UHGV virus genome: UHGV-0278151 | DNA length: 20,723 nucleotides | Strand: one strand, 5' to 3' | Source of the DNA: a virus | Part shown: positions 1 through 20,723 of the stretch, one piece after another | Position numbering within the stretch: position 1 is the first letter of the stretch | How the letters are laid out: the number at the start of each line of letters is the position of its first letter | The notes under the pieces: model-generated | What the model was told of the DNA's origin: nothing | Seen by the model: only the letters and a program-made list of their open reading frames with translations | The model's database searches: none | Made by a program: the position numbers and the translations under genes

Positions 1-2
1 CC

Positions 3-137
3 ACGCCGACGGAAACGGATGGCGCTGTTTTTCCGGGACGTATCATGCTGGCCAACACCTGCACCTGGACCTATCGCGGTGACGAGTGCGGTTATAGCGG
101 TCCGGCTGTCGCGGATGAATATGACCAGCCAACGAGC
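3..137 (+). pseudogene. L: Inverted internal fragment of tail-tip assembly protein L (C-proximal Cys-rich region), in frame on the plus strand
   Basis: Plus-strand frame 3 reads TPTETDGAVFPGRIMLANTCTWTYRGDECGYSGPAVADEYDQPTS, which I recognise as the Cys-rich C-terminal region of lambda gpL. It lies on the opposite strand to the L N-terminus at 134-370. The match stops at 137, after which the frame runs into the reverse complement of the L N-terminal coding sequence. Confidence 0.7.
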
Positions 138-370
138 GTGGGGCGCGTACTGGTGCCTTTGCCATTCAGTTCAAAACCGCTCCCCTGAATGGGATACGGC
201 TGATACTGTCGCCCCTGCCAGGTGACCGGCTCACCTTTTTCGTTCTGCTCATTACAGAAAAAATAACGTTCTCCACCGACCTCTGTCAGGTCGATTTCCC
301 AGAGCACCACGCTGGCCGACTGCTCCGCACGGGTGCATTCATTCAGTGTTTCCTGCCGGATATCCTGCAT
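92..370 (-). pseudogene. L: Minor tail protein L, disrupted: first ~78 codons intact, then junction with inverted L segment and short out-of-context tail
   Basis: ATG at 368-370 overlaps the M stop (ATGA). The translation MQDIRQETLNECTRAEQSASVVLWEIDLTEVGGERYFFCNEQNEKGEPVTWQGRQYQPYPIQGSGFELNGKGTSTRPTL matches the lambda gpL N-terminus, then diverges (VGWSYSSATAGPL, stop at 92-94). gpL should be about 230 aa. Confidence 0.75.
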
Positions 371-699
371 CAGTTCACCACCTGTTCAAACTCTGCGCTG
401 AACTCAACACGCAGCATACTGACCCGCGACGACCATTTTGCGCAGGTCACCTTTATCTGCCGCCACTCATAAGGCGGCGTCCACAGAAAGGATTTCCAGC
501 CCCCGTGCTCTTCCAGAAACGACTCCAGTACCGTGGCCTCCTCACGGGGGACAGAAAGCGTCACGCTGTACGTTTTCAGGTTGGCATTCAGCCCAGCAGG
601 CGCTCGCTGAGAATAGCCATCACCAAAGCGCACCTTTCTTACAGAAGGGACCGAAGCCACATCCATACCGGGTTTCACTTTCCAGCGGAAGGTCTTCAT
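370..699 (-). CDS. M: Minor tail protein M
   Basis: 109-aa ORF MKTFRWKVKPGMDVASVPSVRKVRFGDGY... matches lambda gpM over its full length. It sits between H and L as in lambda. Confidence 0.93.
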   Translation of the reverse strand: MKTFRWKVKPGMDVASVPSVRKVRFGDGYSQRAPAGLNANLKTYSVTLSVPREEATVLESFLEEHGGWKSFLWTPPYEWRQIKVTCAKWSSRVSMLRVEFSAEFEQVVN

Positions 700-3275
700 C
701 GTCCACCTCCGGAGAACAGGCCACCATCACGCATCTGTGTCTGAATTTCATCACGGGCACCCTTGCGGGCCATGTCATACACCGCCTTCAGAGCAGCCGG
801 ACCTATCTGCCCGTTCGTGCCGTCGTTGTTAATCACCACATGGTTATTCTGCTCAAACGTCCCGGACGCCTGCGACCGGCTGTCTGCCATGCTGCCCGGT
901 GTACCGACATAACCGCCGGTGGCATAGCCGCGCATCAGCCGGTAAAGATTCCCCACGCCAATCCGGCTGGTTGCCTCCTTCGTGAAGACAAATTCACCAC
1001 GGTGAACAATCCCCGCTGGCTCATATTTGCCGCCGGTTCCCGTAAATCCTCCGGTTGCAAAATGGAATTTCGCCGCAGCGGCCTGAATGGCTGTACCGCC
1101 TGACGCGGATGCGCCGCCACCAACAGCCCCGCCAATGGCGCTGCCGATACTCCCGACAATCCCCACCATTGCCTGCTTAAGCAGAATTTCTGTCATCATG
1201 GACAGCACGGAACGGGTGAAGCTGCGCCAGTTCTGCTCACTGCCGGTCAGCATCGCCGCCATATTCTGTGCAATACCATCAAAGGTCTGCGTGGCTGCAC
1301 TTTTTACCTGCGACATACTGTCCGTGGCGCTCTCTTCCCACTCACTCCAGCCGGACTTCAGGCCTGCCATCCAGCTCCCGCGAAGCTGGTCTTCAGCCGC
1401 CCAGGTCTTTTTCTGCTCTGACATGACGTTATTCAGCGCCAGCGGATTATCGCCATACTGTTCCTTCAGGCGCTGTTCCGTGGCTTCCCGTTCTGCCTGC
1501 CGGTCAGTCAGCCCCCGGCTTTTCGCATCAATGGCGGCCCGTTTTGCCCGTTGCTGCTGTGCGAATTTATCCGCCTGCTGCGCCAGCGCGTTCAGGCGCT
1601 CCTGATACGTAACCTTGTCGCCAAGTGCAGCCAGCTGGCGTTTGTACTCCAGCGTCTCATCTTTATGCGCCAGCAGGGATTTCTCCTGTGCAGACAGCTG
1701 GCGACGTTGCGCCGCCTCCTCCAGTACCGCGAACTGGCTCTCCGCCTTCCACAAATCCCGGCGCTGCTGGCTGATTTTCTCATTTGCTCCGGCATGCTTC
1801 TCCAGCGTCCGGAGTTCAGCCTGAAGCGTCAGCAGGGCAGCATGAGCACTGTCTTCCTGACGATCGCCCGCAGACACCTTCACGCCGGACTGTTTCGGCT
1901 TTTTCAGCGTCGCTTCATAATCCTTTTTCGCCGCCGCCATCAGCGTGTTGTAATCCGCCTGCAGGATTTTCCCGTCTTTCAGTGCCTTGTTCAGTTCTTC
2001 CTGACGGGCGGTATATTTCTCCAGCGGCGTCTGCAGCCGTTCGTAAGCCTTCTGCGCCTCTTCGGTATATTTCAGCCGTGATGCCTCAGACTCGGCCCAG
2101 TCCTTTGCTGCCATCTCTCTGGCCTTTTCAAGATCGGCCTGCAACGTGGCGGCTGAAAGCCCAAGTTGCGCATTCGCTCTGTCCTCCCATGCTCCCCGGA
2201 GATTGGCAAGAAATGCTGAGGTTTTACCGCGCCGGTGGCTCCGGCTCTGATACCACTGCCATTTTTTGTCCGCCTCATCAAAAGCCTTTTCTGCTTTCTC
2301 CAGCATTCCCTGGGCAGTGTCCGGGCGACCAATATCCAGCACCGAATCCCACATGGATTTGAATGCCCGTGCTGTCCTGTCTGCCCAGGTCTCCAGCGTG
2401 CCCATGTTCTCTTTCAGGCGGCGGGTCTGGTCATCAAACCCTTTCGTTGCGGCCTCGTTCGCCGCCTGCAATGCCCCGGCTTCATCTCCGGAACGCTGCA
2501 ACTGAGCAACATACGCAATCTGCTCCGCCGTCACGTTATGGAACTGACGTGCCATCGCTGTCAGTCCCGACGTCGGGTCTGTGGTCAGCTTCCCGAAGGC
2601 TTCAGCGACCTTGTCCACCTCCACGCCGGATGCAGAGGAGAAACGCGCCACACTCTGGCTGATCGCCTCAAACTGCTCACCACCACGCACACCGGCATTC
2701 ACCAGCGCCGTCAGTGACTCGCTGGTCTGGTTAAACGTCAGCCCTGCCGCCTGCCCGGCTCTGGACAGGACCAGCATACGATCTGCCGTCAGTCCCGCCT
2801 GATTGCCGGAAAGGACCAGCGTTTTGTTGAAATCGGACAGGGTTGAGTTGCCCTGATACCAGGCATACGCCAGCGCACCGGTCGCCACCGCCAGCGAGGT
2901 GGCCCCCACCATCGGCAGGGTGATCGCACCGGCAAGCCCCCTGAACATGGGGATCATCCCGCCGAAGGAGTCCTTAACCTGACCCCCCTGTTGCAGCAGG
3001 ATCAGCCACGGGCTTTGCCCGCCTGCAAGCTGCGTGGCCACGTCGGTGAACTGTGCAGGCAGCATACGCATGGCGGCTTTATACTGCCCGACGGAAATCC
3101 CCGCTTTCTGTGCAGCCAGCGCCTGTCGGCTCAGCGACTGTTCAACGACTGCCGCTGTTTTTTTCGCATCAGTTTCCGTACCGGAAAAATGACGCCTGAC
3201 TCTGGCCATCTGCTCGTCAAATCTGGCCGCATCCAGACTCAAATCAACGACCAGATCGCCTACCGGTTCAGCCAT
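696..3275 (-). CDS. H: Tail tape measure protein H
   Basis: 859-aa ORF with ATG at 3273-3275 and an AGGAGG Shine-Dalgarno upstream. The translation is near-identical to lambda gpH, including the coiled-coil Ala/Gln-rich centre and the Gly-rich C-terminal region. Confidence 0.95.
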   Translation of the reverse strand: MAEPVGDLVVDLSLDAARFDEQMARVRRHFSGTETDAKKTAAVVEQSLSRQALAAQKAGISVGQYKAAMRMLPAQFTDVATQLAGGQSPWLILLQQGGQVKDSFGGMIPMFRGLAGAITLPMVGATSLAVATGALAYAWYQGNSTLSDFNKTLVLSGNQAGLTADRMLVLSRAGQAAGLTFNQTSESLTALVNAGVRGGEQFEAISQSVARFSSASGVEVDKVAEAFGKLTTDPTSGLTAMARQFHNVTAEQIAYVAQLQRSGDEAGALQAANEAATKGFDDQTRRLKENMGTLETWADRTARAFKSMWDSVLDIGRPDTAQGMLEKAEKAFDEADKKWQWYQSRSHRRGKTSAFLANLRGAWEDRANAQLGLSAATLQADLEKAREMAAKDWAESEASRLKYTEEAQKAYERLQTPLEKYTARQEELNKALKDGKILQADYNTLMAAAKKDYEATLKKPKQSGVKVSAGDRQEDSAHAALLTLQAELRTLEKHAGANEKISQQRRDLWKAESQFAVLEEAAQRRQLSAQEKSLLAHKDETLEYKRQLAALGDKVTYQERLNALAQQADKFAQQQRAKRAAIDAKSRGLTDRQAEREATEQRLKEQYGDNPLALNNVMSEQKKTWAAEDQLRGSWMAGLKSGWSEWEESATDSMSQVKSAATQTFDGIAQNMAAMLTGSEQNWRSFTRSVLSMMTEILLKQAMVGIVGSIGSAIGGAVGGGASASGGTAIQAAAAKFHFATGGFTGTGGKYEPAGIVHRGEFVFTKEATSRIGVGNLYRLMRGYATGGYVGTPGSMADSRSQASGTFEQNNHVVINNDGTNGQIGPAALKAVYDMARKGARDEIQTQMRDGGLFSGGGR

Positions 3276-3702
3276 ACCGGACTCCTCCTGCGATCCCTTC
3301 TGATACTGTCATCAGCATTACGTCATCCTCCGTCATGTCCGCCACATCCGGGGAAGCGGGGATAACTTCATTCCCGTCCGGGCCAAAGCGGACACCTCCG
3401 GCAAGCCCTGCCGCTTTCTGCATCAGCACATCATCTTCAGGCTCTTCGTCAGCCTCGCGCCGGTTCAGCAGACTGAAATCCAGCGGATGCATATCCGGAT
3501 CGCTGAAAAACAGGCTGAGCACGGTGTACGTCAGCCCGGAAAAGTGCATATCCAGCAGAACATCATGAAAATAATGGGTACTGTAAAAGCGGTGCCAGTC
3601 GGCATACTCCGTGGATGACATCCCGGCAAGCATGGCACGCCAGTCGGGTCGCCCCATCTCACGCGCCAGTTTCAGGGCAAAACTCAGCTCACCATCGAAC
3701 AC
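3268..3702 (-). CDS. T: Tail assembly chaperone T segment, expressed as G-T fusion by -1 programmed frameshift
   Basis: The -1 frame downstream of the slippery site reads FDGELSFALKLAREMGRPDWRAMLAGMSSTEYADWHRFY..., matching lambda gpT. There is no independent ribosome-binding site; the ORF overlaps the 3' end of G. Confidence 0.88.
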   Translation of the reverse strand: MFDGELSFALKLAREMGRPDWRAMLAGMSSTEYADWHRFYSTHYFHDVLLDMHFSGLTYTVLSLFFSDPDMHPLDFSLLNRREADEEPEDDVLMQKAAGLAGGVRFGPDGNEVIPASPDVADMTEDDVMLMTVSEGIAGGVRYG

Positions 3703-4106
3703 TTTCCCGCAGAAACAGGCTCTGCAGGCCCGGCGTCCTCTGTCTGTTCAGGAGCATCATTCACCACAAACTCATACATACCGGACAGCCGGTACACCAC
3801 GTTTTCAGCATGAGAAATTGCCTCCGTGGGCCAGGTGGTAAGCACTTCCTGCTCAATCTGTTTAACGGCTTCATTCATGGAAGGCAGCTTTGTCTTCTTC
3901 GGATGGTTATGCCACAGGGACATCGCCACCAGAAACGCGCCGGTTCTGATGGCGTCTTCCACAGTAAACTTCCGGTTGCTGTCTGACTCCGCCTGTTCTG
4001 CCTGCCGTTTCATCAGGGCGAGATGCTCAATTCGCTGCAGGGCTGACAGTTCAGAAAGCGTGACGGTCACACCGTTATGTTCAAATGATTCGGTTTTCAG
4101 GAACAT
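3684..4106 (-). CDS. G: Tail assembly chaperone G
   Basis: 140-aa ORF MFLKTESFEHNGVTVTLSELSALQRIEHLALMKRQ... matching lambda gpG, with ATG at 4104-4106. It ends ...SAGKCSMVS, with the slippery heptamer six codons before the stop. Confidence 0.93.
   Translation of the reverse strand: MFLKTESFEHNGVTVTLSELSALQRIEHLALMKRQAEQAESDSNRKFTVEDAIRTGAFLVAMSLWHNHPKKTKLPSMNEAVKQIEQEVLTTWPTEAISHAENVVYRLSGMYEFVVNDAPEQTEDAGPAEPVSAGKCSMVS
3702..3708 (-). other. G-T -1 programmed ribosomal frameshift slippery heptamer (G GGA AAG)
   Basis: Plus-strand CTTTCCC at 3702-3708 is GGGAAAG on the coding strand, in the X XXY YYZ register of the G frame. Shifting -1 here gives the T reading frame exactly. Confidence 0.85.
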
Positions 4107-4121
4107 CGCTGACTCCCCGGA

Positions 4122-4862
4122 TTAACTGGCGGTGACGGTGATTTCTGCAACCGCAGCAAGTTCACCATTACCGGATACGACCGGAATGTTGACCTTGCCT
4201 GCAGCAACACCTTTCACGGTGATGGTCATACCACTGACCGACACGGTGGCTTTTGTTTTATCCGCAGACACCGCACGGAAGCTCTTGTCGGTTGCGCCTT
4301 CCGGCTGGAATGCCACGGTCAGCGTGGTGCTCTGCCCTTTCACCACCGAGGTGCTGGCAGGCGTCACAGTCATGCCGGTTGTCGCCGTCACCGTGCTGCG
4401 ATCTTCTGCCATCGACGGACGGCCCACGTTGGTGACTTTCACCGTGCGGGTGATCACTTCCTTCGCCGTCACCGCCTTACCGATACTGCTGACCCAGCCG
4501 CGGAACACATCGACCGTGCCGTTCGGGAAGCGGATTTTATAGGCTCGGGTATCCCCTTCATTAAACCACGCCAGCAGCGCCTGCTGCCCCTGCTCTCCGG
4601 GCATCCACGCCAGCGTGAAGCTGGTATCTCCGGCAGATTTCTGCCCCTGCCCGGTCGCAGTCCAGTCTGCATCTTCATCATCGAGATAGCTGTCGTCATA
4701 GGACTCAGCGGTCAGTTCGCCGGGCGTCAGGTCTTTAACTTTTGCCAGACGCGACCAGTCAACGTCTGAAAGCGGATTCGCATAAGGGTCACCGCTTCCC
4801 TTATAAACCCACAGGGTGGTCCCGGCACCTTTCACCGGCATTACAGGATTTGGTACAGGCAT
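4122..4862 (-). CDS. V: Major tail tube protein V
   Basis: The translation from the internal ATG at 4860-4862 ([36 protein letters not shown]...) matches lambda gpV, including the C-terminal Ig-like region. The track ORF begins 10 codons further upstream. Confidence 0.93.
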
Positions 4863-4869
4863 AGCGTCC

Positions 4870-5265
4870 TCACATTTCATAGGTAATGACATAAGTCAGA
4901 TCGGCTGAACTCCACAGGCCCGCATCATCGTCGCGCCGGTAGTCATAGCCGCTGGCCACCATACTGGTGATCAAATCTGACAGTGCCGGGATATCACTCA
5001 TCACCGGATAAATCCGGGACTCCATCCACGCATCCAGCTCTGAATCCGGCACCTGAGCAGGCAGGAAAACTTCAATATGCAGCTCCGCCTGCCATGTATC
5101 GCTGTCCAGCTCTTCGCCCGTGTATTCAGCGCCGGTGAGATAAACGGCAACTGCCGGAAAATCCGCCTCATCAAAAACAGCGGGGCGACCATCAAAAAAC
5201 GTCGCCCCGGTGTCATGCTTCTCCAGTGCATCCAGTACGGCTGCACGGAGTTCAGTATGTTTCAT
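4870..5265 (-). CDS. U: Tail tube terminator protein U
   Basis: 131-aa [40 protein letters not shown]... matches lambda gpU. Its ATG overlaps the Z stop (ATGA). Confidence 0.93.
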
Positions 5266-5840
5266 CGCTTTATTACCATTCTCAGTTGATGCTGCAGCGC
5301 ATAGCCCAGCTCTTTCGGAAGACGTTCACGCCGTATCCGTTCAATATTCTGTTTAAACGCCGTGGTCAGCGGCACCGCCATCGGGATTTTCACCACATCA
5401 ATGGGGTAACGGTTTTTCCCGGCCACACGCTGCATGACATGCCACCGGCCATTTTTCAGTTGCTGAATAAACGCGCCGGGAATACGACGGTTTCCCACCA
5501 CAAGCACGCTGCCGCCACCTTTCAGGGATGAACGCTGCCCCTTTTTACGACGTCTGCGGCGGGAAAGGACAACCCGCGCGTTACCCAGCTTGATTACGGG
5601 CAAATCCCCCCGGTTAACCCTGATTCTGGCCTGCGGATTTTTGACCGTGGCCCTTTTCAGCCTGGCCCTTTCCTTTACCAGTTTCCGGCGTACCTTTGTC
5701 TCACGGGCAACCTGTGACGCAGACTGCGATATCGCGGATGACGCAACGCGGTTAATGGCCATTGCGGCGGCACCAGGCACCGCCGTTTTGCTGATACGGC
5801 TGAGGTTTTCAACGGCCTGCTCAAGACCTTTTATGGCCAT
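5262..5840 (-). CDS. Z: Tail completion protein Z
   Basis: 192-aa ORF MAIKGLEQAVENLSRISKTAVPGAAAMAINRVASS... matches lambda gpZ. Confidence 0.92.
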   Translation of the reverse strand: MAIKGLEQAVENLSRISKTAVPGAAAMAINRVASSAISQSASQVARETKVRRKLVKERARLKRATVKNPQARIRVNRGDLPVIKLGNARVVLSRRRRRKKGQRSSLKGGGSVLVVGNRRIPGAFIQQLKNGRWHVMQRVAGKNRYPIDVVKIPMAVPLTTAFKQNIERIRRERLPKELGYALQHQLRMVIKR

Positions 5841-5851
5841 ACATCCCCCTT

Positions 5852-6205
5852 TCAGCGGCGACGGTTAACGGCAGGCGGCACGCCACGCCCAAGCCAGAGA
5901 TGACAGCTTCCGCCATCATCCGGCGAAATCCGGTCCACCCAGAAGTTTTCCTCGCCGATGGTCAGTGTGTCTCCACGCCGCAGCTGCCGCACATCATCAG
6001 TCCGGACAAACAGGGACGGGCTGGAGCCTTCAACGCGCACCCCCTGTCCGGCATAGCTGATATTTTCAGGGTCATCAAAAACACCACGTATCACAGCACC
6101 GGACAGCTCACCGGATGTCATGGTGGCTGACGTTCCCATGTACCCGCGTATCGTTTCATCGGCGCGGGCAATGGCAGCATCGAACAGGTTATCGGAATCA
6201 GCCAC
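5852..6205 (-). CDS. FII: Head-tail joining protein FII
   Basis: 117-aa ORF (GTG start at 6203-6205) ADSDNLFDAAIARADETIRGYMGTSATMTSGEL... matches lambda gpFII. Confidence 0.9.
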   Translation of the reverse strand: MADSDNLFDAAIARADETIRGYMGTSATMTSGELSGAVIRGVFDDPENISYAGQGVRVEGSSPSLFVRTDDVRQLRRGDTLTIGEENFWVDRISPDDGGSCHLWLGRGVPPAVNRRR

Positions 6206-6216
6206 AGCGCCTCCCG

Positions 6217-6612
6217 TTATTGCATTCTGGCCAGGCCATGTTCTGTCATTTCGGCTGCCACACCGGCAGAGACACGAAACGCCGTTCCCGGCAGCACAAA
6301 TGCCACAGGCTCATCCCGCGTGGCGTGAAGTGCATCAGTATGCAGCGTCACCAGTGCCACGACCGTGACCAGAGCAGCCGCATCAGTCACGGTATCCGGC
6401 TGCGCTGATACCACCTCATTTTCATGTCCGGTCAGCGCATTTTCCGGGCTGACAGATGTGTCCTGACCGGCAGCGTCATCCGTGTCATCAAGCTCCTCTT
6501 CCAGCTCTGCCACACGGAGCACCAGTTCTTCTTTCGTCCCCATCAGGCTGACATCACGGTTCAGTTGCTCACCCAGCACCTGAAGACGGGCAATCAGTTC
6601 ATCTTTCGTCAT
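6217..6612 (-). CDS. FI: DNA packaging/head completion protein FI
   Basis: Starting at the internal ATG at 6610-6612, which has a GGAGG Shine-Dalgarno, the translation MTKDELIARLQVLGEQLNRDVSL... matches lambda gpFI, including the acidic linker and conserved C-terminus. Confidence 0.9.
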   Translation of the reverse strand: MTKDELIARLQVLGEQLNRDVSLMGTKEELVLRVAELEEELDDTDDAAGQDTSVSPENALTGHENEVVSAQPDTVTDAAALVTVVALVTLHTDALHATRDEPVAFVLPGTAFRVSAGVAAEMTEHGLARMQ

Positions 6613-6653
6613 GGACTCCTCCACAGAGAGAAAATGGCCCCGAAGGGCCATGA

Positions 6654-7679
6654 TTACGCCAGTTGTACGGACACGAACGCATCAGGATCAGCCAGCAGCA
6701 TCAGCGGTGCTGACTGAATCATGGTGAACTCACGCGCCGGATCGCCGGTGGTCACCCAGTTTTTCGGGTAGCGGGCAGAGGCGTTAATACCTTCGCGCTG
6801 TGCGTCCGCATCCTGAATGCAGCCATAGGTGCGCAGACCGCGTGCCTGAGTGTTCCCCAGCACCATCGTGTTGTCCGGCAGGAAGTTCTTTTTGACGTCG
6901 TTTTCCACGTACTGTCCGGAATACACGACGATCGCCGTATCGCCATACATCCCCTTATAGGACACCGCTTCGCCCAGGTCTTTTACCGCTGTCTCCAGCT
7001 CGGAATGAGAGCCGCGACGGGTATCCAGCTTCTCCTTGACGGCTTTGAAGGAACGGAACAGCGCCCAGCCTTTCGGATCAAACACGATGATATTCACCAC
7101 GCCGCTGGCGTTCAGCGCATAGGCTTCGATATCGTCGGTCGGGTCATACGTGGACTTGTCACGCTTGCTCCACTCCGTACCACCGGACTGTGTGATGTTG
7201 TTCGCCGCACTGCGGCCCATATCCACCTCAACCGGATCGAAGGCTTCACCGGTCATGGTGTATTTGCCCTTAAGCACAGCAGAAACTGCCTGCATCTCTT
7301 CGACCTGAGCAATGGCCAGCTCTTCGTCTCGCATGTTCTGCATGATGATGCGACGGCGGCGGTAAGCCGGGTCCGCCAGATTCTGCGGATCTTCATCCGG
7401 CAGGCGACGCAGGGTCATCTGCGGATTCACCTCATGCTTGGGTTTGACATATCCCGGCGTAAATTCAGAGGTGGAGCCGCCACGGGAACGGATAACCTCA
7501 CCGGAAACAATCGGCGAAACGTACAGCGCCATGTTTACCAGTCCCGGAATTTGTGAGAGATAGACTTTCTCCGTGGTGAAGGGATAGCTCTCACGGAAAA
7601 AGAGACGCAGAAACAGCGGATCAAACTTAAATTTCTGCTCATTTGCCGCCAGCAGCTGGGCGGTTGTGTACATCGACAT
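6654..7679 (-). CDS. E: Major capsid protein E
   Basis: From ATG at 7677-7679 the translation MSMYTTAQLLAANEQKFKFDPLFLRLFFRESYPFTTEKVY... is near-identical to lambda gpE over about 341 aa. Confidence 0.95.
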   Translation of the reverse strand: MSMYTTAQLLAANEQKFKFDPLFLRLFFRESYPFTTEKVYLSQIPGLVNMALYVSPIVSGEVIRSRGGSTSEFTPGYVKPKHEVNPQMTLRRLPDEDPQNLADPAYRRRRIIMQNMRDEELAIAQVEEMQAVSAVLKGKYTMTGEAFDPVEVDMGRSAANNITQSGGTEWSKRDKSTYDPTDDIEAYALNASGVVNIIVFDPKGWALFRSFKAVKEKLDTRRGSHSELETAVKDLGEAVSYKGMYGDTAIVVYSGQYVENDVKKNFLPDNTMVLGNTQARGLRTYGCIQDADAQREGINASARYPKNWVTTGDPAREFTMIQSAPLMLLADPDAFVSVQLA

Positions 7680-7734
7680 AAAAAAATCCCGTAAAAAAAG
7701 CCGCACAGGCGGCCTTTAGTGATGAAGGGTAAGG

Positions 7735-8067
7735 TTAAACGATGCTGATTGCCGTTCCGGCAAACGCGGTCCGTTTTTTCGTCTCGTCGCTGGCAGCCTC
7801 CGGCCAGAGCACATCCTCATAACGGAACGTGCCGGACTTGTAGAACGTCAGCGTGGTGCTGGTCTGGTCAGCATCAACCGCAAGAATGCCAACGGCAGTA
7901 CCGTCGGTGGTGCCATCCCACGCAACCAGCTTACGGGTGGAGGTGTCCAGCATCAGCGGGGTCATTGCAGGCGCTTTCGCACTCAATCCGCCGGGCGCGG
8001 TTGCCGTATGTGCCGGGTCACTGTTGCCCAGCGGCTGGTAATGGGTAAAGGTTTCTTTGCTCGTCAT
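7735..8067 (-). CDS. D: Head decoration protein D
   Basis: From ATG at 8065-8067 the translation [40 protein letters not shown]... matches lambda gpD. Confidence 0.93.
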
Positions 8068-8076
8068 AAACATCCC

Positions 8077-9376
8077 TTACACTGGTGTGTTCAGCAAATC
8101 GTTAACGGCATCAGATGCCGGGTTACCTGCAGCCAGTGGTGCCGGTGCCCCCTGCATCAGACGATCCAGCGCAGTGTCACTGCGCGCCTGTGCACTCTGT
8201 GGTGCAGCTGCCAGAATGCGGCGGGCCGTTTCCACGGTCATACCGGGGGTTTCGGCCAGCACACGTGCCTGTTCTTCGCGTCCGTGAGCTTCCTCACAGT
8301 TGAGGATCCCCATAATGCGGCTGTTTTCTGCCGCAACCGCAGCGGTGATCTGCGCGTTCACGTCCGGCTGCGCCGCGCTGGCGTTTTCGCCCTCCGTCGC
8401 TTGCACCACGTCAGTAACGTCAGCCTGCGAAGCAGTGGCTGAAACAGTTGTTGATTGAGTCTCTTTGGTCATTCGCCCTCCTGAGAGACGGGATTTACGT
8501 GCATCCAGTGCATCACGCATAACGGTGATCGCATCGGTGCTGTTGACAAGTTCATCAGCCAGTCCGGCATCAATGGCCTCCTGACCGCTGTACACTGCAG
8601 CCTCGGTATCCAGCACAGCCTGCACGGACAGGCCGGTATATGCCGACACCTTCTGCGCAAACATCCGGCGGGTTGCATCCATCCGGGACTGCAGTGTCTC
8701 CCGGACATCACCCGGTAGATGGCTGTAGGGGTTGCCATCCACCTTATGGCTGCCGCTGTAAATCAGCGTGATTTCCACGCCCTGTTTCTCCAGCGCAGCG
8801 CCGTAATTACTGTGAGCCATCATGACGCCGATGGAGCCTGTCCGGGCGGTCTGCGTGACCAGACGCCGGGAGGCGGCGCTGGCAAGCAGCTGACCTGCAC
8901 TGCAGTTCATGTCGTTGGCCAGCGCCCATACCGGCTTTATGTCACGCACACGGGCGATGATGTCAGCACAGTCAAATGCTCCCGCCACCATCCCGCCCGG
9001 TGTGTCCATATCGAGCAGAATGCCGTCCACCATCGGATCGCTGGCAGCCTGTTGCAGACGGGCGATAATGCCGTTGTAACCGGTCATTCCCGAATACGGC
9101 TGCAGCGCCCGCGTCCGGCTGACCAGCGTACCGGACACCGGCAGCACGGCGATGCCGTTCATGACCTGATAACTGCGGGCCTGTCGTGGTCCGTCATCAT
9201 CACCGGATAACGCCAGCGCCGCGGGTGCCTCTCCGGCAGTCAGGCTGTCGCCGGATACTGCATCCGTCAGGCGACTGATCCCAAGCTGGCCTGCAAGCGC
9301 ACAAAAGAAAACCCGCGCATAGGCGGGTTCAAGCATCAGCGGCTCATTAAAAGCCATGCTGGCAATATGCGGGAGA

Positions 9377-9396
<20 letters not shown>
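8077..9396 (-). CDS. C: Head maturation protease C, with scaffold Nu3 as an expected in-frame internal start
   Basis: GTG at 9394-9396 is preceded by a GGAGGAG Shine-Dalgarno. The translation (V)TAELRNLPHIASMAFNEPLMLEPAYARVFFCALAG... matches lambda gpC to its C-terminus. The start overlaps the 3' end of B as in lambda. Confidence 0.9.
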
Positions 9397-13077
<3,681 letters not shown>

Positions 13078-13103
<26 letters not shown>

Positions 13104-13623
13104 TCAGCAACCCCGGTATCAGTTCATCCAGCGCGGCTGCTTTGTTCATGGCTTTGATGATATCCCGTTTCAGGAAATCAATATGCCGGTTATCCAGCTC
13201 AGGAAAACGTCGCTGCACCGACAGAGGAATACCGTCGAGAATACTGGCAATTTCACCTGCGATCCGCGACAGCACGAAAGTACAGAATGCGGTTTCCACC
13301 ACTTCAGCGGAGTCTCTGGCATTTTTCAGCTCCTGGGCGTCAGCCTGCGCACGTGTAAGTCGATGGCGTTCGTACTCAATAGTCCCAGGCTGGAGATCTG
13401 CCTCGCTGGCCGCCCTGTAATCCTCAACCTCTTTACGGAGTTTTTCATTTTCGATATCAGCTTCCCTCTGCGCATACCACTGAATTGCCATGGCGGTATC
13501 AAATACAGATTCAACGCCCTTACCACCTCCGGAGACGCAAGGGAGTCCCTGAGACTGCCAGCGTTCAATCGTTCGCGGATCCACGTTGAAAATTTCGGCA
13601 AGTTTCTTTTTATTAACCTTCAT
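13078..13623 (-). CDS. Nu1: Terminase small subunit Nu1
   Basis: From ATG at 13621-13623 the translation is [36 protein letters not shown].... The C-terminal two-thirds match lambda Nu1 closely; the N-terminal DNA-binding region is divergent. Confidence 0.9.
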
Positions 13624-13639
13624 GAAACAGTCACACAAC

Positions 13640-13850
13640 AAATACAGAGTCCGACATGAAAGTGTCCGAAAATGACTTTTTCAGGCGTTTTCATGTCGGA
13701 CCTTTTACGGATTCGATATTAGAAAAAACAAATAGTTATGTTCGAGAAGTACCGACATGATTTTCCCCGGAAAATTTTCATAAATAGCGAAAACCCGCGC
13801 GCCTGCCGCCCCGTGGAAGGCCTCCCCACCGGAAGGACCCACACAAATGA
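13640..13850 (-). other. cos region (cosB with three R-like repeats, cosN, cosQ-like flank)
   Basis: The minus strand reads ...GGGTCCTTCCGGTGGGGAGGCCTTCCACG GGGCGGCAGGCG CGCGGGTTTTCGCTATTTATGAAAATTTTCCGG..., closely resembling the lambda genome ends as I recall them (GGGCGGCGACCT CGCGGGTTTTCGCTATTTATGAAAATTTTCCGG). Three copies of a CCGACATGA motif lie between cosN and the Nu1 start at 13651-13659, 13692-13700 (inverted) and 13752-13760. Confidence 0.8.
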
Positions 13851-14228
13851 GAGCGTTTATCATTAACATTTGCAGATAAGATGACGTACATCATTGAAAC
13901 GCCATTCAGCCATATACCGGCAGCATTCGTAGTTGCACTCCGTAACTCTGCGACTAAGGTTAAAAACATGGCCCTCTTTTGCCACCGGCAAATCTTCAAT
14001 GGATTTCCCCTGCCGGTTTTTTATTTTCGTCGATGCATAACATTGCATTTACATCAATAGCGGCTATTGTCATTAGTATGTTGCATCAATGCATGGGTGG
14101 TATTGGCGGTCTTCGCCGGCCGCTTCTGTGTAGCTGCTCCCTGTGACCGGTTTTTTATTTCTCACATTACAGCAACCCCTTAGAGTGAAGGGCTGCTGTA
14201 ATGCCTGTTACTCAGTAACTACCGCACC

Positions 14229-14537
14229 TTACGGTAATTTCATGAAGGCAAATACCGGACAGCCCGGATGACGAGCATCTTCTGTTGCTTCCAGCATTGA
14301 CTCACCAAACCACTCCGTCGTGGCGCGACCGTCAGCTGCTTTGTAGTGGATCAAGTACTGGTTTTCGCCATCCGCATACTGCGCACGGGCTTTAACCTCA
14401 CCCCATTCATCACTGATGCGCATCTCCACCAGTTGAGACAACTCAAACTTAAACGGAGCAGCATCAGCACCAATTACAATCGGTTTGTTTTCTGTTTTTC
14501 CATCATCGTCTCCTGATATCGAAGCCCGTCGCCGCAC
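14229..14537 (-). CDS. Hypothetical late-region protein (about 102 aa); start uncertain
   Basis: ORF between the lysis cassette and cos on the late strand. It has no in-frame ATG near its 5' end (GTG at 14535-14537 without a clear Shine-Dalgarno). A strong AGGAG+ATG lies in the +1 frame about 40 nt inside, next to an A-run. Confidence 0.5.
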   Translation of the reverse strand: MRRRASISGDDDGKTENKPIVIGADAAPFKFELSQLVEMRISDEWGEVKARAQYADGENQYLIHYKAADGRATTEWFGESMLEATEDARHPGCPVFAFMKLP

Positions 14538-14677
14538 CGGGCACTGATCAACATTTGAGTATTCGCGGCGACAGAAAGAATTTATTTTATTGAATAGCCA
14601 CTAACACAGAATTTCATGCTTTCCGGACGCTGGCGCGCCCTTCATTTTTCAGCAAAATATTCCGCTATTACAGATGA

Positions 14678-14860
14678 TCAGTTCTGCAGACACTGCCGAA
14701 CGCCATCGATAAGCTGGCAGACCTGAGAAGCCGTATCGAAAAGCTGGCGCGCCTTATCCAGGCTGACGCATCCCACCAATAAAAAAGGCACCAGTATCGC
14801 TACCAGTGCCCATTTCGCCGCCGTTCGCGGCATTCTGTGTGTCCAGTGTTTTCTGCTCAT
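14678..14860 (-). CDS. Small predicted lipoprotein following the endolysin (possible outer-membrane spanin-like component)
   Basis: From the internal ATG the translation is MSRKHWTHRMPRTAAKWALVAILVPFLLVGCVSLDKARQLFDTASQVCQLIDGVRQCLQN. It has a positively charged N-terminus, a hydrophobic stretch and an LVGC lipobox, leaving a mature peptide of about 30 aa. No overlapping or adjacent inner-membrane spanin-sized ORF is present. Confidence 0.5.
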   Translation of the reverse strand: MSRKHWTHRMPRTAAKWALVAILVPFLLVGCVSLDKARQLFDTASQVCQLIDGVRQCLQN

Positions 14861-14874
14861 AACACACCTGGTTA

Positions 14875-15261
14875 TCAGCGTTTCAACTGAAAGTGAGGCC
14901 CGTCTTTCAGTGTTTTCCAGTCCCCACCCCATTCGATGGCAGTTCCCAGCTCTGCGGCAGCCTGCTTAAATGCCTGCGCGATTTTCTCGTACAGAGGCCA
15001 GTCCCATGACACCTGGCTGCCAATGTAGGCCACAACATCCACCGCATCACCTGTAAGGTGGCGGCTGTTCATGGTCTGGCTTTTCCCTGCCGCTACCAGC
15101 TGTTTCTGGCGATACTTACTGCGCAGACCTTCCGTGATACCAAAATCAACCTCCGTCAGCTCCAGCGCACGGCGAACGACAGCAACCAGCTGTGGTTTGA
15201 CGCCCTCCAGATTTTTTTCACTGCGACGGCTGAATCTGAATTTACCCGGCATCATATTCAC
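14875..15261 (-). CDS. Endolysin, peptidase M15 family (L-alanyl-D-glutamate endopeptidase type)
   Basis: About 128 aa containing NSRHLTGDAVDV and DGPHFQ, which fit the zinc-ligand motifs of M15/VanY-type phage endolysins. It directly follows two membrane-protein genes and overlaps the stop of the upstream one (GTGA/ATG). Confidence 0.8.
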   Translation of the reverse strand: MNMMPGKFRFSRRSEKNLEGVKPQLVAVVRRALELTEVDFGITEGLRSKYRQKQLVAAGKSQTMNSRHLTGDAVDVVAYIGSQVSWDWPLYEKIAQAFKQAAAELGTAIEWGGDWKTLKDGPHFQLKR

Positions 15262-15533
15262 CTCAACAATGGAAAGATTTTTGTGACGTTCCCGCGTGCG
15301 CGTATCACCAGCACGCAGAACAGCAGGTTAAAAAACACTTCCAGCCAGCCCGTTGCTAACGGGCGACCACACAGATAGCTGAGGGGCGCAAAGGCATACA
15401 GCAGCATCAGCAGCCAGGCCAGCCATGACATCAGCGGTTTGTGTCTGGAGTCACGACGACGATAAAAAAAGAGCGTCAGCACGATAACCGTGCATAACGC
15501 CACATTCAGTAATCCGGGAAGGTTACTTAACAT
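15258..15533 (-). CDS. Small multi-pass membrane protein in the lysis cassette (holin or antiholin-like)
   Basis: 91 aa with three hydrophobic segments (LLNVALCTVIVLTLFFY, LMSWLAWLLMLLYAFAPLSYL, WLEVFFNLLFCVLVI). ATG at 15531-15533 overlaps the end of the upstream membrane-protein gene, and the endolysin follows immediately. Confidence 0.6.
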   Translation of the reverse strand: MLSNLPGLLNVALCTVIVLTLFFYRRRDSRHKPLMSWLAWLLMLLYAFAPLSYLCGRPLATGWLEVFFNLLFCVLVIRARGNVTKIFPLLR

Positions 15534-15915
15534 TGCCGCCTCCTCCGCCCCGCAGGCGCGAGAACAGGCCGGACACCAGTGATGCGATATCCTGCTGGTG
15601 GATGAACGACAGAATCTTCACCGACACCACCGCCACCAGCACCGCACACAGTGCATCCGCAGATGTACCGTCATAACCTGTTTTTGATGCAATCCAGGCT
15701 GACAGTACACGCGCCCCCAGTACACCAACAATGAACGACACCAGAAAATGTGCCGCCACACGCCAGGCTGAAATCTTCTGCGGCATCGTTGCCACAAACA
15801 ACGCCCCGGCGAACGCACCAAACACAATCCCGAAATCCGTTCCGGTAAACAGCCCGAATACCGTCGCCCCGCCGAGCGCCGCAGCCGTGCCGGAACCGGA
15901 TAAGGGTTCAGACAT
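15523..15915 (-). CDS. Putative holin (multi-pass membrane protein, first gene of lysis cassette)
   Basis: From ATG at 15913-15915, which has an AGGAG Shine-Dalgarno at 15924-15928, the translation MSEPLSGSGTAAALGGATVFGLFTGTDFGIVFGAFAGALFVATMPQK... has three or four hydrophobic helices and a charged C-terminus. It sits immediately upstream of the endolysin. Confidence 0.6.
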   Translation of the reverse strand: MSEPLSGSGTAAALGGATVFGLFTGTDFGIVFGAFAGALFVATMPQKISAWRVAAHFLVSFIVGVLGARVLSAWIASKTGYDGTSADALCAVLVAVVSVKILSFIHQQDIASLVSGLFSRLRGGGGGNVK

Positions 15916-15931
15916 ACTTTTTCTCCTGTAA

Positions 15932-15955
15932 ATAAAAAAGGGCCACCAACGGCCC
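15932..15955 (-). terminator. Intrinsic terminator (minus strand) between TerB-like module and holin
   Basis: GGGCC-ACCAAC-GGCCC hairpin (15940-15955) followed on the minus strand by TTTTTTAT (15932-15939). Confidence 0.6.
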
Positions 15956-16002
15956 ATAAAAACACCCCATCAAAGGCACCCGCAGATGCCTTTTGTGTGG
16001 TG

Positions 16003-16155
16003 TTATTCAGATTTACGCAGTAAAGGCCGGAGCACGACCAGCGCCATCGCCACCAGCACACCATCTGCCAGCACCGACATCAGCCGTCCGGTGAAATCCA
16101 CCACCACTACCAGAAACAGCAGGATGGCAGCCAGCACAAGGCGCGCACTTTTCAC
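16003..16155 (-). CDS. Small two-helix membrane protein (about 50 aa), translationally coupled to upstream TerB-like gene
   Basis: GTG at 16153-16155 overlaps the TerB-like stop TGA (GTGA). The translation VKSARLVLAAILLFLVVVVDFTGRLMSVLADGVLVAMALVVLRPLLRKSE has two hydrophobic segments and charged ends. It is too short for the ORF track, which listed only ORFs of 60 aa or more. Confidence 0.45.
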   Translation of the reverse strand: MKSARLVLAAILLFLVVVVDFTGRLMSVLADGVLVAMALVVLRPLLRKSE

Positions 16156-16577
16156 AGGTACTGCTCCAGCGGCAACTGCAACGCCTGTGCAATTTTCTTG
16201 AGCTGCACTTCTTCATCAGGACCGATGCCGTCCTGGTCAGCAATATCCAGACACAGACACAGCACGTTAACTGCATCATCAGTACCGGCAACATCAGCCA
16301 GCTGACGAAGGGCTTCGGCATTGGCAGAACGCGGTGACGCTTCATAACGGGCGCGGATATTTGCACTCATTTGTGCAATCTCACCCGAGAACGGCGCAAA
16401 GGCAGGAAGTGCTGCAATGGTTTTCTCCAGCACAGCGATTTCTTTCGCATCACAGGTGCCGTCGGCGAATGCTATGGAATACGCACCCCAGACGGTCGCC
16501 TCCACTGCATCGCGGTTCTCCATCTTCTTCACTTCGGTAATGGCCTTGCGGGTTTTCTTTTTGAAAATACCAAACAT
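16152..16577 (-). CDS. TerB-like (tellurite-resistance TerB / DjlA N-domain family) protein
   Basis: 141 aa, MFGIFKKKTRKAITEVKKMENRDAVEATVWGAYSIAFADGTCDAKEIAVLEKTIAALP...DDAVNVLCLCLDIADQDGIGPDEEVQLKKIAQALQLPLEQYL. It shows the two-fold repeated pattern typical of TerB domains: a hydrophobic helix, an acidic DG motif, then E-rich and LxxIAxxL segments. Shine-Dalgarno AAGGA lies upstream of the ATG. Confidence 0.55.
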   Translation of the reverse strand: MFGIFKKKTRKAITEVKKMENRDAVEATVWGAYSIAFADGTCDAKEIAVLEKTIAALPAFAPFSGEIAQMSANIRARYEASPRSANAEALRQLADVAGTDDAVNVLCLCLDIADQDGIGPDEEVQLKKIAQALQLPLEQYL

Positions 16578-16835
16578 CGTGACTTTTCCTTTTAGTGGGT
16601 GAGCCTGCGCCCGGGGGTGACCAGCCCACAGAGAAAGTCACACTGACCATCCCGTAAGCTCACCCCTGAAAGGCTCTGTGGTTTTTGATGTGCGCCGGGC
16701 GTGGCGCAAAGAAATGAAATAAGACTTACCTGAAATTAAGGTTAATCTGAGGATTTAAACCATTTTTAAAGCTTAGTAATATCAACTCGTCTCCTGAAGG
16801 AGACAGATACTTATGATTCTTCATGGACTTTGTCC

Positions 16836-16867
16836 CGCGGCGTTAATCCGACGGCCGCGCTTTTTTT
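16836..16867 (+). terminator. Intrinsic terminator (plus strand)
   Basis: 6-bp GC stem (CGCGGC at 16836-16841 paired with GCCGCG at 16854-16859) followed by C and TTTTTTT (16861-16867). Confidence 0.55.
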
Positions 16868-16902
16868 GCGCCATATTCATCGCTAACTTACATGGCATTG
16901 CC

Positions 16903-16937
16903 ACACGGGCATTATCAGTGTCCGTGTTTCTTTTTTT
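16903..16937 (+). terminator. Second intrinsic terminator (plus strand)
   Basis: ACACGGGC...GTCCGTGT hairpin (16903-16927) followed by TTCTTTTTTT. Confidence 0.5.
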
Positions 16938-16958
16938 AGGATTCAGAATAAAAAAAAC

Positions 16959-16985
16959 CGCCCGGTGGAGGCGGTAAAGGATGTA
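16959..16985 (-). terminator. Intrinsic terminator (minus strand)
   Basis: ACCGCC-CGGTGGA-GGCGGT hairpin followed on the minus strand by a run of 8 T (plus-strand A-run at 16959-16967). Confidence 0.6.
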
Positions 16986-17242
16986 TTTCCAGGTTTTGCT
17001 TAATATATGAATAATCTCAATGTCATGGTGTTATTTACAACACCAGAATGATGCATCACCGACCCTGCCAGGAAATATAAAATCTCCGCCGAAAATGCAC
17101 CATTCTGCTGCCGTAAAAAAATCAGCACTGCGGCTACACCCGACCCCAAATCATAGCCAGAGAACAGAATGTTTTTAACAATCTACCCCCACGTAATAAA
17201 AAAATACGTCAGTGCCGTCACTATAAGGCGTATTTCAAATGT

Positions 17243-17312
<70 letters not shown>

Positions 17313-17446
17313 TGACGGTTTTATTGCCACATCCGTAACAACAGTCGACAGGAATAATATACATTCAGAATCAGCCGCCTTAGCTAATTGTGCAACCATC
17401 TGCTCTTTGCAAGTGCACTTAACGTCCTGCGCCACTTTTCAGGCAT

Positions 17447-17469
17447 AAAAAAACCCGCTCAGTGGCGGG
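17447..17469 (-). terminator. Strong intrinsic terminator (minus strand)
   Basis: CCCGC-CACTGA-GCGGG hairpin followed by TTTTTTT on the minus strand. It is near-identical to the element at 18171-18195. Confidence 0.7.
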
Positions 17470-17600
17470 ATCTTTTGATAAAAACGACAAAGGCACCATT
17501 AAGGTGCCTTTTACACAGGGGCAGCAGGCTTGTCATCACCTCATCGCTACTCCTGGCTTCCTGTTCGGAAGTCTCACAAGTCCCATCAGGGTACAGCGAC

Positions 17601-17629
17601 AGTATCAGCCAACACACTATGTGTGTCAA
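17601..17629 (-). promoter_or_regulatory. Sigma70-type promoter (TTGACA-17 bp-GATACT) with a 15-bp dyad in the spacer
   Basis: The minus strand reads aTTGACAcacatagtgtgttggctGATACT. The -35 is consensus at 17624-17629, the spacer is 17 bp, and the -10 (17601-17606) matches 4 of 6. The spacer contains the palindrome ACACACATAGTGTGT. Confidence 0.55.
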
Positions 17630-17640
17630 TATAAATTCAT

Positions 17641-17673
17641 ATCGAATTCGATAATCGTTTTCGATTATCGATA
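17641..17673. repeat. Tandem dyad-symmetric sites ATCG-N4-CGAT (x2) plus TATCGATA
   Basis: ATCGAATTCGAT (17641-17652, perfect 12-bp palindrome), ATCGTTTTCGAT (17654-17665) and TATCGATA (17666-17673). They overlap the stop codon of the PemK/MazF-like gene and lie 12 bp upstream of the -35 at 17624-17629. Confidence 0.7.
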
Positions 17674-18066
17674 CAGATAAGCCATCCCTATCCCGTGCAA
17701 TACCGCCCGTTTAATATTCTCAAACTCATCTTCCGCAATCATAGGAACAATATAATTTCGTCCCTCCCAGGTTCTGGTTTTTATGCGATCCAGTCGGCTC
17801 AATGAAACCGTCATCAACATGTCACATTTTACCCAGCAAGTAATATGCTCATTACCAGGTATGGGGTTTTCTGATAACTCATGATGGCAATCTCTGCGAG
17901 GGAGCGGTTCAGTAGTGCTTATTGGTACCACTGTTACCAATTGATTGTTGTGCCTGTTTCTGGACACGACCACCACTGGCCTGACCTTGACTATTTCCGG
18001 AACAACCATTCCCCGAAAATCACACATTAAAACAGAACGAACAGACGGCTGATACTTTAATACCAT
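17665..18066 (-). CDS. PemK/MazF-family-like protein (candidate endoribonuclease toxin), no adjacent antitoxin ORF evident
   Basis: From ATG at 18064-18066 the translation is MVLKYQPSVRSVLMCDFRGMVVPEIVKVRPVVVVSRNRHNNQLVTVVPISTTEPLP...ITCWVKCDMLMTVSLSRL...EDEFENIKRAVLHGIGM. This aligns by motif with Kid/PemK and MazF/EndoA (GDIxxVDF-like strand, VRPxxVV, N..., VxVVPITS, hhxCDQhxTIDxxRL, C-terminal helix). Confidence 0.55.
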   Translation of the reverse strand: MVLKYQPSVRSVLMCDFRGMVVPEIVKVRPVVVVSRNRHNNQLVTVVPISTTEPLPRRDCHHELSENPIPGNEHITCWVKCDMLMTVSLSRLDRIKTRTWEGRNYIVPMIAEDEFENIKRAVLHGIGMAYLYR

Positions 18067-18150
18067 AAATCTCTTTGCCTGATAATGACGACTTGTGAAC
18101 TCCACTACAAACAAAATGATTCTGCTGAACAGGCAGTTTCGCACTATACA

Positions 18151-18156
18151 TTATAA
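18151..18156 (-). promoter_or_regulatory. Consensus -10 hexamer (TATAAT) upstream of PemK/MazF-like gene; no good -35
   Basis: The minus strand reads ggTTATAATgtatagtg, 85 nt upstream of the ATG at 18066 and immediately downstream of the terminator at 18171-18193. Confidence 0.4.
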
Positions 18157-18170
18157 CCTGTTAAGCCAAC

Positions 18171-18193
18171 AAAAAAACCCGCTCGGCGGCGGG
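18171..18193 (-). terminator. Intrinsic terminator (minus strand) between the 229-aa gene and the PemK/MazF-like gene; nin-region tR-like
   Basis: CCCGC-(CGCCGA)-GCGGG hairpin followed by TTTTTTT on the minus strand. It is a direct near-repeat of the 17447-17471 element (23 of 25 bp identical). Confidence 0.65.
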
Positions 18194-18259
18194 ATTTGCT
18201 TACTTTGCCATCGAGTACAAAATCGGCAAAATATCAGATTTGCACGAAATATATGCCTT

Positions 18260-18949
18260 TTAATCTACTTTTGCAACACTTTGCTTTGAAAATGCCGTCT
18301 TTTGTTCTGAACGTGTTCTCATCACAAACAATAAAGCCTCACTATCCAGCCGGTGGAAAATGTGTTTCATTGCAACCCAGTGACCAGTAAATGTTTTGGA
18401 CCAGTTTTTTGTTGTTACTCCCGCCAGTAATGCCAGTTCCTGATATTCATAAGTTTCACGCCCAGCTAGCTCACTCTTCACATCCTGTGCCGCCAGCCAG
18501 ATTAATTTTTTCAGGCGCTCCCGTGTTTTCTCCGCAATTTTTCTGGTACCAGATTGCGCGTTAAATTCATTCCACGCCCACTGTGTTATCGCAATCTGGT
18601 GTTCCCAGCAAATGCTGCCGCTGTAACACCACAGCAACCAGGCTTTATAGTGTTCTTCAAGAGACAGAACCGCCCGTCGCCATGATGATGTCGAAAACTC
18701 AACCTGACTTACCAGAGGAATTGACGTCCTCTTTGCCAGCGATTGTTTCCCCGGGATTGGTGGATTATCCCGCGTTATCATTTTTCCGGTCACTTCATCG
18801 CGGTACCGGATTTTTTTACGCCTGTAACGCCCTGTATCAAACATGGCATTCTCCTGCCAGGCTTCAAGCTGACCTTTTGTTGCCCCACTCAAATCGGCGG
18901 TGGCAATAATGAGCTGCTCACGAACAAACTGTAAATACTGGTTATTCAT
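18260..18949 (-). CDS. nin-region protein immediately downstream of rusA; candidate late-gene antiterminator Q (assignment positional, family not verified)
   Basis: 229 aa from ATG at 18947-18949, which overlaps the rusA stop (ATGA). It occupies the last position of the early-right/nin block before the late control region. I could not recall a confident sequence match to lambda Q or any other Q family. Confidence 0.4.
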   Translation of the reverse strand: MNNQYLQFVREQLIIATADLSGATKGQLEAWQENAMFDTGRYRRKKIRYRDEVTGKMITRDNPPIPGKQSLAKRTSIPLVSQVEFSTSSWRRAVLSLEEHYKAWLLWCYSGSICWEHQIAITQWAWNEFNAQSGTRKIAEKTRERLKKLIWLAAQDVKSELAGRETYEYQELALLAGVTTKNWSKTFTGHWVAMKHIFHRLDSEALLFVMRTRSEQKTAFSKQSVAKVD

Positions 18950-19305
18950 GCGCACTCCAGCCCTGTGATTTTTATCCCCAACCGACCACCAGGAACGACC
19001 TGACCGCGCACAATATTGATTTCATCAAACTGCTCGTCGTCGATAAGCAGTCCCGCATACGTCAGCGCATCCAGCGGTGCTTTCAGAATATTGTCCAGGT
19101 CACGACGGCGCTTATCCGGCGGCTCTGCAATGATCTTTATCGCCAGCCTTCCGGACAGGTTTAATTTCAGCCGCTGCTGGCGAACAATAAGCGCCACATC
19201 ACGGCGATAACGCTCACCGGCTTTTGATACAAAATATGTGCTGCCACGACGACGCCAGTAGGTGTTCACCGTCGGCGGGTAAGGCAAAACAAACTCTATA
19301 CGCAT
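18946..19305 (-). CDS. rusA: Holliday junction resolvase RusA
   Basis: 119 aa, MRIEFVLPYPPTVNTYWRRRGSTYFVSKAGERYRRDVA...PDKRRRDLDNILKAPLDALTYAGLLIDDEQ.... It has the RusA signature (PPSVN/TY...RRDLDN...DD) and a GAGG Shine-Dalgarno before the ATG at 19303-19305. Confidence 0.85.
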   Translation of the reverse strand: MRIEFVLPYPPTVNTYWRRRGSTYFVSKAGERYRRDVALIVRQQRLKLNLSGRLAIKIIAEPPDKRRRDLDNILKAPLDALTYAGLLIDDEQFDEINIVRGQVVPGGRLGIKITGLECA

Positions 19306-19317
19306 CAGTAACCTCTT

Positions 19318-20364
19318 TTACCCGAGCACGCCGGTTGCAAAGGCGCGATCAAGAAAACGAAAAATTAAATCAATCTGGGAACCATGCTTTTCTTCGAACG
19401 CCAGCGGATCCGCATGAAGCTCGTTGTGATGCTCCCGACACAGCGGTAGCGTGAAAATATCGTGGGATTTTGTCCCTATTCCGCCCTGACCATGACCAAT
19501 CAGGTGATGGGGATCGTCGGCTGGCTTACCACAACACGCACACGGCTGTGTCTTTACCCAGCGCGTATATTTCTCATTTACCCAACGGCGACGTTTAGGT
19601 CGCTTCATGAAAGATTCCGGAGACTCCGGATCAACAGCAATGCTGACCACCGTCTTTTCCTGTGGTGGGTTTTGCTGGTGGGCGTGAGGCAGCGGCGCAA
19701 GATTTTTTGTGCGCTGCTTCAGTATGCTGATGGCGGTCTGCTCTCCCGGTACGATGTCGCTTTCGCGGTACACCGAGCGAATTTTTTCCGCACGTAACCC
19801 CAGAGAACGACGTAATACTACCTCCGGTAGTGCGTCCGCCACCTGATTGCAGACAGCCCACCAGGATAATTCAGCCAGCGATAATTCCCGCTCCTGTGTG
19901 CCATTCATTGCATGGCGCATGACGTCAATCATCCATGCTGACAGGTTTTGGTGAGCAAGTTGCTCAAGTGATTCGGAGGACTGGTCACGCAACTGGTTGT
20001 CACAGTGCCAGCACAACACCATCGCGCCAGCACCGTAACGATGTATGACGGTTTCGCTGTGATGGTAATCACCATGAGGCCACTGGCAGGATTTAATATG
20101 GCGCAACAGCCAGTCAGACAATGCACCAGCACCACCAGCAGCACGAATTACCCGTGCGTTACTGAAAAACGGCAGCAATGTTTTGTCTTCCACCAGCGGC
20201 TGGCGAGCGGCAGGAACGACCCCGGACGGCAGATTACGCATGCTTTTCGGTTCCGGCTCCACCAGTACCCGGGTATTGTGGAATACCGGCATGGATTCAC
20301 GGCCCGGCTTAACGACCACCAGCCCAAGTTCCGGTACCAGAACAGGTCGAAGTAATACCCGCAC
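19318..20364 (-). CDS. DUF968 / NinG-like nin-region protein with C-terminal Cys/His (HNH-like) motif
   Basis: About 348 aa (GTG start; an internal ATG is possible). The C-terminus reads RPKRRRWVNEKYTRWVKTQPCACCGKPADDPHHLIGHGQGG...LCREHHNELH, which resembles the lambda NinG/Rap-type Cys/His region. Confidence 0.7.
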   Translation of the reverse strand: MRVLLRPVLVPELGLVVVKPGRESMPVFHNTRVLVEPEPKSMRNLPSGVVPAARQPLVEDKTLLPFFSNARVIRAAGGAGALSDWLLRHIKSCQWPHGDYHHSETVIHRYGAGAMVLCWHCDNQLRDQSSESLEQLAHQNLSAWMIDVMRHAMNGTQERELSLAELSWWAVCNQVADALPEVVLRRSLGLRAEKIRSVYRESDIVPGEQTAISILKQRTKNLAPLPHAHQQNPPQEKTVVSIAVDPESPESFMKRPKRRRWVNEKYTRWVKTQPCACCGKPADDPHHLIGHGQGGIGTKSHDIFTLPLCREHHNELHADPLAFEEKHGSQIDLIFRFLDRAFATGVLG

Positions 20365-20365
20365 G

Positions 20366-20723
20366 TTACCTCCAGATGCGTTGCTGGAATGTACGGGACG
20401 GACGCGGTGGGCGTTCGGAGTAAGGCAATCTGACTGAGATTATCCAGTGACGGTAGTCGAGACTAAGGGCTTTCTTAACCTCGTATCCGGAGCTTAAGTT
20501 GCACGCCATTGGGTGGGTTAAGCATAAATGTAGGTCGTTGTCGATAACTTCTTTTTTTGCCCAGCGATGGATGCTGCCGTCAATGTTTCCGGCATCCACA
20601 TCACCAGGCCAGAGAGCGTAGGCCAGTTCGTCATCCAGTGTTTTCCATGTCTGCTTGTATTCGCGATGAATGGCAGCAATGACCGGGCTGATTTTTCCTG
20701 TTGAATTTTCAGTGTACTGTTGA
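20366..20723 (-). CDS. Hypothetical nin-region protein, partial (N-terminus beyond right edge of window)
   Basis: The open frame runs without stops from the window edge to TAA at 20366-20368 (...WKTLDDELAYALWPGDVDAGNIDGSIHRWAKKEVIDNDLHLCLTHPMA...QQRIWR). It is on the same strand and in the same operon-like spacing as the downstream nin genes. Confidence 0.55.
   Translation of the reverse strand, partial: QQYTENSTGKISPVIAAIHREYKQTWKTLDDELAYALWPGDVDAGNIDGSIHRWAKKEVIDNDLHLCLTHPMACNLSSGYEVKKALSLDYRHWIISVRLPYSERPPRPSRTFQQRIWR

Follow-up and report, generated by a model that had tools for sequence, protein, structure and literature searches.

Tail gene L appears at the left end of this prophage sequence as two pieces that face in opposite directions. 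Does this arrangement record a rearrangement of the genome, or does it belong to the end of the contig? The stretch of DNA analyzed here, hereafter called the window, is 20,723 bp long. A preliminary description of it read the two pieces as an intragenic inversion of L that would leave the prophage tail-defective, adding that an assembly artefact would look identical, and it is this artefact that the evidence favors. With a probability of roughly 85%, we consider the window to be a whole contig that carries a chimeric tail at each end, in multi-copy prophage genes, so that the terminal arrangements do not represent genome structure. That the window is a whole contig we infer from the symmetry of its two ends. 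In the real organism, L is most likely intact.

Prophage content of the window

The window holds a lambda-like prophage that lies in reverse orientation; its homology to lambda-type structural genes stops near position 13814, next to the terminase gene Nu1 (Table 1). The tape-measure protein H has 859 aa here and 853 aa in lambda, and the exact 859-aa protein was found in more than 5,000 blocks of a public collection. Between Q and the lysis genes lies a tRNA fragment on the minus strand (17254-17311), which scores 48.5 bits against the Rfam tRNA model and matches model positions 8-63 of 71, leaving the acceptor stem unmatched. ARAGORN made no tRNA call for this fragment. Lambdoid phages commonly carry tRNA genes at this location, and the fragment is probably what remains of them. 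The TerB-like gene is separated from the PemK/MazF-like toxin gene by about 1 kb (16650-17665) with no ORF of more than 90 aa, and the closest complete genome, EC21Z-048, has no annotation for this stretch either. No antitoxin partner of the PemK-like gene was noticed.

Near its right end, the window contains a deletion junction that links what is left of a hypothetical gene, beside DUF968, to an internal part of a prophage exonuclease gene. The same junction is common to the complete genomes TST3, TBE6 and C1, and it represents a genuine older deletion that removed the replication and immunity modules. With these modules gone, the prophage is cryptic whatever the state of L.

Table 1. Coordinates of the prophage genes, gene fragments and junctions in the window. 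L002 and L003 are reference loci used in the alignments.
Feature	Position	Strand	Details
Left inverted tail, gpL codons 154-197	1-134	plus	Equals lambda 13886-14019, 100% identity, E = 2.7e-69
Left fold-back junction	134-135		Lambda 14019 joined to the reverse complement of lambda 13664; jump 355 bp
5' part of L, codons 1-78 plus 2 nt of codon 79	135-370	minus	Equals lambda 13664-13429
Tail gene M, intact, 109 aa	370-699	minus	Directly upstream of L, as in lambda
Tape-measure gene H, 859 aa	696-3275	minus	
L', M, H, T/G, V, U, Z, FII, FI, E, D, C, B, W, A, Nu1	Left to right	minus	All on the same strand
Non-lambda late region: M15 endolysin, two holins, DUF3927, TerB-like gene, PemK-like toxin, Q, RusA, DUF968	Beyond Nu1		
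Older deletion junction	20483-20489		7 bp microhomology (GTATCCG)
Internal exonuclease-gene fragment, normal orientation	20483-20532	plus	Colinear with E. coli TST3: L002 up to 1833, L003 3365 to 3316
Right fold-back junction	20532-20533		TST3 L002 1833 joined to 2148 read backwards; jump 315 bp
Right inverted tail, 191 bp of the same exonuclease gene	20533-20723	minus	100% identity to L002 2148 to 1958 and to L003 3001-3191

Two pieces of L meet at the left end

The plus-strand piece of L extends to the first base of the window and reads toward the junction. In frame 3, window positions 3-134 translate to TPTETDGAVFPGRIMLANTCTWTYRGDECGYSGPAVADEYDQPT, which corresponds to residues 154-197 of gpL and includes Cys173 and Cys182; codons 205 and 212 would fall outside the window. 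In lambda, gpL forms the trimeric hub of the tail tip, and its residues 154-232 form a [4Fe-4S] domain with Cys173, Cys182, Cys205 and Cys212 as ligands (PMC10721106). The 5' part of L, on the minus strand, is colinear with the upstream genes M and H, and a single mismatch separates window 135-700 from lambda 13664-13099. L starts at lambda 13429. At the DNA level, both gpL fragments are 99.8-100% identical to lambda. Both also exceed the 25-bit gathering cut-off of the Pfam profile Phage_tail_L (PF05100), with 81.5 bits for the N-terminal piece (profile positions 1-52) and 65.5 bits for the plus-strand piece (profile positions 126-171). Lambda L spans profile positions 1-206; a single colinear L ORF of about 232 aa covering the whole profile is absent from the window. 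Missing are codons 79-153 and 198-232, and with them Cys205 and Cys212.

Much of what the preliminary description had reported of this end is confirmed by these alignments. It had placed the meeting of oppositely oriented L fragments at about 134-137, and the exact breakpoint lies between 134 and 135. It had assigned the first 78 or so residues of gpL to the minus strand, which agrees with both the lambda match and the Pfam match, and it had recognized the plus-strand piece as a Cys-bearing part of gpL. Its finer description of the join was not borne out. Some 4 bp (GAGC) had been said to be shared between the two pieces; at the DNA level the join is blunt, with 0 bp of microhomology on either side, and the apparent last residues, S in ‘...QPTS’ and L in ‘...TSTRPTL’, come by chance from the codons AGC and CTC, which cross the junction. 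Likewise, the inverted stretch had been put at about 400 bp, and a simple inversion in L would cover lambda 13665-14019, which is 355 bp or codons 79-197.

The right end repeats the pattern in an unrelated gene

From 20000 to 20532, the window keeps the order of a cryptic prophage in E. coli TST3 (locus L002, 1301-1833). At 20532/20533 this colinearity ends in a second blunt join, again with 0 bp of microhomology on either side, and the inverted tail that follows extends to the last base of the window. The two termini thus lie in unrelated genes and are built alike: the sequence runs outward, jumps ahead by 355 bp (left) or 315 bp (right), reads back for 134 or 191 bp, and reaches the window end. 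Both tails are free of errors (100% identity) and are therefore not low-quality junk, a point that speaks against an artefact. No inverted copy of either tail is present inside the window, and neither tail belongs to an inverted repeat of the window. Restriction and ligation joins of the Hi-C type were considered and rejected, there being no motif common to the four breakpoints. The terminal junctions are blunt and unique to the window, in contrast to the deletion at 20483-20489 with its microhomology and its occurrence in three genomes.

The interior is colinear with relatives

The 20.4 kb between the two junctions is colinear with relatives, the terminal junctions being the only two rearrangement junctions that are unlike the older shared deletion. 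Over window 135-9275, colinearity extends to ten contigs with an identical 859-aa H, and the best of these (L005) differs by 5 mismatches in 9,141 bp. In all ten of the listed contigs with identical H (10/10), H is followed by M and then by an intact L of 232 aa. Window 1178-20489 aligns without gaps to a metagenome contig, the closest relative seen (L017; ENA ERZ17870300 NODE_140_length_106722), and over window 1178-20148, about 19 kb, there are 0 mismatches; the L gene of this contig lies beyond the locus compared. All 48 differences between the window and L017 cluster in 20149-20479, where the window switches to a TST3-type allele. From the alignment, this switch appears to be a mosaic breakpoint within the 5' end of the DUF968 gene.

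Because there are only two junctions of the terminal kind in 20.7 kb, and these lie 134 and 191 bp from the termini, they are most simply assigned to the ends and not to the genome. For two junctions placed at random, the probability that each lies less than 200 bp from a different end of the window is about 2e-4. As to copy number, a 700-bp query from the L region is found at a median of 4 places per E. coli genome, the two oppositely oriented pieces of L being counted separately, and the exonuclease piece is found at a median of 2 places; most E. coli genomes have several copies of both end genes.

The L alleles of ten close relatives (L004-L013; lambda 13429-14127) are almost invariant over their first 236 bp and polymorphic over the distal part (13711-14126). 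This difference between a conserved proximal and a polymorphic distal part suggests that the boundary between the conserved tail-shaft module and the variable tail-tip module lies inside L. The nearest polymorphic site among these alleles is 11 bp past the end of the left tail, and is uninformative as to a de Bruijn branch point.

The junctions are absent from the collections searched

Neither the L junction nor the exonuclease junction is spanned in any of 5,426 complete E. coli genomes. A 30-mer across the L junction had 0 matches in the genome, viral and metagenome contig collections, and the exonuclease junction had 0 matches in the viral and metagenome contig collections. An inversion of L predicts a reciprocal junction, in which GGTTAGAAACCGTC is joined to TCCGATATCACGAAGG; this 30-mer had 0 matches in the genome and viral contig collections. 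Exact look-up of three chimeric or edge ORF products returned no record. We also found no comparable tails on nine ends of related prophage contigs drawn from Logan, MEGAHIT, SPAdes and NCBI assemblies, which argues that the cause is specific to this dataset, pipeline or library and is not general to public assemblies. The Logan assembly paper contains nothing relevant on paired-read concatenation or hairpin artefacts, and our search found no usable literature reports on fastq-dump concatenation or contig-end inversion.

A proposed read-pair origin for the terminal tails

How might such tails come about? A strand switch made solely in the assembly graph, at an inverted repeat, was rejected: no k-mer is common to the two sides of either junction, so chimeric reads, whether physical or in silico, would be required. 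The two jumps are similar and on the scale of an insert size (355 and 315 bp), and the tails are on the scale of a read length (134 and 191 bp). Both jumps lead ahead, and each tail starts at the far point and reads back, which favors a process governed by fragment geometry over random ligation.

An Illumina forward/reverse pair with the mate attached in its raw orientation would give the observed geometry. Read 1 would run forward to its 3' end, read 2 would start at the far end of the fragment and read back, and the two would be joined bluntly. The jump would then equal the insert length minus read 1, and no homology would be expected at the join. This step rests on the known geometry of Illumina forward/reverse pairs. 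Both ends of the window have the corresponding form, running on the left from lambda 13664 to 14019 and back to 13886, and on the right from L002 1833 to 2148 and back to 1958. We infer a read-pair mechanism for the tails and, within it, prefer in-silico concatenation of read pairs or extension of the contig ends with wrongly oriented mates. An alternative of the same class would be physically chimeric inverted library molecules that survive only at contig ends. Short-read contigs normally break at multi-copy repeats, and at a stop of this kind a single chimeric read could persist as an overhang.

Alternative explanations

The first alternative is also an artefact, one that overlaps with our preferred explanation: the chimeras could have been made physically in the library, by strand displacement during phi29 multiple displacement amplification (MDA) or by fold-back during end repair. 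In MDA, a displaced 3' end would prime on a nearby displaced strand and produce molecules that are ‘inverted with intervening deletion’, which the assembler would then keep at contig ends. Both junctions of the window are of this form, with jumps of 355 and 315 bp that place the joined segments less than 10 kb apart. Inverted joins that skip intervening sequence make up 85% of MDA chimeras, and most of them link segments less than 10 kb from each other, in the upstream or the downstream direction (PMC1855051). However, 93.5% of proximal inverted chimeras begin at a complementarity of at least 2 nt, in the range 2-21 nt (Lasken & Stockwell 2007, PMC1855051), and the two junctions here have 0 nt each, a joint expectation of about 0.4%. 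The closeness of the two jump distances is also more readily explained by a fixed insert size than by a wide spread of distances. We regard a physical library artefact as unlikely.

A genuine inversion of L, as the preliminary description proposed, would take in 355 bp (lambda 13665-14019, codons 79-197) and destroy the hub protein gpL, with the window happening to start inside the inverted segment. Taken by itself, the left end is compatible with such an event: the order and orientation of the pieces are those of one junction of an inversion, the junction is clean with high-quality L sequence on both flanks, the reciprocal junction would sit to the left of base 1 and thus beyond the window, and a prophage that is already decaying, as the deletion at 20483-20489 attests, could tolerate an inactivating rearrangement. 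What weighs against it is chiefly the right end. A second, independent and equally blunt inversion of about 315 bp would be needed in the exonuclease gene, both inversions would have to lie less than 200 bp from the termini, and both contig breaks would have to land within the small inverted segments. At neither junction did we find inverted repeats, crossover sites or microhomology (0 bp at both) on which an inversion could have acted, and no recombinase family is represented among the genes called on L017, over the stretch aligned to window 1178-20489. The L junction was seen in none of the collections searched, its predicted reciprocal was seen in neither the genome nor the viral contigs, and L is intact in the relatives (10/10 listed). 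Given the matching blunt junction at the other terminus, the colinear interior, the confinement of the junctions to this window and the intact L of relatives, an intragenic inversion leading to a tail-defective prophage is unsupported, and we consider it distinctly improbable.

Could both junctions be real? This would call either for two inversions of about 0.3 kb, in L and in the exonuclease gene respectively, each independent of the other, blunt and without homology, or for a fold-back or inverted-dimer molecule, and we hold it to be highly improbable. Hardly credible is the fold-back (snap-back) molecule in particular, a fragment of about 20 kb capped by loops of 355 and 315 nt, or a circular inverted dimer, whose arms were collapsed by the assembler: on the other strand each end would indeed be a fold-back junction with a short spacer, and junctions at both ends would account for the contig stops there, but a hairpin could prime only from a short inverted repeat where the loop closes (0 bp was found), the fragment has no phage replication module, a collapsed palindrome should hold the spacer in full, where the tails have only 134 of 355 bp and 191 of 315 bp, and the palindromes that arise as fold-back artefacts in long reads are near-perfect and contain no spacer (PMC12870357).

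Implications

Taken at face value, the left end would be annotated as a pseudogenized tail gene in a tail-defective prophage. Chimeric contig ends, the reading we prefer, carry a lesson for quality control: where an inverted fragment is met in the last 100-200 bp of a contig, the other end and the relatives should be compared before a biological reading is made. Were the flip of L true, residues 1-78 would be parted from an inverted block of residues 79-197 and gpL would be destroyed, merely adding one more inactivating lesion to a prophage already without its immunity and replication region. Were both junctions true, they would suggest that E. coli prophage DNA undergoes end-joining or strand switching by a process not yet recognized.

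Comparison with known systems

Tail-fibre switches of the Gin/Cin/Pin type depend on inverted crossover sites, an adjacent invertase gene and alternative C-termini that are in frame. The left end of the window resembles them in presenting a segment of a tail-related gene in flipped orientation. Unlike these switches, it lacks crossover sites, invertase and alternative C-termini, and a flip in L would simply destroy L. With the L gene of lambda itself, the window shares the gene order H-M-L, and its plus-strand piece begins at residue 154, where the [4Fe-4S] domain starts (PMC10721106); it differs in having its two L pieces on opposite strands.

Among technical artefacts, MDA chimeras share with the window the inverted join, the intervening deletion and the joining of segments a few hundred bp apart on one molecule, whereas the joins in the window are blunt. 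Long-read fold-back artefacts, also called duplicated inversions, form near-perfect palindromes, and their breakpoint stays at the same position (Heinz, Meyerson & Li 2026, PMC12870357). Like the tails described here, they are technical strand switches at nearly the same locus that can be mistaken for an inversion; unlike them, the window skips 315-355 bp at each junction and reads back for only 134 and 191 bp.

Follow-up and report, generated by a model that had tools for sequence, protein, structure and literature searches.

The interval 13640–13850 of the 20,723-nucleotide (20.7-kb) stretch of DNA analyzed here, which we call the window, is very probably the cohesive-end site (cosQ–cosN–cosB) of a lambda-family prophage with a predicted phage 21 packaging specificity, a variant cosN that is apparently tolerated, and the structure of a three-part mosaic. 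With a head operon on one side and the Q and lysis genes on the other, the interval joins the right end of a lambdoid phage genome to the left end, the place expected of a prophage cos. The lambda-like head operon fills the left part of the window with minus-strand genes; after gpA come W, B, C, D, E, FI, FII, Z, U, V, G, T, H, and M, all with lambda-like lengths, and the head and tail ORFs, those of Nu1, A, W, and B among them, are full length. To the right of cos are the Q antiterminator, two holin-like ORFs, and the endolysin. All cos elements and Nu1 read on the minus strand, and the 211-bp interval is 100% identical to a locus in E. coli EC21Z-048 (NZ_CP101269, at about 2.3376 Mb).

Scanning the window with Rfam gave no match in or near cos, and a promoter and terminator scan of 13550–14650 returned nothing beyond shuffle expectation. 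Two small minus-strand ORFs that overlap cos (13705–13869 and 13778–13999) were treated as non-coding by-products. Elsewhere in the window, Rfam matched a tRNA model at 17254–17311 on the minus strand, downstream of the Q antiterminator gene (48.5 bits, model positions 8–63 of 71), while ARAGORN called no tRNA anywhere in the window; the match may mark a phage tRNA gene that has been truncated or has degenerated. Between the gene for the Q antiterminator and those for lysis, the late region also holds two minus-strand ORFs (16152–16577 and 17665–18144) that are probably moron genes. For one of them the match is to a PHROG with a tellurite-resistance annotation; the other is weakly similar to a MazF-like growth inhibitor family.

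As in lambda-like cos sites with 12-nt 5′ cohesive ends, where cosQ lies about 22–23 bp upstream of cosN, a cosQ here precedes a CG-flanked, partly symmetric 12-mer that resembles GGGCGGCGACCT. The heptamer GGGTCCT (13834–13840, minus strand) is identical in our alignments to cosQ of lambda and phage 21, the element of packaging termination (PMC4669245). It is followed by the spacer TCCGGTGGGGAGGCCTTCCACG (13812–13833, minus strand), which is 22 bp long here and 23 bp in lambda and is of the type found in cdtI, phi458, and ETEC H10407, unlike the spacer of lambda and phage 21. The cohesive-end 12-mer of cosN, with nick positions placed by homology, reads GGGCGGCAGGCG (13800–13811, minus strand) and matches the canonical GGGCGGCGACCT of lambda and phage 21 at 8 of 12 bases. 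The changes from lambda are at bp 8, 9, 10, and 12 only, in the right half; the left half, GGGCGG, is canonical, and the CG dinucleotides on both sides (13813–13812 and 13799–13798) are kept. The next 33 bp, CGCGGGTTTTCGCTATTTATGAAAATTTTCCGG (cos bp 13–45; 13767–13799, minus strand), are identical to lambda and span the place at which the phage 21 record M81255 annotates the IHF site I2. The minus-strand order is thus GGGTCCT–(22 bp)–GGGCGGCAGGCG–CGCGGGTTTTCGCTATTTATGAAAATTTTCCGG, and the variant cosN within lambda-like flanks that an earlier sequence-only reading had described is borne out.

Variation of this kind has precedents. Mutations at cosN bp 7–12 have little effect and symmetric changes in the left half are severe, an asymmetry that depends on the anchoring of TerL by cosB-bound TerS (PMC4669245). 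Natural variants are known from N15 and phiD326 (bp 9 and 12), from Gifsy-1 (bp 8, 9, and 11) (PMC4669245), and from mEp213/LLS, where the 12-mer is GGGCGGCGCGCT (PMC4669245, PMC12315714); all of them keep cosQ, both CG flanks, and the left half and differ within bp 7–12 (PMC4669245, PMC12315714). The cosN of the window is likewise altered only within bp 7–12, with left half, CG flanks, and cosQ conserved, but it is another 12-mer, with four positions altered. Consequently, we place it in the published class of right-half variation, which is apparently tolerated. We know of no combined test of four right-half changes at once, including bp 12 beside the nick. A full-text literature search on the variant 12-mers, in both orientations, brought up unrelated papers only; Vahanian et al. 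2017 (Virology 509:140–145), reportedly a survey of natural cosN variation, lay outside that search.

Three copies of a short repeat, two direct and one inverted, had been described for cosB, and exactly three are found. The element TCATGTCGG/CCGACATGA occurs three times in the entire window, all inside 110 bp, where 0.2 copies are expected, and three copies were reached in 1 of 100 shuffles. The cores lie at 13651–13659 (minus strand), 13691–13699 (plus strand), and 13752–13760 (minus strand). By alignment transfer from two phage 21 records (OL657228 and M81255), whose annotations cover cosN, R3, I1, R2, R1, and the ribosome-binding site, the elements of cosB could be placed as R3, I1, R2, and R1. 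The R3 box, AATCATGTCGGTACTT (13747–13762, minus strand; cos bp 50–65), aligns with the annotated R3 of OL657228. I1, an IHF-like site reading AAACAAATAGTTA (13726–13738, plus strand; cos bp 74–86), has one mismatch to the consensus WATCAANNNNTTR, is the sole site with at most one mismatch in 13600–13870, and occupies the position of the I1 annotated in phage 21. The R2 box, TTTCATGTCGGACCTT when read on the plus strand (13689–13704; cos bp 108–123), is inverted relative to R3 and R1, and the R1 box (13645–13661, minus strand; cos bp 151–167) contains the core TCATGTCGG at 13659–13651. In R3, bp 56 and bp 59 are both G, as they are in phage 21. Phage 21 and lambda are told apart at these two positions, which are both G:C in the former and T:A and C:G, respectively, in the latter (PMC4669245). 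Because of the annotation alignment and the G at both positions, the three repeats are assigned to the known R3, R2, and R1 boxes of phage 21 and to no new class. The description of the repeats as distinct thus stands in that they are unlike the lambda type; it fails in that they are no new set but the R boxes of phage 21, in a region 87% identical to that phage. This complex cosB, with R3, an IHF-like site, inverted R2, and R1, is followed directly by terminase genes of the Nu1 and gpA families. As a separate observation, a 24-nt imperfect inverted repeat (13649–13672/13678–13701; 83% complementary, with a 5-nt gap) takes in the cores of R1 and R2 and makes them part of a larger palindrome, and the matching segment of phage 21 appears similar in alignment.

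The position of R3 also bears on where cosN would be cut. Nicking could have shifted, giving an overhang of another sequence or length than the aligned 12-mer, and two features point that way: the cosQ–cosN spacer is 1 bp shorter than that of lambda, and the set of rotationally symmetric base pairs in cosN differs from that of lambda, with 3/10 lost and 4/9 gained. However, the total symmetry stays at 10/16 bp, the same as in lambda, the CG flanks are kept, and R3, at bp 50–65, stands at an unaltered distance from cosN, a distance that in lambda determines where the nick is made (PMC4669245). We therefore regard a shifted nick as extremely improbable and take the aligned 12-mer as the predicted overhang.

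The gene next to cosB encodes a small terminase subunit of the Nu1/gp1 family (181 aa; 13078–13623, minus strand; Pfam Phage_Nu1, 1.7e-90), whose ATG at 13623 corresponds to cos bp 189, the same position as in phage 21. Its two parts have different affinities. Residues 1–72 are identical to phage 21 at 63/72 positions and to lambda at 43/72, and residues 73–181 are identical to lambda at 105/109. The recognition helix (residues 17–24) reads RTIERWQS, as in phage 21 gp1, where lambda has RTIQNWQE, so that residues 20 and 24 are of the 21 type. Compared in 30-bp windows, the DNA resembles phage 21 between about cos bp 45 and 390 and lambda beyond about bp 420, and the crossover is therefore near TerS codon 70. 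Taken together, the small subunit is a natural chimera with a phage-21-type N-terminal winged helix-turn-helix (wHTH) and a lambda-type C-terminal part that binds gpA. The comparison with lambda and phage 21 that the sequence-only reading had called for agrees with what that reading claimed of the terminase: the N-terminus of Nu1 has diverged from lambda while the remainder is conserved, neither the repeats nor this N-terminus is identical to lambda, and both match phage 21. The DNA-binding domain and cosB have co-varied, as proposed, both being of the phage 21 type (G:C at R3 bp 56/59; the RTIERWQS helix). The variant cosN, judged from the sequence, is outside this swap of cosB and TerS specificity. 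The packaging specificity itself would be the classical difference between lambda and 21 (PMC4669245), of the textbook 21 type and nothing new. One residue close to the crossover is unlike both relatives, since residue 69 (13417–13419, minus strand) is Tyr in the window and Leu in lambda and phage 21; TerS mutations of lambda and phi80 that escape Rpp map to residues 65–70 (E65K, D68G, L69R, and R70P) (PMC6739421).

The large subunit, by comparison, is of the lambda type. gpA (641 aa; 11178–13103, minus strand; Pfam GpA_ATPase and GpA_nuclease), the enzyme expected to nick cosN, has 98.8% identity with lambda gpA but only 64.5% with phage 21 gp2. Residues 38–641 are identical to lambda, and all differences are in residues 1–37 (12993–13103, minus strand), at positions 8, 9, 10, 13, 14, 21, and 37. 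We take this end of gpA to be the one that binds TerS; the DNA coding for it overlaps Nu1 at the 3′ end of the latter gene. The matching frequencies of I8, I10, R13, and D14 in other prophages suggest that this set is inherited as a block.

To place the variant cosN in a population, matches were surveyed in E. coli genomes and viral contigs. Matches covering at least 80% of the 211-bp region were present in 551 of 5426 complete E. coli genomes. Among the matches listed, 120 IMG/VR contigs had a lambda-type right flank, and their cosN was canonical in 111, GGGCGGAAGGCG in seven, and a single-base variant in two; a targeted contig scan found at least 78 contigs with GGGCGGAAGGCG and at least four with GGGCGGCAGGCG. 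A scan of genome contigs with a short GC-rich pattern gave chance matches in high-GC genomes only and is uninformative on species distribution. The 65-bp cosQ–cosN segment of the window recurs at 100% identity in eight complete E. coli genomes among the matches listed, and it is not tied to one cosB. In EC71, APEC E19035, and NCCP 15734, lambda-type R boxes and lambda Nu1 follow the same cosQ–spacer–cosN segment. The GGGCGGAAGGCG allele is found with a lambda-type cosB in at least 51 contigs, with a 21-type cosB in at least 18, and with other cosB types as well; it sits behind at least five spacer types and is also present, with lambda cosB, in the deposited phage records PhiR46_1 and YDC107_1. 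In SE11 (NC_011415.1, about 1.765 Mb), the cosQ–spacer–cosN of the window precedes a third cosB that has neither lambda- nor 21-type R cores. There, a divergent 168-aa Nu1-family TerS (MAFLLNKSDMASSIGISVQAFDKWG...) follows, and this cosB and TerS may represent a further class of packaging specificity, set apart from the lambda and 21 types.

These assortments matter for the idea that the variant cosN forms one co-evolved specificity unit with cosB and the terminase, with an adaptation of either the endonuclease or the small subunit to the new nicking site. In the window, this cosN and a cosB unlike that of lambda do adjoin. However, the identical cosQ–cosN segment occurs with lambda-type, third-type, and 21-type partners, GGGCGGAAGGCG likewise pairs with both lambda-type and 21-type cosB, and gpA is lambda gpA from residue 38 on. 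Among the matches listed, 72 loci had a lambda-type gpA (at least 97% identity), with a canonical cosN in 32 and the AGGCG type in 39, and none of the 74 variable gpA positions in these 72 sequences segregated with the cosN allele. Co-adaptation of the endonuclease to the allele was rejected on this ground, and the co-evolved unit as a whole is very unlikely. Since the same allele accompanies lambda, 21, and third types of cosB and TerS and no gpA residue tracks it, cosN variation appears to be independent of the swap in cosB and TerS specificity.

It could also be argued that this is a decayed cos in a cryptic prophage, so that the right-half changes are neutral damage to an element that no longer packages DNA. 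The element is a prophage, known here from sequence alone, and GGGCGGCAGGCG with a 21-type cosB at 100% identity was found in only one complete genome, EC21Z-048. Against decay, cosQ, GGGCGG, both CG flanks, the three R cores, I1, and the spacing are all intact, as are the terminase, head, and tail ORFs, and no change lies outside the bases that published mutagenesis found to be tolerant (PMC4669245). Alleles of this family, moreover, span many flanks and cosB types and extend to deposited phage records. We consider decay unlikely and, for the same site, somewhat less likely still that the AGGCG-type right half is a functional allele and not a neutral one. If it were functional, it could alter the efficiency of nicking or termination, or a non-lambda overhang could partly keep the ends of the phage from joining those of lambda-type phages or cos-bearing satellites in the same cell. 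Such partial isolation, if true, would explain why the allele persists at a few per cent across mosaic backgrounds.

With a tolerated variant in a mosaic cos as the preferred reading, a mechanism can be proposed from the lambda and phage 21 literature. Dimers of the chimeric small subunit would bind the three 21-type R boxes through the 21-type winged helix-turn-helix, and IHF would introduce a bend at I1, which lies between R3 and R2. Through its lambda-type C-terminus, the small subunit would hold gpA, likewise of the lambda type, and gpA would nick cosN 12 bp apart to give 5′ overhangs of GGGCGGCAGGCG. Nicking of the right half is positioned by the cosB-anchored terminase and known to be insensitive to base changes, so that the cosN variant would be tolerated without a change in gpA. 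The mosaic itself would consist of a right genome end resembling cdtI and H10407 (cosQ, spacer, and cosN), a 21-like segment (cosB and the 5′ part of terS), and a lambda-like one (the 3′ remainder of terS, A, and the head genes). We infer that cosN and the 33-bp block to its right, likely a shared linker, are the crossover points between the genome-end modules.

If this is correct, the prophage should package DNA with a 21-type cosB and not a lambda-type one, despite its lambda-like large subunit and head genes. For annotation and prediction, packaging specificity judged from gpA alone would be misleading. TerS is, moreover, what the Rpp proteins of cos-type PICI satellites target (PMC6739421), and the type of TerS DNA-binding domain in a prophage is therefore relevant to helper–satellite predictions. 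The survey adds a small population-level confirmation of published genetics, in that natural cosN variation affects the right half and is linked to neither the cosB/TerS type nor gpA.

Known systems resemble the window in different parts. In phage 21 (OL657228, M81255), with 87% identity across the cos region and the 5′ part of terS, the order of the elements from cosQ on and the spacing of cosN, R3, I1, inverted R2, and R1 are identical, the ATG is likewise at bp 189, and the R core CATGTCGG and the TerS recognition helix are shared. Phage 21 differs in its canonical cosN (GGGCGGCGACCT), its lambda-type cosQ–cosN spacer, a G at R3 bp 54 where the window has A, and four positions in the TerS wing (residues 30–37); the C-terminus of its gp1 is only about 50%, and its gp2 only 64.5%, identical to the proteins of the window. 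Escherichia phage IdasGreatGrand (PP925829) is closer, with 97% DNA identity from cosN through terS and a TerS that is 99% identical and the same natural 21/lambda chimera, but its cosN is canonical and its cosQ–cosN spacer is of the lambda type. Prophages of the ETEC H10407/E24377A type share the spacer type, the 21-type cosB, and a chimeric TerS (98% identical), and their 211-bp region is 96.2% identical; their cosN, GGGCGGAAGGCG, has A at bp 7 instead of the C of the window. The spacers of cdtI and phi458 resemble that of the window, but their 12-mer is GGGCGGGAGCGT and their right flank and terminase are unrelated. The window is therefore mosaic, its junction lying at cosN. Where the small-terminase gene would stand, cdtI has a DUF1441-family protein. 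The overall architecture is that of lambda-21 hy51 from the Feiss laboratory, a viable phage of 21 specificity that combines the 21 cosB, the 5′ half of gene 1 with the 3′ half of Nu1, and lambda gpA, and that serves as a "21-specific helper" (PMC4669245). The window shares with hy51 the 21 cosB, the 21/lambda chimeric small subunit, and the lambda-type gpA. Its cosN differs, and the likeness is one of architecture, the crossover point aside; where hy51 came from an engineered or selected cross, the window is a natural mosaic.

Follow-up and report, generated by a model that had tools for sequence, protein, structure and literature searches.

Lysis genes of the window

The window, a stretch of 20,723 nucleotides from the virus genome UHGV-0278151, carries a lysis cassette whose four genes are all on the minus strand. 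They had been described in an earlier note, made from the sequence alone, as two membrane proteins of 130 and 91 aa, an M15 endolysin and a 60-aa lipoprotein with an LVGC lipobox, and an ORF check found each of them where the note had placed it. The first gene (15523..15915) encodes the 130-aa protein, which is holin-like, has 3-4 membrane helices and matches Phage_holin_8 (Pfam PF16931, E 6e-24; phrog_198 holin, E 3e-42). A Phage_holin_8 gene is present upstream of the lipoprotein gene in nearly all related loci. The ORF of the 130-aa protein is overlapped by 11 nt by that of the 91-aa holin-like protein (15258..15533), which has three membrane helices and matches Phage_holin_3_7 (Pfam PF05449, E 6e-22; phrog_217 holin, E 1.5e-38). 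The endolysin, an M15 L-alanyl-D-glutamate endopeptidase (14875..15261; Peptidase_M15_4, E 1.6e-12; phrog_465 endolysin, E 3e-75), has 128 aa when read from a GTG start and 125 aa when read from the ATG at 15252 used in RefSeq. Its nearest solved structure is ChiX (5opz, E 1.5e-43), and the T5 endolysin (2mxz) matched at E 3e-23. Both zinc motifs, SRHLTGDAVD and PHFQ, are complete, and no signal or SAR sequence was found in this protein. The head and tail genes, which the earlier note had called near-identical to lambda, showed 97% identity to lambda-type phages and 99% identity to Kati, PhiR34_1 and phiSTEC1575-Stx2k.

The gene for the lipoprotein precursor (14678..14860, minus strand; phrog_7528, function not known, E 3e-37) starts 14 nt after the endolysin stop. 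Within this gap, 4 nt 5′ of the ATG, a Shine-Dalgarno-like AGGTG can be read (14865..14869). A scan of the minus strand from 13600 to 17150 revealed no sigma-70-like promoter, suggesting that the lipoprotein gene is read with the late operon. Two terminator-like structures were detected by scanning the same strand. One, a hairpin with a T-run (15940..15955), is located 25 nt ahead of the start codon of the first holin gene. The other (14776..14811) lies inside the signal-peptide coding region of the lipoprotein gene and consists of an 11-bp stem with a GCGA loop, followed by UUUUUUAUU (RNAfold -24.1 kcal/mol, z -3.1). This internal hairpin is retained with compensatory changes in the distant homologues L088, L099 and L100 and is missing from L097 and L102; synonymous divergence drops at the hairpin (dS 0.10 vs 0.23-0.24 in the flanks).

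The predicted signal peptide comprises residues 1-30 (14771..14860), with a 17-residue basic n-region followed by a 13-residue hydrophobic core. By rule-based reading, the lipobox is L-V-G-C, with Val and no Asp at position +2, and the predicted lipidated residue is Cys31 (codon 14768..14770). The lipobox has the form L[VA]GC in 110 of the 120 family sequences listed, and the mature part is exactly 30 aa long in 97 of these 120. In the window, the mature lipopeptide (14681..14770) contains conserved Cys48 and Cys57. It is hydrophilic, amphipathic (muH 0.55), predicted to be helical and proline-free, and its net charge is approximately 0 (family range -2 to +3). Its C-terminus, QVCQLIDGVRQCLQN, is hydrophilic, and the sole helix in a hydropathy scan was the signal peptide, which bears out the earlier statement that a C-terminal membrane helix is lacking. 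An AlphaFold2 model of the precursor monomer, based on a 39-sequence alignment, consisted of one continuous low-confidence helix (pLDDT 69, too weak to decide between Cys pairing within and between chains). Searches of Pfam-A (hmmscan, E up to 10), NCBIfam and PADLOC yielded zero matches, a PDB profile search gave noise only, and likeness to a characterized lytic protein in sequence or structure was not found in the Pfam and PDB searches.

Conservation, position and the spanin slot

The lipoprotein family is represented by 158 protein clusters in Enterobacterales, and a profile search of 1.8 billion representatives returned 21 family clusters only. Among 5,426 complete E. coli genomes, 314 (about 6%) had the gene; copies of it in E. 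coli numbered 491. We examined approximately 136 distinct viral loci, derived from 80 IMG/VR loci identified by protein search and 117 identified by a DNA pattern. In all of them the lipoprotein gene was on the same strand as the endolysin gene, followed it, and was the last gene of the holin-endolysin cluster. In about half, it started 14 nt past the M15 stop, and in L081 and L102 its start overlapped the stop codon of a GH108 gene (ATGA). The same spanin-less architecture was present in the sequenced phages phiP27, phiSTEC1575-Stx2k and vB_Apl-pPE4, and carriers of the cassette included Stx2e, Stx2k and LT-II toxin-converting prophages and ETEC H10407. Distant homologues occupied the same slot next to holin_3_1 and GH108 (L088) or holin_3_1 and M15 (L097, L100), as well as in a Mu-like phage (L102) and another phage background (L090). 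Thus, the gene is co-oriented and contiguous with holin and endolysin genes across unrelated phage backgrounds.

All 85 copies from the protein search, representing 51 distinct DNA sequences, were intact, and the gene is under purifying selection, dN/dS in this sample being 0.16 overall, 0.13 in the mature part and 0.17 in the n-region. Judged by its sequence conservation, the lipoprotein ORF is a real gene and not a chance ORF.

The earlier claim that no inner-membrane spanin (i-spanin) overlaps or adjoins the lipoprotein gene held up in several searches. Among minus-strand ORFs of at least 25 aa between 13000 and 17500, none had an N-terminal membrane helix together with a periplasmic domain, and RefSeq lists no spanin between ydfJ and rspB in the SE11 prophage, the lambda-like E. 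coli prophage with this cassette. A scripted detector of i- and o-spanins found nothing real in the window and recovered the embedded Rz/Rz1 control in GER2; it missed the overlapped pair of P88, so its negative is not exhaustive, and it was backed by tblastn with five different i-spanins and by reading of adjoining ORFs. No cognate i-spanin was found within 6 kb of the lipoprotein gene in about 200 loci.

In sister cassettes, the corresponding position is taken by canonical spanins. In P88, the genes after that of an M15 endolysin homologue encode a DUF2570 i-spanin and, overlapped with it, an o-spanin. The holin_8/holin_3_7 cassettes of mEp390 and HK639 end with a 91-aa i-spanin and a 75-aa o-spanin, a lysozyme lying between the Phage_holin_3_7 homologue and this genuine two-component spanin. 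In L090 and L099, the lipoprotein gene is flanked by the endolysin gene and a gp53-like gene, the latter of which comes after the spanin pair in mEp390. PhiR34_1 and Kati, whose structural module is 99% identical, have S-R-Rz at the same mosaic position. By gene order, then, the slot of the lipoprotein is the slot of two-component spanins in sister cassettes.

In no locus did we find a full-length lipoprotein copy beside a canonical two-component spanin. Where such a spanin was present, the lipoprotein gene had three in-frame stops (GER2, L150, L155), had lost its 3′ half (EC12, L193, L151) or was 5′-truncated (L177), representing three independent events. Megablast of the GER2 pseudogene against the phage collection returned GER2 alone. 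In the pattern-derived sample of spanin-less loci, the lipoprotein was intact in about 69 of 72 (about 95%), the disrupted copies being those of L158, L159 and L169. The decay beside spanins could simply represent recombination scars.

Alternative roles of the lipoprotein

The spanin slot and the decay beside spanins lend comparative support to one of two options raised in the earlier note, that of an unusual minimal outer-membrane component. We consider it reasonably probable that the lipoprotein provides the outer-membrane (third) step of the lysis cassette and acts without an inner-membrane spanin subunit.

A different possibility, which we regard as unlikely, is that the lipoprotein is no outer-membrane disruptor and serves as an accessory late protein encoded last in the lysis module, such as a regulator of lysis timing, a receptor-blocking or superinfection-exclusion lipoprotein (Llp- or Cor-like) or a Bor-like moron. 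Small phage lipoproteins with such roles do occur near lysis genes, Bor is encoded just downstream in L046 and PhiR34_1, and morons (LT-II toxin genes, KilA-N, HNH) are often inserted in the same region. The holin_8/3_7 cassettes of Rac-SA53 and SerU-LTIIb, which have neither the lipoprotein gene nor a spanin, are also consistent with an accessory role, as is the lack of homology to lytic proteins. However, the lipoprotein gene has neither a promoter to itself nor room for one, is on the late-operon strand and is 0-14 nt from the endolysin gene or overlaps it. It also accompanies the lysis genes in phages with lambda-like, phiP27-like and Mu-like virion modules and hence is independent of the kind of receptor or tail. 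Decay beside a canonical spanin would be unexpected for an independent moron function, and PADLOC, as noted, gave no match.

Somewhat less likely still, the lipoprotein might be a true o-spanin with an unrecognized inner-membrane partner, such as one of the two holin-like proteins, a small tail-anchored membrane protein, a host protein or a 64-aa ORF of phiP27. The lipobox, the outer-membrane sorting signals and the spanin slot all fit this explanation, and it has a precedent in the spanin survey of Kongari et al. (2018), in which the phiP27 homologue and the 64-aa protein appear as o-spanin and i-spanin, respectively, of a "separated" two-component pair (PMC6139136). The combined periplasmic length of that pair, 62 residues, was the shortest among the 528 spanin systems surveyed; the same authors considered that type I or tail-anchored proteins could serve as i-spanins, and could not recognize a spanin in about 13% of phages of Gram-negative hosts (PMC6139136). 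Full-text searches on phiP27 and spanin, Stx2e/P27 lysis, LT-II prophages, novel outer-membrane disruptors and the Stx2k phage found this catalogue entry only and no experimental work on the lipoprotein or its homologues.

The catalogued phiP27 o-spanin is 90% identical to the lipoprotein of the window. Its published start (51 aa) is wrong for the family, since family position 10 is often not Met and a conserved start is located 9 codons upstream. As for the 64-aa ORF, it has a TTG start and no family match, sits in a 477-bp insertion seen in phiP27 copies only, and is antisense to a 90-aa gene matching phrog_36812 (E 5e-20). The latter gene is kept in L035 (46% identity), where the putative i-spanin frame shrinks to 36 aa. 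Given the phiP27-specific insertion and the antisense position relative to a conserved gene, the 64-aa ORF is most likely spurious and was rejected as a partner. On these sequence comparisons, the phiP27 pair should be reclassified as an orphan lipoprotein, which would correct a published spanin call. An embedded or adjacent i-spanin, which would have told against the earlier note, was not found in the window, and the one catalogued candidate fails on comparison.

Other candidate partners fared no better. Immediately before the lipoprotein, many loci encode a membrane protein of 57/60 aa and sometimes one of 44 aa, which might favor a hidden partner; yet these proteins have almost no periplasmic residues and are missing from more than half of the loci, including the window, and one of them also precedes a complete Rz/Rz1 in GER2. 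A 37-aa alternate-frame ORF within the lipoprotein gene (phiP27 L32) was rejected as well, as it encodes no membrane helix and the frame under selection is that of the lipoprotein. A holin partner is difficult to reconcile with the variation of holin types within the family (holin_8 plus 3_7 vs holin_3_1) and with mEp390 and HK639, whose holin_8/3_7 pairs operate with ordinary spanins. Moreover, identical mature peptides occur beside different neighbors, whichever of the two endolysin types is encoded and whether or not the small membrane protein is present, and no phage partner was found to co-vary with the lipoprotein across loci. Finally, a helix of 30 residues measures about 4.5 nm and, even with a loop added, is too short to span the periplasm, so the known spanin mechanism cannot apply.

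A defective cassette, with the spanin genes lost from a decaying prophage and the lipoprotein as a leftover, is very improbable: several pseudogenes in the tail-fibre and early regions of the SE11 prophage and the established laboratory tolerance of spanin loss would accommodate it, but the "incomplete" cassette that the earlier note offered as its other option recurs in hundreds of loci (approximately 136 viral loci and 314 E. coli genomes) and in sequenced phages, with a dN/dS of 0.16, about 95% of lipoprotein copies intact and the same arrangement in distant homologues.

Possible mechanism and comparison with known systems

If the lipoprotein does provide the outer-membrane step, its gene would be transcribed in the late operon straight after that of the endolysin, and the precursor would be exported, lipidated at Cys31 and, with Val or Ala at +2, sorted to the outer membrane, the Lol pathway placing it in the inner leaflet. 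There the 30-residue, neutral, strongly amphipathic and helical lipopeptide would wait, its two conserved cysteines probably oxidized to disulfides. Once the holin or holins had let out the M15 or GH108 endolysin and murein had been destroyed, the lipopeptide would break the last barrier, perhaps by direct destabilization of the outer membrane. Alternatively, turgor may press the inner membrane against the outer one, allowing the amphipathic end of the lipopeptide to insert in the inner membrane and cause fusion; in this variant it would resemble a unimolecular spanin reduced to a minimum and lacking the membrane anchor. We see no evident control step by which a self-sufficient disruptor would be silenced until the holin is triggered. 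In shaken cultures with media low in divalent cations, spanins are dispensable, and isolation of phages with this cassette is thus no proof of an outer-membrane-disrupting function.

Of the steps of phage lysis, disruption of the outer membrane is the one least understood, and we know of no characterized alternative to spanins other than the disruptin. As a tentative proposal, the family may constitute a further class of outer-membrane disruptors next to two-component spanins, unimolecular spanins and the disruptin, in which a single disulfide-bearing, lipid-anchored amphipathic peptide of 30 residues would complete the lysis of enterobacteria with no inner-membrane subunit. Its unusually basic, conserved signal peptide is perhaps functional, and the internal hairpin perhaps limits expression to Q-antiterminated late transcription. 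Such a class would represent a new route for phages to complete lysis and a minimal model of how membranes can be disrupted or fused from within the periplasm; it would bear on toxin release from Stx2e, Stx2k and LT-II prophages and might supply a part for engineered lysis systems. The cassette is common and occurs in a genetically easy host, and a complementation assay with lambda Rz/Rz1 can directly test spanin replacement.

Several known systems resemble the lipoprotein in part. Like the o-spanins, of which lambda Rz1 is an example, it is small, is encoded at the cassette end, and has a lipobox, predicted outer-membrane sorting (no inner-membrane retention signal at +2 by the rule-based reading) and conserved periplasmic cysteines. 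However, it lacks the embedded, overlapping or adjacent cognate i-spanin of two-component systems and, with 30 residues and no partner, periplasm-bridging length; its mature part is predicted to be helical and is proline-free, whereas Rz1 is proline-rich and unstructured. The unimolecular spanin T1 gp11 is likewise encoded by one gene at the spanin position and has a lipoprotein signal for the outer membrane at its N-terminus, but the window protein has no C-terminal inner-membrane helix, and the periplasmic domain of gp11 is much longer than 30 residues.

Colicin lysis or bacteriocin release proteins and entericidin B, small lytic lipoproteins of enterobacteria, are made as precursors of approximately 45-60 aa, yield mature lipopeptides of approximately 28-30 residues and permeabilize the envelope alone; the colicin lysis or bacteriocin release proteins do so by a quasi-lysis that depends on OMPLA. 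Their precursor and mature sizes and their lipoprotein nature appear to match those of the window protein. Signal peptides of bacteriocin release proteins are stable and functional, a feature of which the strongly conserved signal peptide of the window protein may be reminiscent. Nevertheless, the lack of a Pfam match at E up to 10 extends to Lysis_col and Entericidin, which we take to be the families of these proteins, and the lipoprotein gene belongs to a phage late operon, after an endolysin, rather than to a colicin or stress operon.

The disruptin (phiKT gp28, bioRxiv 10.1101/515445) is also a small amphipathic helical peptide from a spanin-less cassette with a proposed lone action on the outer membrane. 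No sequence similarity between the two was found, and gp28 is cationic and not lipidated, whereas the window peptide has a net charge of approximately 0, a lipoprotein signal peptide with a predicted lipid anchor, and two conserved cysteines. The Type 10 secretion cassette ChiWXYZ (PMC10847048) is similar in that the endolysin of the window is close to ChiX (E 1.5e-43) and that some loci of the lipoprotein family use a lambda-S-type holin, as ChiW does. However, ChiWXYZ cassettes finish with the normal Rz/Rz1-type pair ChiY/ChiZ, whereas the cassette of the window finishes with a single 60-aa lipoprotein.

Lysis genes of the window

At 100% identity, the window matches a prophage that lies between ydfJ and rspB in E. 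coli SE11 (NC_011415.1). The head and tail genes show 97% identity to lambda-type phages, consistent with the lambda-like structural module described in the earlier note, and 99% to Kati, PhiR34_1 and phiSTEC1575-Stx2k. The lysis genes are located on the minus strand with Q upstream, and the closest phage is the Stx2e phage phiP27 (92.8% identity). Two holins (Phage_holin_8, 130 aa, phrog_198, 15523..15915; Phage_holin_3_7, 91 aa, phrog_217, 15258..15533) precede an M15 L-Ala-D-Glu endopeptidase, the endolysin (14875..15261, phrog_465), whose zinc motifs are intact and whose best match is Serratia ChiX (5opz, E 1.5e-43). A 60-aa lipoprotein ORF follows (14678..14860; phrog_7528, unknown function), labeled 'hypothetical' in RefSeq.

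The anatomy proposed earlier (membrane proteins of 130 and 91 aa, M15 endolysin, 60-aa LVGC lipoprotein) was borne out, as was the claim that no inner-membrane spanin overlaps or adjoins the lipoprotein gene. No ORF in the window with an N-terminal membrane helix and a periplasmic domain occupies such a position, a scripted Rz/Rz1 detector that recovers its positive control (the embedded pair of Stx phage GER2) returned only antisense artefacts in the window, and no spanin is annotated in the whole SE11 prophage. ORF reading, detector and annotation therefore confirm the original observation in every particular.

Between Q and the holins, a PemK/MazF-family toxin gene, a TerB-family gene and a 50-aa DUF3927 (TciB-like) membrane protein (16003-16577 and 17665-18066, minus strand) are placed as moron-like genes within the late transcription unit; the MazF-like gene has no annotated antitoxin partner next to it. 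A 102-aa ORF at 14229-14537 (minus strand; phrog_1935, E 3e-54), predicted to be soluble and annotated in RefSeq only as a 64-aa version, lies downstream of the lipoprotein in many loci.

The published spanin pair of phiP27

Kongari et al. (2018) listed for phiP27 a 'separated' two-component spanin with an inner-membrane subunit (i-spanin, 20348..20542, 64 aa) and an outer-membrane subunit (o-spanin, 20706..20861, 51 aa), each a singleton, whose combined periplasmic length of 62 residues was the shortest among the two-component spanins of 528 systems surveyed (PMC6139136). The listed o-spanin is a homolog of the window lipoprotein. The i-spanin candidate, which has a TTG start, lies entirely within a 477-bp insertion that splits endolysin from lipoprotein and is missing from the window and most relatives. 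In the phiP27 locus (L001) it is antisense (3877-4071, plus strand) to a 90-aa gene (3861-4133, minus strand) that matches phrog_36812 (E 5e-20); the 64-aa ORF had no match at all. Among the retrieved loci, it was found only in phiP27 itself, L065 and L084, all with the phiP27-type insertion, and L035 keeps the reverse gene (46% identity) but only 36 aa of the 'i-spanin' frame. Since this is an antisense TTG ORF in an insertion absent from most relatives, the i-spanin of phiP27 was probably called in error, and the 'shortest known spanin' with it. On sequence grounds, the published 51-aa start of the o-spanin is also judged to be wrong for the lipoprotein family, because position 10 may be Met, Thr, Ile, Val or Ala, while conservation and purifying selection extend over residues 1-9.

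The lipoprotein, its family and its neighbors

The lipoprotein ATG is 14 nt from the endolysin stop codon in the window and is preceded at 4 nt by the ribosome-binding site AGGTG. After a strongly basic n-region of 17 residues (MSRKHWTHRMPRTAAKW), the precursor has a hydrophobic core and a lipobox, LVGC, followed at +2 by Val. Its mature part of 30 residues, CVSLDKARQLFDTASQVCQLIDGVRQCLQN, contains no proline, has net charge 0 and is strongly amphipathic (muH 0.55) with a predicted helix. As expected from the earlier note, the C-terminus lacks the membrane helix of a unimolecular spanin. The n-region (residues 1-17, 14810-14860) is unusually long (12-17 residues) and basic family-wide, and nearly invariant in the close family (xRKHWTHRxPR). 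Ordinary lipoprotein export requirements do not explain these features, which, together with the hydrophobic core, suggest that the signal peptide may be important in itself.

The signal-peptide coding region also contains a terminator-like RNA hairpin (14776-14811, minus strand) of 11 bp with loop GCGA, followed by UUUUUUAUU (RNAfold -24.1 kcal/mol, z -3.1). Synonymous sites there have diverged less than those in the flanks, and the hairpin occurs with compensatory changes in the distant homologs L088, L099 and L100 and is absent in L097 and L102. It might limit lipoprotein expression to Q-antiterminated transcription.

Protein search yielded 158 lipoprotein clusters (Escherichia, Salmonella, Citrobacter, Cronobacter and Yersinia). 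Among 120 listed sequences, 117 had the lipobox, 97 had a mature part of exactly 30 residues, and mature-peptide Cys18 and Cys27 were nearly invariant. For 51 distinct DNA sequences dN/dS was 0.16 overall, 0.13 in the mature part and 0.17 in the n-region. Members with clearly diverged mature parts keep the core LVPFLLVGC and the pattern EKAR-W[FL]G-AA[DE]VC...K...C. Of 5,426 complete E. coli genomes, 314 carried the gene, in 491 copies altogether; ETEC H10407 is one of them. The family is small: only 21 clusters emerged when 1.8 billion representative proteins were searched with a profile.

Intact 60-aa genes without annotation were present in phage vB_Apl-pPE4 (L004 2501-2680) and the STEC384 chromosome (L104 3001-3183), where RefSeq places a different 42-aa ORF over the gene; several other E. 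coli RefSeq chromosomes (hits H41, H47, H50, H63, H64) had no annotated feature at the match. The recorded host of vB_Apl-pPE4 (PP818812.1, 'Actinobacillus phage vB_Apl-pPE4') is Actinobacillus pleuropneumoniae; its DNA is 91.5% identical to the window lysis region over the aligned part (79% of the 2-kb query), and the host attribution looks doubtful.

Genomic context was assessed in approximately 136 distinct IMG/VR loci (80 by protein, 117 by DNA pattern), in all of which the lipoprotein gene was on the same strand and downstream of holin_8, holin_3_7 and an endolysin. Directly upstream were an M15 endolysin (69 loci), M15 plus a 57-aa tail-anchored membrane protein (20), a GH108 + PG_binding_3 endolysin plus this protein (30), GH108 alone (6) or an endolysin whose type was not determined (11). 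Variable inserts between endolysin and lipoprotein included KilA-N, an HNH endonuclease and the phiP27 reverse gene. Among distant homologs, the order was holin_3_1, GH108, lipoprotein in L088; holin_3_1, M15, lipoprotein in L097 and L100 (gaps of 3 and 0 nt); and holin_8, holin_3_7, GH108 in the Mu-like phage L102 (GemA, Mor, Mu portal), where endolysin and lipoprotein overlap by ATGA.

A protein of 50-60 aa that carries a membrane helix at its C-terminus (...AAFAIRLVAVAVLIWAVRWW; L003 2326-2499, L005 1630-1782, many IMG/VR loci) lies directly upstream of Rz in GER2 and of the lipoprotein in about 40% of lipoprotein loci, and some loci carry an additional 44-aa membrane protein (MSDSIIKLARILCVVV...); neither had a family match. 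LT-II heat-labile enterotoxin genes were located within cassettes of this type or right behind them (L050 2770-3915, L054, L093, L086), and in L050 and L054 they separate holin_3_7 from the M15 endolysin; toxin release would therefore depend on this unusual lysis system. In Rac-SA53 and SerU-LTIIb, the holins are accompanied by a GH108 endolysin, with neither spanin nor lipoprotein.

The spanin slot and a possible lytic role

P88 has, behind its M15 endolysin (~80% DNA identity), a DUF2570 i-spanin with an overlapped o-spanin. The order in mEp390 and HK639 is holin_8, holin_3_7, lysozyme, 91-aa i-spanin, overlapped 75-aa o-spanin and a gp53-like gene; in the distant homologs L090 and L099, where endolysin, lipoprotein and a gp53-like soluble protein follow each other, the lipoprotein takes the place of exactly this pair. 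PhiR34_1 and Kati share a 99% identical structural module, yet have S-R-Rz(/Rz1) ahead of Nu1, and ChiX-type type 10 secretion cassettes likewise have an Rz/Rz1 pair at the end. As judged from gene order, the lipoprotein slot is the spanin slot.

No full-length intact lipoprotein gene was found in cassettes with a canonical two-component spanin upstream. Beside a spanin, the gene has three in-frame stop codons (GER2, L150, L155), has lost its 3' half (E. coli EC12, L193, L151) or, behind a lambda-like Rz/Rz1, is cut at the 5' end to 47 aa (L177), representing three independent events. Without a spanin, it was intact in 85 of 85 protein-search copies and ~69 of 72 pattern-derived loci, the broken copies being L158, L159 and L169. 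This pattern fits redundancy with spanins, although the events are few and may partly be recombination scars.

Beyond gene anatomy, linkage, replacement by or of spanins, and selection, all of which are observed, we infer with some confidence a stand-alone lytic role. That the protein is an accessory, non-lytic late lipoprotein seems unlikely: decay where a canonical spanin is present speaks against a moron function of its own. That it is an o-spanin whose partner has gone unrecognised, in line with its cataloging in 2018 as half of a two-component spanin (PMC6139136), is quite improbable; identical mature peptides are found whichever endolysin precedes them and whether the small membrane protein is there or not, and therefore no phage-encoded partner co-varies with them. 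A defective cassette is very improbable.

In a stand-alone lytic role, the precursor would be lipidated and sorted to the outer membrane. The endolysin would first remove murein, and the 30-residue amphipathic lipopeptide would then destroy the outer membrane, either by direct attack or by a route in which it enters the apposed inner membrane and promotes fusion. Like the cysteines of Rz and Rz1, the two conserved ones are probably engaged in disulfides, and a continuous helix would favor intermolecular bonds.

That an orphan lipoprotein of 30 residues occupies the spanin slot would surprise lysis specialists, and assays already available in E. coli allow a direct test of its proposed lytic role. 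What is new is the lipoprotein without an i-spanin, its conserved family fixed behind diverse endolysins, and its alternation with spanins. Although its signal peptide recalls that of bacteriocin release proteins, the lipoprotein has no homology to them. As a putative phage outer-membrane lysis component, it may well represent a class of its own.

Follow-up and report, generated by a model that had tools for sequence, protein, structure and literature searches.

Background

The closest described relatives of the locus analysed here are the tciA, tciB and tciC genes of phage P1 (P1_gp074-076, NC_005856.1), which lie among tRNA genes in the C1-controlled (C1-repressed) ban operon region. Their 'tellurite/colicin/cell-division' naming rests on homology only. 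In a genome-wide CRISPRi study of P1 all three genes were scored as non-essential (PMC10695390), and all three are transcribed during P1vir infection (bioRxiv 10.64898/2025.12.28.696737). We found no functional study of TciA, TciB or the family DUF3927, to which TciB belongs, in the searchable literature; the tciA-tciB pair is already catalogued, and its function is uncharacterised also in P1.

TerB itself is encoded in the terZABCDE tellurite-resistance operon of Klebsiella and has a solved structure (2JXU). The passage of PMC7371120 that cites Whelan et al. 1995 gives phage inhibition and colicin resistance as Ter phenotypes. In the membrane-anchored TerB proteins, represented by the N-terminal region of DjlA and by YebE (DUF533), the TerB-type domain is tethered to the inner membrane. 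With respect to RNA, the nearest comparison is with leaders that sequester the Shine-Dalgarno (SD) sequence, such as translational riboswitches, RNA thermometers and RNase III-processed phage leaders, in all of which a structured 5' UTR buries the SD. The Pas sRNAs reported near prophage TerB genes adjoin esterase and holin genes and are not located 5' of TerB.

A lambdoid-prophage version of the P1 module

The window (the whole stretch of DNA that was analysed, 20,723 nt) is 100% identical to the chromosome of E. coli SE11, where it lies within a lambdoid prophage. Between the Q antiterminator and the holin of this prophage are two minus-strand genes, tciA (16152..16577, ATG start, 141 aa, RefSeq WP_000466932.1) and tciB (16003..16155, GTG start, 50 aa, RefSeq WP_000833649.1). 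P1 came up in a nucleotide search of phage records. Judged from homology and gene arrangement, this cassette is the lambdoid-prophage version of the P1 tciA-tciB module: the two TciA proteins are 85% identical over all 141 residues, the two TciB proteins are 49% identical over 47 residues, and both phages have the same gene order with a coupled stop and start. The two versions differ in that P1 has a third small gene, tciC, that the prophage cassette does not carry, and in their surroundings, the P1 genes being placed in the C1-repressed ban region among tRNA genes and the prophage pair between Q and the holin. The structured leader described below is absent from P1, where the region 5' of tciA is only 52% identical to that of the prophage, which is the background level, and where the covariance model finds no match. 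Neither the homology to P1 tciA and tciB nor the conserved structured leader was part of the earlier note on this DNA.

Compared with Klebsiella TerB, TciA has the same size, belongs to the same fold family and carries both ADG..E motifs, but its partner is a 50-aa DUF3927 peptide instead of TerC, and the prophage genes are phage-borne. No terZ, terA, terC, terD or terE gene is found in the 19 kb around tciA-tciB. By analogy with DjlA and YebE, TciA and TciB together could be a split version of the anchored-TerB arrangement, with the anchor supplied as its own polypeptide and with no J-domain.

Layout of the cassette

Read along the minus strand, the order of elements is a terminator, a structured leader of approximately 135 nt, tciA, tciB and tandem terminators. 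Both open reading frames exist exactly as the earlier note had described them. The tciA stop and the tciB start share four nucleotides (GTGA) within CTGTGA, and a GGAG motif lies 8 nt 5' of the GTG start of tciB. The upstream boundary is an intrinsic-terminator-like hairpin with a T-run (16949..16975; the stem spans 16975-16957 with 7 pairs and is followed by TTTTTTTT), which insulates the cassette from upstream transcription. The 87-nt gap between tciB and the holin holds two tandem terminator-like hairpins (15932..15993), one at 15993-15972, read from the sequence by eye as AAAGGCA..TGCCTTT, and a second at 15955-15940 with a T-run. The proposal that terminators flank the unit is borne out by the minus-strand hairpins and T-runs at 16975-16957 and 15955-15940. 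Sites of this kind are frequent in the region, with a scan returning 17 terminator-like hairpins with T-runs in 14500-19500 against 5.1 +/- 2.4 in shuffles.

The position between antiterminator and holin also agrees with the earlier description, because a Q antiterminator (18260-18955, minus strand; PF06323, E 1e-93) lies upstream and a holin that starts at 15915 (Phage_holin_8, E 6e-24) lies downstream. A PemK/MazF-like ORF is likewise located upstream of the cassette, and the first holin is followed on its 3' side by a second holin (Phage_holin_3_7) and then by an M15 endolysin. A promoter scan of the stretch from the upstream terminator to tciA detected no sigma-70-like site, although the scan was a simple one from which an internal promoter could escape, so that some expression in the lysogen is conceivable. 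Since the lysis genes on the 3' side need read-through of the cassette, and since no sigma-70-like site was detected, late transcription by Q-modified polymerase would be the simplest reading.

TciA is a TerB homologue

TciA matches the Pfam TerB family (PF05099) with 28.7 bits against a cutoff of 24.4, and this alignment covers only residues 11-57. As the match is limited to this part of the protein, more distant relatives were gathered for a fuller test through an exhaustive HMMER search, which gave 169 representatives, of which 64 were aligned. All 64 members of the TciA family match Pfam TerB (best E 1.6e-19), and 26 of them also match DUF533, the YebE-type membrane TerB family. The TciA-family profile aligns to the solved Klebsiella TerB (2JXU_A) with E 3.1e-27, residues 6-143 on residues 11-149. 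The TerB assignment made earlier from the letters alone thus stands, with a Pfam score above cutoff, a match in 64/64 family members and a profile match to 2JXU.

Structure prediction gives a similar picture. The AF2 model of TciA is all-helical (pLDDT 82.9, pTM 0.77), and a Foldseek search with it has the TerB-like structure 2H5N as top match (probability 1.00, TM 0.51), which is the sole meaningful fold match. The NMR structure 2JXU was not retrieved by Foldseek from the TciA model, so that the assignment is carried by the sequence-profile match. The two ADG-x5-E acidic motifs typical of TerB are present; G40, E46 and E122 are near-invariant among the 64 sequences, and D39/G40 and D114/G117 are kept in close relatives. 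TciA also belongs to PHROG 632 (E 4e-64), and RefSeq labels the product 'tellurite resistance TerB family protein'. These results indicate that TciA is a full-length TerB homologue, soluble and cytoplasmic. A relationship to the DjlA N-terminal region, which had been raised for profile checking, was not borne out: TciA scores 13.2 bits against the NCBIfam DjlA equivalog, for which the cutoff is 162, and no J-domain is found in its 141 aa.

TciB is a DUF3927 small membrane protein

TciB matches Pfam DUF3927 (PF13064) with 54 bits against a cutoff of 25 (E 1.6e-14), and its residues 4-48 align to positions 4-48 of the 53 positions in the profile. It is assigned to PHROG 1470, 'TciB-like' (E 7e-24), and the RefSeq label of the product is 'DUF3927 family protein'. 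Two hydrophobic segments extend over approximately residues 4-21 and 25-42, with Kyte-Doolittle 15-residue maxima of 3.16 and 2.64. The conserved residues are D20, F21, S27, D31, G32 and P44, among them a turn (D20-F-T) and, within the second helix, an acidic residue (D31-G32), and both ends of the protein are basic. From hydropathy and the positive-inside rule, we infer that TciB is a two-helix inner-membrane hairpin with both its N- and C-terminus inside. No holin family matches TciB, and DUF3927 is the sole Pfam match at E <= 1.

Among 36 close alleles, pN/pS is 0.57 in the tciB frame, whereas the two alternative frames give 0.86 and 0.99, which points to a modest degree of purifying selection on the coding frame, and the ORF is also conserved in distant phages. 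The small gene had been thought to fall below ORF-calling thresholds and to be easy to miss. This does not hold, given the DUF3927 and PHROG 1470 families, the annotation of tciB in NC_005856.1, and the NCBI pipeline, which calls tciB in hundreds of E. coli genomes; some submitter annotations do omit it (for example KY271401). Because RefSeq annotates both genes, the pair is a known module and not a hidden gene.

Pairing and distribution of tciA and tciB

In all of the 89 loci that we fetched, a TciB gene lies on the same strand 3' of tciA, and in 83 of the 89 the two genes overlap by 4 nt. The proposed translational coupling to a two-helix membrane protein is borne out by this overlap, by the GTGA arrangement in the window and by the hydropathy of TciB. 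Most of the 89 loci are from close relatives, and for this reason 13 divergent phages found by protein similarity were also examined. A TciB-type gene is located directly 3' of the TerB gene in 8 of the 13, in which TciA is 30-67% identical: two N4-like Salmonella phages, an Erwinia jumbo phage, a Pseudomonas Nickievirus, Pantoea phage LIET2, P7, phage Evi and a Klebsiella phage. The two genes thus occur together in 89/89 loci of the first set and in 8/13 divergent phages. A tblastn search with the 50-aa TciB was insensitive, returning 14 records that were mostly partial, and co-occurrence was therefore judged from the ORFs adjoining TciA matches.

In the other 5 of the 13 divergent phages no recognisable TciB is found next to the TerB gene, which implies that TerB can function without TciB. 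In one of these, Pseudomonas phage AF, the TerB gene overlaps by 4 nt with an unrelated ORF that encodes a single helix; a Vibrio phage has a TerC/Alx gene (terC) immediately upstream of its TerB homologue; and the remaining three show no obvious partner gene. Where the pair is present, TciB can be the better kept of the two proteins, as in the type-2 alleles, with 57-62% identity in TciB versus 44% in TciA. A natural fusion of tciA and tciB into one ORF also exists (P0055). Taken together, tciA and tciB form an obligate-looking, translationally coupled unit. Having tciA first, tciB coupled behind it and deep co-conservation of both, the unit resembles a stoichiometric complex and not a toxin-antitoxin pair.

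The stretch consisting of the leader and tciAB matches approximately 391 of 5426 complete E. coli genomes, at 490 places of which 171 are on plasmids. The plasmid matches listed are at about 78% identity, cover the tciA part only and are on replicons of about 97-117 kb. Strictly virulent phages (N4-like, jumbo and Pseudomonas phages) also carry the tciA-tciB pair. In lambdoid phages the cassette is found upstream of lysis cassettes annotated with differing holins and lysins: this prophage has the Phage_holin_8 type, Evi combines a lambda S-like 'lysis protein S' and a lysozyme, and in Klebsiella phage 1 LV-2017 the annotation gives a 'lytic enzyme' together with a different membrane protein. 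In P1, P7, the N4-like phages and the jumbo phages the pair is located far from the lysis genes, and its neighbours are tRNAs and genes of the early or replication type.

A conserved structured leader upstream of tciA

In an alignment of upstream regions, a non-coding block of about 135 nt located directly 5' of tciA (16578..16712, minus strand) is conserved even where TciA identity falls to about 44%. Nucleotide identity to the leader in the window is 0.71-0.87, as compared to 0.62-0.66 for the tciA coding sequence, and Erwinia jumbo phages are included in this comparison. Alignments, a covariance model and covariation define the structure of this leader, which comprises five helices, all on the minus strand. 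Hairpin H0 (16707-16692) has a fully covarying stem (GCGCC/GGCGC, ACATC/GATGT and CTGTC/GACAG) and keeps its loop as NCGCYC. Helix P1 pairs 16681-16674 with 16633-16626 (CCACAGAG:CUCUGUGG, which in jumbo phages is CCGUAGAG:CUCUACGG), and it is followed by the variable hairpin P2 (16650-16634). The loop of H0 pairs downstream in the pseudoknot PK1 (16701-16697 with 16612-16608), for which we observe the variants CGCCC:GGGCG, CGCUC:GAGCG, GGCUC:GAGCC, CGCAC:GUGCG, UGCCC:GGGCA and CUCAC:GUGAG. In the anti-SD helix PK2 (16673-16658 with 16604-16588), CCUUUCAGGGGUGAGC pairs with GCUCACCC-A-CU-A-AAAGG, and the Shine-Dalgarno sequence AAAGGA is thereby covered. One PK2 pair covaries from A:U to G:C and most of the others are invariant; RNAalifold predicted the anti-SD helix independently.

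The covariance model R1 was built from H0, P1 and P2 only, and it scores 168 bits on the window and 63-70 bits on the jumbo phages. As the pseudoknot helices are outside of the model, the alignment was not fitted to PK1 or PK2. In the alignment of 41 sequences, 97.2% of the cells in the five-helix structure are paired and compensatory changes occur in 13 of 33 pairs, a result that 0 of 500 shuffles reach, and sliding the partner strand by 1-3 columns lowers the paired fraction to 33-56%. For more distant paralogues, the covariance-model alignment (A7) had register slips in unpaired regions and no pair counts were taken from it. Instead, we used an alignment-free test of H0-loop complementarity, in which 86% of 86 distinct sequences show perfect complementarity of at least 5 nt between the loop and the downstream segment, compared with 48% of permuted pairs.

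These results indicate that the leader, with covarying helices and two pseudoknots predicted from the alignments, sequesters the SD of tciA. Similar to known SD-sequestering leaders, it is a structured 5' UTR, in which a CCUUU located further upstream pairs over a long range with the SD; it differs from them in having no Rfam match. Against the 4227 families of Rfam 15, top scores within 16540-16760 were 10.8-14.5 bits, as compared to gathering thresholds of 40-95, and over 14000-20723 the only matches with E <= 1 were a tRNA remnant and weak, sub-threshold matches to mir-983 and isrK. We found no description of the leader RNA in the searchable literature.

Two other pairings were considered and rejected. 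The single-sequence minimum free energy fold (z = -2.0) pairs GGGGUGA with a nearby UCACCCC, and this pairing is not kept in other variants. A 3-bp hairpin proposed by RNAalifold (A4, columns 106-114) competes with PK1, but its loop is too small and it has G.U where PK1 has Watson-Crick pairs.

Leader copies upstream of other genes

A pattern scan of viral contigs placed the leader 5' of tciA in 192 of 200 instances, and the rest are frameshifted tciA genes or contig ends. Among the loci fetched by protein similarity only, the leader is present in all except one group of three. A second pattern scan found at least 120 further leader stretches. Both pattern scans fixed some of the motif bases, so that invariance at these positions is partly by construction; this bias does not affect the jumbo-phage set or the protein-anchored set. 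Using the covariance model we obtained 106 matches in 97 sources, with several loci having two copies, and these copies precede genes other than tciA as well. The genes on their 3' side encode antirepressors of the P22_AR_N, ANT/KilAC, AntA and KilA-N types, HNH_3 endonucleases, T5orf172 proteins and proteins of unknown type. Genes for antirepressors and homing endonucleases are preceded by this type of leader in many phage contigs.

The leader may represent a widespread class of phage cis-regulatory RNA that was not described before, in which a double pseudoknot silences accessory genes until a trigger arrives, a proposal that we hold at slightly under an even chance. As candidate triggers, RNA processing, temperature, a ligand or a factor from the phage or its host might open the leader. 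Because it fronts such unrelated genes as TerB, antirepressors, HNH endonucleases and T5orf172, no single metabolite suggests itself as the ligand. The order of its strands resembles that of HDV-like ribozymes, on which analogy self-cleavage would be a long shot. If the class is real, phages would have a general 'gated cassette' system with tciAB as one of its cargoes, and the leader, if confirmed, would add a new and widely used post-transcriptional layer to the control of phage accessory genes, with relevance to the annotation of phage non-coding regions. With antirepressors among the genes it controls, it would also be relevant to cross-talk in prophage induction. The leader is the part of this analysis most worth following up; the reassignment to tciAB and the argument for a role in the lytic cycle also go beyond the earlier note.

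Function of the cassette

The reading that we prefer is that of a Q-dependent, leader-gated cassette in which TciA, anchored by TciB, protects or conditions the inner membrane of the infected cell; as a whole this model is tentative, and we consider it somewhat less probable than an even chance. The cassette would be transcribed only when Q-modified RNA polymerase passes the terminators on its way toward the lysis genes. The leader would then gate translation of tciA, and of tciB by coupling, with CCUUU..GGGUGAGC pairing to GCUCACCC..AAAGG so that the SD is buried. Once made, TciB would insert in the inner membrane, its two ends facing the cytoplasm, and would recruit TciA. Contact between the two proteins, and thus the anchoring of TciA at the inner membrane by TciB, is what we infer from the linkage of their genes. 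The TciA-TciB complex might condition or protect the energised inner membrane while the phage cycle is completed, with an activity similar to the Ter phenotypes of phage inhibition and resistance to pore-forming colicins, that is, superinfection exclusion or membrane protection. tciAB is an accessory and not an essential function, because the CRISPRi study of P1 scores tciA, tciB and tciC as non-essential.

A number of other explanations make use of the same observations. The cassette could be a lysogenic-conversion moron, in which tciAB of the resident prophage helps the host against tellurite, oxidative or metal stress, against colicins or through phage exclusion. It is bracketed by terminators in a slot that classically carries cargo, E. 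coli prophages commonly have the module (391/5426 genomes), and TerB is named for ter-operon phenotypes that, in the relevant passage of PMC7371120, include phage inhibition and colicin resistance. However, the interval from the upstream terminator to tciA shows no promoter-like site, an SD-sequestering leader would hold translation low, no other ter genes are nearby, and the virulent N4-like, jumbo and Pseudomonas phages keep the pair without having a lysogen to protect, all of which makes a moron unlikely. The virulent carriers bear equally on the toxin/regulator or abortive-infection pair envisaged previously, in which TciB would be a membrane-damaging effector restrained by the TerB protein. 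Small hydrophobic peptides are able to depolarise membranes, and the SD-sequestering leader found at tciA also precedes genes that may do harm, antirepressor and HNH endonuclease genes for example. This idea of a defence pair fares poorly when compared with the data, since PADLOC-DB 2.0 gives neither TciA nor TciB a family match at E <= 0.1 and strictly virulent phages carry the pair; in addition, knock-downs of tciA alone in P1 are not deleterious to the phage (PMC10695390), and the gene order and deep co-conservation suggest a stoichiometric complex. We regard it as very doubtful.

A specific link to lysis timing had also been suggested, in which TciB, or TciA and TciB together, would act like an antiholin and modulate the triggering of the holin. 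The cassette is immediately 5' of the holin in this prophage and in many lambdoid prophages, and TciB, similar to holins and antiholins, is a small membrane protein. Yet one and the same cassette precedes differently annotated lysis cassettes (in this prophage, Evi and Klebsiella phage 1 LV-2017), the copies in P1, P7, N4-like and jumbo phages are not beside lysis genes, and TciB matches no Pfam holin family, leaving a role of this kind highly improbable. A further possibility is a metal-homeostasis adaptor, in which TciA and TciB, with or in place of a TerC-family transporter, alter the handling of a metal such as Mn2+. TerC-family proteins are metal exporters, and Anantharaman et al. 2012 reportedly predicted TerB domains to be metal-binding. 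The Vibrio phage with a TerC/Alx gene directly 5' of its TerB homologue is consistent with such an adaptor, and the conserved acidic motifs of TciA and the intramembrane D31 of TciB might fit ion binding. But TciB is a two-helix protein of 50 aa without similarity to TerC, and a reason for so different phages to share an adaptor is not evident; we consider it distinctly unlikely. Each of these four explanations is thus disfavoured by the evidence listed.

The distribution of the pair argues for the preferred reading, a membrane function during phage growth. The presence of the pair in virulent phages argues for a role in lytic growth and not in host defence only. When the virulent carriers are considered with the early, repressor-controlled region that holds the pair in P1 and with the varied lysis cassettes that follow it in lambdoid phages, both a defence restricted to lysogens and a holin-specific role become unlikely. 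That temperate phages (lambdoid and P1-like) and virulent ones (N4-like, jumbo and Pseudomonas phages) share a TerB and DUF3927 unit points to a membrane function in the lytic cycle and not to defence of the lysogen.

A link between TerB and membranes is also seen in the matches of 26/64 TciA-family members to DUF533, in the terC gene that lies beside terB in the Vibrio phage, and in the Ter phenotypes.

The tciA leader RNA and its distribution

The gene for the TerB-fold protein TciA, tciA, is preceded by a conserved leader RNA some 135 nt long (16578-16712, minus strand), in which covarying helices are combined with two pseudoknots and one SD-sequestering helix. The leader has no match in Rfam, and its conservation exceeds that of the tciA coding sequence. 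Two allele types of TciA (compared in loci L224-L303 vs L011-L090), only about 44% identical, occur in E. coli prophages, one window/P1-like and the other Evi-like, and a single leader is common to both. In an Erwinia jumbo phage (L093), TciA shares 71-79% identity with the Evi-like type. The sharing of one leader by such divergent proteins, together with the closeness of the jumbo-phage protein to one of them, suggests that recombination has taken place at the leader or that the leader is under strong selection.

The same fold also occurs as paralogous copies 5' of other genes in other phage contigs (L057:6095-6239, L002:5912-6055, L004:6478-6602 and many of L304-L412), and some contigs carry two copies, as in L316 (2340-2479 and 2652-2797). 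The genes behind these copies encode antirepressors (P22_AR_N, ANT, AntA, KilA-N), HNH_3 and T5orf172 proteins, and unknowns. In some leaders (L102:2864-3009, L121, L173 and L291) the run of G that lies 3' of CCUUUCA in the J region is expanded from 4 to 11-12 residues, and in the same leaders the partners of pseudoknot PK1 or of the anti-SD helix PK2 are mismatched; possible explanations are recombination, a sequencing artefact or a tract prone to slippage.

Three records with a tciA region are assigned to non-enteric hosts: PP818812.1, 'Actinobacillus phage vB_Apl-pPE4' (L002), a Pseudomonas lundensis contig (L005) and a Kocuria sabuli contig (L010). Their proteins are 86-99% identical to TciA of the E. 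coli prophage in the window, with 95% identity at the DNA level for PP818812 alone, and the host assignment or assembly purity of these records looks doubtful.

Gene fusion and neighbouring genes

P0055 (196 aa) is a natural single ORF in which a frameshift where the two genes meet (...LEQLYLMVIKARL...) has joined a P1-type TciA to the membrane protein TciB, and Pfam detects both TerB and DUF3927 in it. In Vibrio phage vB_VpaP-MS02 (L098:378-1926) a gene for a TerC/Alx-family membrane protein lies directly upstream of the TerB homologue, and this locus has no TciB-type gene.

Other elements between Q and the holin gene

A PemK/MazF-like toxin ORF (17665-18144, minus strand; PF02452, E 8e-14), with no annotated antitoxin adjoining it, is the first gene past a promoter-like site, the putative late promoter (18276-18248), and the putative terminator that follows (18193-18178), and would therefore be expressed only under Q antitermination. 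Just downstream of Q, a weak, sub-threshold isrK-like Rfam match (18172-18243, minus strand; 19.5 bits vs a gathering score of 50) overlaps the putative tR' hairpin. Stx-type phages carry tRNA genes in the Q-to-holin interval. The interval here holds a truncated tRNA-like remnant (17254-17311, minus strand), at which ARAGORN found no intact tRNA and which matches the Rfam tRNA model at positions 8-63 of 71 (48.5 bits).

Follow-up and report, generated by a model that had tools for sequence, protein, structure and literature searches.

A candidate small RNA gene in the late region of an Escherichia coli SE11 lambdoid prophage and its chromosomal relative between yodB and serU

The annotated genes in the E. 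coli SE11 stretch that corresponds to our virus sequence (UHGV-0278151) all lie on the minus strand, and a short block upstream of the TerB gene reads like a transcription unit on the plus strand. In this study, we asked what this unit is: a gene for an RNA, a gene for a small protein, a regulator of the genes opposite to it, or a mere set of terminators. The window, by which we mean the whole 20,723-nt stretch that was analysed, had been given a sequence-only reading in which the unit was the only one on the plus strand, a reasonable remark given the strand of the annotated SE11 genes.

Position and predicted anatomy of the plus-strand unit

The late genes of the window all run on the minus strand, with the Q gene at 18260-18955. 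A scan placed a promoter-like site after Q (18276-18248) and a terminator at 18193-18178. The unit has the position of a moron site: it lies 3' of the late promoter, is antisense to the late genes and converges with a minus-strand terminator. The start codon of TerB is at 16577, so the predicted RNA lies about 210 nt upstream of it, and the promoter scan found no minus-strand promoter-like site for TerB in 16578-16950. A truncated tRNA-Gly, uncalled by ARAGORN, is present at 17254-17311, and a broken ORF at 17000-17149.

The features described next are on the plus strand. A promoter-like block was read from the sequence at 16733-16782. It begins with a conserved A/T-rich stretch, AAATTAAGGTTAAT (16733-16746), and contains a -35 hexamer TTTAAA (16754-16759) and a -10 hexamer TAATAT (16777-16782) with a 17-nt spacer, which would act as a weak sigma-70-type promoter with a transcript start near 16789. 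This promoter was not listed by the scan because only 8 of the 12 consensus positions match, one below the threshold of 9/12. At the predicted transcript start, folding gave a 5' stem-loop, GTCTCC-TGAA-GGAGAC (16789-16804), which contains the palindrome CTCCTGAAGGAG (16791-16802). It is followed by a largely unpaired, variable linker, AGAUACUUAUGAUUCUUCAU (16805-16824), a candidate seed region, and by a small hairpin, GGAC-UUU-GUCC (16825-16835), directly 5' of terminator 1.

Terminator 1 occupies 16836-16867 and has a stem of CGCGGCG/GGCCGCG (16836-16842 and 16853-16859), a 10-nt loop, UUAAUCCGAC, and a tail of seven U (T at 16861-16867). In the window copy, the seventh stem pair is a G·G mismatch. 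The terminator scan missed it because its limit on loop length was 8 nt. Scan and folding both revealed a second 3' module at 16868-16937, consisting of a spacer, a small hairpin GGC-AUU-GCC (16894-16902), and terminator 2 with an 11-bp stem (16903-16927) and a U run, UUUCUUUUUUU, extending to 16937. Both terminators have a G+C-rich hairpin followed directly by a U run, the stem of terminator 1 being 6-7 bp long. The promoter-like site and the two tandem terminators lie where the sequence-only reading had placed them.

On the minus strand, scan and folding (z -3.0) identified a convergent intrinsic terminator at 16949-16975, ACCGCC-TCCAC-CGGGCGGT plus eight U, which ends the tRNA-side unit; its stem is conserved and its loop is variable in relatives. 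It is part of the neighbouring unit, yet it always stands alongside the long form of the cassette.

The predicted RNA would be about 79-80 nt long when ended at terminator 1, as most transcripts would be, and about 149-150 nt when read-through carries transcription to terminator 2. The 80-nt RNA (16789-16868) folds at -26.6 kcal/mol (z -3.6), a value reached by none of 200 shuffles; for the 150-nt form, the folding energy is -47 kcal/mol (z -4.2). Folding of the two forms together with the conserved elements gives a signal that exceeds chance.

Conservation and co-variation among related loci

A set of about 100 related loci retains the hexamers of the promoter, the 5' hairpin and both terminators, with compensatory substitutions. 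TTTAAAC followed at 17-nt spacing by TAnTAT, TATGAT or TATACT was found in all 16 sequence clusters, and these hexamers persist where the upstream flank is unrelated; the chromosomal paralog and the diverged second copies have them as well. In a plain MAFFT alignment of 24 distinct sequences, none of 500 shuffles reached the co-variation score. In an alignment of 33 distinct sequences, 96.1% of the cells were paired and 8 pairs had changed on both sides, compared with 42-55% paired in slid controls; both samples consist of a few lineages of closely related sequences, and the larger alignment was fitted to the model. These sequence features, their conservation and their co-variation were observed directly, as was the lack of a conserved reading frame. 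The cassette block also stands out as a sharp island of identity between mosaic flanks.

The 5' part of the RNA is variable. Five of the six pairs of the 5' stem-loop changed on both sides, with 95% of cells paired among the 33 members, giving the variants GTCTCC/GGAGAC, GTCCCC/GGGGGC, GTCTCTC/GAGAGA and GCCT/AGGC; in variant L123 and in the chromosomal copy, alternative hairpins fill this position. The linker falls into four sequence types. A small helix predicted within it, AUGA/UCAU (16813-16824), was rejected, since it is not conserved in relatives (GC in 7, unpaired in 17). Some relatives carry a different 5' part on the same 3' module, and some prophages have two copies with different candidate seeds.

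The 3' module is nearly fixed. One loop base of the GGAC-UUU-GUCC hairpin varies and the rest is invariant in 33 of 33 members, including those fetched by the promoter pattern only; the pairing of this hairpin is predicted, the stem being free of any variation. Terminator 1 has three co-varying stem pairs (CG 22 / UA 11, CG 14 / UA 8 and GC 30 / AU 3), and its 10-nt loop is invariant among phage copies. In the commonest phage variant, terminator 1 has only four U (CTACTTTTC), so in some loci a form other than the 80-nt RNA may predominate.

We built a covariance model, R1, from 24 phage-type variants, comprising the 5' hairpin, the GGAC-UUU-GUCC hairpin and the terminator with its UUAAUC(C/U)GAC loop. 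Window positions 16787-16869 scored 103.6 bits, near the best members, the window copy being one of the training sequences. Members outside the training set also matched, with L123 at 82.9 and 56.7 bits and the second copies of L064 and L114 at 56-59 bits. The second 3' module matched R1 weakly (15.7 bits, E 0.09 in the window; 19.9 bits, E 0.0095 in L011), and this resemblance suggests that it is a degenerate tandem duplicate of the hairpin and terminator 1. Its terminator stem co-varies between CACGGGCA/TGTCCGTG and CACGAGTA/ATGCTCGTG, and the other sequence type of the module reads GGACGTTGTCC plus a stem. One phage type and the chromosomal paralog lack the module.

The relative between yodB and serU

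Of 5426 complete E. coli genomes, 5350 also carry the cassette, from promoter to terminator 1, in the interval between yodB and serU. R1, although built from phage sequences, recovered this chromosomal copy at 53.6 bits (E about 1e-10), and by its sequence the yodB-serU RNA is a true homologue of the prophage cassette. In K-12, it lies at about 2,043,095-2,043,181 on the plus strand. It shares with the prophage RNA the promoter block, the small hairpin, and the terminator stem and loop (one base changed). It differs in its 5' part, which reads AGGCUUUCAAAAAAGCUG.GAAAUUCAACAACUCUUGGAAAUUAU, in having no second terminator module, and in lying outside a prophage next to a tRNA gene that serves as a phage attachment site. 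The copy stands alone, with no late or lysis gene opposite to it. An attachment-site origin of the similarity was rejected, because the homologous segment, about 165 nt long, runs exactly from promoter to terminator; it is further disfavoured by the phage copies sitting in the middle of the late region. The yodB-serU RNA has no annotation in RefSeq NC_000913.3 and no Rfam match, and a literature search by locus and by 16-mer on both strands found no published name for it.

Published tables nevertheless contain this RNA. Term-seq in K-12 mapped an orphan RNA 3' end at 2043181 (+) and printed the terminator-1 sequence (Adams 2021, PMC7815308). This end falls exactly at terminator 1 of the paralog, and the in vivo support belongs to the paralog only. 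In Hfq RIL-seq of K-12, the node "yodB.serU.IGR" appears in 39 and 33 chimeric fragments, always as the second RNA, with one to two interaction partners and a low sRNA score (0.010 and 0.046, against a cut-off of 0.1; Bar 2021, PMC8175672). In Hfq CLASH, a hybrid joins 2043157-2043181 (+) to mreC mRNA (Iosub 2020, PMC7213987). It is thus for the chromosomal paralog only that published data show a 3' end at the terminator, and likewise chimeras recovered on Hfq. A table match implies that ompF is its exponential-phase RIL-seq partner, the interactor's 15 interactions and SIC score of 0.094324 being those of the ompF row in the RIL-seq feature table. Duplex scans of both RNAs against ompF mRNA returned only GC-rich pairings of the terminator stem and no convincing target. 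The K-12 3' end could instead close a long yodB 3' UTR rather than belong to an independent transcript.

Readings of the locus and comparison with known RNAs

Taken together, we consider the unit most likely to be an sRNA gene in an unnamed RNA family with a second copy in almost every E. coli chromosome. Its product is best read as a base-pairing sRNA that associates with Hfq and joins a variable 5' region to a conserved 3' module. That the unit is a self-contained "moron" of the lambdoid prophage, whose RNA is bound by Hfq and pairs in trans, is in our judgement the probable case, by a moderate degree. The gene would sit in the late region, oriented against late transcription. Its RNA would combine a variable 5' stem-loop and linker with an invariant 3' hairpin, a terminator whose 10-nt loop is fixed, and a U tail. 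The 3' module would bind Hfq, and the RNA would pair with host or phage RNAs through the variable linker, possibly also through the conserved terminator loop. By sequence, the prophage RNA carries features of the Hfq type, namely the seven-U tail, where at least six U are expected, and UUUGU in the hairpin just before the terminator stem. For the prophage copy, we infer promoter activity, start site, Hfq dependence, trans action and targets; such a mode of action has been reported or proposed for AgvB/AsxR and PasA/PasC, which occupy the same place.

A small protein is the least probable product, and we give it hardly any weight. It could come from a plus-strand ORF of 54 codons plus stop (16813-16977), which spans both terminators and which we judged not to be a gene, from a 7-aa mini-ORF, MDFVPRR (16823-16846), or from a 32-aa minus-strand ORF, MKNHKYLSPSGDELILLSFKNGLNPQINLNFR, that overlaps the promoter. 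GGAG stands 10 nt before ATG 16813, the minus-strand frame is open in many variants, and PGAP calls hypothetical ORFs here in some genomes. Against this, most relatives have ATT in place of ATG 16813 and the end of the frame differs from one variant type to another, while ATG 16823 is ACG or GCG in L120, L121, L123, L124 and L125. The minus-strand ORF is frameshifted or stopped in u0, u1 and u31, and its differences are mostly non-synonymous. Neither strand has a reading frame that is conserved across the variants; Pfam gave no match for the 54-aa ORF or for a 103-aa ORF called by PGAP, and the annotated ORFs agree in neither strand nor frame between genomes. All three ORFs were rejected on these grounds. 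The sequence-only reading had seen a Shine-Dalgarno-like palindrome with an ATG 10 nt on, and a 55-codon frame with terminator 1 inside it. The palindrome is where it was placed but belongs to the co-varying 5' stem-loop, which locks up the GGAG and leaves no ribosome-binding role, and the frame exists, as 54 codons plus stop, with no coding role. Its preference for an RNA of about 80 nt over a protein agrees with the unconserved start and varying frame ends, with about 150 nt expected on read-through. A type I toxin-antitoxin reading was rejected as well, since the minus-strand ORF is non-hydrophobic and frameshifted in several variants.

The sequence-only reading had proposed a cis-antisense regulator of the TerB module. 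In a broader form, the RNA or its head-on transcription would dampen transcripts that run on the minus strand through 16789-16937 to TerB, the holins and the endolysin, by pairing and RNase III cleavage or by transcriptional interference, and so keep leaky late and lysis expression low in the lysogen. We hold this unlikely as the main function, though it deserves some weight. Late transcripts that start at the promoter after Q would be complementary to the unit over its full length, so Q-antiterminated late transcription that crosses it may be affected in cis. In every phage locus, moreover, the cassette immediately precedes the gene that comes first on the lysis side, and always points against it. 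There are precedents in lambda, where OOP RNA and the paQ antisense RNA overlap the coding sequence of the gene that they control (cII and Q) and act strictly in cis. Like them, the prophage RNA is a short phage RNA that would have its own promoter, runs against the operon and ends at an intrinsic terminator; unlike them, it overlaps untranslated sequence some 210 nt ahead of the next gene, and it has a paralog with no phage partner. A specific tie to TerB is not supported. In the fetched loci, the late-direction neighbour is TerB in 20, a holin of the essD type in 37 and a different putative holin in 28, so TerB adjoins the cassette in only about a quarter of the prophage loci examined (holins 65, TerB 20). 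In addition, the RNA lies upstream of the TerB ribosome-binding site rather than over it, the scan gave no minus-strand promoter-like site in 16578-16950, and the chromosomal paralog keeps promoter, hairpin and terminator loop with no late or lysis gene opposite. The invariant parts are the hairpin and the terminator loop, whereas a pure antisense overlap would track the sense strand throughout.

Two further readings dispense with a working RNA. The block could be a terminator cluster or insulator at a conserved module boundary where the phage tRNA genes meet the lysis cassette, kept to stop unmodified polymerases from both sides and as a recombination joint, with incidental promoter hexamers. 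Three hairpin-plus-U-run terminators facing each other within 140 nt, and the sharp edges of the conserved block amid mosaic flanks, fit this idea. However, the promoter block, 5' hairpin, linker and terminator 1 are conserved as one unit even where terminator 2 is missing and in the chromosome, termination needs neither the invariant loop nor the invariant small hairpin, and the chromosomal RNA was recovered on Hfq in two independent data sets; we therefore rate the insulator as quite unlikely. We assign a similarly low probability to a decaying relic, in which a once-functional sRNA cassette is now neutral and hitch-hikes with the lysis module. The degraded surroundings, with the truncated tRNA-Gly and the broken ORF, and the G·G mismatch in terminator 1 point that way, but the window cassette is intact in every element at 103.6 bits against the family model, and compensatory changes outweigh disruptive ones across the family.

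The favoured reading, a trans-acting prophage sRNA, can be compared with two groups of known RNAs, which the cassette resembles, by sequence analysis, in placement and build and not in sequence. AgvB and AsxR, the "anti-sRNAs" of EHEC lambdoid prophages, are short, Hfq-bound RNAs from a moron site 3' of the late promoter, antisense to the late or toxin transcript and arranged in convergent RNA pairs; their specificity comes from a 5' end that varies, joined to a highly conserved 3' region with an intrinsic terminator (Tree et al. 2014, PMC4104026). The prophage cassette is placed and oriented as they are, is likewise part of a convergent arrangement, and has a similar build, with a conserved 3' and a variable 5' part. 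Its RNA differs in length (about 80 or 150 nt, against 51-60 nt for AgvB/AsxR), in starting with a stem-loop and in having a near-universal chromosomal paralog. A cmscan of 16500-17700 with E up to 10 gave no match to the AgvB/AsxR families RF02702 and RF02703, and Rfam at the gathering threshold returned only the tRNA for the whole window, with nothing at the cassette at either threshold.

PasA and PasC of EPEC lambdoid prophages are Hfq-dependent, intergenic and on the strand opposite the flanking late genes, next to the holin/lysozyme operon and with TerB and RusA genes as typical neighbours. PasA is encoded immediately upstream of the holin gene on the other strand; its major 3' end gives an RNA of 85 nt and its minor one an RNA of 236 nt, and the PasA seed shares bases with the terminator stem. 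Pathogenic lineages carry Pas sRNAs more often than others do (Pearl Mizrahi et al. 2021, PMC8550237; Zhu, Shabalina and Storz 2026 preprint, doi 10.64898/2026.05.13.724894). The prophage RNA resembles PasA in its placement and in its predicted short and long ends at terminators 1 and 2, and its invariant terminator loop is reminiscent of the PasA seed. Zhu et al. assign Pas membership by blastn query coverage above 75% to PasA or PasC of E2348/69. With blastn at word size 7 in both directions, we found only chance matches of 8-14 nt to PasA, PasB, PasC and PasD, and Pas identity was therefore rejected. Unlike the Pas sRNAs, the prophage copies were seen in SE11, a commensal, as well as in isolates from animals, humans and the environment, and a core-genome copy exists. 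PreS/LPR1 of lambda was also rejected as a relative, being an unrelated RNA of the early left operon.

A wider picture is conceivable, and we put it forward tentatively, as well short of probable. In it, the family would be modular, with an invariant 3' handle and interchangeable 5' seeds; the terminator loop UUAAUC(C/U)GAC would itself be a pairing site, copies would move between the chromosomal place beside serU and the lambdoid moron site, and prophages would bring in seed variants of a core Hfq-bound sRNA that compete with this sRNA, extend it or sponge its network.

If the RNA is made and active, it would add a further family to the prophage sRNAs of the lambdoid moron site, one whose carriers are prophages in E. 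coli from commensal, animal, human and environmental sources and not chiefly in pathogens. It would also draw attention to a chromosomal sRNA of the best-studied bacterium that is near-universal yet unannotated, and whose mapped 3' end and Hfq chimeras already stand nameless in published tables. One chromosomal and many phage copies with a shared 3' module and differing 5' parts would then offer a direct test of how phages take up host regulatory RNAs, give them new seeds and spread them. For annotation, the cassette accounts for a conserved "empty" intergenic block with inconsistent calls; the ORFs that PGAP places in this block are assorted hypothetical ones whose strand and frame vary between genomes.

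Genomic setting and build of the plus-strand cassette

The window belongs to a lambdoid prophage of E. coli SE11; its positions 16600-17250 correspond to NC_011415.1 1768077-1768727 with 100% identity. The annotated genes of the SE11 stretch are all on the minus strand. This strand carries antiterminator Q (18260-18955), a PemK/MazF-family toxin gene (17665-18066; Pfam E 5.6e-14) between Q and a tRNA remnant, a TerB-family gene (16152-16577), and the DUF3927 gene, two holin, M15 endolysin and terminase genes. The remnant, truncated and tRNA-Gly(UCC)-like (17254-17311, minus strand), was matched by Rfam at 48.5 bits over model positions 8-63 and was not called by ARAGORN. No feature is annotated in 16578-17664, which puts the plus-strand unit between Q and the lysis genes, in the 'moron' zone.

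In relatives, the remnant site holds intact Gly-Thr (and Arg-Ile) clusters; the window's similarity to them ends inside the remnant, with the PemK/MazF-like gene further toward Q. No antitoxin is annotated for this gene, which is flanked by terminator-like hairpins (17454-17469, 17489-17511 and 18178-18193), two of them reading as terminators on both strands.

The sequence-only reading had described a plus-strand unit with a promoter-like hexamer, a palindrome, a start codon and two terminators. We read the sequence directly and found every one of these features where it had been placed; the observation is real. The -10 hexamer TAATAT (16777-16782) lies exactly 17 nt downstream of a -35 hexamer TTTAAA (16754-16759). 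Next come a 5' hairpin containing the palindrome (16789-16804), an ATG opening an ORF of 54 codons plus stop (16813-16977), and terminator 1, with stem arms at 16836-16842 and 16853-16859, a 10-nt loop and seven T. The consensus scan called terminator 2 (16903-16927, T run to 16937) and a facing minus-strand terminator (16975-16957). It omitted terminator 1 because the loop is longer than its limit, and the promoter because 8 of 12 consensus positions match against a threshold of 9. The RNA 16789-16868 folded at -26.6 kcal/mol (z -3.6) and the RNA 16789-16938 at -47 kcal/mol (z -4.2), with 0 of 200 shuffles as stable in either case.

A conserved hairpin, GCGCC-GGGCGT-GGCGC, stands at 16692-16707, some 45 nt before the -35 hexamer. 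TerB-linked and holin-linked loci share it; it is absent from clusters u45 and u57, whose upstream flank differs, and has a U run on neither strand. A convergent minus-strand unit at 16949-17178 comprises a promoter-like site (17178-17150), a broken 49-aa ORF (17000-17149) and the terminator at 16975-16957. The ORF showed amino-acid-level similarity in relatives (QNGAFSAEILYF..MHHSGVVNN) with differing ends and no Pfam match; it has the look of a gene in decay or of a long non-coding transcript.

Conservation and co-variation of the cassette

Megablast matched the 651-nt region 16600-17250 in 404 of 5426 complete E. coli genomes. In each annotated relative examined, the conserved block was opposed to late transcription and sat between a phage tRNA cluster (Gly-Thr, sometimes plus Arg-Ile) and the first lysis-side gene. 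Two IMG/VR pattern scans and one of GTDB species genomes yielded a family sample of about 100 loci, equal to 58 distinct, related segments of 310 nt that fell into 16 clusters at 95% identity. The cassette edges were sharp against mosaic flanks, starting at AAATTAAGGTTAAT (16733), and the shortest form stopped at the terminator 1 U run. Every cluster carried TTTAAAC and, after a 17-nt spacer, TAnTAT (or TATGAT, TATACT); this held even for loci with an unrelated upstream flank and for strongly diverged second copies.

Some prophages contain two differently seeded copies (L123 6740-6950 and 7670-7816; L064 1962-2050; L114 4466-4554), which share one orientation and are separated by about 0.9-1 kb; in L123 a truncated TerB gene lies between them. 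The second copy differs in its 5' part (CACUUCCCGAACGGGGGG...), its -10 is better (TATACT), and its terminator 1 carries additional compensatory changes (GCGACC/GGUCGC); the small hairpin and terminator loop are identical.

In a plain MAFFT alignment of 24 distinct sequences, two terminator 1 pairs swapped between C-G and U-A (13:11, and 11:7 with 6 unpaired), as did one in the 5' hairpin (13:7); the co-variation score was reached by 0 of 500 column shuffles. A predicted AUGA/UCAU helix was not kept in the relatives of this alignment. The covariance model built from it was then used to align 101 matches, 33 of them distinct. Among these 33, 96.1% of cells were paired and 8 of the 17 pairs changed on both sides, against only 42-55% of cells paired in controls slid by 1-3 columns. 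The 5' part fell into four types among them. Since this alignment leans toward the model and the sequences stem from few lineages, the co-variation offers good but not overwhelming support for the predicted structure.

Terminator 2 also co-varied (CACGGGCA/TGTCCGTG versus CACGAGTA/ATGCTCGTG). Its segment matched the model weakly (E 0.09 in the window, 0.0095 in locus L011), and in the other sequence type it reads GGACGTTGTCC and then a stem, so that terminator 2 appears to be a degraded tandem copy of the 3' module (small hairpin plus terminator 1).

A chromosomal paralog between yodB and serU

Sensitive BLAST matched window positions 16823-16868 at about 90% to a site in 5350 of 5426 complete E. 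coli genomes, the yodB-serU intergenic region. Side-by-side reading extended the homology over about 165 nt, starting with the promoter block and ending with the U run, and the paralog scored 53.6 bits against the covariance model. It lies at NC_000913.3 ~2,043,020-2,043,181 (+) (locus L010 3021-3182; also L007 1385-1548). It has the promoter block, the small hairpin and terminator 1 but lacks terminator 2, and its 5' part is different. The site has no annotation in RefSeq K-12 and no Rfam match.

The published transcriptome evidence bears on this paralog rather than on the prophage copy. An 'orphan' 3' end at 2043181 (+) stands in a Term-seq table that prints the terminator sequence; the entry comes after the 'LB 2.0' header, and the LB 0.4 list does not contain it (Adams et al. 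2021, PMC7815308). In the feature table for the Melamed 2016 Hfq RIL-seq data, 'yodB.serU.IGR' takes part in 39 chimeric fragments with a single partner in exponential phase and in 33 with two partners in a second condition (Bar et al. 2021, PMC8175672); judging by where its sheet stands in the file, we take this condition to be stationary phase. Its SIC scores indicate that it is always the second RNA in the chimera, an sRNA trait; its sRNA scores of 0.010 and 0.046 are below the authors' cut-off of 0.1 (Bar et al. 2021, PMC8175672). An Hfq CLASH hybrid joins 2043157-2043181 (+) to mreC mRNA, pairing through the terminator loop and 3' arm (Iosub et al. 2020, PMC7213987). The paralog is near-universal yet unannotated in K-12, although published tables of Term-seq, RIL-seq and CLASH data already contain traces of it. 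For the paralog alone there are two target leads, mreC and ompF, the latter deduced by matching values in the tables; duplex scans against ompF mRNA found no convincing complementarity.

Chromosomal-type sequence also occurred on a 6-kb 'Bacillota' MAG contig (L018 1530-1547), with a 310-nt segment identical to Shigella flexneri L016, and on several IMG/VR 'viral' contigs including L029. These cases probably reflect mis-binning, or prophage calls extending into the serU flank.

Proposed function and alternatives

The cassette resembles AgvB/AsxR (Tree et al., PMC4104026) and PasA/PasC in placement, orientation and build, but matched neither the AgvB/AsxR Rfam models nor the Pas sequences. The EPEC RNAs PasA and PasC are encoded directly upstream of the holin operon and on the strand opposite to it, with TerB and RusA genes as frequent neighbors, and PasA has a major short and a minor long end (PMC8550237; doi 10.64898/2026.05.13.724894). 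Literature searches by yodB/serU sRNA terms and by sequence found no published name for the cassette RNA, which is most likely a new, unnamed addition to the known class of prophage moron-site sRNAs. We moderately favor an independently transcribed, Hfq-associated sRNA acting in trans, in which the 3' module would bind the chaperone and the variable 5' linker would pair with targets, perhaps jointly with the conserved terminator loop.

The sequence-only reading had preferred an RNA to a protein, rightly: start codons and frames vary, and Pfam was blank for the 54-aa ORF and for PGAP-called ORFs at the same place in other genomes. PGAP does call ORFs at the cassette, with strand and frame differing between genomes. 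We rejected the 54-codon ORF (most variants read ATT in place of ATG 16813, and the stop position differs per type), a mini-ORF (ATG 16823 is ACG or GCG in five loci fetched via the promoter pattern) and a 32-codon minus-strand frame over the promoter (frameshift or stop in several variants). A small protein is accordingly very improbable. A terminator or insulator junction without RNA function is rather improbable; terminator 2 is missing in one phage type and in the chromosomal copy, while the GGAC-UUU-GUCC hairpin and the terminator loop UUAAUC(C/U)GAC were invariant in 33 of 33 distinct members. We would also give little credence to a decaying relic.

Cis-antisense action or transcriptional interference on late transcripts appears unlikely, if somewhat less so. 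The cassette RNA is necessarily complementary to Q-modified late transcripts starting just after Q, so a general cis effect is possible. The narrower proposal of a TerB-specific antisense regulator is not supported. Counting the late-direction neighbor of each copy among the loci retrieved, we found an essD-type holin in 37 loci, another putative holin in 28, TerB in 20 and a chromosomal site or other neighbor in 16, with 13 further copies too near a contig end to classify. The RNA lies upstream of the TerB start at a distance of about 210 nt, and the consensus scan found no minus-strand promoter-like site between them. On the minus strand, a promoter-like site (TTGCAA, 17 nt, TATATT; 18248-18276) overlaps the end of the Q gene, and a strong terminator (18178-18193) follows about 55 nt later, the layout expected of a late promoter and Q-dependent terminator. 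In lambda and Stx phages, the short late-promoter transcript is itself an sRNA.

Follow-up and report, generated by a model that had tools for sequence, protein, structure and literature searches.

A PemK/MazF-fold gene and a conserved structured small RNA, a candidate RNA antitoxin, at the late terminator of lambdoid prophages

The cassette and the resident Q module

The window, i.e. the whole stretch of 20,723 nucleotides of virus genome UHGV-0278151 that was analysed, contains the gene of a late antiterminator Q, a gene for a PemK/MazF-like protein and a gene for a structured small RNA, all three on the minus strand (Table 1). The last two lie between the copies of a 25-nt direct repeat, which are identical at 23 of their 25 positions and which both score as minus-strand intrinsic terminators.

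Table 1. Features of the PemK-RNA cassette and of the adjoining Q module, by position in the window
Feature	Position	Strand	Evidence or remark
Late antiterminator Q gene; sets phage transcription direction	18260..18955	minus	Pfam Phage_antiter_Q PF06323, E=1.2e-93; PGAP agrees
pR'-like late promoter of the resident Q module, TTGCAA-17-TATATT	18248..18276	minus	promoter scan, 9/12
Short pR'-to-tR' leader transcript, ~70 nt	18173..18244	minus	weak Rfam likeness; kept in cassette-less phages
Terminator copy 1 (resident tR'), upstream cassette boundary	18171..18195	minus	intrinsic-terminator score; direct repeat
Consensus -10 hexamer TATAAT upstream of the toxin gene, no recognisable -35	18150..18155	minus	sequence reading
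133-aa ORF, PemK/MazF-fold endoribonuclease gene, 'YifN-like' subfamily	18066-17665	minus	Pfam PF02452, AlphaFold2, Foldseek
Perfect 10-bp hairpin over the stop codon	17648..17671 (arms 17648-17657 / 17662-17671)	minus	inverted-repeat search
Sigma-70 promoter of the small RNA, TTGACA-17-GATACT	17601..17629	minus	10/12, best of promoter scan
Conserved structured small RNA, ~110 nt, candidate RNA antitoxin	17480..17594	minus	covariance model, covariation, folding
RNA helix P1	17591-17589 / 17584-17582	minus	
RNA single-stranded CUUGUGAGAC	17580-17571	minus	
RNA helix P2	17571-17567 / 17561-17557	minus	
RNA helix P3	17555-17546 / 17525-17516	minus	
RNA helix P3a, closes octaloop GAUGACAA at 17537-17530	17540-17538 / 17529-17527	minus	
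RNA terminator	17511-17489	minus	
RNA tail UUUGUCGUUUUU	17491-17480	minus	
Terminator copy 2, downstream cassette boundary	17447..17471	minus	intrinsic-terminator score; direct repeat

Region 18169-18260 was found at 80-90% identity in most of the 921 E. coli genomes that matched the query, and these are without the cassette. The leader transcript that it encodes showed weak, sub-threshold likeness to the Rfam prophage leader sRNAs isrJ (21.3 bits) and isrK (19.5 bits) and is conserved in the cassette-less phages 606R7 and PPompW. Homology with cassette-less phages of the same Q type ends right past the T-run of terminator copy 1. From terminator copy 2 onward the sequence is shared by 1,878 E. 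coli genomes, where it directly follows another type of Q gene. Empty-site E. coli prophage genomes possess a single terminator, and a synthetic junction consisting of Q, pR', one terminator and the downstream flank aligned in one piece to strains C5, STEC316 and 06-00048. In lambdoid prophages the cassette is a present/absent indel whose site coincides with the late terminator tR' and falls exactly between the terminator repeats. Prophages that carry it include those in Shiga-toxin-producing E. coli strains.

Cassettes or the RNA occur in four late-regulator contexts (PF06323, PF03589, PF06530 and Mu-like Mor). In the Enterobacter and Klebsiella cassettes the homology begins 23 nt before the ATG and the region upstream of the toxin gene is not conserved; Enterobacter-type cassettes have a similar CCCGCC...GCGGG-T terminator after the RNA. 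The TATAAT at 18155-18150 was not among the promoters reported by the promoter scan, and the sequence of the stop-codon hairpin was not conserved in other genera. With its own promoter and terminators, an empty site in relatives and several late-regulator contexts, the cassette is a phage moron. This moron architecture had been proposed in an earlier note on this DNA, made from the sequence alone, together with the terminator copies and the TATAAT upstream of the toxin gene, all of which were found; so was the presence or absence exactly between the repeats, which the note had suggested looking for in related prophages. A correction is needed at the upstream end, where terminator copy 1 and the promoter at 18276-18248 are elements of the resident Q late unit and lie outside the cassette.

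The PemK/MazF-like protein and the search for a protein antitoxin

The sole Pfam match of the 133-aa protein was PemK_toxin (PF02452; 52.7 bits against a cut-off of 23.1, E=5.6e-14), and no ToxN/AbiQ, CptN or TenpN family was matched. An ATG opens this ORF; PGAP instead chose a start that yields 114 aa. The 133-aa start is favoured because homologues of 127-143 aa span 96-100% of the query. The AlphaFold2 model (pLDDT 93.2, pTM 0.86) had MazF structures of S. aureus, B. subtilis, M. tuberculosis and E. coli as its top Foldseek matches in the PDB (TM 0.67-0.82), and all 50 PDB matches shown were MazF-family toxins (MazF, YdcE, MoxT, mRNA interferase) with E down to 2e-7. Sequence identity to solved MazF proteins is 14-19%; a search of the PDB by sequence alone gave no match, so that the fold search was needed. 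The score with the NCBIfam MazF model was far under the cut-off and PADLOC gave no defence-system match at the cassette. PHROGs placed the protein near a 'MazF-like growth inhibitor' family.

The catalytic residues of MazF are R29 and T52. In an hhalign alignment E24, R29 and S50 of the 133-aa protein coincide with MazF E24, R29 and T52, and the three are invariant across 44 homologues; the CD...RLD motif is invariant or nearly so. According to the model, the protein is a true member of the PemK/MazF fold (SH3-like barrel) in which the catalytic Arg and Thr/Ser of MazF are conserved. The PemK/MazF identity advanced in the earlier note is upheld by the Pfam profile and by the model with its Foldseek matches. 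It had been considered there that the protein might prove to be a Q-family antiterminator. It is not: PemK_toxin is its only match and Q is the neighbouring gene at 18955-18260. At least 560 relatives of the PemK gene were present in one metagenome scan. Many homologues were labelled by JGI after E. coli YifN (COG 'YifN, PemK superfamily') and make up a subfamily of solitary PemK-like proteins; on the function of YifN no literature was found.

MazF and PemK are textbook type II toxins, a class that is defined by its protein antitoxin. No MazE/PemI-like ORF was found in the window or next to the 133-aa gene, where 111 nt separates tR' from the ATG, as the earlier note had stated for the upstream side. 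Seven small ORFs around the cassette, on both strands, had no significant Pfam domain, the sole match being a sub-threshold DUF7016 (E=0.063). Across 78 PemK loci no conserved upstream ORF family emerged, and the largest cluster of upstream ORFs had 6 members. The PemK gene is likewise without a protein partner in genomes of Enterobacter, Klebsiella, Xenorhabdus, Pseudomonas, Geobacter, Alcanivorax and Paragemmobacter. A protein antitoxin gene conserved beside this PemK subfamily is absent. In one clade (6/78 loci) an ORF of 184-190 aa with a weak RHH-like N-terminus abuts PemK, and this might be a protein antitoxin within that clade. HTH or weak RHH-like genes adjoin PemK in some lineages and are lineage-specific.

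The small RNA and its linkage to PemK

Downstream of the toxin gene the earlier note had noticed a second promoter and a short terminated transcript. Promoter (17629-17601) and terminator (17511-17489) were both recovered; what they delimit is a predicted gene for a structured RNA of about 110 nt. Its TTGAC and -10 elements are conserved in E. coli, Enterobacter, Klebsiella and Xenorhabdus, and a promoter match of at least 9/12 at a fixed distance was obtained for 48% of 64 distinct RNA loci versus 0.6% of controls. The RNA region is unlikely to be coding because 1-nt indels occur in it among genera; ORFs inside the small RNA were rejected as coding genes, being broken by these indels in other genera.

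A covariance model, seeded with nine well-aligned sequences, matched the window at 17594-17506 with 94.3 bits (E=5.6e-19), and the minimum free energy of the RNA is -43.9 kcal/mol (z=-4.3). Double changes were seen at 20/21 base pairs. In the alignment, which was fitted to the covariance model's own structure and so favours that structure, 96.3% of cells were paired compared with 71.9% after shuffling, and the covariation score was 0.636 against 0.196 for shuffled alignments and at most 0.115 when the partners were slid. When 62 distinct cores were folded without constraints or an alignment, 46 of them kept the octaloop free of pairing above a stem of 9 or more pairs, although P3 has 54 different sequences. 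RNAalifold, given a plain MAFFT alignment, predicted P2, P3a and the terminator and missed P3 through a misplaced gap. The invariant single-stranded motifs are CUUGYGAGAC and the ACA-containing octaloop GAUGACAA; variants of the loop and of J1/2 are GACGACAA with GAGCC, and GAUUACAA. These comparisons indicate that the small RNA is conserved in its sequence and, via compensatory changes, in its predicted secondary structure, and that it is better conserved than the ORF.

Two further pairings were considered. A closing helix or K-turn between CUUGU (J1/2) and ACAAG was rejected: single changes at loci L066, L090 and L099 are uncompensated, distant clades have CAUUC or CGAUU for CUUGU, and the G of ACAAG pairs in P3a instead. 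It is possible that GACAA of the octaloop pairs with UUGUC of the conserved 3' tail. Locus L073 has GAUAACAA together with a UUUGUUUU tail and Geobacter a U.G pair there; the pairing is broken in L131, and just about 12 variant loops were available for this comparison.

Rfam 15 gave no match at E<=1 to the RNA core from the window and six diverse loci; at E<=10 a scan of 201 nt returned sub-threshold, mostly terminator-driven matches only. The Rfam 'pemK RNA motif' is similar in being an RNA family whose name comes from an association with pemK genes. It is located upstream of pemK genes in Firmicutes, and it gave no match to the new RNA at E<=10 in the 201-nt scan or in the six diverse loci. 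With its strong covariation, defined promoter and invariant loops, and with no counterpart in Rfam, the small RNA constitutes a new RNA family.

Across four enterobacterial genera, in which the proteins are 71-79% identical to that of the window, the RNA is nearly invariant, and its motifs can also be recognized in Pseudomonas, Geobacter and Paragemmobacter. Covariance model R1 matched 82/89 sources. The RNA was present at 74 of 80 metagenomic PemK loci, and four of the six lacking ones end at a contig edge; 74 of the 76 informative loci carry it next to PemK, with proteins 41-100% identical to the window protein. With the filters off, the covariance model also found the RNA at L023. The label 'orphan', which the gene had been given in the earlier note, does not survive this result. 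Almost always the RNA lies about 50 nt downstream of PemK on the same strand. At three loci (L089, L135 and L022) it is inverted, and because of these opposite-strand copies it is regarded as a separate gene and not as a 3' UTR. The pair was found in phage and in non-phage contexts, the latter comprising chromosomes of Pseudomonas, Geobacter and Paragemmobacter, and in dozens of environmental contigs; the RNA is co-inherited with the PemK subfamily over Gamma-, Alpha- and Deltaproteobacteria and many metagenomes. The Geobacter copy has a methyltransferase and a ResIII helicase as neighbours, a setting similar to a defence island.

Loss of the two partners is unequal. PemK was missing from 13 of 32 RNA loci, three of which are precise PemK deletions that keep the RNA, and in E. 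coli the RNA occurs in 37 genomes and the full cassette in 24. PemK without the RNA was seen at 2/76 loci at most. Such an asymmetry would be the pattern expected of a toxin-antitoxin pair. Eight viral contigs show the RNA, unaccompanied by PemK, about 100 nt past a lambda-type Q gene; its role there could be that of a late-promoter leader or an independent one.

A putative RNA antitoxin and the alternatives

The earlier note had left three readings side by side, i.e. a defence or abortive-infection effector, a toxin neutralized by the downstream RNA, and a domesticated regulator. The comparative evidence singles out the second. The locus is probably (with a probability of roughly 0.55) a mobile two-gene module of a MazF/PemK-fold RNase and a downstream small RNA with its own promoter and terminator, which would neutralize the RNase by direct binding in a type III-like manner without repeats. 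Direct binding is suggested by the co-conservation of RNA and toxin and by the lack of an antisense signal. The small RNA, as the antitoxin, would be kept in excess by its strong promoter and would bind the PemK dimer through CUUGYGAGAC and the octaloop, either as a pseudo-substrate or as a true substrate that remains attached after its cleavage. It would thereby fill the RNA groove of PemK that in type II systems is occupied by MazE. An arrest of RNA synthesis, or late readthrough of tR' under Q antitermination that raises the level of toxin mRNA, could be the trigger; the freed RNase would then cut cellular or phage RNA, with defence by abortive infection, an addiction to the element or a late shut-off of the host as possible outcomes.

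A different proposal builds on the same evidence of co-conservation and covariation; in it the protein is not chiefly a toxin but a dedicated binding or processing factor for the RNA, or the RNA is its guide or cofactor, the two forming a ribonucleoprotein (e.g. a phage-defence sensor/effector or a regulator) and the RNA being no inhibitor. Adjacency alone cannot separate an antitoxin from a dedicated substrate or a cofactor RNA. The invariant single-stranded motifs resemble a protein recognition site, the RNA-only loci imply that the RNA can persist alone, and the surroundings of the Geobacter copy are defence-island-like. However, neither the Arg nor the Ser that serve catalysis in MazF toxins varies among the homologues, which is what a general RNase should show, and the RNA is kept after deletion of PemK and the reverse almost never occurs, which fits an antidote better than a cofactor. 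This proposal is considered unlikely. The invariance or near-invariance of the positions equivalent to E24, R29 and T52 (here S50) and of the CD...RLD motif, as well as the position near a growth-inhibitor family in PHROGs, speak against the view that the MazF-fold protein is domesticated or inactive, non-toxic and in a role other than catalysis. That the protein has 14-19% identity to solved MazF proteins and was missed by the sequence-only PDB search, the NCBIfam MazF model and PADLOC would agree with such a role, which is nevertheless held to be improbable.

It is very improbable that the RNA acts in a type I-like manner, base-pairing with the PemK mRNA and blocking its translation or stability. 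An RNA gene with a strong promoter does adjoin the toxin gene, and 20 nt of the RNA (17557-17576) are 75% complementary to 18117-18136 in the 5' UTR. RNA and gene, however, are on the same strand without an antisense signal, and the putative pairing partner in the 5' UTR differs between cassettes, whose homology starts 23 nt before the ATG. Duplexes of each RNA with its cognate initiation region were no better than shuffled ones (mean z 0.007, 3/62 below -2; a crude measure, as the duplex tool permits long loops), and the RNA motifs are invariant although the mRNA sequences diverge. Moreover, the predicted product is a 133-aa soluble RNase fold, as judged from the AlphaFold2 model, and not the small hydrophobic protein of type I systems. 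A perfect 10-nt complement between 17601-17610 and 18047-18056 was dismissed, since about 0.5 such pairs are expected by chance per 1 kb and it lies upstream of the RNA start. Strongly disfavoured is the idea of a true orphan late toxin, made only after Q antitermination in a doomed cell and therefore needing no antidote, beside an unrelated leader or terminator module. It could account for the gene directly following pR'-tR', for a -10 hexamer without a -35 upstream of it, and for the RNA right after Q without PemK in some phages. It is contradicted by the conservation of the pair in non-phage chromosomes and dozens of environmental contigs; hitch-hiking in lambdoid late regions cannot explain a linkage that extends down to about 41% protein identity with compensatory changes in the stems.

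Neutralization by the small RNA may apply to the whole PemK subfamily, whose members are automatically annotated as 'type II toxins'. These would represent a new RNA-antitoxin class, widespread in Proteobacteria and their phages, in which a structured single-copy small RNA, transcribed independently and bearing the ACA-containing octaloop at the end of a long covarying stem, would neutralize the toxin directly and RNA-only phages would use it as an anti-defence decoy. This wider proposal is tentative and is given slightly less than even odds. Were it true, a structured RNA would have replaced the protein antidote in an entire subfamily, blurring the boundary between types II and III, and an RNA antidote would account for many 'orphan toxin' annotations. 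Located at the Q-controlled late switch of E. coli prophages, the module could affect superinfection immunity, prophage induction or host shut-off. In the literature on YifN, on orphan prophage MazF, on PemK with an RNA antitoxin and on PemK beside Q, the coverage of which was incomplete, the pair was not described; an earlier description is possible.

With type II MazEF and PemIK (Kid-Kis) the cassette shares the toxin fold, the Pfam family and the alignment of the E24 position and the catalytic Arg and Thr/Ser with E. coli MazF. It differs in that no MazE/PemI-type antitoxin gene (AbrB/SpoVT or RHH) is adjacent and the conserved partner is the downstream RNA gene. The fold of ToxN resembles that of Kid/MazF, and some phages carry antitoxin-like RNAs. 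The likeness to type III systems (ToxIN, CptIN, TenpIN) lies in the proposed logic, a structured RNA in excess that would directly bind an endoribonuclease, and in the carriage by mobile elements and phages. In known type III systems the antitoxin consists of tandem repeats that precede the toxin gene. Here, in contrast, the Pfam family of the toxin is PemK, not ToxN/AbiQ, and the RNA is a single copy of about 110 nt with its own promoter, downstream of the gene, instead of an upstream, terminator-separated repeat array. Tandem Repeats Finder detected no tandem repeats over 17000-18400, and a repeat search likewise gave no ToxI-like array. The lambdoid pR'-tR' leader sRNAs (lambda 6S RNA, IsrK, StxS) are similar in that between Q and the lysis genes a strong promoter is followed by a short structured transcript and its terminator, and in the eight viral contigs the new RNA occupies exactly the leader position, directly after Q. 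The window, however, has a separate Q-cognate leader at 18244-18173, and the new RNA tracks PemK rather than one Q type and is also found outside phages.

The putative toxin gene and its product

The 133-aa reading frame that the earlier note had likened to PemK/MazF toxins was found on the minus strand, with the TATAAT hexamer upstream of it. Homologues of 127-143 aa align along the entire ORF, which makes 133 aa the correct length and the PGAP start (114 aa) too short. The AlphaFold2 model of the protein (pLDDT 93.2, pTM 0.86) matched solved MazF structures with TM values of 0.67-0.82 at an identity of only 14-19%. Profile-based alignment with MazF of E. coli matched E24, R29 and S50 with E24, R29 and T52, respectively, and all three residues were unchanged across 44 homologues. 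Taken together, this indicates a genuine MazF-fold protein with intact catalytic residues. PADLOC gave no match for it.

Features of the late region and the cassette in the window
Feature	Position	Strand	Remarks
DUF968 gene	20364-19318	minus	
RusA	19305-18946	minus	
Q antiterminator	18955-18260	minus	Pfam PF06323
pR'-like promoter	18276-18248	minus	just 3' of Q
Intrinsic terminator	18193-18178	minus	3' of pR'-like promoter
Direct repeat, terminator copy 1	18171-18195		25 nt, 23/25 identical to copy 2
TATAAT hexamer	18155-18150		upstream of toxin gene
PemK/MazF-like ORF	18066-17665	minus	133 aa; Pfam PemK_toxin, 52.7 bits
Perfect 10-bp hairpin			over toxin-gene stop codon; found by repeat search
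Second promoter	17629-17601		TTGACA-17-GATACT
Small RNA gene	~17594-17480	minus	
Terminator of the RNA	17511-17489		
Direct repeat, terminator copy 2	17447-17471		25 nt
tRNA-Gly(UCC) fragment	17254-17311	minus	first 7 nt missing
TerB-family gene	16577-16152	minus	Pfam TerB, E=1.7e-6

Seven small ORFs around the toxin gene had no significant Pfam match, the only match being DUF7016 at a sub-threshold E=0.063. Of the earlier description of an orphan toxin, the MazF fold and the lack of a protein antidote stand, but the word orphan does not, since a conserved RNA partner adjoins the gene. This partner has so far escaped annotation: PGAP calls either nothing or a spurious hypothetical protein there, and no description of the pair was met in the searchable literature, the coverage of which is incomplete.

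A structured RNA downstream of the toxin gene

DNA similarity between cassettes extends ~180 nt past the stop codon. This stretch is conserved far better than the ORF and contains 1-nt indels, which rule out a coding origin. The second promoter noticed earlier, which is near-consensus, and the terminator after it were both present. The conserved block begins 6-7 nt past the -10 hexamer of this promoter and stops at the terminator; being so bounded, it represents a small RNA gene. Its folding energy was -43.9 kcal/mol (z=-4.3). In Pseudomonas, Geobacter and Paragemmobacter the same motifs were recognisable by eye 3' of the gene. Of 64 distinct RNA loci, 48% had a sigma-70 promoter match (9/12 or better) at a fixed distance, vs 0.6% of control windows. 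Rfam 15, its 'pemK RNA motif' included, yielded no match to the RNA.

The consensus structure starts with a 3-bp hairpin (P1), followed by the invariant single strand (G/A)CUUGYGAGAC, a variable hairpin (P2) and a 10-bp stem (P3) with a 3-bp extension (P3a) that presents the octaloop GAUGACAA. After P3 come GUGAA, the terminator hairpin and an unusual conserved tail, UUUGUC(R)UUU. The octaloop was found in 57 of 69 distinct sequences, and its ACAA is essentially invariant (68/69). In a model-fitted alignment, which leans towards the model, 96.3% of cells were paired vs 71.9% after shuffling, compensatory double changes occurred in 20 of 21 pairs, and the covariation score was 0.636 (shuffled, 0.196; slid partners, at most 0.115). 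Because of this leaning each distinct core was also folded separately. In the unconstrained minimum-energy fold of 46 of 62 distinct cores the octaloop was single-stranded and its stem had nine or more pairs; among the cores the P3 strand had 54 different sequences.

The U-tract after the terminator hairpin (17480-17491) is broken by the conserved GUC of UUUGUCRUUU, at the same position in 53/64 distinct loci. The GUC region of the tail is complementary to GACAA of the octaloop; in two of three loop-variant types the tail had changed to match, whereas in the third it had not. A loop-tail pseudoknot is possible on these sequences.

Linkage of toxin gene and RNA

Scanning of metagenome contigs by protein alignment gave 80 loci, among the matches listed, whose proteins were 41-100% identical to the query. 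A covariance model of the RNA, seeded with nine sequences, detected it in 82 of 89 sources. The RNA lay downstream on the same strand in 72 of the 80 loci (median ~48 nt past the stop codon), upstream on the opposite strand in one and downstream on the opposite strand in another. These inverted copies show that the RNA has a gene of its own rather than being part of a 3' UTR, with which the fixed-distance promoter matches agree. It was not found in six loci, in four of which the contig ended at the gene or no more than ~20 nt past it, leaving it present in 74 of 76 informative loci. The divergent Paragemmobacter RNA was recovered with filters off (E=3e-5). The RNA was clearly missing at one locus only (L133), and a second (L116) was doubtful. 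The linkage is tight and ancient.

A search of viral contigs and one genome collection with a 21-nt core motif retrieved 32 loci, 19 with PemK directly upstream of the RNA and 13 without it. Three of the latter were precise deletions of the PemK ORF (L026, L034, L044; also seen in ~9 E. coli genomes, query positions 12-155), in which the cassette 5' UTR (GGTTATAATG...AGAATCAT) is joined to ...AGTGTTGACTGATACT in the -10 region of an intact RNA. In eight others, on IMG/VR contigs and one MAG contig (L037, L030, L036, L024, L029, L033, L042 and L055), the RNA followed a 267-aa lambda-type Q gene by ~100 nt and retained its -10 hexamer, the TTGACA -35 being replaced. Of the remaining two, one had a different upstream sequence and one was truncated. 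As the RNA was also present in 37 E. coli genomes vs 24 with the full cassette, it often outlives the protein, which is almost never seen without it. An antidote and its poison would be expected to show just this asymmetry.

On the comparative evidence we infer that the RNA is the antitoxin of PemK. Antisense action on the toxin mRNA is unlikely: RNA and toxin gene share a strand, conservation between cassettes does not extend to the 5' UTR, and RNA-mRNA duplex energies (mean z 0.007) were no better than those of shuffled sequences. A protein-binding surface is a better explanation of the invariant single-stranded motifs, of which one contains ACA. ACA is the cleavage site of E. coli MazF. The RNA could be a pseudo-substrate in the groove that MazE fills in type II complexes, or a substrate cleaved and retained there. 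Binding of an RNA to the toxin would recall type III systems; the known families, however, have tandem repeats and a ToxN-family toxin, whereas this module has neither, and here the RNA is downstream. Since the RNA promoter is strong and that of the toxin weak, consisting of no more than a -10 hexamer, the RNA would be in excess in the prophage. Speculatively, Q-modified polymerase reading through the resident late terminator tR' would increase toxin mRNA at a late stage of the lytic cycle, or a superinfecting phage that blocks host transcription would deplete the RNA; either route might free the RNase.

A true orphan late toxin beside an unrelated RNA would fit the phage setting, but is contradicted by the gene-RNA pairs at non-phage loci. 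A ribonucleoprotein in which the RNA serves PemK as substrate or cofactor, rather than inhibiting it, would also use a protein-binding surface, and we regard it as unlikely, with a chance of roughly one in five. In one clade (L062, L063, L066, L067, L068, L082) an upstream ORF of 162-190 aa ends at most ~35 nt from the PemK start. Its N-terminus looks RHH-like, with a weak, below-threshold match to PSK_trans_fac (E=0.011). Its product may serve as a further regulator or as an antitoxin, and the RNA is present there as well. Where the RNA directly follows Q, it could have a second role as late-promoter leader, or may be an antitoxin-only decoy against PemK-based defence.

The cassette in the late region

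The window is a piece of an E. coli lambdoid prophage, 100% identical to E. coli EC21Z-048 and GPEC79-13-647 and 99.9% to SE11 in genome comparison. Phage transcription runs along the minus strand through DUF968, RusA, Q, the cassette region and the TerB-family gene to the holins and lysis genes. The ~70-nt transcript from pR' to the terminator (18173-18244, minus) scored 21.3 bits for isrJ and 19.5 bits for isrK in Rfam, both sub-threshold, which suggests that the resident leader is of the same class as terminated late-leader sRNAs such as Salmonella Gifsy isrJ/isrK. The pR'-terminator unit was common, at 80-90% identity, to most of 921 query-matching E. coli genomes, those without the cassette. 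Phages 606R7 and PPompW carry the same unit with tRNA genes directly after it.

The near-identical terminators were as the earlier note had them, and the comparison it proposed was borne out. A synthetic junction, in which the 3' end of Q, pR' and a single terminator are joined to what follows terminator copy 2, aligned unbroken to the E. coli genomes C5, STEC316 and 06-00048 (88-89% identity). In a three-way alignment, carriers have terminator, 699 nt, terminator, and these three genomes one terminator. The unit that is present or absent between the repeats is therefore exactly the 724 bp made up of the cassette and one terminator copy. Of 5,426 complete E. coli genomes 24 carried it, among them several Shiga-toxin-producing strains.

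Homologues in Enterobacter, Klebsiella and Xenorhabdus (71-79% identity to the window protein) are also solitary genes and sit between a late regulator and lysis genes, the regulators being of unrelated types (lambda-Q-like PF03589, PF06530 and a Mu-like Mor/Gp27 region). More remote homologues, from Pseudomonas, Geobacter, Alcanivorax and Paragemmobacter, stand alone in the chromosome between long intergenic flanks. Outside phages, the module frequently has tRNA genes or the 3' ends of tRNAs as neighbours, at distances of up to a few hundred nt (L016 ~4690-4720; L060 2345-2495; L062, 3' of the RNA), a proximity that hints at a location at the edges of integrative elements.

The TerB-family gene and a neighbouring DUF3927 gene (10604-11178 in L001), between cassette and holins, are further accessory genes of the late region. 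The tRNA-Gly(UCC) fragment matched the Rfam tRNA model with 48.5 bits (model positions 8-63), and ARAGORN detected no tRNA at this position. Related prophages (L003, L004, L008) have intact tRNA-Thr and tRNA-Gly genes at the matching site, which places a mosaic recombination junction inside the tRNA gene, ~135 nt downstream of the cassette.

Follow-up and report, generated by a model that had tools for sequence, protein, structure and literature searches.

Type III toxin-antitoxin systems (ToxIN, CptIN and TenpIN) combine an endoribonuclease toxin with a non-coding RNA and have no protein antitoxin. The RNA consists of repeats of 34-45 nt that are transcribed from one promoter, with a terminator located between the repeats and the toxin gene. 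ToxN is structurally related to Kid/MazF, and MazF-fold proteins that carry a pair of Arg and Ser/Thr residues are typically toxins. Phages can carry an antitoxin-like RNA alone, as exemplified by the pseudo-ToxI of ΦTE. Recent type III papers recovered by the literature search describe the toxIN, cptIN and tenpIN families, and in known systems the antitoxin consists of tandem RNA repeats located upstream of the toxin (PMC8860590). Small RNAs are also abundant in the late regions of prophages, and the Pas sRNAs of EPEC/EHEC (E2348/69) were reported in 1,362 genomes from all complete prokaryotic genomes (10.64898/2026.05.13.724894).

We analysed a stretch of 20,723 nucleotides, referred to as the window, in which a gene for a MazF-fold protein is followed by a single conserved RNA. 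The locus resembles the type III systems in that a predicted endoribonuclease toxin is accompanied by a non-coding RNA and by no protein antitoxin, and in its presence on phages and mobile elements. It differs from them in that one structured RNA of about 115 nt, with a promoter of its own and without repeats, is located downstream of the toxin gene, and in that the candidate toxin scores as PF02452 (PemK) and not as a member of the ToxN, CptN or TenpN families. This suggests a system that is type III-like in logic, not in architecture. With the type II systems MazEF, PemIK and Kid-Kis the locus shares the toxin fold, including the Arg and Ser/Thr positions, but there is no MazE/PemI-type gene and a conserved RNA takes the position of the partner. 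The similarity to type I systems (hok/sok) consists of an RNA with a separate strong promoter and, in the enterobacterial copies, a local complementarity to the toxin leader; unlike in those systems, the candidate toxin has a soluble RNase fold of 133 aa instead of being a small membrane peptide, its partner RNA is not antisense-encoded, and the complementarity is not conserved.

Two further comparisons concern prophage late regions. The pR'/6S/tR' arrangement of lambdoid phages and StxS likewise produce, from a constitutive promoter ahead of the lysis genes, a short transcript that is terminated, whereas the RNA family described here exists outside phages, is linked to PemK-like genes and has no similarity to late-leader families in Rfam. 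The Hfq-type prophage sRNAs (PasA-D, AgvB, AsxR, Esr41 and STnc100) share the RusA/Q/TerB/holin neighbourhood, a similar size and a terminator hairpin, but the present RNA has no match in Rfam and is conserved far outside Escherichia. An identity with AgvB, AsxR or StxS was rejected on the lack of an Rfam match and on distributions that do not fit; for Pas, which was compared by distribution, the evidence against an identity is indirect.

Gene order and the YifN-like protein

On its minus strand, the window carries the late genes of a lambdoid prophage of E. coli, and the kilobase that was tested was 100% identical to E. coli SE11. The gene order on this strand is DUF968 (19318-20364), RusA (18946-19305), a PF06323-type antiterminator Q (18260-18955) and a YifN-like gene for a PemK/MazF-fold protein of 133 aa, a putative endoribonuclease toxin (17665-18066). 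On the 3' side of the latter, the gene order continues with the small-RNA unit, a tRNA-like fragment, TerB, two holins and an M15 endolysin. The tRNA fragment was the only Rfam match in the window that passed the threshold.

A promoter-like site with the spacing TTGCAA-17-TATATT overlaps the end of Q (18276-18248, minus strand; TTGCAA at 18276-18271 and TATATT at 18253-18248), followed by a short leader and, about 55 nt later, by a terminator (18193-18178 plus a T run). This Q-proximal unit (18171-18276) is probably the true pR' with its tR'. It was identified in 1813 of the 5426 complete E. coli genomes, lies beneath the end of the Q gene in every record among the matches listed, and is conserved even where the 3' end of Q diverges. 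The small-RNA unit is separated from Q by a gene of 402 nt, and the sequence 17440-17680 was found in 37 of the 5426 genomes. Because of these different frequencies, the stretch from about 18170 to 17447 is best read as an inserted, mobile cassette of two genes, the RNA and the PemK-like gene. The terminators of the Q unit and of the small-RNA unit are 25-nt direct repeats with 92% identity that bracket the cassette, which is a moron located between the pR'-tR' unit after Q and the tRNA, TerB and lysis genes. A putative promoter and 5' UTR for the PemK-like gene could be read from the sequence at 18067-18160 on the minus strand, with a -10 element TATAAT at 18155-18150.

The 133-aa protein was assigned to Pfam PF02452 with an E-value of 7.6e-14 and a score of 52 bits, as compared to a cutoff of 23. 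The AlphaFold2 model had a pLDDT of 88.8, and the top Foldseek matches were all MazF toxins (probability 1.0, TM-scores 0.6-0.8, identity 14-22%). A family profile compared with solved MazF sequences gave an E-value of about 0.05; in these alignments R29-P30 corresponds to R29-P30 of MazF and the invariant S50 to T52; R29 and T52 have a catalytic role in MazF. By profile and predicted structure, the protein is a member of the PemK/MazF family with a MazF fold and, from these similarities, a putative endoribonuclease toxin. The group carries the JGI label "YifN (PemK superfamily)" and the gene is labelled as a type II PemK/MazF toxin in RefSeq, while neither PADLOC nor NCBIfam had a model matching the protein. 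The YifN-like family comprises 696 clusters (50% identity) at E ≤1e-10. No candidate for a protein antitoxin was found: there is no ORF between the Q terminator and the PemK-like gene, and no neighbouring ORF was conserved in 12 diverse loci.

The small RNA and its promoter

A sigma-70 promoter for the small RNA was identified on the minus strand at 17601-17629 by a promoter scan and by conservation, with the -35 element TTGACA at 17629-17624 and the -10 element GATACT at 17606-17601, separated by 17 nt. It matches 10 of 12 consensus positions and is the best of nine promoter-like sites in the region 15500-19500, as compared to 4.6 such sites in shuffled sequences. The original prediction had proposed this promoter and a start near 17593, and both were borne out by 72 distinct homologous upstream sequences, in which the hexamer positions are conserved and the 5' end of the conserved RNA corresponds to G17594. 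In the -10 element, A-11 is present in 71, T-10 in 61, A-9 in 65 and T-7 in 63 of the sequences, and the TTG at positions -35 to -33 in 51, 56 and 42, respectively. A G is found at +1 in 71 of the 72 sequences, and the -10 element ends 6 nt before +1 in 66. The mean promoter score was 8.2 of 12 in the homologues versus 4.9 at random positions of the same loci. In the Caulobacteraceae, the promoter is located inside the PemK-like coding sequence, and such a promoter, fixed in position and in this family intragenic, argues that the small RNA is a separate transcript in all lineages. A -10-like hexamer, TACCCT, is also present at +2 to +7 of the small RNA, the resemblance being one of sequence only.

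The core of the structured RNA covers positions 1-118 of a covariance model, R1 (17477-17594, minus strand; 144 bits). It starts with a hairpin, P0 (17591-17582), as defined by the model, which is followed by a single strand, CUUGUGAGACU (17580-17570), that is invariant in an alignment of 75 sequences. Next come P1 (17570-17558), which is variable and contains a large insertion in Pseudomonas, and a long helix, P2 (17557-17513), the loop of which, GAUGACAA (17537-17530), is invariant. The last helix, P3, is a GC-rich hairpin of 9 bp (17511-17489) followed by GTCGTTTTT, with a U-tract extending to about 17480; in the 75-sequence alignment, P3 is followed by UUUGUCnUUUCU. The invariant single-stranded motifs are CUUGUGAGACU, the loop GAUGACAA and UUUGUC. 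Loop variants were also seen, for example GAUAACAA as compared to GAUGACAA.

Support for the structure comes from several sources. The folding z-score of the RNA in the window was -4.5. In the 75 homologues, counted on an alignment that was itself fitted to the covariance model, 94.2% of the cells were paired versus 34-54% when the partner columns were slid, 26 of the 33 pairs showed compensatory changes, and the covariation score was 0.488 versus at most 0.10 in the slid controls, a value reached by none of 500 shuffles. As an independent check on the model-fitted alignment, 19 diverse sequences were aligned and folded de novo with MAFFT and RNAalifold, which recovered P0, P1 and P2 with compensatory changes in 15 of 23 pairs. 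A pseudoknot between CUUGU and the ACAAG loop was considered and rejected, one side being altered without compensation in variants such as L150/L117, L099 and L127.

Two terminators follow the promoter. The second is an intrinsic terminator with its stem at 17469-17454 and a T7 run to 17447 (17447-17471, minus strand). It is confined to the enterobacterial lineage; in L015 and L008 its place is taken by an unrelated sequence that is still a terminator, and it is lacking in Pseudomonas and other lineages. Since it is absent from most lineages, P3 is the terminator of the family. A transcript of about 145 nt had been proposed that would pass a weaker hairpin and stop at a strong terminator. Both elements are present and the terminator at 17469-17447 could be confirmed, but the hairpin taken to be the weaker is the conserved one, for which reason the main product probably has a length of about 115 nt, from G17594 to about 17480, and ends at the P3 hairpin and its U-tract. 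The form of 145 nt is probably a read-through product to the second, backup terminator. Terminator-like sites are enriched in the region in general (15 versus 4.0 expected).

A mini-ORF, ATG AGG TGA (17544-17536, minus strand), could be read from the window, but its start is ATA in L002, and no conserved ORF starts from the AUG of the loop: the reading frame can be as short as 4 aa or exceed 50 aa, depending on the copy, and the AUG is missing in some of them. A small protein encoded by the RNA was therefore rejected, in agreement with the earlier suggestion that the product of a unit with a two-codon mini-ORF is probably RNA. No tandem repeats were seen in the RNA unit. Judged by its conservation and covariation, the promoter-to-terminator unit is a genuine small-RNA gene with a structured, non-coding product.

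The two ATCG-N4-CGAT dyads that had been noted upstream of the -35 element are present at 17641-17652 and 17654-17665, together with TATCGATA at 17673-17666. These two dyads account for all copies in the window (0.35 expected; 5 of 100 shuffles reach two). With TATCGATA they form a perfect inverted repeat of 10 bp, 17671-17662 with 17657-17648, which overlaps the stop codon TAA of the PemK-like gene (17667-17665) and which, folded as RNA, has an energy of -14.2 kcal/mol (z -2.9). The cluster (17640-17673, minus strand), with its AU-rich hairpin over the stop codon, does not belong to the conserved module: it is confined to the E. coli lineage, and L015, L174, L177 and L130 have not conserved it. 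The spacer element described as a 15-bp palindrome is ACACAC-ATA-GTGTGT, that is, two arms of 6 bp around a centre of 3 nt. Both the dyads and the spacer palindrome are absent from the cassettes of other genera, and they vary even within the E. coli lineage, with a 12-bp deletion in L012 and a loop flip in L019. Conservation thus gives no support to the proposed control by operators, and the dyads were rejected as conserved operators; the elements may have a role in lineage-specific regulation.

Rfam 15 was searched at gathering and at permissive thresholds with the window and four homologous loci (L130, L096, L101, L174), and no family matched the RNA. None of AgvB, AsxR, STnc100, Esr41, IsrK, the ToxI-type families or the pemK motif was at or above the gathering score. 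The best overlaps with the RNA in the window were to terminators only, with E-values of at least 0.5, and the one overlap in the homologous loci was a chance match to Histone3 on the reverse strand in L130 (E 0.31). Searches for the RNA motifs, for yifN and for orphan MazF proteins gave no relevant description in the searchable literature, a scope that leaves out most subscription journals. The alignment and the covariance model could become an Rfam family.

Distribution of the RNA and its linkage to the PemK-like gene

Only 10 copies of the RNA, all enterobacterial, went into the covariance model R1, which was then applied to 80 loci on contigs from one genome per species, which had been picked by protein similarity alone (45-58% identity). 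This set spans Pseudomonas, Caulobacteraceae, Burkholderiales, Pasteurellaceae, Anaerolineales and Cytophagales. The RNA was recovered in 78 of the 80 loci (78 of 79 informative ones), with E-values from 3e-20 to 4e-4. In all 78 loci it is located on the strand of the gene, at a distance of no more than about 170 nt from the stop codon, and a few Caulobacteraceae have an RNA that overlaps the gene's end. The model missed two loci: L165 is truncated by the contig end, and L170, the sole informative locus with a protein only, carries the substitution D82N at an otherwise invariant Asp.

In the loci of Enterobacter, Xenorhabdus and Atlantibacter, which encode closer homologues, the RNA follows 36-68 nt after the stop codon. 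The surroundings of these genes differ. In Enterobacter the PemK-like loci are found after a PF03589 Q and after Mu Mor, in Xenorhabdus the locus is found after a PF06530 Q, and in Atlantibacter it has a non-phage setting. Taken together, the gene can follow Q genes of three different families or Mu Mor, or have no phage around it. The RNA and its promoter were not restricted to the entry of phage late operons, copies being present in chromosomal non-phage contexts and in several phyla.

In E. coli, the RNA was found in four arrangements. In addition to the copies with the gene, L003 has lost the PemK-like gene and the -35 element by deletion and has kept the RNA; L004 and L005 carry the RNA inside a lambda-like pR' leader, at about +45, downstream of a PF03589 Q; and in L006 it is located behind an ant-type promoter. 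Two divergent copies, L008 and L015, were obtained from pattern scans of IMG/VR. The positions of the promoter hexamers are kept in these copies, while the spacer and the dyads differ, and P2 shows compensatory changes. Further RNA-only copies comprise a group (L183, L185, L186, L190, L192 and L195) in which the RNA follows 55 nt after a PF03589 Q, and another four copies (L193, L194, L196 and L197), three of which (L194, L196 and L197) are located among tail genes. These orphan copies retain the whole structure without the gene. RNA-only copies are thus common in phages and protein-only copies almost absent, the frequency being a biased estimate since the RNA-only copies were found by the RNA pattern. 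In the phage GenBank collection, no copy of the RNA was detected at the sensitivity of blastn.

Decay of the gene was also observed. The PemK-like gene of L015 contains an in-frame stop, and yifN of E. coli K-12 is a pseudogene followed by no more than a relic of the RNA (E-value 0.41, not significant). The module is for these reasons dispensable in some hosts. The K-12 pseudogene, previously unexplained, appears to be a decayed copy of the module together with its RNA relic.

Candidate function of the RNA

The data are on balance in favour of an RNA that serves as the antitoxin of a MazF-fold toxin, in the manner of type III systems and in a new architecture. A MazF-like toxin without a protein antitoxin makes the RNA the probable antitoxin, and the universal co-occurrence of the two, the invariant unpaired motifs and the asymmetry between RNA-only and protein-only copies point to an RNA antitoxin with the protein as its target. 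The abundance of RNA-only copies and the rarity of protein-only copies fit a toxin and its antidote. According to this model, the 133-aa protein would be an endoribonuclease toxin of the MazF type and the RNA, produced constitutively, its antitoxin, which would bind directly to the toxin dimer and offer its loops as pseudo-substrates, as in type III systems. The cassette might serve as an addiction or abortive-infection module, and the RNA-only copies in phages could be orphan antitoxins or act as decoys in counter-defence. That the protein is toxic, that the RNA neutralises it, that the two bind directly and that they have a role in defence are all steps that we infer from these patterns. Several observations argue against the model: the gene order and the single-copy RNA are unlike those of every characterised type III system, PADLOC and NCBIfam have no model for the protein, the module is dispensable in some hosts, and a complementarity of 9-12 nt between the RNA and the 5' UTR in the enterobacterial cassettes hints at an antisense component, instead or additionally.

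If the RNA is an antitoxin, RNA antitoxins would reach beyond the three type III families to the classic MazF fold, in a different architecture. Hundreds of PemK/MazF-like genes are labelled as type II toxins despite having no antitoxin gene, and our results suggest that the YifN-like subfamily as a whole has as its partner a conserved structured RNA which escapes both Rfam and the annotation pipelines. More tentatively, and with the balance tilting against it, the module could represent a fourth, phylogenetically wide class of RNA-antitoxin or abortive-infection systems, in which a single RNA of about 115 nt with four helices, transcribed from a promoter of its own, inhibits a dimer of a MazF/PemK-fold toxin through two invariant pseudo-substrate loops. 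Temperate phages would then carry just the RNA, be it in pR' leaders, after Q or among tail genes, and use it as a decoy against the host copy.

The alternative that fares best is a functional ribonucleoprotein other than a toxin-antitoxin pair, in which the RNA would be a substrate, cofactor, guide or sensor of the protein, for example in defence or RNA processing. The linkage, the covariation and the invariant single-stranded motifs fit this explanation equally well. We nevertheless regard it as unlikely: the persistence of the RNA alone in many phages and the near absence of the protein alone fit an antidote better than a cofactor, and a MazF fold with the Arg and Ser/Thr pair is typically that of a toxin.

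It is less likely still that the RNA is a trans-acting, Hfq-type prophage sRNA with CUUGUGAGACU as its seed and with host or phage mRNAs as targets, like StxS, AgvB, AsxR and Pas, in which case it would be linked to the PemK-like gene by chance or for regulatory reasons. The invariant unpaired 5' segment, the terminator hairpin with its U tail and the orphan copies in phage leader and moron positions are features expected of such an sRNA, and the late regions of prophages are rich in them (10.64898/2026.05.13.724894). Yet the RNA accompanies one and the same protein family in phyla that would have no target mRNA in common, it has no match to the Rfam models of AgvB, AsxR, STnc100 and Esr41, and its presence in 37 E. 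coli genomes differs from that of Pas in 1,362 genomes of all complete prokaryotic genomes.

The complementarity mentioned above raises the question of a type I-like antisense antitoxin, whose pairing to the 5' UTR would prevent translation of the PemK-like mRNA or cause it to be degraded. In the window, RNA positions 13-21 (17582-17574) are perfectly complementary to UCACAAGUC in the 5' UTR (18098-18090), 32 nt upstream of the ATG, and the P2 loop GGUGAUGACAA of L008 and L174 has a perfect complement of 11-12 nt at -25. In more than 55 other lineages, however, the complementarity never exceeds 5-6 nt, and the invariant motifs of the RNA have no invariant counterpart in the mRNA. Co-fold energies were no better than those of dinucleotide-shuffled UTRs in 10 of 10 lineages (z -0.6 to +1.8), and cognate and non-cognate duplexes had the same energies, although the full-length duplex energy is a poor measure for the antisense question. 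With both the exact-complement scan and the comparison of co-folds to shuffles against it, antisense control was rejected as the general mechanism, and we consider an antitoxin of this kind improbable. That the RNA has no function as a separate molecule and acts only in cis, stabilising or terminating the PemK-like mRNA at its 3' end, is very improbable. It does adjoin the 3' end of the gene and contain terminators, but outside the RNA itself nothing is better conserved than its own promoter, its loops are invariant in sequence, unlike those of simple terminators, and orphan copies hold the full structure without the gene.

Equally remote is the interpretation of the small-RNA unit as the late promoter pR' with a 6S-like leader and tR', under the control of Q and of the operator dyads, as the likeness noted in the original prediction would have it. 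A promoter, a short transcript and one or more terminators upstream of the lysis genes do suggest such a unit, and there is a partial echo of the idea in other phages, in which the RNA forms part of the pR' leader (L004/L005) or immediately follows the pR' position, 55 nt downstream of a PF03589-type Q (the L185 group). But a distinct promoter-terminator unit directly adjoins Q and co-occurs with the Q type (1813 versus 37 genomes), the RNA and its promoter are present in non-phage chromosomal contexts, and neither the dyads nor the spacer palindrome is conserved. On the strength of the Q-proximal unit and its distribution, a pR'/tR' identity of the small-RNA unit was rejected. For STEC-type prophages, this means that a promoter and a terminator located between Q and the lysis genes are not necessarily pR'. 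In an O157 prophage, the Q-proximal unit is directly followed by tRNA genes and TerB, and the unit itself has a weak, sub-threshold resemblance to IsrK/IsrJ.

Borders of the cassette and its neighbours in the prophage

In the window, the cassette consisting of the gene for the PemK-like protein, a putative toxin, and the small structured RNA is flanked by two terminators at positions 17447-17471 and 18171-18195, which are 25-nt direct repeats with 92% identity at a spacing of 724 nt. The flanking terminator repeats suggest that the cassette inserted, or was brought in by recombination, at the tR' terminator. The segment at 18171-18276 on the minus strand is probably the true pR' promoter, short leader and tR' terminator of this prophage, with the pR' promoter (TTGCAA-17-TATATT) overlapping the 3' end of the Q gene and the tR' terminator located at 18193-18178, both on the minus strand. 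The 3' end of Q carries this unit in 1813 of 5426 E. coli genomes, and it matches the Rfam families IsrK/IsrJ weakly, below threshold (E 0.2-0.5).

A chimeric pseudo-tRNA is located at positions 17240-17320 on the minus strand. Compared with the related prophage L005, its 5' half is the same as tRNA-Arg(UCG) and its 3' half the same as tRNA-Gly(UCC); the tRNA-Thr situated between these two has been deleted. The acceptor stem is unable to pair; ARAGORN made no call for this segment, and the Rfam match of 48 bits covers model positions 8-63.

Separation and possible joint decay of the two module halves

Natural deletion derivatives were identified in four loci (L003, L009, L016 and L021; e.g., L003:3400-3700). 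The deletion removed the PemK-like gene together with the -35 hexamer of the promoter for the RNA and joined the 5' UTR of that gene into the promoter spacer, with the RNA itself intact. The RNA is also intact in L015 (2025-2424), where codon 19 of the PemK-like gene is an in-frame TGA.

The sole informative YifN-like gene with no RNA downstream was found in Alysiella crassa (L170:2501-2890), and in the encoded protein Asp82, which is invariant elsewhere, is replaced by Asn (WAKCNM). In this single case, the substitution is as would be expected if a toxin lacking its antidote were tolerated only when inactive. Downstream of the yifN pseudogene in E. coli K-12 (L181:4902-4956), no more than a degenerate remnant was recovered, consisting of the P0 hairpin of the RNA and GGGACCUGCGA, with a non-significant E-value of 0.41. 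If this remnant is real, both halves of the module, yifN and the RNA, have decayed together.

Complementarity to the 5' UTR and the stop-codon hairpin

Perfect complementarity of the RNA to the PemK-like mRNA, within its 5' UTR, was seen only in enterobacterial cassettes. It extends over 9 nt in the window (RNA 17574-17582, 5' UTR 18090-18098) and over 11-12 nt in L008 and L174, where the P2 loop of the RNA is complementary to the 5' UTR at -25 of the PemK-like gene. The AU-rich hairpin that spans the stop codon, equivalent to 17648-17671 in the window, is variable within the E. coli lineage, with a flipped loop (AAAA to TTTT) in L019 and a 12-bp deletion between repeated ATCGA units in L012.

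Copies and neighbourhoods of the RNA in other phages and genera

Copies of the RNA with no PemK-like gene were identified in other phages. In one group (L183, L185, L186, L190, L192 and L195; e.g., L185:4850-5110, minus strand), the RNA is located 55 nt 3' of a PF03589-type Q gene, ahead of the holin gene, and in L004 and L005 (3415-3660) it is embedded in a lambda-like pR' leader (TAAATT...AACGAT), from roughly +45 onwards. At the latter position, the RNA and its terminators may serve also as late leader and tR'. Orphan copies were also found amid genes for tail and baseplate proteins (Dit-like, gp18 plug, hub) in phages not from E. coli (L194:4531-4660; L196:4575-4704, minus strand; L197), of which the copy in L196 has retained its own promoter (TTGACT-17-AATACT).

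A few hundred nucleotides downstream of the module, Rfam identified a C4 antisense RNA (P1/P7-type) in Pseudomonas putida (L130:3457-3543) and sRNA-Xcc1 in a Pasteurellaceae genome (L101:3131-3219), which suggests that these modules are also located in mobile-element neighbourhoods.

In Stx-converting phages, the P3 hairpin sequence of the RNA, AGGCACCnTAATGGTGCCTTTGTC, also occurs in the leader that precedes the antirepressor gene ant, in the interval from the lysozyme gene to Rz. This leader was found in L092 (3501-3676) and in 316 phage records (Stx1/Stx2 phages), and L006 is a mosaic in which the promoter region of the ant leader is combined with the RNA.

Follow-up and report, generated by a model that had tools for sequence, protein, structure and literature searches.

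The window analysed here, the whole 20,723-nucleotide stretch of UHGV virus genome UHGV-0278151, is a lambda-like (lambdoid) prophage read backwards. Its plus strand carries a 25-base sequence, AAAAAAACCCGCTC(A/G)G(T/C)GGCGGGAT, twice, as copy A (17447-17471) and copy B (18171-18195), and the genes around both copies are all on the minus strand. The features of the region are listed below in minus-strand order; the genomes and loci used for comparison carry L numbers.

18260-18955, minus strand: late-gene antiterminator Q of the phage-82 type (Pfam Phage_antiter_Q, E 1.2e-93)
18248-18276, minus strand: predicted pR'-like late promoter overlapping the end of Q (-35 TTGCAA at 18276-18271, -10 TATATT at 18253-18248)
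18171-18195, minus strand: copy B, putative tR' of the 82-type Q module (stem 18193-18178, U7 18177-18171; terminator scan, fold)
17447-18170, minus strand: cargo segment of 724 bp, missing in the single-terminator relatives (L014-L016)
17622-18115, minus strand: 494-bp indel that contains the toxin gene (ATG/CAT microhomology at 17619-21 and 18113-15)
17665-18066, minus strand: YifN-type PemK/MazF-fold protein of 133 aa (start ATG at 18066, preceded by AAGAG)
17601-17629, minus strand: predicted small-RNA promoter (TTGACA, 17 nt, GATACT; 10/12, the best in the region by consensus scan)
17480-17593, minus strand: structured small RNA of ~114 nt (fold z-score -4.5; covariation; conserved in relatives)
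17591-17582, minus strand: helix P1 of the small RNA
17580-17572, minus strand: joint J of the small RNA, CUUGUGAGA
17571-17557, minus strand: helix P2 of the small RNA
17555-17545 paired with 17526-17516, minus strand: helix P3 of the small RNA, enclosing the loop GAUGACAAGC at 17537-17528
17511-17489, minus strand: P4 of the small RNA, which is terminator t2 (tail GUCGUUUUUA)
17447-17471, minus strand: copy A, a second tR'-type terminator (stem 17469-17454, U7 17453-17447), 20 nt after t2
17419-17446, minus strand: conserved flank of 28 nt behind the terminator, moving with the terminator slot
17243-17318, minus strand: chimeric pseudo-tRNA (5' 36 nt from tRNA-Arg, 3' 40 nt from tRNA-Gly; Rfam tRNA 48.5 bits, partial)

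The repeat pair had been noticed in a sequence-only reading, and its position, common orientation and unrelated flanks within the window were confirmed. The copies are identical at 23 of 25 positions, sharing stretches of 8 and 14 bases, and lie 724 bp apart from start to start. The degenerate 25-mer matches the window twice, against 0.00 matches expected from 100 dinucleotide shuffles. On the minus strand both copies read CCCGC-N6-GCGGG followed by U7, a canonical intrinsic terminator in the terminator scan, and the hairpins are predicted to fold in isolation at -12.1 and -10.1 kcal/mol; the description of the repeats as terminator modules therefore stands as a prediction. A weaker terminator can also be read on the plus strand of copy A.

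Much of this identity is generic. The core AAAACCCGC-N6-GCGGG is also found at 9308-9327, in an unrelated terminator that has 18-19 of 25 positions in common with copies A and B, leaving only ~4-5 positions of repeat-specific signal. Because the hairpin core is generic, the similarity of A and B cannot by itself prove common descent. The sequence-only reading had allowed for a widespread generic terminator, which proved apt for the core but not for the pair, since the kinship of the copies is seen from their positions in relatives rather than from the 25-mer, as the genome comparisons below indicate. Copy A of the window matches copy B at 23/25 positions and its positional orthologue in L003, L005 and L006 at only 19/25, which could reflect local conversion or chance.

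The Q gene shares ~78% DNA identity with phage 82 Q and 91% with the Q of phage 606R7 and of PPompW prophages. The pR'-like promoter scored 9/12 in the consensus scan and its sequence is conserved together with the Q module in L001, L010, L011 and L014-L017; we predict that it is active. Copy B lies ~55 nt past its -10 box and is the first terminator downstream of the late promoter, so that a pR' transcript ending there is predicted to be ~65-70 nt long. The same relatives, which have the same Q type, hold terminators, including variants, in the copy B slot, and in many relatives homology to the Q module stops at ~18169-18172, the U-tract of copy B. We therefore assign copy B as the probable tR' terminator that closes the phage-82-type Q/pR' module. 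Copy A takes this tR' position behind a lambda-type Q in L006 and L013, where a block matching window 17591-17419 (RNA element and copy A) directly follows the lambda-type Q and a lambda-like pR' (TGGTAAATT..TAACGATGGG). Copy A thus appears to be the tR' allele that follows lambda-type Q in other prophages, and the idea that the terminators were duplicated on insertion had to be abandoned, copy A being a native terminator in these two genomes.

The 28-nt flank links the two slots. It follows the single terminators of L014-L016 as well as the A-slot terminators of L003-L009 and L012-L013. A query containing it was matched by 105 E. coli genomes, and many of the matches listed start at 17419 and stop at 17469-17475. 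Beyond the flank, a real tRNA at 17243-17318 was considered and rejected: ARAGORN made no call, and block comparison with the Arg-Thr-Gly cluster of L006 identified a chimera.

A synthetic 'empty site' query, made of the A-side flank, one terminator and the pR'/Q end, was matched contiguously over 372-382 bp by at least 31 E. coli genomes. These genomes have a single repeat copy and lack the intervening DNA, the arrangement that the sequence-only reading had proposed to look for. In L014-L016 the order is B-type upstream flank, single terminator, A-type downstream flank. Since the single terminator joins the upstream flank of B to the downstream flank of A, the 724 bp between the copies are inserted cargo. 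Beginning immediately behind tR' and closed by a terminator of its own, this cargo consists of a 55-nt spacer (no donor was found outside the set of 33 genomes), the YifN/MazF-like gene, the gene of the small RNA together with its promoter and terminator, and copy A. Its GC content is 43.5%, compared with 54.5% for the window; the Q gene is also low (46.6%). Other genomes carry alternative cargo in the slot, namely ORF6N genes (L007, L009), a 237-aa ORF (L011, L017) or tRNA genes (L001, L010).

Nine genomes, L003 and eight others, keep both terminators ~225 nt apart and lack exactly the 494-bp segment with the toxin gene. Both copies without the cassette are what the sequence-only reading had named as evidence against insertion, and in part these genomes do speak against it; L003 was dropped as a refutation once the empty-site query had found the single-terminator genomes. 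The junctions of the 494-bp indel lie 55 and 150 bp inside the repeats and show ATG microhomology only. A palindrome, ACACAC-ATA-GTGTGT (17625-17611), sits between the boxes of the small-RNA promoter, and both palindrome and promoter span the junction, which suggests that L003-type genomes arose by deletion. Either one 724-bp insertion was followed by loss of the toxin gene in L003, or the segment was built up stepwise. The proposed moron insertion is partly sustained by the absence of the 724 bp from relatives, their AT-richer composition and the varying cargo of the slot, but the toxin indel has its junctions elsewhere than at the repeats.

These data are consistent with a model, which we regard as likely, where copies A and B are two tR' alleles with a 28-nt flank, made tandem by the 724-bp cargo, and where the toxin would be expressed late through Q read-through. 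It is backed by the anatomy of the locus, by the relatives that have one terminator and by the positional homology of A and B. The tandem placement of the copies follows from the cargo, which separates tR' from the flank that normally comes after it. In lambda, 82, 21 and Stx phages pR' is constitutive and its transcript is terminated at tR', giving a short RNA (PMC7547250). The Q of phage 82 is loaded during a sigma70-dependent pause shortly after the promoter and enables polymerase to read through terminators (PMC4914094). As in other lambdoid phages, the pR' after the phage-82-type Q is presumed to be constitutive. It would be followed by three intrinsic terminators, first copy B, then t2 and last copy A. 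In a lysogen, transcripts from pR' would halt at copy B, and the small RNA would start at a promoter of its own and halt at t2 or copy A. On induction, Q-modified polymerase would pass all three terminators, as expected from the known behaviour of 82 Q (PMC4914094), and we propose that the MazF-like gene would therefore be expressed as a late gene. The precise course of events and the activity of each signal may differ from this outline.

Convergence is the simplest alternative: the copies would be unrelated Rho-independent terminators, alike through the E. coli preference for an A-run, CCCGC, a loop, GCGGG and a T-run. The recurrence of the core at 9308-9327, near hokD, and in relatives ahead of holin genes fits this, as does the 18-19/25 agreement of an unrelated terminator with both copies. 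We nevertheless consider it decidedly improbable, because one 28-nt flank lies behind both slots in relatives, or can be linked to them, and the single-terminator genomes connect the left flank of B to the right flank of A. Moreover, L008 combines an A-type flank with a B-type loop, L011 and L017 have flank-like sequence after both terminators, and the data already point to A- and B-type hairpins that form a continuum at a single conserved position.

The hybrid terminator of L008 can also be read as a product of recombination. The 25-mers themselves might be the substrate, short-homology exchange (e.g. by phage Rad52-like recombinases) having inserted the cargo or swapping it. The 8 and 14 identical bases shared by B and A would serve such exchange, and mosaic breakpoints fall at or next to the hairpins (18169-18172 against L001 and L010; 17469-17471 against L007, L008, L009 and L012). 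However, selection on functional modules after any recombination leaves breakpoints at module ends too, the toxin indel and the 17419 junction lie outside the hairpins, and loops differ among hairpin variants, which limits uninterrupted homology. The long flanking homologies (Q module, RNA gene, hyp65-methylase module) are enough for exchange. No evidence of recombination inside the 25-mer, suggested by the sequence-only reading, was seen; ordinary homologous exchange between flanking modules would leave this pattern too, and we judge the short-homology mechanism unlikely. Direct repeats at both ends with a single copy at empty sites would, finally, be expected of a target-site duplication by a transposable element carrying the toxin gene. 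We give this almost no credence: the repeats span 25 bp, match imperfectly (23/25) and are hairpin terminators also seen on their own in many contexts, the segment holds no transposase or integrase and no terminal inverted repeats were noted in it, and the toxin gene is gained or lost at other junctions. The likely reading stays that of two tR' alleles made tandem by cargo.

The protein encoded by the cargo matches Pfam PemK_toxin (PF02452, E 7.6e-14) and PHROG 15698 (E 1.5e-47). Its homologues are 127-143 aa long and some carry the source annotation 'YifN (PemK superfamily)'. AlphaFold2 returned a model with pLDDT 89, whose best Foldseek matches are MazF of S. aureus, B. subtilis and M. tuberculosis (probability 1.0, TM 0.68/0.80); the model thus predicts a MazF/Kid fold with high confidence. 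The invariant Arg29 and Ser50 align with MazF R29 and the T52 region. There was no match in NCBIfam or PADLOC, single-sequence search of the PDB gave no match and a profile search gave weak MazF matches only. The protein is too distant from solved MazFs for single-sequence detection.

Only 104 nt separate copy B from the toxin ATG, and a 43-aa ORF in this interval has no family match. No adjacent gene for a MazE/PemI-like protein antitoxin was found here or in any locus of the subfamily that was fetched, and no partner gene was called in L018-L028. Upstream of the toxin ATG there is a lone TATAAT (18155-18150) with no -35 box, and the promoter scan lists none. The repeats had been thought to bound a promoter-gene unit; instead, no convincing promoter was seen for the toxin gene, and the strong predicted one belongs to the downstream small RNA.

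The small RNA recurs across several phyla; Enterobacter, Xenorhabdus, Pseudomonas, Geobacter and Paragemmobacter have it behind homologous genes. It follows the protein gene in 45 of 48 close viral homologues and in all eight distinct genome loci. A pattern scan of genomes gave 78 distinct cores, to be read against an estimated ~245 chance matches and against the failure of about a quarter of the 120 loci returned to pass a structural filter. By eye, a -10-like hexamer stands 9 nt before P1 in the window and in L018, L022, L025, L040, L044, L074 and L083. Covariation is seen in a hand-fitted, N-padded alignment, and the structure rests also on unconstrained, alignment-free folding of each sequence. 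MAFFT with RNAalifold on 17 RNA sequences recovered P1 alone, because the variable helices were misaligned. A coding role for the region was rejected, since P2 lengths of 14, 15, 16, 18, 23 and 34 nt differ by non-multiples of three and the helices show compensatory changes. No Rfam 15 family reached its gathering threshold in the window, a scan of 17400-18300 at E<=10 gave just weak terminator-like matches well under the cut-offs, and 16 other loci, including true instances of the RNA, gave none. The literature searched held no description of it, although such absence is not proof of novelty. The RNA appears to be previously uncatalogued and is widely conserved, and it travels with the YifN-type MazF-like toxin family. 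In L003, L006, L013 and many viral contigs it is present while the toxin gene is not; in L006 and L013 the structured RNA is itself part of the pR' leader.

Their co-occurrence leads us to suggest, tentatively and as somewhat short of an even chance, that the YifN-type MazF-fold protein and the downstream RNA form a toxin/RNA-antitoxin module. It would be type III-like, with a single-copy pseudoknotted RNA whose invariant loop GAUGACAA may act as pseudo-substrate or docking site, and would be carried as late-region cargo by lambdoid phages; the RNA-only prophages and viral contigs might use the RNA as an immunity element or anti-toxin mimic. Phages can carry a type III antitoxin RNA alone as a mimic. 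As in the type III systems ToxIN, CptIN and TenpIN, often found on phages or plasmids, a small protein of the Kid/MazF fold class lies beside a non-coding RNA. In ToxIN-like systems, however, the antitoxin RNA, which binds and inhibits the endoribonuclease, is an array of tandem repeats ahead of the toxin gene with a terminator between the two, and no direct repeats were found upstream of the gene here. The RNA of the window is single-copy, is located downstream of the toxin gene and has a predicted promoter of its own, and the protein is a relative of MazF, not of the ToxN/AbiQ family. The MazF fold is shared with type II MazEF/PemIK, which differ in having a MazE/PemI-like neighbour gene, mostly placed ahead of the toxin in one operon.

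The arrangement resembles the lambdoid pR'-tR' leader (lambda 6S RNA; 82, 21; StxS) in its promoter at the end of Q and an intrinsic terminator tens of nucleotides on, and Q-dependent read-through and a short leader RNA in lysogens would be expected here too (PMC7547250, PMC4914094). It differs in having three serial terminators, the outer two of which enclose a protein gene plus an independent sRNA gene. DNA beyond pR' is the recognised site of 'moron' insertion, and sRNA genes are found there (PMC4104026). Lambdoid morons (Juhala et al., 2000, via PMC4104026; PMC3594210) share with our segment the extra DNA missing from close relatives, the post-pR' site, lower GC and an own terminator. In contrast to these, no convincing private promoter was seen here for the protein gene, the unit is composite (gene and sRNA gene) and the terminator at its distal end is a tR' allele like the resident one, not an unrelated terminator. 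The AsxR/AgvB anti-sRNAs of EHEC prophages (PMC4104026) are likewise encoded at the distal end of the cargo slot beside Rho-independent terminators, but our RNA has four helices and roughly double their length, shares its strand with the late operon and is conserved far outside Enterobacteria. Copy A with its flank was rejected as an anti-sRNA of this type, since the published core is not in the window even with up to 8 substitutions allowed.

The repeats are a clean sequence-level illustration of cargo stacking in the Q-pR'-tR' slot, which also carries Shiga toxin genes. That the resident terminator and the 28-nt flank are the seams of this slot is useful but expected biology. More consequential is that 'orphan' MazF-like toxins, annotated everywhere as type II and lacking an antitoxin, nearly always precede a conserved structured RNA that has a predicted promoter of its own. 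If the RNA were the missing partner, this would explain how these toxin genes are tolerated, add an RNA-antitoxin class to the MazF superfamily and provide a testable model in which toxin expression is coupled to phage late transcription. The toxin and RNA pair ranges from enterobacterial prophages to Pseudomonas, Geobacter, Planctomycetota and Deinococcota, and in Enterobacter/Klebsiella and Xenorhabdus prophages the same pair lies ~250 nt after Q-type antiterminators.

The 25-base direct repeat described by the sequence-only reading is real. The sequence AAAAAAACCCGCTC(A/G)G(T/C)GGCGGGAT occurs twice on the plus strand, as copy A (17447-17471) and copy B (18171-18195); the copies are identical at 23 of 25 positions, their starts are 724 bp apart, and no such pair of 25-mer matches was found in shuffled window sequence. 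Every gene in this region lies on the minus strand, where both copies have the form CCCGC-N6-GCGGG with a trailing run of seven U and are predicted to be textbook intrinsic terminators. The core AAAACCCGC-N6-GCGGG recurs at 9308-9327 in an unrelated terminator that has 18-19 of 25 positions in common with copies A and B, and relatives carry similar hairpins near hokD and upstream of holin genes. Not too much specificity should be read into the 25-mer.

The window is a lambdoid prophage in reverse orientation, with the following features around and between the repeats.

19318-20364, minus strand: DUF968 protein, first in the minus-strand gene order
18946-19305, minus strand: RusA, after DUF968
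18260-18955, minus strand: Q antiterminator (Pfam E 1.2e-93)
18276-18248, minus strand: promoter-like site TTGCAA-17 nt-TATATT, overlapping the end of Q
18066-17665, minus strand: 133-aa ORF
17629-17601, minus strand: strong promoter-like site TTGACA-17-GATACT (10/12), the region's best
17480-17593, minus strand: highly structured stretch of ∼ 114 nt with terminator t2 at its end
17511-17489, minus strand: t2, a second terminator, closing the structured stretch

The minus-strand series runs from copy B through a 55-nt spacer, the ORF, its following promoter-like site and the structured stretch to copy A, which lies 20 nt after t2 and is followed by a 28-nt conserved flank and a tRNA-like remnant. 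Beyond lie a TerB-like gene, two holins, an M15 endolysin and long ORFs that we take to be morphogenesis genes. The window Q is a phage-82-type Q, sharing ∼ 78% DNA identity with phage 82 Q and 91% with Q of phage 606R7 and PPompW prophages. Copy B lies ∼ 55 nt past the -10 box of the promoter-like site at the end of Q, and the two form a putative pR'-tR' arrangement. Published work describes pR' as constitutive: its transcripts end at tR' except when Q, which loads at a sigma70-dependent pause, renders polymerase resistant to terminators (PMC7547250, PMC4914094).

Comparison with E. coli complete genomes and phage records revealed four states of this slot. State 0 was detected with a synthetic query built from the A-side flank, a single terminator and the pR'/Q end: an uninterrupted match of 372-382 bp occurs in at least 31 genomes, with further ones having divergent Q ends. 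In three relatives' loci (L014, L015 and L016) the minus strand reads GATGGCAAAGTAAGCAAA-[hairpin]-UUUUUUU-GTGCCC.AAAAGCGGTACAGGACGTTAAA, the upstream flank and loop type of copy B joined to the downstream flank of copy A. State 1 (nine genomes, e.g. L003) has two terminators ∼ 225 nt apart and the RNA element, without the protein gene. State 2 (24 genomes including the window) has an added 494-bp segment, 17622-18115, holding the protein gene. Other cargo comprises ORF6N-domain genes after a different Q (L007, L009), a 237-aa ORF (L011, L017) or tRNA genes (L001, L010).

The sequence-only reading had proposed that a toxin cassette was inserted, or cargo swapped, by recombination at a duplicated terminator. 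An empty site with a single terminator does exist, and the comparison supports the core of that proposal, with the repeats as seams of inserted DNA and a slot that exchanges cargo; the low GC of the 724-bp insert (43.5% versus 54.5% for the window) also fits. Three specifics are not supported. Gain or loss of the toxin gene has junctions of its own, with ATG microhomology only, 55 and 150 bp inside the repeats. Both copies persist in the nine state 1 genomes, which have no toxin gene. No crossover inside the 25-mer is evident. A perfect palindrome, ACACAC-ATA-GTGTGT (17611-17625, minus strand), lies in the spacer between the -35 box and the -10 box of the small RNA promoter and could be an operator. 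Because palindrome and promoter both span the 17621/17622 junction of the toxin-gene indel, we think that state 2 is the original, contiguous form and that microhomology deletion produced the L003-type genomes. One simple way to reach state 2 would be homologous exchange inside an RNA gene shared by two phages, one with Q-pR'-tR'-gene-RNA, as in Enterobacter, and one with pR'-RNA-t2-copy A-flank of the L006 type.

Copy B is part of the Q module: homology to Q-module relatives stops at ∼ 18169-18172. Copy A is part of a block found elsewhere at the close of a late leader of lambda type: in L006 and L013 a homologue of 17591-17419 (RNA element, t2, copy A, flank) comes directly after a lambda-like pR' (TGGTAAATT...TAACGATGGG) that goes with a different Q of lambda type (273 aa). 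The same 28-nt flank stands behind both copy A and copy B in one genome or another. The L008 terminator (2001-2048), an apparent recombinant of the two, has a downstream flank of type A and a loop of type B, the latter with 22/22 identity to window 18169-18190; in L011 and L017, sequence resembling the flank stands behind both terminators. For these reasons we regard the two copies as alleles of a single positional element (tR' plus flank), in tandem through the intervening cargo. Copy A itself varies. A paired 1-nt deletion and insertion separates the window allele, which L004 and L013 share, from the commoner allele of L003/L005/L006. The commoner hairpin has 6 bp and a 3-nt loop, the window hairpin 5 bp and a 6-nt loop, and window copy A is closer to copy B (23/25 positions) than to the commoner allele (19/25). 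The repeat is accounted for by known biology, as tR' alleles at the seams of a lambdoid cargo slot. The unexpected content of the interval is a gene-plus-RNA module.

The ORF starts at ATG 18066 (AAGAG 5 nt upstream) and encodes 133 aa (homologues, 127-143 aa), matching the Pfam family PemK_toxin (7.6e-14) and a PHROG without annotation (1.5e-47). Structure comparison of its AlphaFold2 model (pLDDT 89.3) recovered solved MazF nucleases at probability 1.0 and TM 0.68/0.80, and the family-invariant Arg29 and Ser50 align to the MazF R29 and T52 region. Some sources name homologues 'YifN (PemK superfamily)'. No antitoxin-like ORF was found beside the gene in the window or any fetched locus. Enterobacter/Klebsiella and Xenorhabdus prophages carry the gene ∼ 220-250 nt past a Q-type antiterminator, before the lysis genes. 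No convincing promoter was seen from copy B to the ATG, and in the window prophage the gene is therefore probably expressed via Q-dependent read-through. A perfect hairpin, CGATAATCG-AAAA-CGATTATCG (17649-17670, minus strand), overlaps its stop codon (17667-17665).

The first helix of the small RNA is P1 (CCC-loop-GGG), preceded at 9 nt by a -10-like hexamer (by eye; window, L018, L022, L025, L040, L044, L074, L083). Single-stranded CUUGUGAGA (J) follows, then hairpin P2, whose closing pairs are always C-G and U-A, helix P3 (∼ 10 bp), which displays the loop G-N-GAUGACAAGC, and UGUGAAA before the terminator hairpin with tail CUUUGUC(A/G)UUU. The loop ACAAG is complementary to CUUGU of J, and AUGACAA to UUGUCAU of the tail, so a pseudoknot or alternative pairings are possible. 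In viral contigs (L226-L233, L219-L225) RNA subfamilies alter both 'invariant' blocks jointly (J CUUGUAAAAC with loop GAUAACAAGC; J CUUGCAAGAC with GAUGACAAGC), which may reflect a tertiary contact or co-variation with a partner protein.

A pattern scan of one genome per species gave at least 120 loci; among the matches listed ∼ 90 pass the P1/P2/P3 test, yielding 78 distinct cores, with Pseudomonas, Vogesella, Phytobacter, Caulobacteraceae, Geobacter, Planctomycetota and Trueperaceae represented. Of the viral contig hits, 44/46 pass. In an alignment of 16 diverse sequences, hand-fitted to the structure and so leaning towards it, pairing cells reach 93.7% (63.4% shuffled), double-change cells 100 (32.8 shuffled) and the covariation score 0.646 (0.188 shuffled; reached by 0/500 shuffles), with slid controls at most 0.135. 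Unconstrained, alignment-free MFE folding of 102 distinct sequences picked on sequence pattern alone recovered all three helices in 79%, versus 1.6% with the variable parts shuffled. A coding explanation for the region was excluded because helix lengths vary by non-multiples of three. Rfam 15 holds no family matching the RNA, and no description was found in the literature searched.

The RNA, conserved and covarying in this anatomy, co-occurs with the gene in several phyla. In Enterobacter the gene and downstream stretch form one block of DNA homology (window 18089 to 17482, 74% identity); the stretch is recognizable behind homologous genes in Xenorhabdus, Pseudomonas, Geobacter and Paragemmobacter, and in Alcanivorax is convergent to the gene. 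The MazF-like gene is directly upstream in 57/91 genomic instances (among the matches listed) and 28/44 viral instances. Conversely, the RNA is just downstream in 45/48 viral loci whose protein is at least ∼ 45% identical to the window's and in all eight distinct genome loci fetched through homologues; no adjoining RNA was detected for more distant homologues. RNA-only copies sit after HigBA-like or HicB-like genes, restriction-modification genes or phage Q genes. One genome (L138) has two copies differing in P2 and P3, one after a MazF-like gene and the other after a HicB-like antitoxin gene. The module resembles type III toxin-antitoxin systems in logic but fails their defining features (repeats, order, toxin family); lacking a protein antitoxin, it falls outside the type II definition as well.

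With moderate confidence, we propose that three terminators in series would form a Q-controlled barrier of the late operon. Copy B would end the pR' leader, while t2 and copy A would end the small RNA and any transcript of the MazF-like gene and would insulate what lies downstream, the tRNA remnant and the lysis genes. More tentatively, and with lower confidence, the RNA might be a functional partner (antitoxin or regulator) of the nuclease, made constitutively in the lysogen, with nuclease rising only once Q opens the terminators; RNA-only prophages might keep it as immunity or mimic.

The tRNA-like remnant (17243-17318, minus strand) received no ARAGORN call and its acceptor strands no longer match. 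The 36 nt at its 5' end reproduce the 5' half of L006 tRNA-Arg exactly, and the 40 nt at its 3' end correspond to the 3' half of tRNA-Gly, with one mismatch to the copy in L006; the two parts join within the shared TCAGCCTTC of the anticodon arm. This chimera implies that recombination between tRNA genes removed tRNA-Thr and two half-genes. Between the remnant and the TerB-like gene lies an extra terminator pair, 16957-16975 (minus) and 16903-16927 (plus); the minus-strand member (ACCGCCTCCACCGGGCGGT plus U8) shows 79-83% similarity to copies A and B across 24 nt (repeat-finder family D3). The TerB-like protein (16152-16577, minus strand) and a small DUF3927 protein (ORF annotated in L002) form a second accessory block between the cargo slot and the holins, shared with or pseudogenized in EHEC-type prophages (L008, L010).

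Follow-up and report, generated by a model that had tools for sequence, protein, structure and literature searches.

The late-control region of this prophage raises the question of which gene encodes the Q antiterminator and where the late promoter lies. The window, that is, the whole 20,723-nt stretch of viral genome UHGV-0278151, contains an ORF of 229 aa directly after rusA. The original prediction proposed this ORF as a possible Q, saw a terminator but no obvious promoter behind it, placed the best promoter farther downstream, and called the region ambiguous. A conserved promoter at the end of the 229-aa gene settles the layout: with a probability of about 0.9, the region is a standard phage-82-type late-gene switch. 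The module is of an ordinary, already known kind, and its layout is textbook for the Q82 family. The consequence is mainly one of annotation, in that the late promoter, the pause site, and the terminator tR' of the prophage are fixed; the apparent puzzle arose because promoters had been ranked by their consensus scores.

The 3.6 kb from rusA to the holin share 99.7% identity with a prophage of E. coli SE11 (NC_011415.1), and all relevant genes of the late-control region are carried by the minus strand. The RefSeq order in E. coli SE11 is DUF968 protein, RusA, "bacteriophage antitermination protein Q", PemK/MazF-family toxin, TerB-family protein, DUF3927 protein, two holins, and M15 peptidase. 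The Q gene is the last gene of the nin/rusA region and lies upstream of the lysis genes, and the order DUF968-rusA-Q, followed by holins and endolysin, is also found in phage 82, PhiR47_2, CobraSix, KO-TP1, and Gifsy-1. The genes are as follows.

18260..18949, minus strand: Q gene, 229 aa, Q82 family (PF06323, phrog_304, phage 82 Q identity, RefSeq)
15915..15523, minus strand: holin (Pfam, RefSeq); the lysis genes span 14875..15915
15533..15258, minus strand: second holin (Pfam, RefSeq)
15252..14875, minus strand: M15 peptidase endolysin (Pfam, RefSeq)

The Q ORF runs on the minus strand from the ATG at 18949, which overlaps the rusA stop codon (ATGA), to the stop TAA at 18262..18260. A Pfam scan of the 229-aa protein returned PF06323 (Phage_antiter_Q) alone, with E = 1.2e-93 and 313 bits (cutoff 25) over profile positions 1-216 of 220, and neither PF03589 (Q-lambda) nor PF06530 (Q21/933W). 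PF06323 is the Q82 family, one of three unrelated Q families; Q21 and Q-lambda form an RNA-exit-channel nozzle (PMC9388147). The protein also matches phrog_304 'anti-termination protein Q-like' with E = 1e-107, and phage 82 Q aligns with it over 229/229 aa, with zero gaps and 77% identity. A search of 5.8 billion proteins yielded 2762 homologues, with PF06323 present in 120/120 of those listed. A PDB sequence search with Q gave no significant match, and the AlphaFold2 model (41 sequences) has a mean pLDDT of 58 and no Foldseek match in the PDB better than E = 0.7. Family membership and identity mark the 229-aa protein as an ordinary Q antiterminator of the phage-82 type, as had been suspected, and its RefSeq annotation as Q is correct. 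E. coli K-12 DLP12 QuuD was dropped as a comparator, with 127 aa compared with 225-229 aa for the compared Q82-type proteins.

A promoter is located exactly where the original prediction had seen none. Specifically, TTGCAA-17-TATATT (18276..18248) overlaps the Q stop codon, with the -35 hexamer inside the last Q codons, and is followed by a leader whose elements are listed here.

18271..18276, minus strand: pR' -35 TTGCAA, inside the last Q codons (promoter scan)
18254..18270, minus strand: 17-nt spacer with the Q stop codon; predicted Q-binding element (QBE) site (placement after PMC4914094)
18248..18253, minus strand: pR' -10 TATATT (scan, and conserved in relatives)
18241, minus strand: inferred +1, first A of AAATC, 7 nt after the -10 hexamer
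18216..18236, minus strand: predicted sigma70-dependent pause element (match to published 82 pR' features)
18171..18193, minus strand: tR' (T1), hairpin CCCGC-N6-GCGGG at +49..+64, then seven T (terminator scan)

In the promoter scan, pR' matches 9/12 consensus positions and scores below a downstream promoter at a cassette junction, which matches 10/12. Promoter-like matches are not enriched in the region (9 vs 5.9 +/- 2.9 in shuffles), so that consensus score alone cannot pick the real promoter; conservation does. Phage 82 Q ends in the same ATTGCAAAACTGGATTAA as the window Q, and the -35 block TTGCAAAA is invariant in the Escherichia, Enterobacter, Klebsiella, and Salmonella relatives. In 7/7 relatives with Q identity of 59-77%, TTGCAAAA, the -10 hexamer, and TG(C/T)AAATCTGATAT are invariant, while the leader elsewhere diverges; the core TTGCAAAA..TATATT..TGYAAATCTGATAT is unchanged across four genera over the same range of Q identity. 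The Q82-type signature has a single site in the window, at 18231-18244, and a single copy of TGYAAATCTGATAT, matching with 0 mismatches, is present. Judged from this conservation, TTGCAA-17-TATATT at the Q 3' end is the conserved late promoter of the Q82 family. Rfam IsrJ and IsrK matches also start here, at 18244 and 18243, and being weak (19-21 bits, under the gathering scores) they served as a lead only.

The leader was compared with 82 pR' through the verbal description in PMC5001585 and through the phage-82-like PhiR47_2 as sequence proxy, which is one of the seven relatives and whose Q has 98% DNA identity to phage 82 Q. In 82 pR', the pause-inducing -10-like element, with its extended -10 motif, is near consensus, GCC is located at +15-17, an AT-rich tract lies ahead of the pause, and the pause occurs at +25/+26, with U at +25 (PMC5001585). 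The window leader from +1 = 18241 reads AAATCTGATATTTTGCCGATTTTGTA. Specifically, TG is at +6/+7 and TATTTT at +9..+14, forming the extended -10-like TGaTATTTT (+6..+14), followed by GCC at +15-17, ATTTT at +19..+23, and T at +25; T/A at +25/+26 is the predicted pause site. Given +1 at 18241, which puts GCC and T at their published positions, all published 82 pR' pause features are present in the window sequence. The QBE of 82 pR' sits between the -35 and -10 elements, within -31..+30 (PMC4914094). By analogy, we infer that the QBE of the window is at 18270..18254; these spacer columns are partly conserved among relatives.

The terminator predicted soon after Q is present. Its hairpin (18193..18178) is short, with 5 G-C pairs and an energy of about -8 to -11 kcal/mol, and the T-run ends at 18171, which corresponds to +71, ~70 nt downstream of the late promoter start. 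From its place in the leader, this terminator ~65 nt after Q is tR', the predicted first target of Q. Wherever the contig reaches that far, the homology of the window with 80 viral loci whose Q is at least 89% identical ends at 18169-18172, directly past the tR' T-run, with the exception of L001, L004, and L007, which share the downstream DNA of the window. Beyond tR', the DNA varies from locus to locus among the related viral loci. Because homology ends right after tR', the Q gene, pR', and tR' are taken to be inherited as one module, and the site after tR' is, as this comparison indicates, where accessory DNA accumulates.

The link between signature and Q family was surveyed in both directions. 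Starting from Q, the relaxed motif TTGCA-N34-38-[TA]GATA[TC] is found at the Q end in 66/69 loci (one-genome-per-species GTDB contigs, ~30 genera, Q identity 33-92%) and in 0/~1380 random control segments; two of the three loci without it have one-base variants. Starting from the motif, a blind scan of viral contigs with TTGCAAAA-N24-TGYAAATCTGATAT gave 80 loci, and a Q82-family gene lies upstream in 80/80. At 76/80 loci, the motif and the 3' end of Q overlap. The remaining 4/80 are Gifsy-1-like, with the isrK-orf45-anrP moron between Q and the signature promoter (IsrJ). Separation of the late promoter from Q by a moron, which had been suggested for the window, does therefore occur in the Q82 family, in each case in this arrangement; in the window, pR' overlaps the Q 3' end. 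Of the 81 motif-bearing sequences (80 viral loci plus the window), 74 have a strict terminator with its end at +65..+84, and the others mostly have a hairpin with a shorter T-run. TTGCAAAA-N24-TGYAAATCTGATAT is a reliable annotation marker for Q82-type late promoters across Enterobacterales.

Compared with phage 82 (PMC5001585, PMC4914094), the window has the same protein family, the same -35 block TTGCAAAA at the Q 3' end, the same -10 TATATT (seen in the proxy PhiR47_2), and the same initial transcribed sequence AAATCTGATATTTTGCC; GCC at +15-17 and T at +25 are shared as well and are followed in both by a short terminated leader. Other than that, the leader diverges past +17 (GATTTTGTACTCG vs AATGTTGTACGCA), and the terminator hairpin sequence differs. 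The holin of PhiR47_2 is located ~310 bp after Q, whereas in the window the Q module and the holin are ~2.3 kb apart, separated by accessory and relic DNA that contains four further terminators.

Gifsy-1 antQ (PMC4825925) belongs to the same Q82 family, with 66% identity to the window Q. Its IsrJ promoter and leader contain TTGCAAAA-N24-TGTAAATCTGATAT, followed by a terminator, and Gifsy-1 also has a moron in the late leader region. The arrangement is different: isrK-orf45-anrP comes between antQ and the signature promoter (IsrJ), which follows antQ at a distance of ~840 bp, and the IsrK promoter directly after antQ is without the pause signature, whereas the signature promoter of the window is right at the Q end, with the moron after tR'. 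In the Gifsy-1 locus (L090, NC_010392.1), the signature is found at ~1760-1900 (IsrJ, after anrP) and not at ~940-1090 (IsrK); IsrK has TTGACA-17-TATATT, with AAAATCTGGCGTCG where the -10-like pause element would be. Judged from these elements, IsrJ may be the true Q-responsive late leader of Gifsy-1.

The lambda system follows the same logic, in which transcription from a constitutive promoter pauses close to it in a sigma70-dependent manner and gives a short terminated RNA unless Q allows readthrough; lambda pR' reads TTGACT-17-TAAATT-N6-AACGATGGG. In contrast, the window Q is outside the lambda family (PF06323 only), the pause element is at +9..+14 (about +2..+7 in lambda), and the leader has ~71 nt compared with ~194 nt in lambda.

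The proposed mechanism follows the one established for phage 82, and for the window it rests on the identity of the cis-element sequences and on protein family membership. Sigma70 RNA polymerase would start at pR' (+1 at ~18241), in the promoter that overlaps the Q 3' end. Without Q, polymerase would pause at ~+25/+26 through sigma70 rebinding to the extended -10-like element and would then terminate at tR' (+49..+71), yielding an RNA of ~71 nt comparable to lambda 6S RNA or IsrJ. Q made from the early rightward operon would bind its site in the promoter and load onto the paused complex, and the Q-loaded polymerase would be termination-resistant, reading through tR' and the later terminators T2, T3, T4, and T5 and continuing into the holin, endolysin, and structural genes. 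Thus Q binding, pausing, and terminator readthrough are predicted for this prophage.

Terminator-like sites are enriched in the region (17 vs 5.9 +/- 2.2 in shuffles), and five coding-strand terminators (T1-T5), with hairpin energies of about -10.6 to -16 kcal/mol, precede the holin. The four that the original prediction counted are confirmed, with ends near 18171, 17447, 16949, and 15932; a fifth, T2, was missed. The terminators and the other features between tR' and the holin are as follows.

18193..18178, minus strand: T1 hairpin (tR'; terminator scan)
18116..18170, minus strand: resident spacer after tR', 55 nt (in 33/5426 E. coli genomes, with or without the PemK cassette)
17622..18115, minus strand: PemK/MazF-like cassette, 497 bp including one flanking CAT copy (comparison with the empty site)
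18066..17665, minus strand: PemK/MazF-like ORF, 133 aa (PF02452, PHROG, RefSeq)
17601..17629, minus strand: junction promoter TTGACA-17-GATACT (promoter scan, empty-site comparison)
17445..17591, minus strand: relic 3' part of a lambda-type late leader, with T2 and T3 (E. coli E9 L083 homology)
17511..17489, minus strand: T2 (terminator scan)
17469..17454, minus strand: T3 hairpin; T-run ends at 17447 (terminator scan)
17254..17311, minus strand: truncated chimeric tRNA relic, 3' part of tRNA-Gly UCC (Rfam tRNA)
16949..16975, minus strand: T4, hairpin 16975..16957, end at 16949 (terminator scan)
16003..16577, minus strand: TerB-family and DUF3927 moron genes (Pfam, RefSeq)
15932..15955, minus strand: T5, hairpin 15955..15940, end at 15932, directly upstream of the holin (terminator scan)

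As originally predicted, expression of the lysis genes should depend on antitermination, given the several terminators that polymerase would have to pass on its way from the late promoter to the holin; the arrangement of these elements makes such a dependence reasonable.

T2 and T3 belong to DNA of a different late-control type. Specifically, window 17591..17445 has 95% identity with positions 2501-2673 of an E. coli E9 locus (L083), where the homologous segment is the 3' two-thirds of the leader after a 273-aa PF03589 (Q-lambda family) Q. The E. coli E9 leader starts at a lambda-like pR', TTGATT-16-TAAATT-N6-AACGATGGG. A search allowing 3 mismatches did not find the lambda-type TAAATT-N6-AACGATGGG promoter/pause motif in the window, and no Q-lambda-family gene is seen in the examined part of the window. 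Segment 17591..17445 is a relic, most likely of a lambda-type module whose place was taken by a Q82-type one. Two nearly alike terminator copies, 18169..18195 and 17445..17471 (minus strand, ATCCCGCC..GAGCGGGTTTTTTT), bracket an extra 725 bp. Copy 1 (18195..18169) shares 93% identity over 27 nt with the E. coli E9 terminator, and the lambda-type leader of E. coli E9 ends in the same hairpin. In some relatives, the Q82-type tR' is directly joined to the sequence that follows copy 2 (17445..17471) in the window. The shared tR' hairpin may act as a homology patch for module exchange.

The tRNA relic scores 48.5 bits with Rfam over model positions 8-63 only, the 5' acceptor strand being missing, and ARAGORN called no tRNA in the region. 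Its 3' part matches tRNA-Gly(UCC) of related prophages, while its D-arm region resembles their tRNA-Arg or tRNA-Lys. Related loci have intact tRNA arrays at the corresponding place, some also with a DNA methyltransferase; the window has no methyltransferase or intact tRNA genes in the stretch between tR' and the holin. The TerB/DUF3927 moron sits between T4 and T5, directly upstream of the holin. The history of the tR'-holin DNA, as shown by comparison, comprises a PemK/MazF-like insertion, a lambda-type leader remnant probably left by exchange of Q modules, a truncated tRNA, and the TerB/DUF3927 moron, and in content this DNA is accessory and decayed. After an exchange of Q modules, terminators of a different Q family can stay behind, and the resident Q still has to override these.

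The relic leader and the truncated tRNA could indicate that the prophage is partly defective. If it were cryptic, the module would be intact in sequence but the switch would no longer drive lysis, a reading that fits the decay between tR' and the holin and the want of methyltransferase and intact tRNA genes where relatives carry them. We consider it unlikely: the Q ORF is full length and gap-free compared with phage 82 Q, all cis elements are intact, and holins, endolysin, terminase, and large structural ORFs are present in the window. It would also leave the identities of the elements unchanged and bear only on their present use.

The predicted PemK/MazF-like gene is present downstream (18066..17665), and the suggested moron insertion downstream of Q is borne out. 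The 133-aa protein matches PF02452 with E = 7.6e-14 and 52 bits (cutoff 23), consistent with a PemK/MazF toxin domain, and also phrog_15698 and phrog_1936 'MazF-like growth inhibitor'. The 497-bp cassette contains the 133-aa ORF only and none for an antitoxin, the RefSeq annotation shows no neighbouring antitoxin, and the PemK-like gene has no match in PADLOC or NCBIfam. No match to the cassette DNA was found in the phage collection; in the phage database, the PemK-like protein is matched by 11 Vibrio phage-like records only, with ~37% identity. The cassette is flanked by a 3-bp CAT repeat, and a perfect 9-bp inverted repeat, CGATAATCG-AAAA-CGATTATCG, directly follows the PemK-like stop codon. 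The same Q-type module and, after tR', the same 55-nt spacer are present in E. coli S19-651 (L082), which lacks a PemK gene, and alignment with this locus defines window 18115..17622 plus one CAT copy as an insertion. Among 5426 complete E. coli genomes, 33 have the site, which is empty in 10 (L082 and 9 others) and filled in 23.

The resident spacer contains a perfect TATAAT at 18155..18150 (minus strand), 16 nt past the tR' T-run, with only a T-rich sequence at the -35 position. Transcription of the PemK-like gene in the lysogen could start from it. We also considered that it might mark a third late-promoter type; the TATAAT is without an acceptable -35, and no more than 33 E. coli genomes have the segment. 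At each locus examined (L001, L082, L084, L085), the segment follows a Q82-type module.

The downstream promoter singled out earlier as the best does exist as a promoter-like site, TTGACA-17-GATACT, and terminators do follow it; it is very unlikely to be the late promoter, as no Q82-type signature accompanies it and one half of it belongs to the cassette. Specifically, the -35 TTGACA (17629..17624) is in the cassette and the -10 GATACT (17606..17601) in resident DNA, and in the empty site both hexamers abut without a spacer (TTGACTGATACT), which makes this promoter a junction product. It is quite improbable, though conceivable, that the TTGACA, which faces outward from the cassette, and the resident GATACT form a constitutive promoter transcribing the relic leader (~17594..17447) into a ~115-150-nt RNA with an acquired function. 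Such an RNA could be a partner restraining the antitoxin-less MazF-like protein, or a trans-acting regulator like StxS or IsrK, which are also derived from terminated late leaders. Very unlikely is that 17629..17601 is the real late promoter, with Q acting across the PemK cassette. In its favour, its consensus score is the highest in the region, and a short leader with two terminators follows, but the Q82-type signature is found only at pR', and its -35 lies in a cassette that 10/33 site-bearing genomes lack. In addition, its leader comes from the 3' portion of a lambda-type leader, the promoter and AACGATGGG pause element of which the window lacks, and the examined part of the window shows no Q of the corresponding family. 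With pR' at the Q 3' end, action of Q at a distance is not needed.

Finally, it is hardly credible that another protein, for example the DUF968/HNH-like one encoded upstream of rusA, antiterminates while the 229-aa protein is a non-regulatory nin-region protein and Q lies elsewhere: we found no supporting point, the DUF968 protein matches only DUF968 and weakly HNH in Pfam, and the 229-aa protein has a full-length PF06323 match and 77% identity to phage 82 Q, which has been studied experimentally, so that no other antiterminator is needed.

The late leader region also contains a strong terminator-like hairpin on the plus strand (16903..16937), with 11 pairs and a T-run. It adjoins small unannotated ORFs and may mark the end of an antisense transcript.
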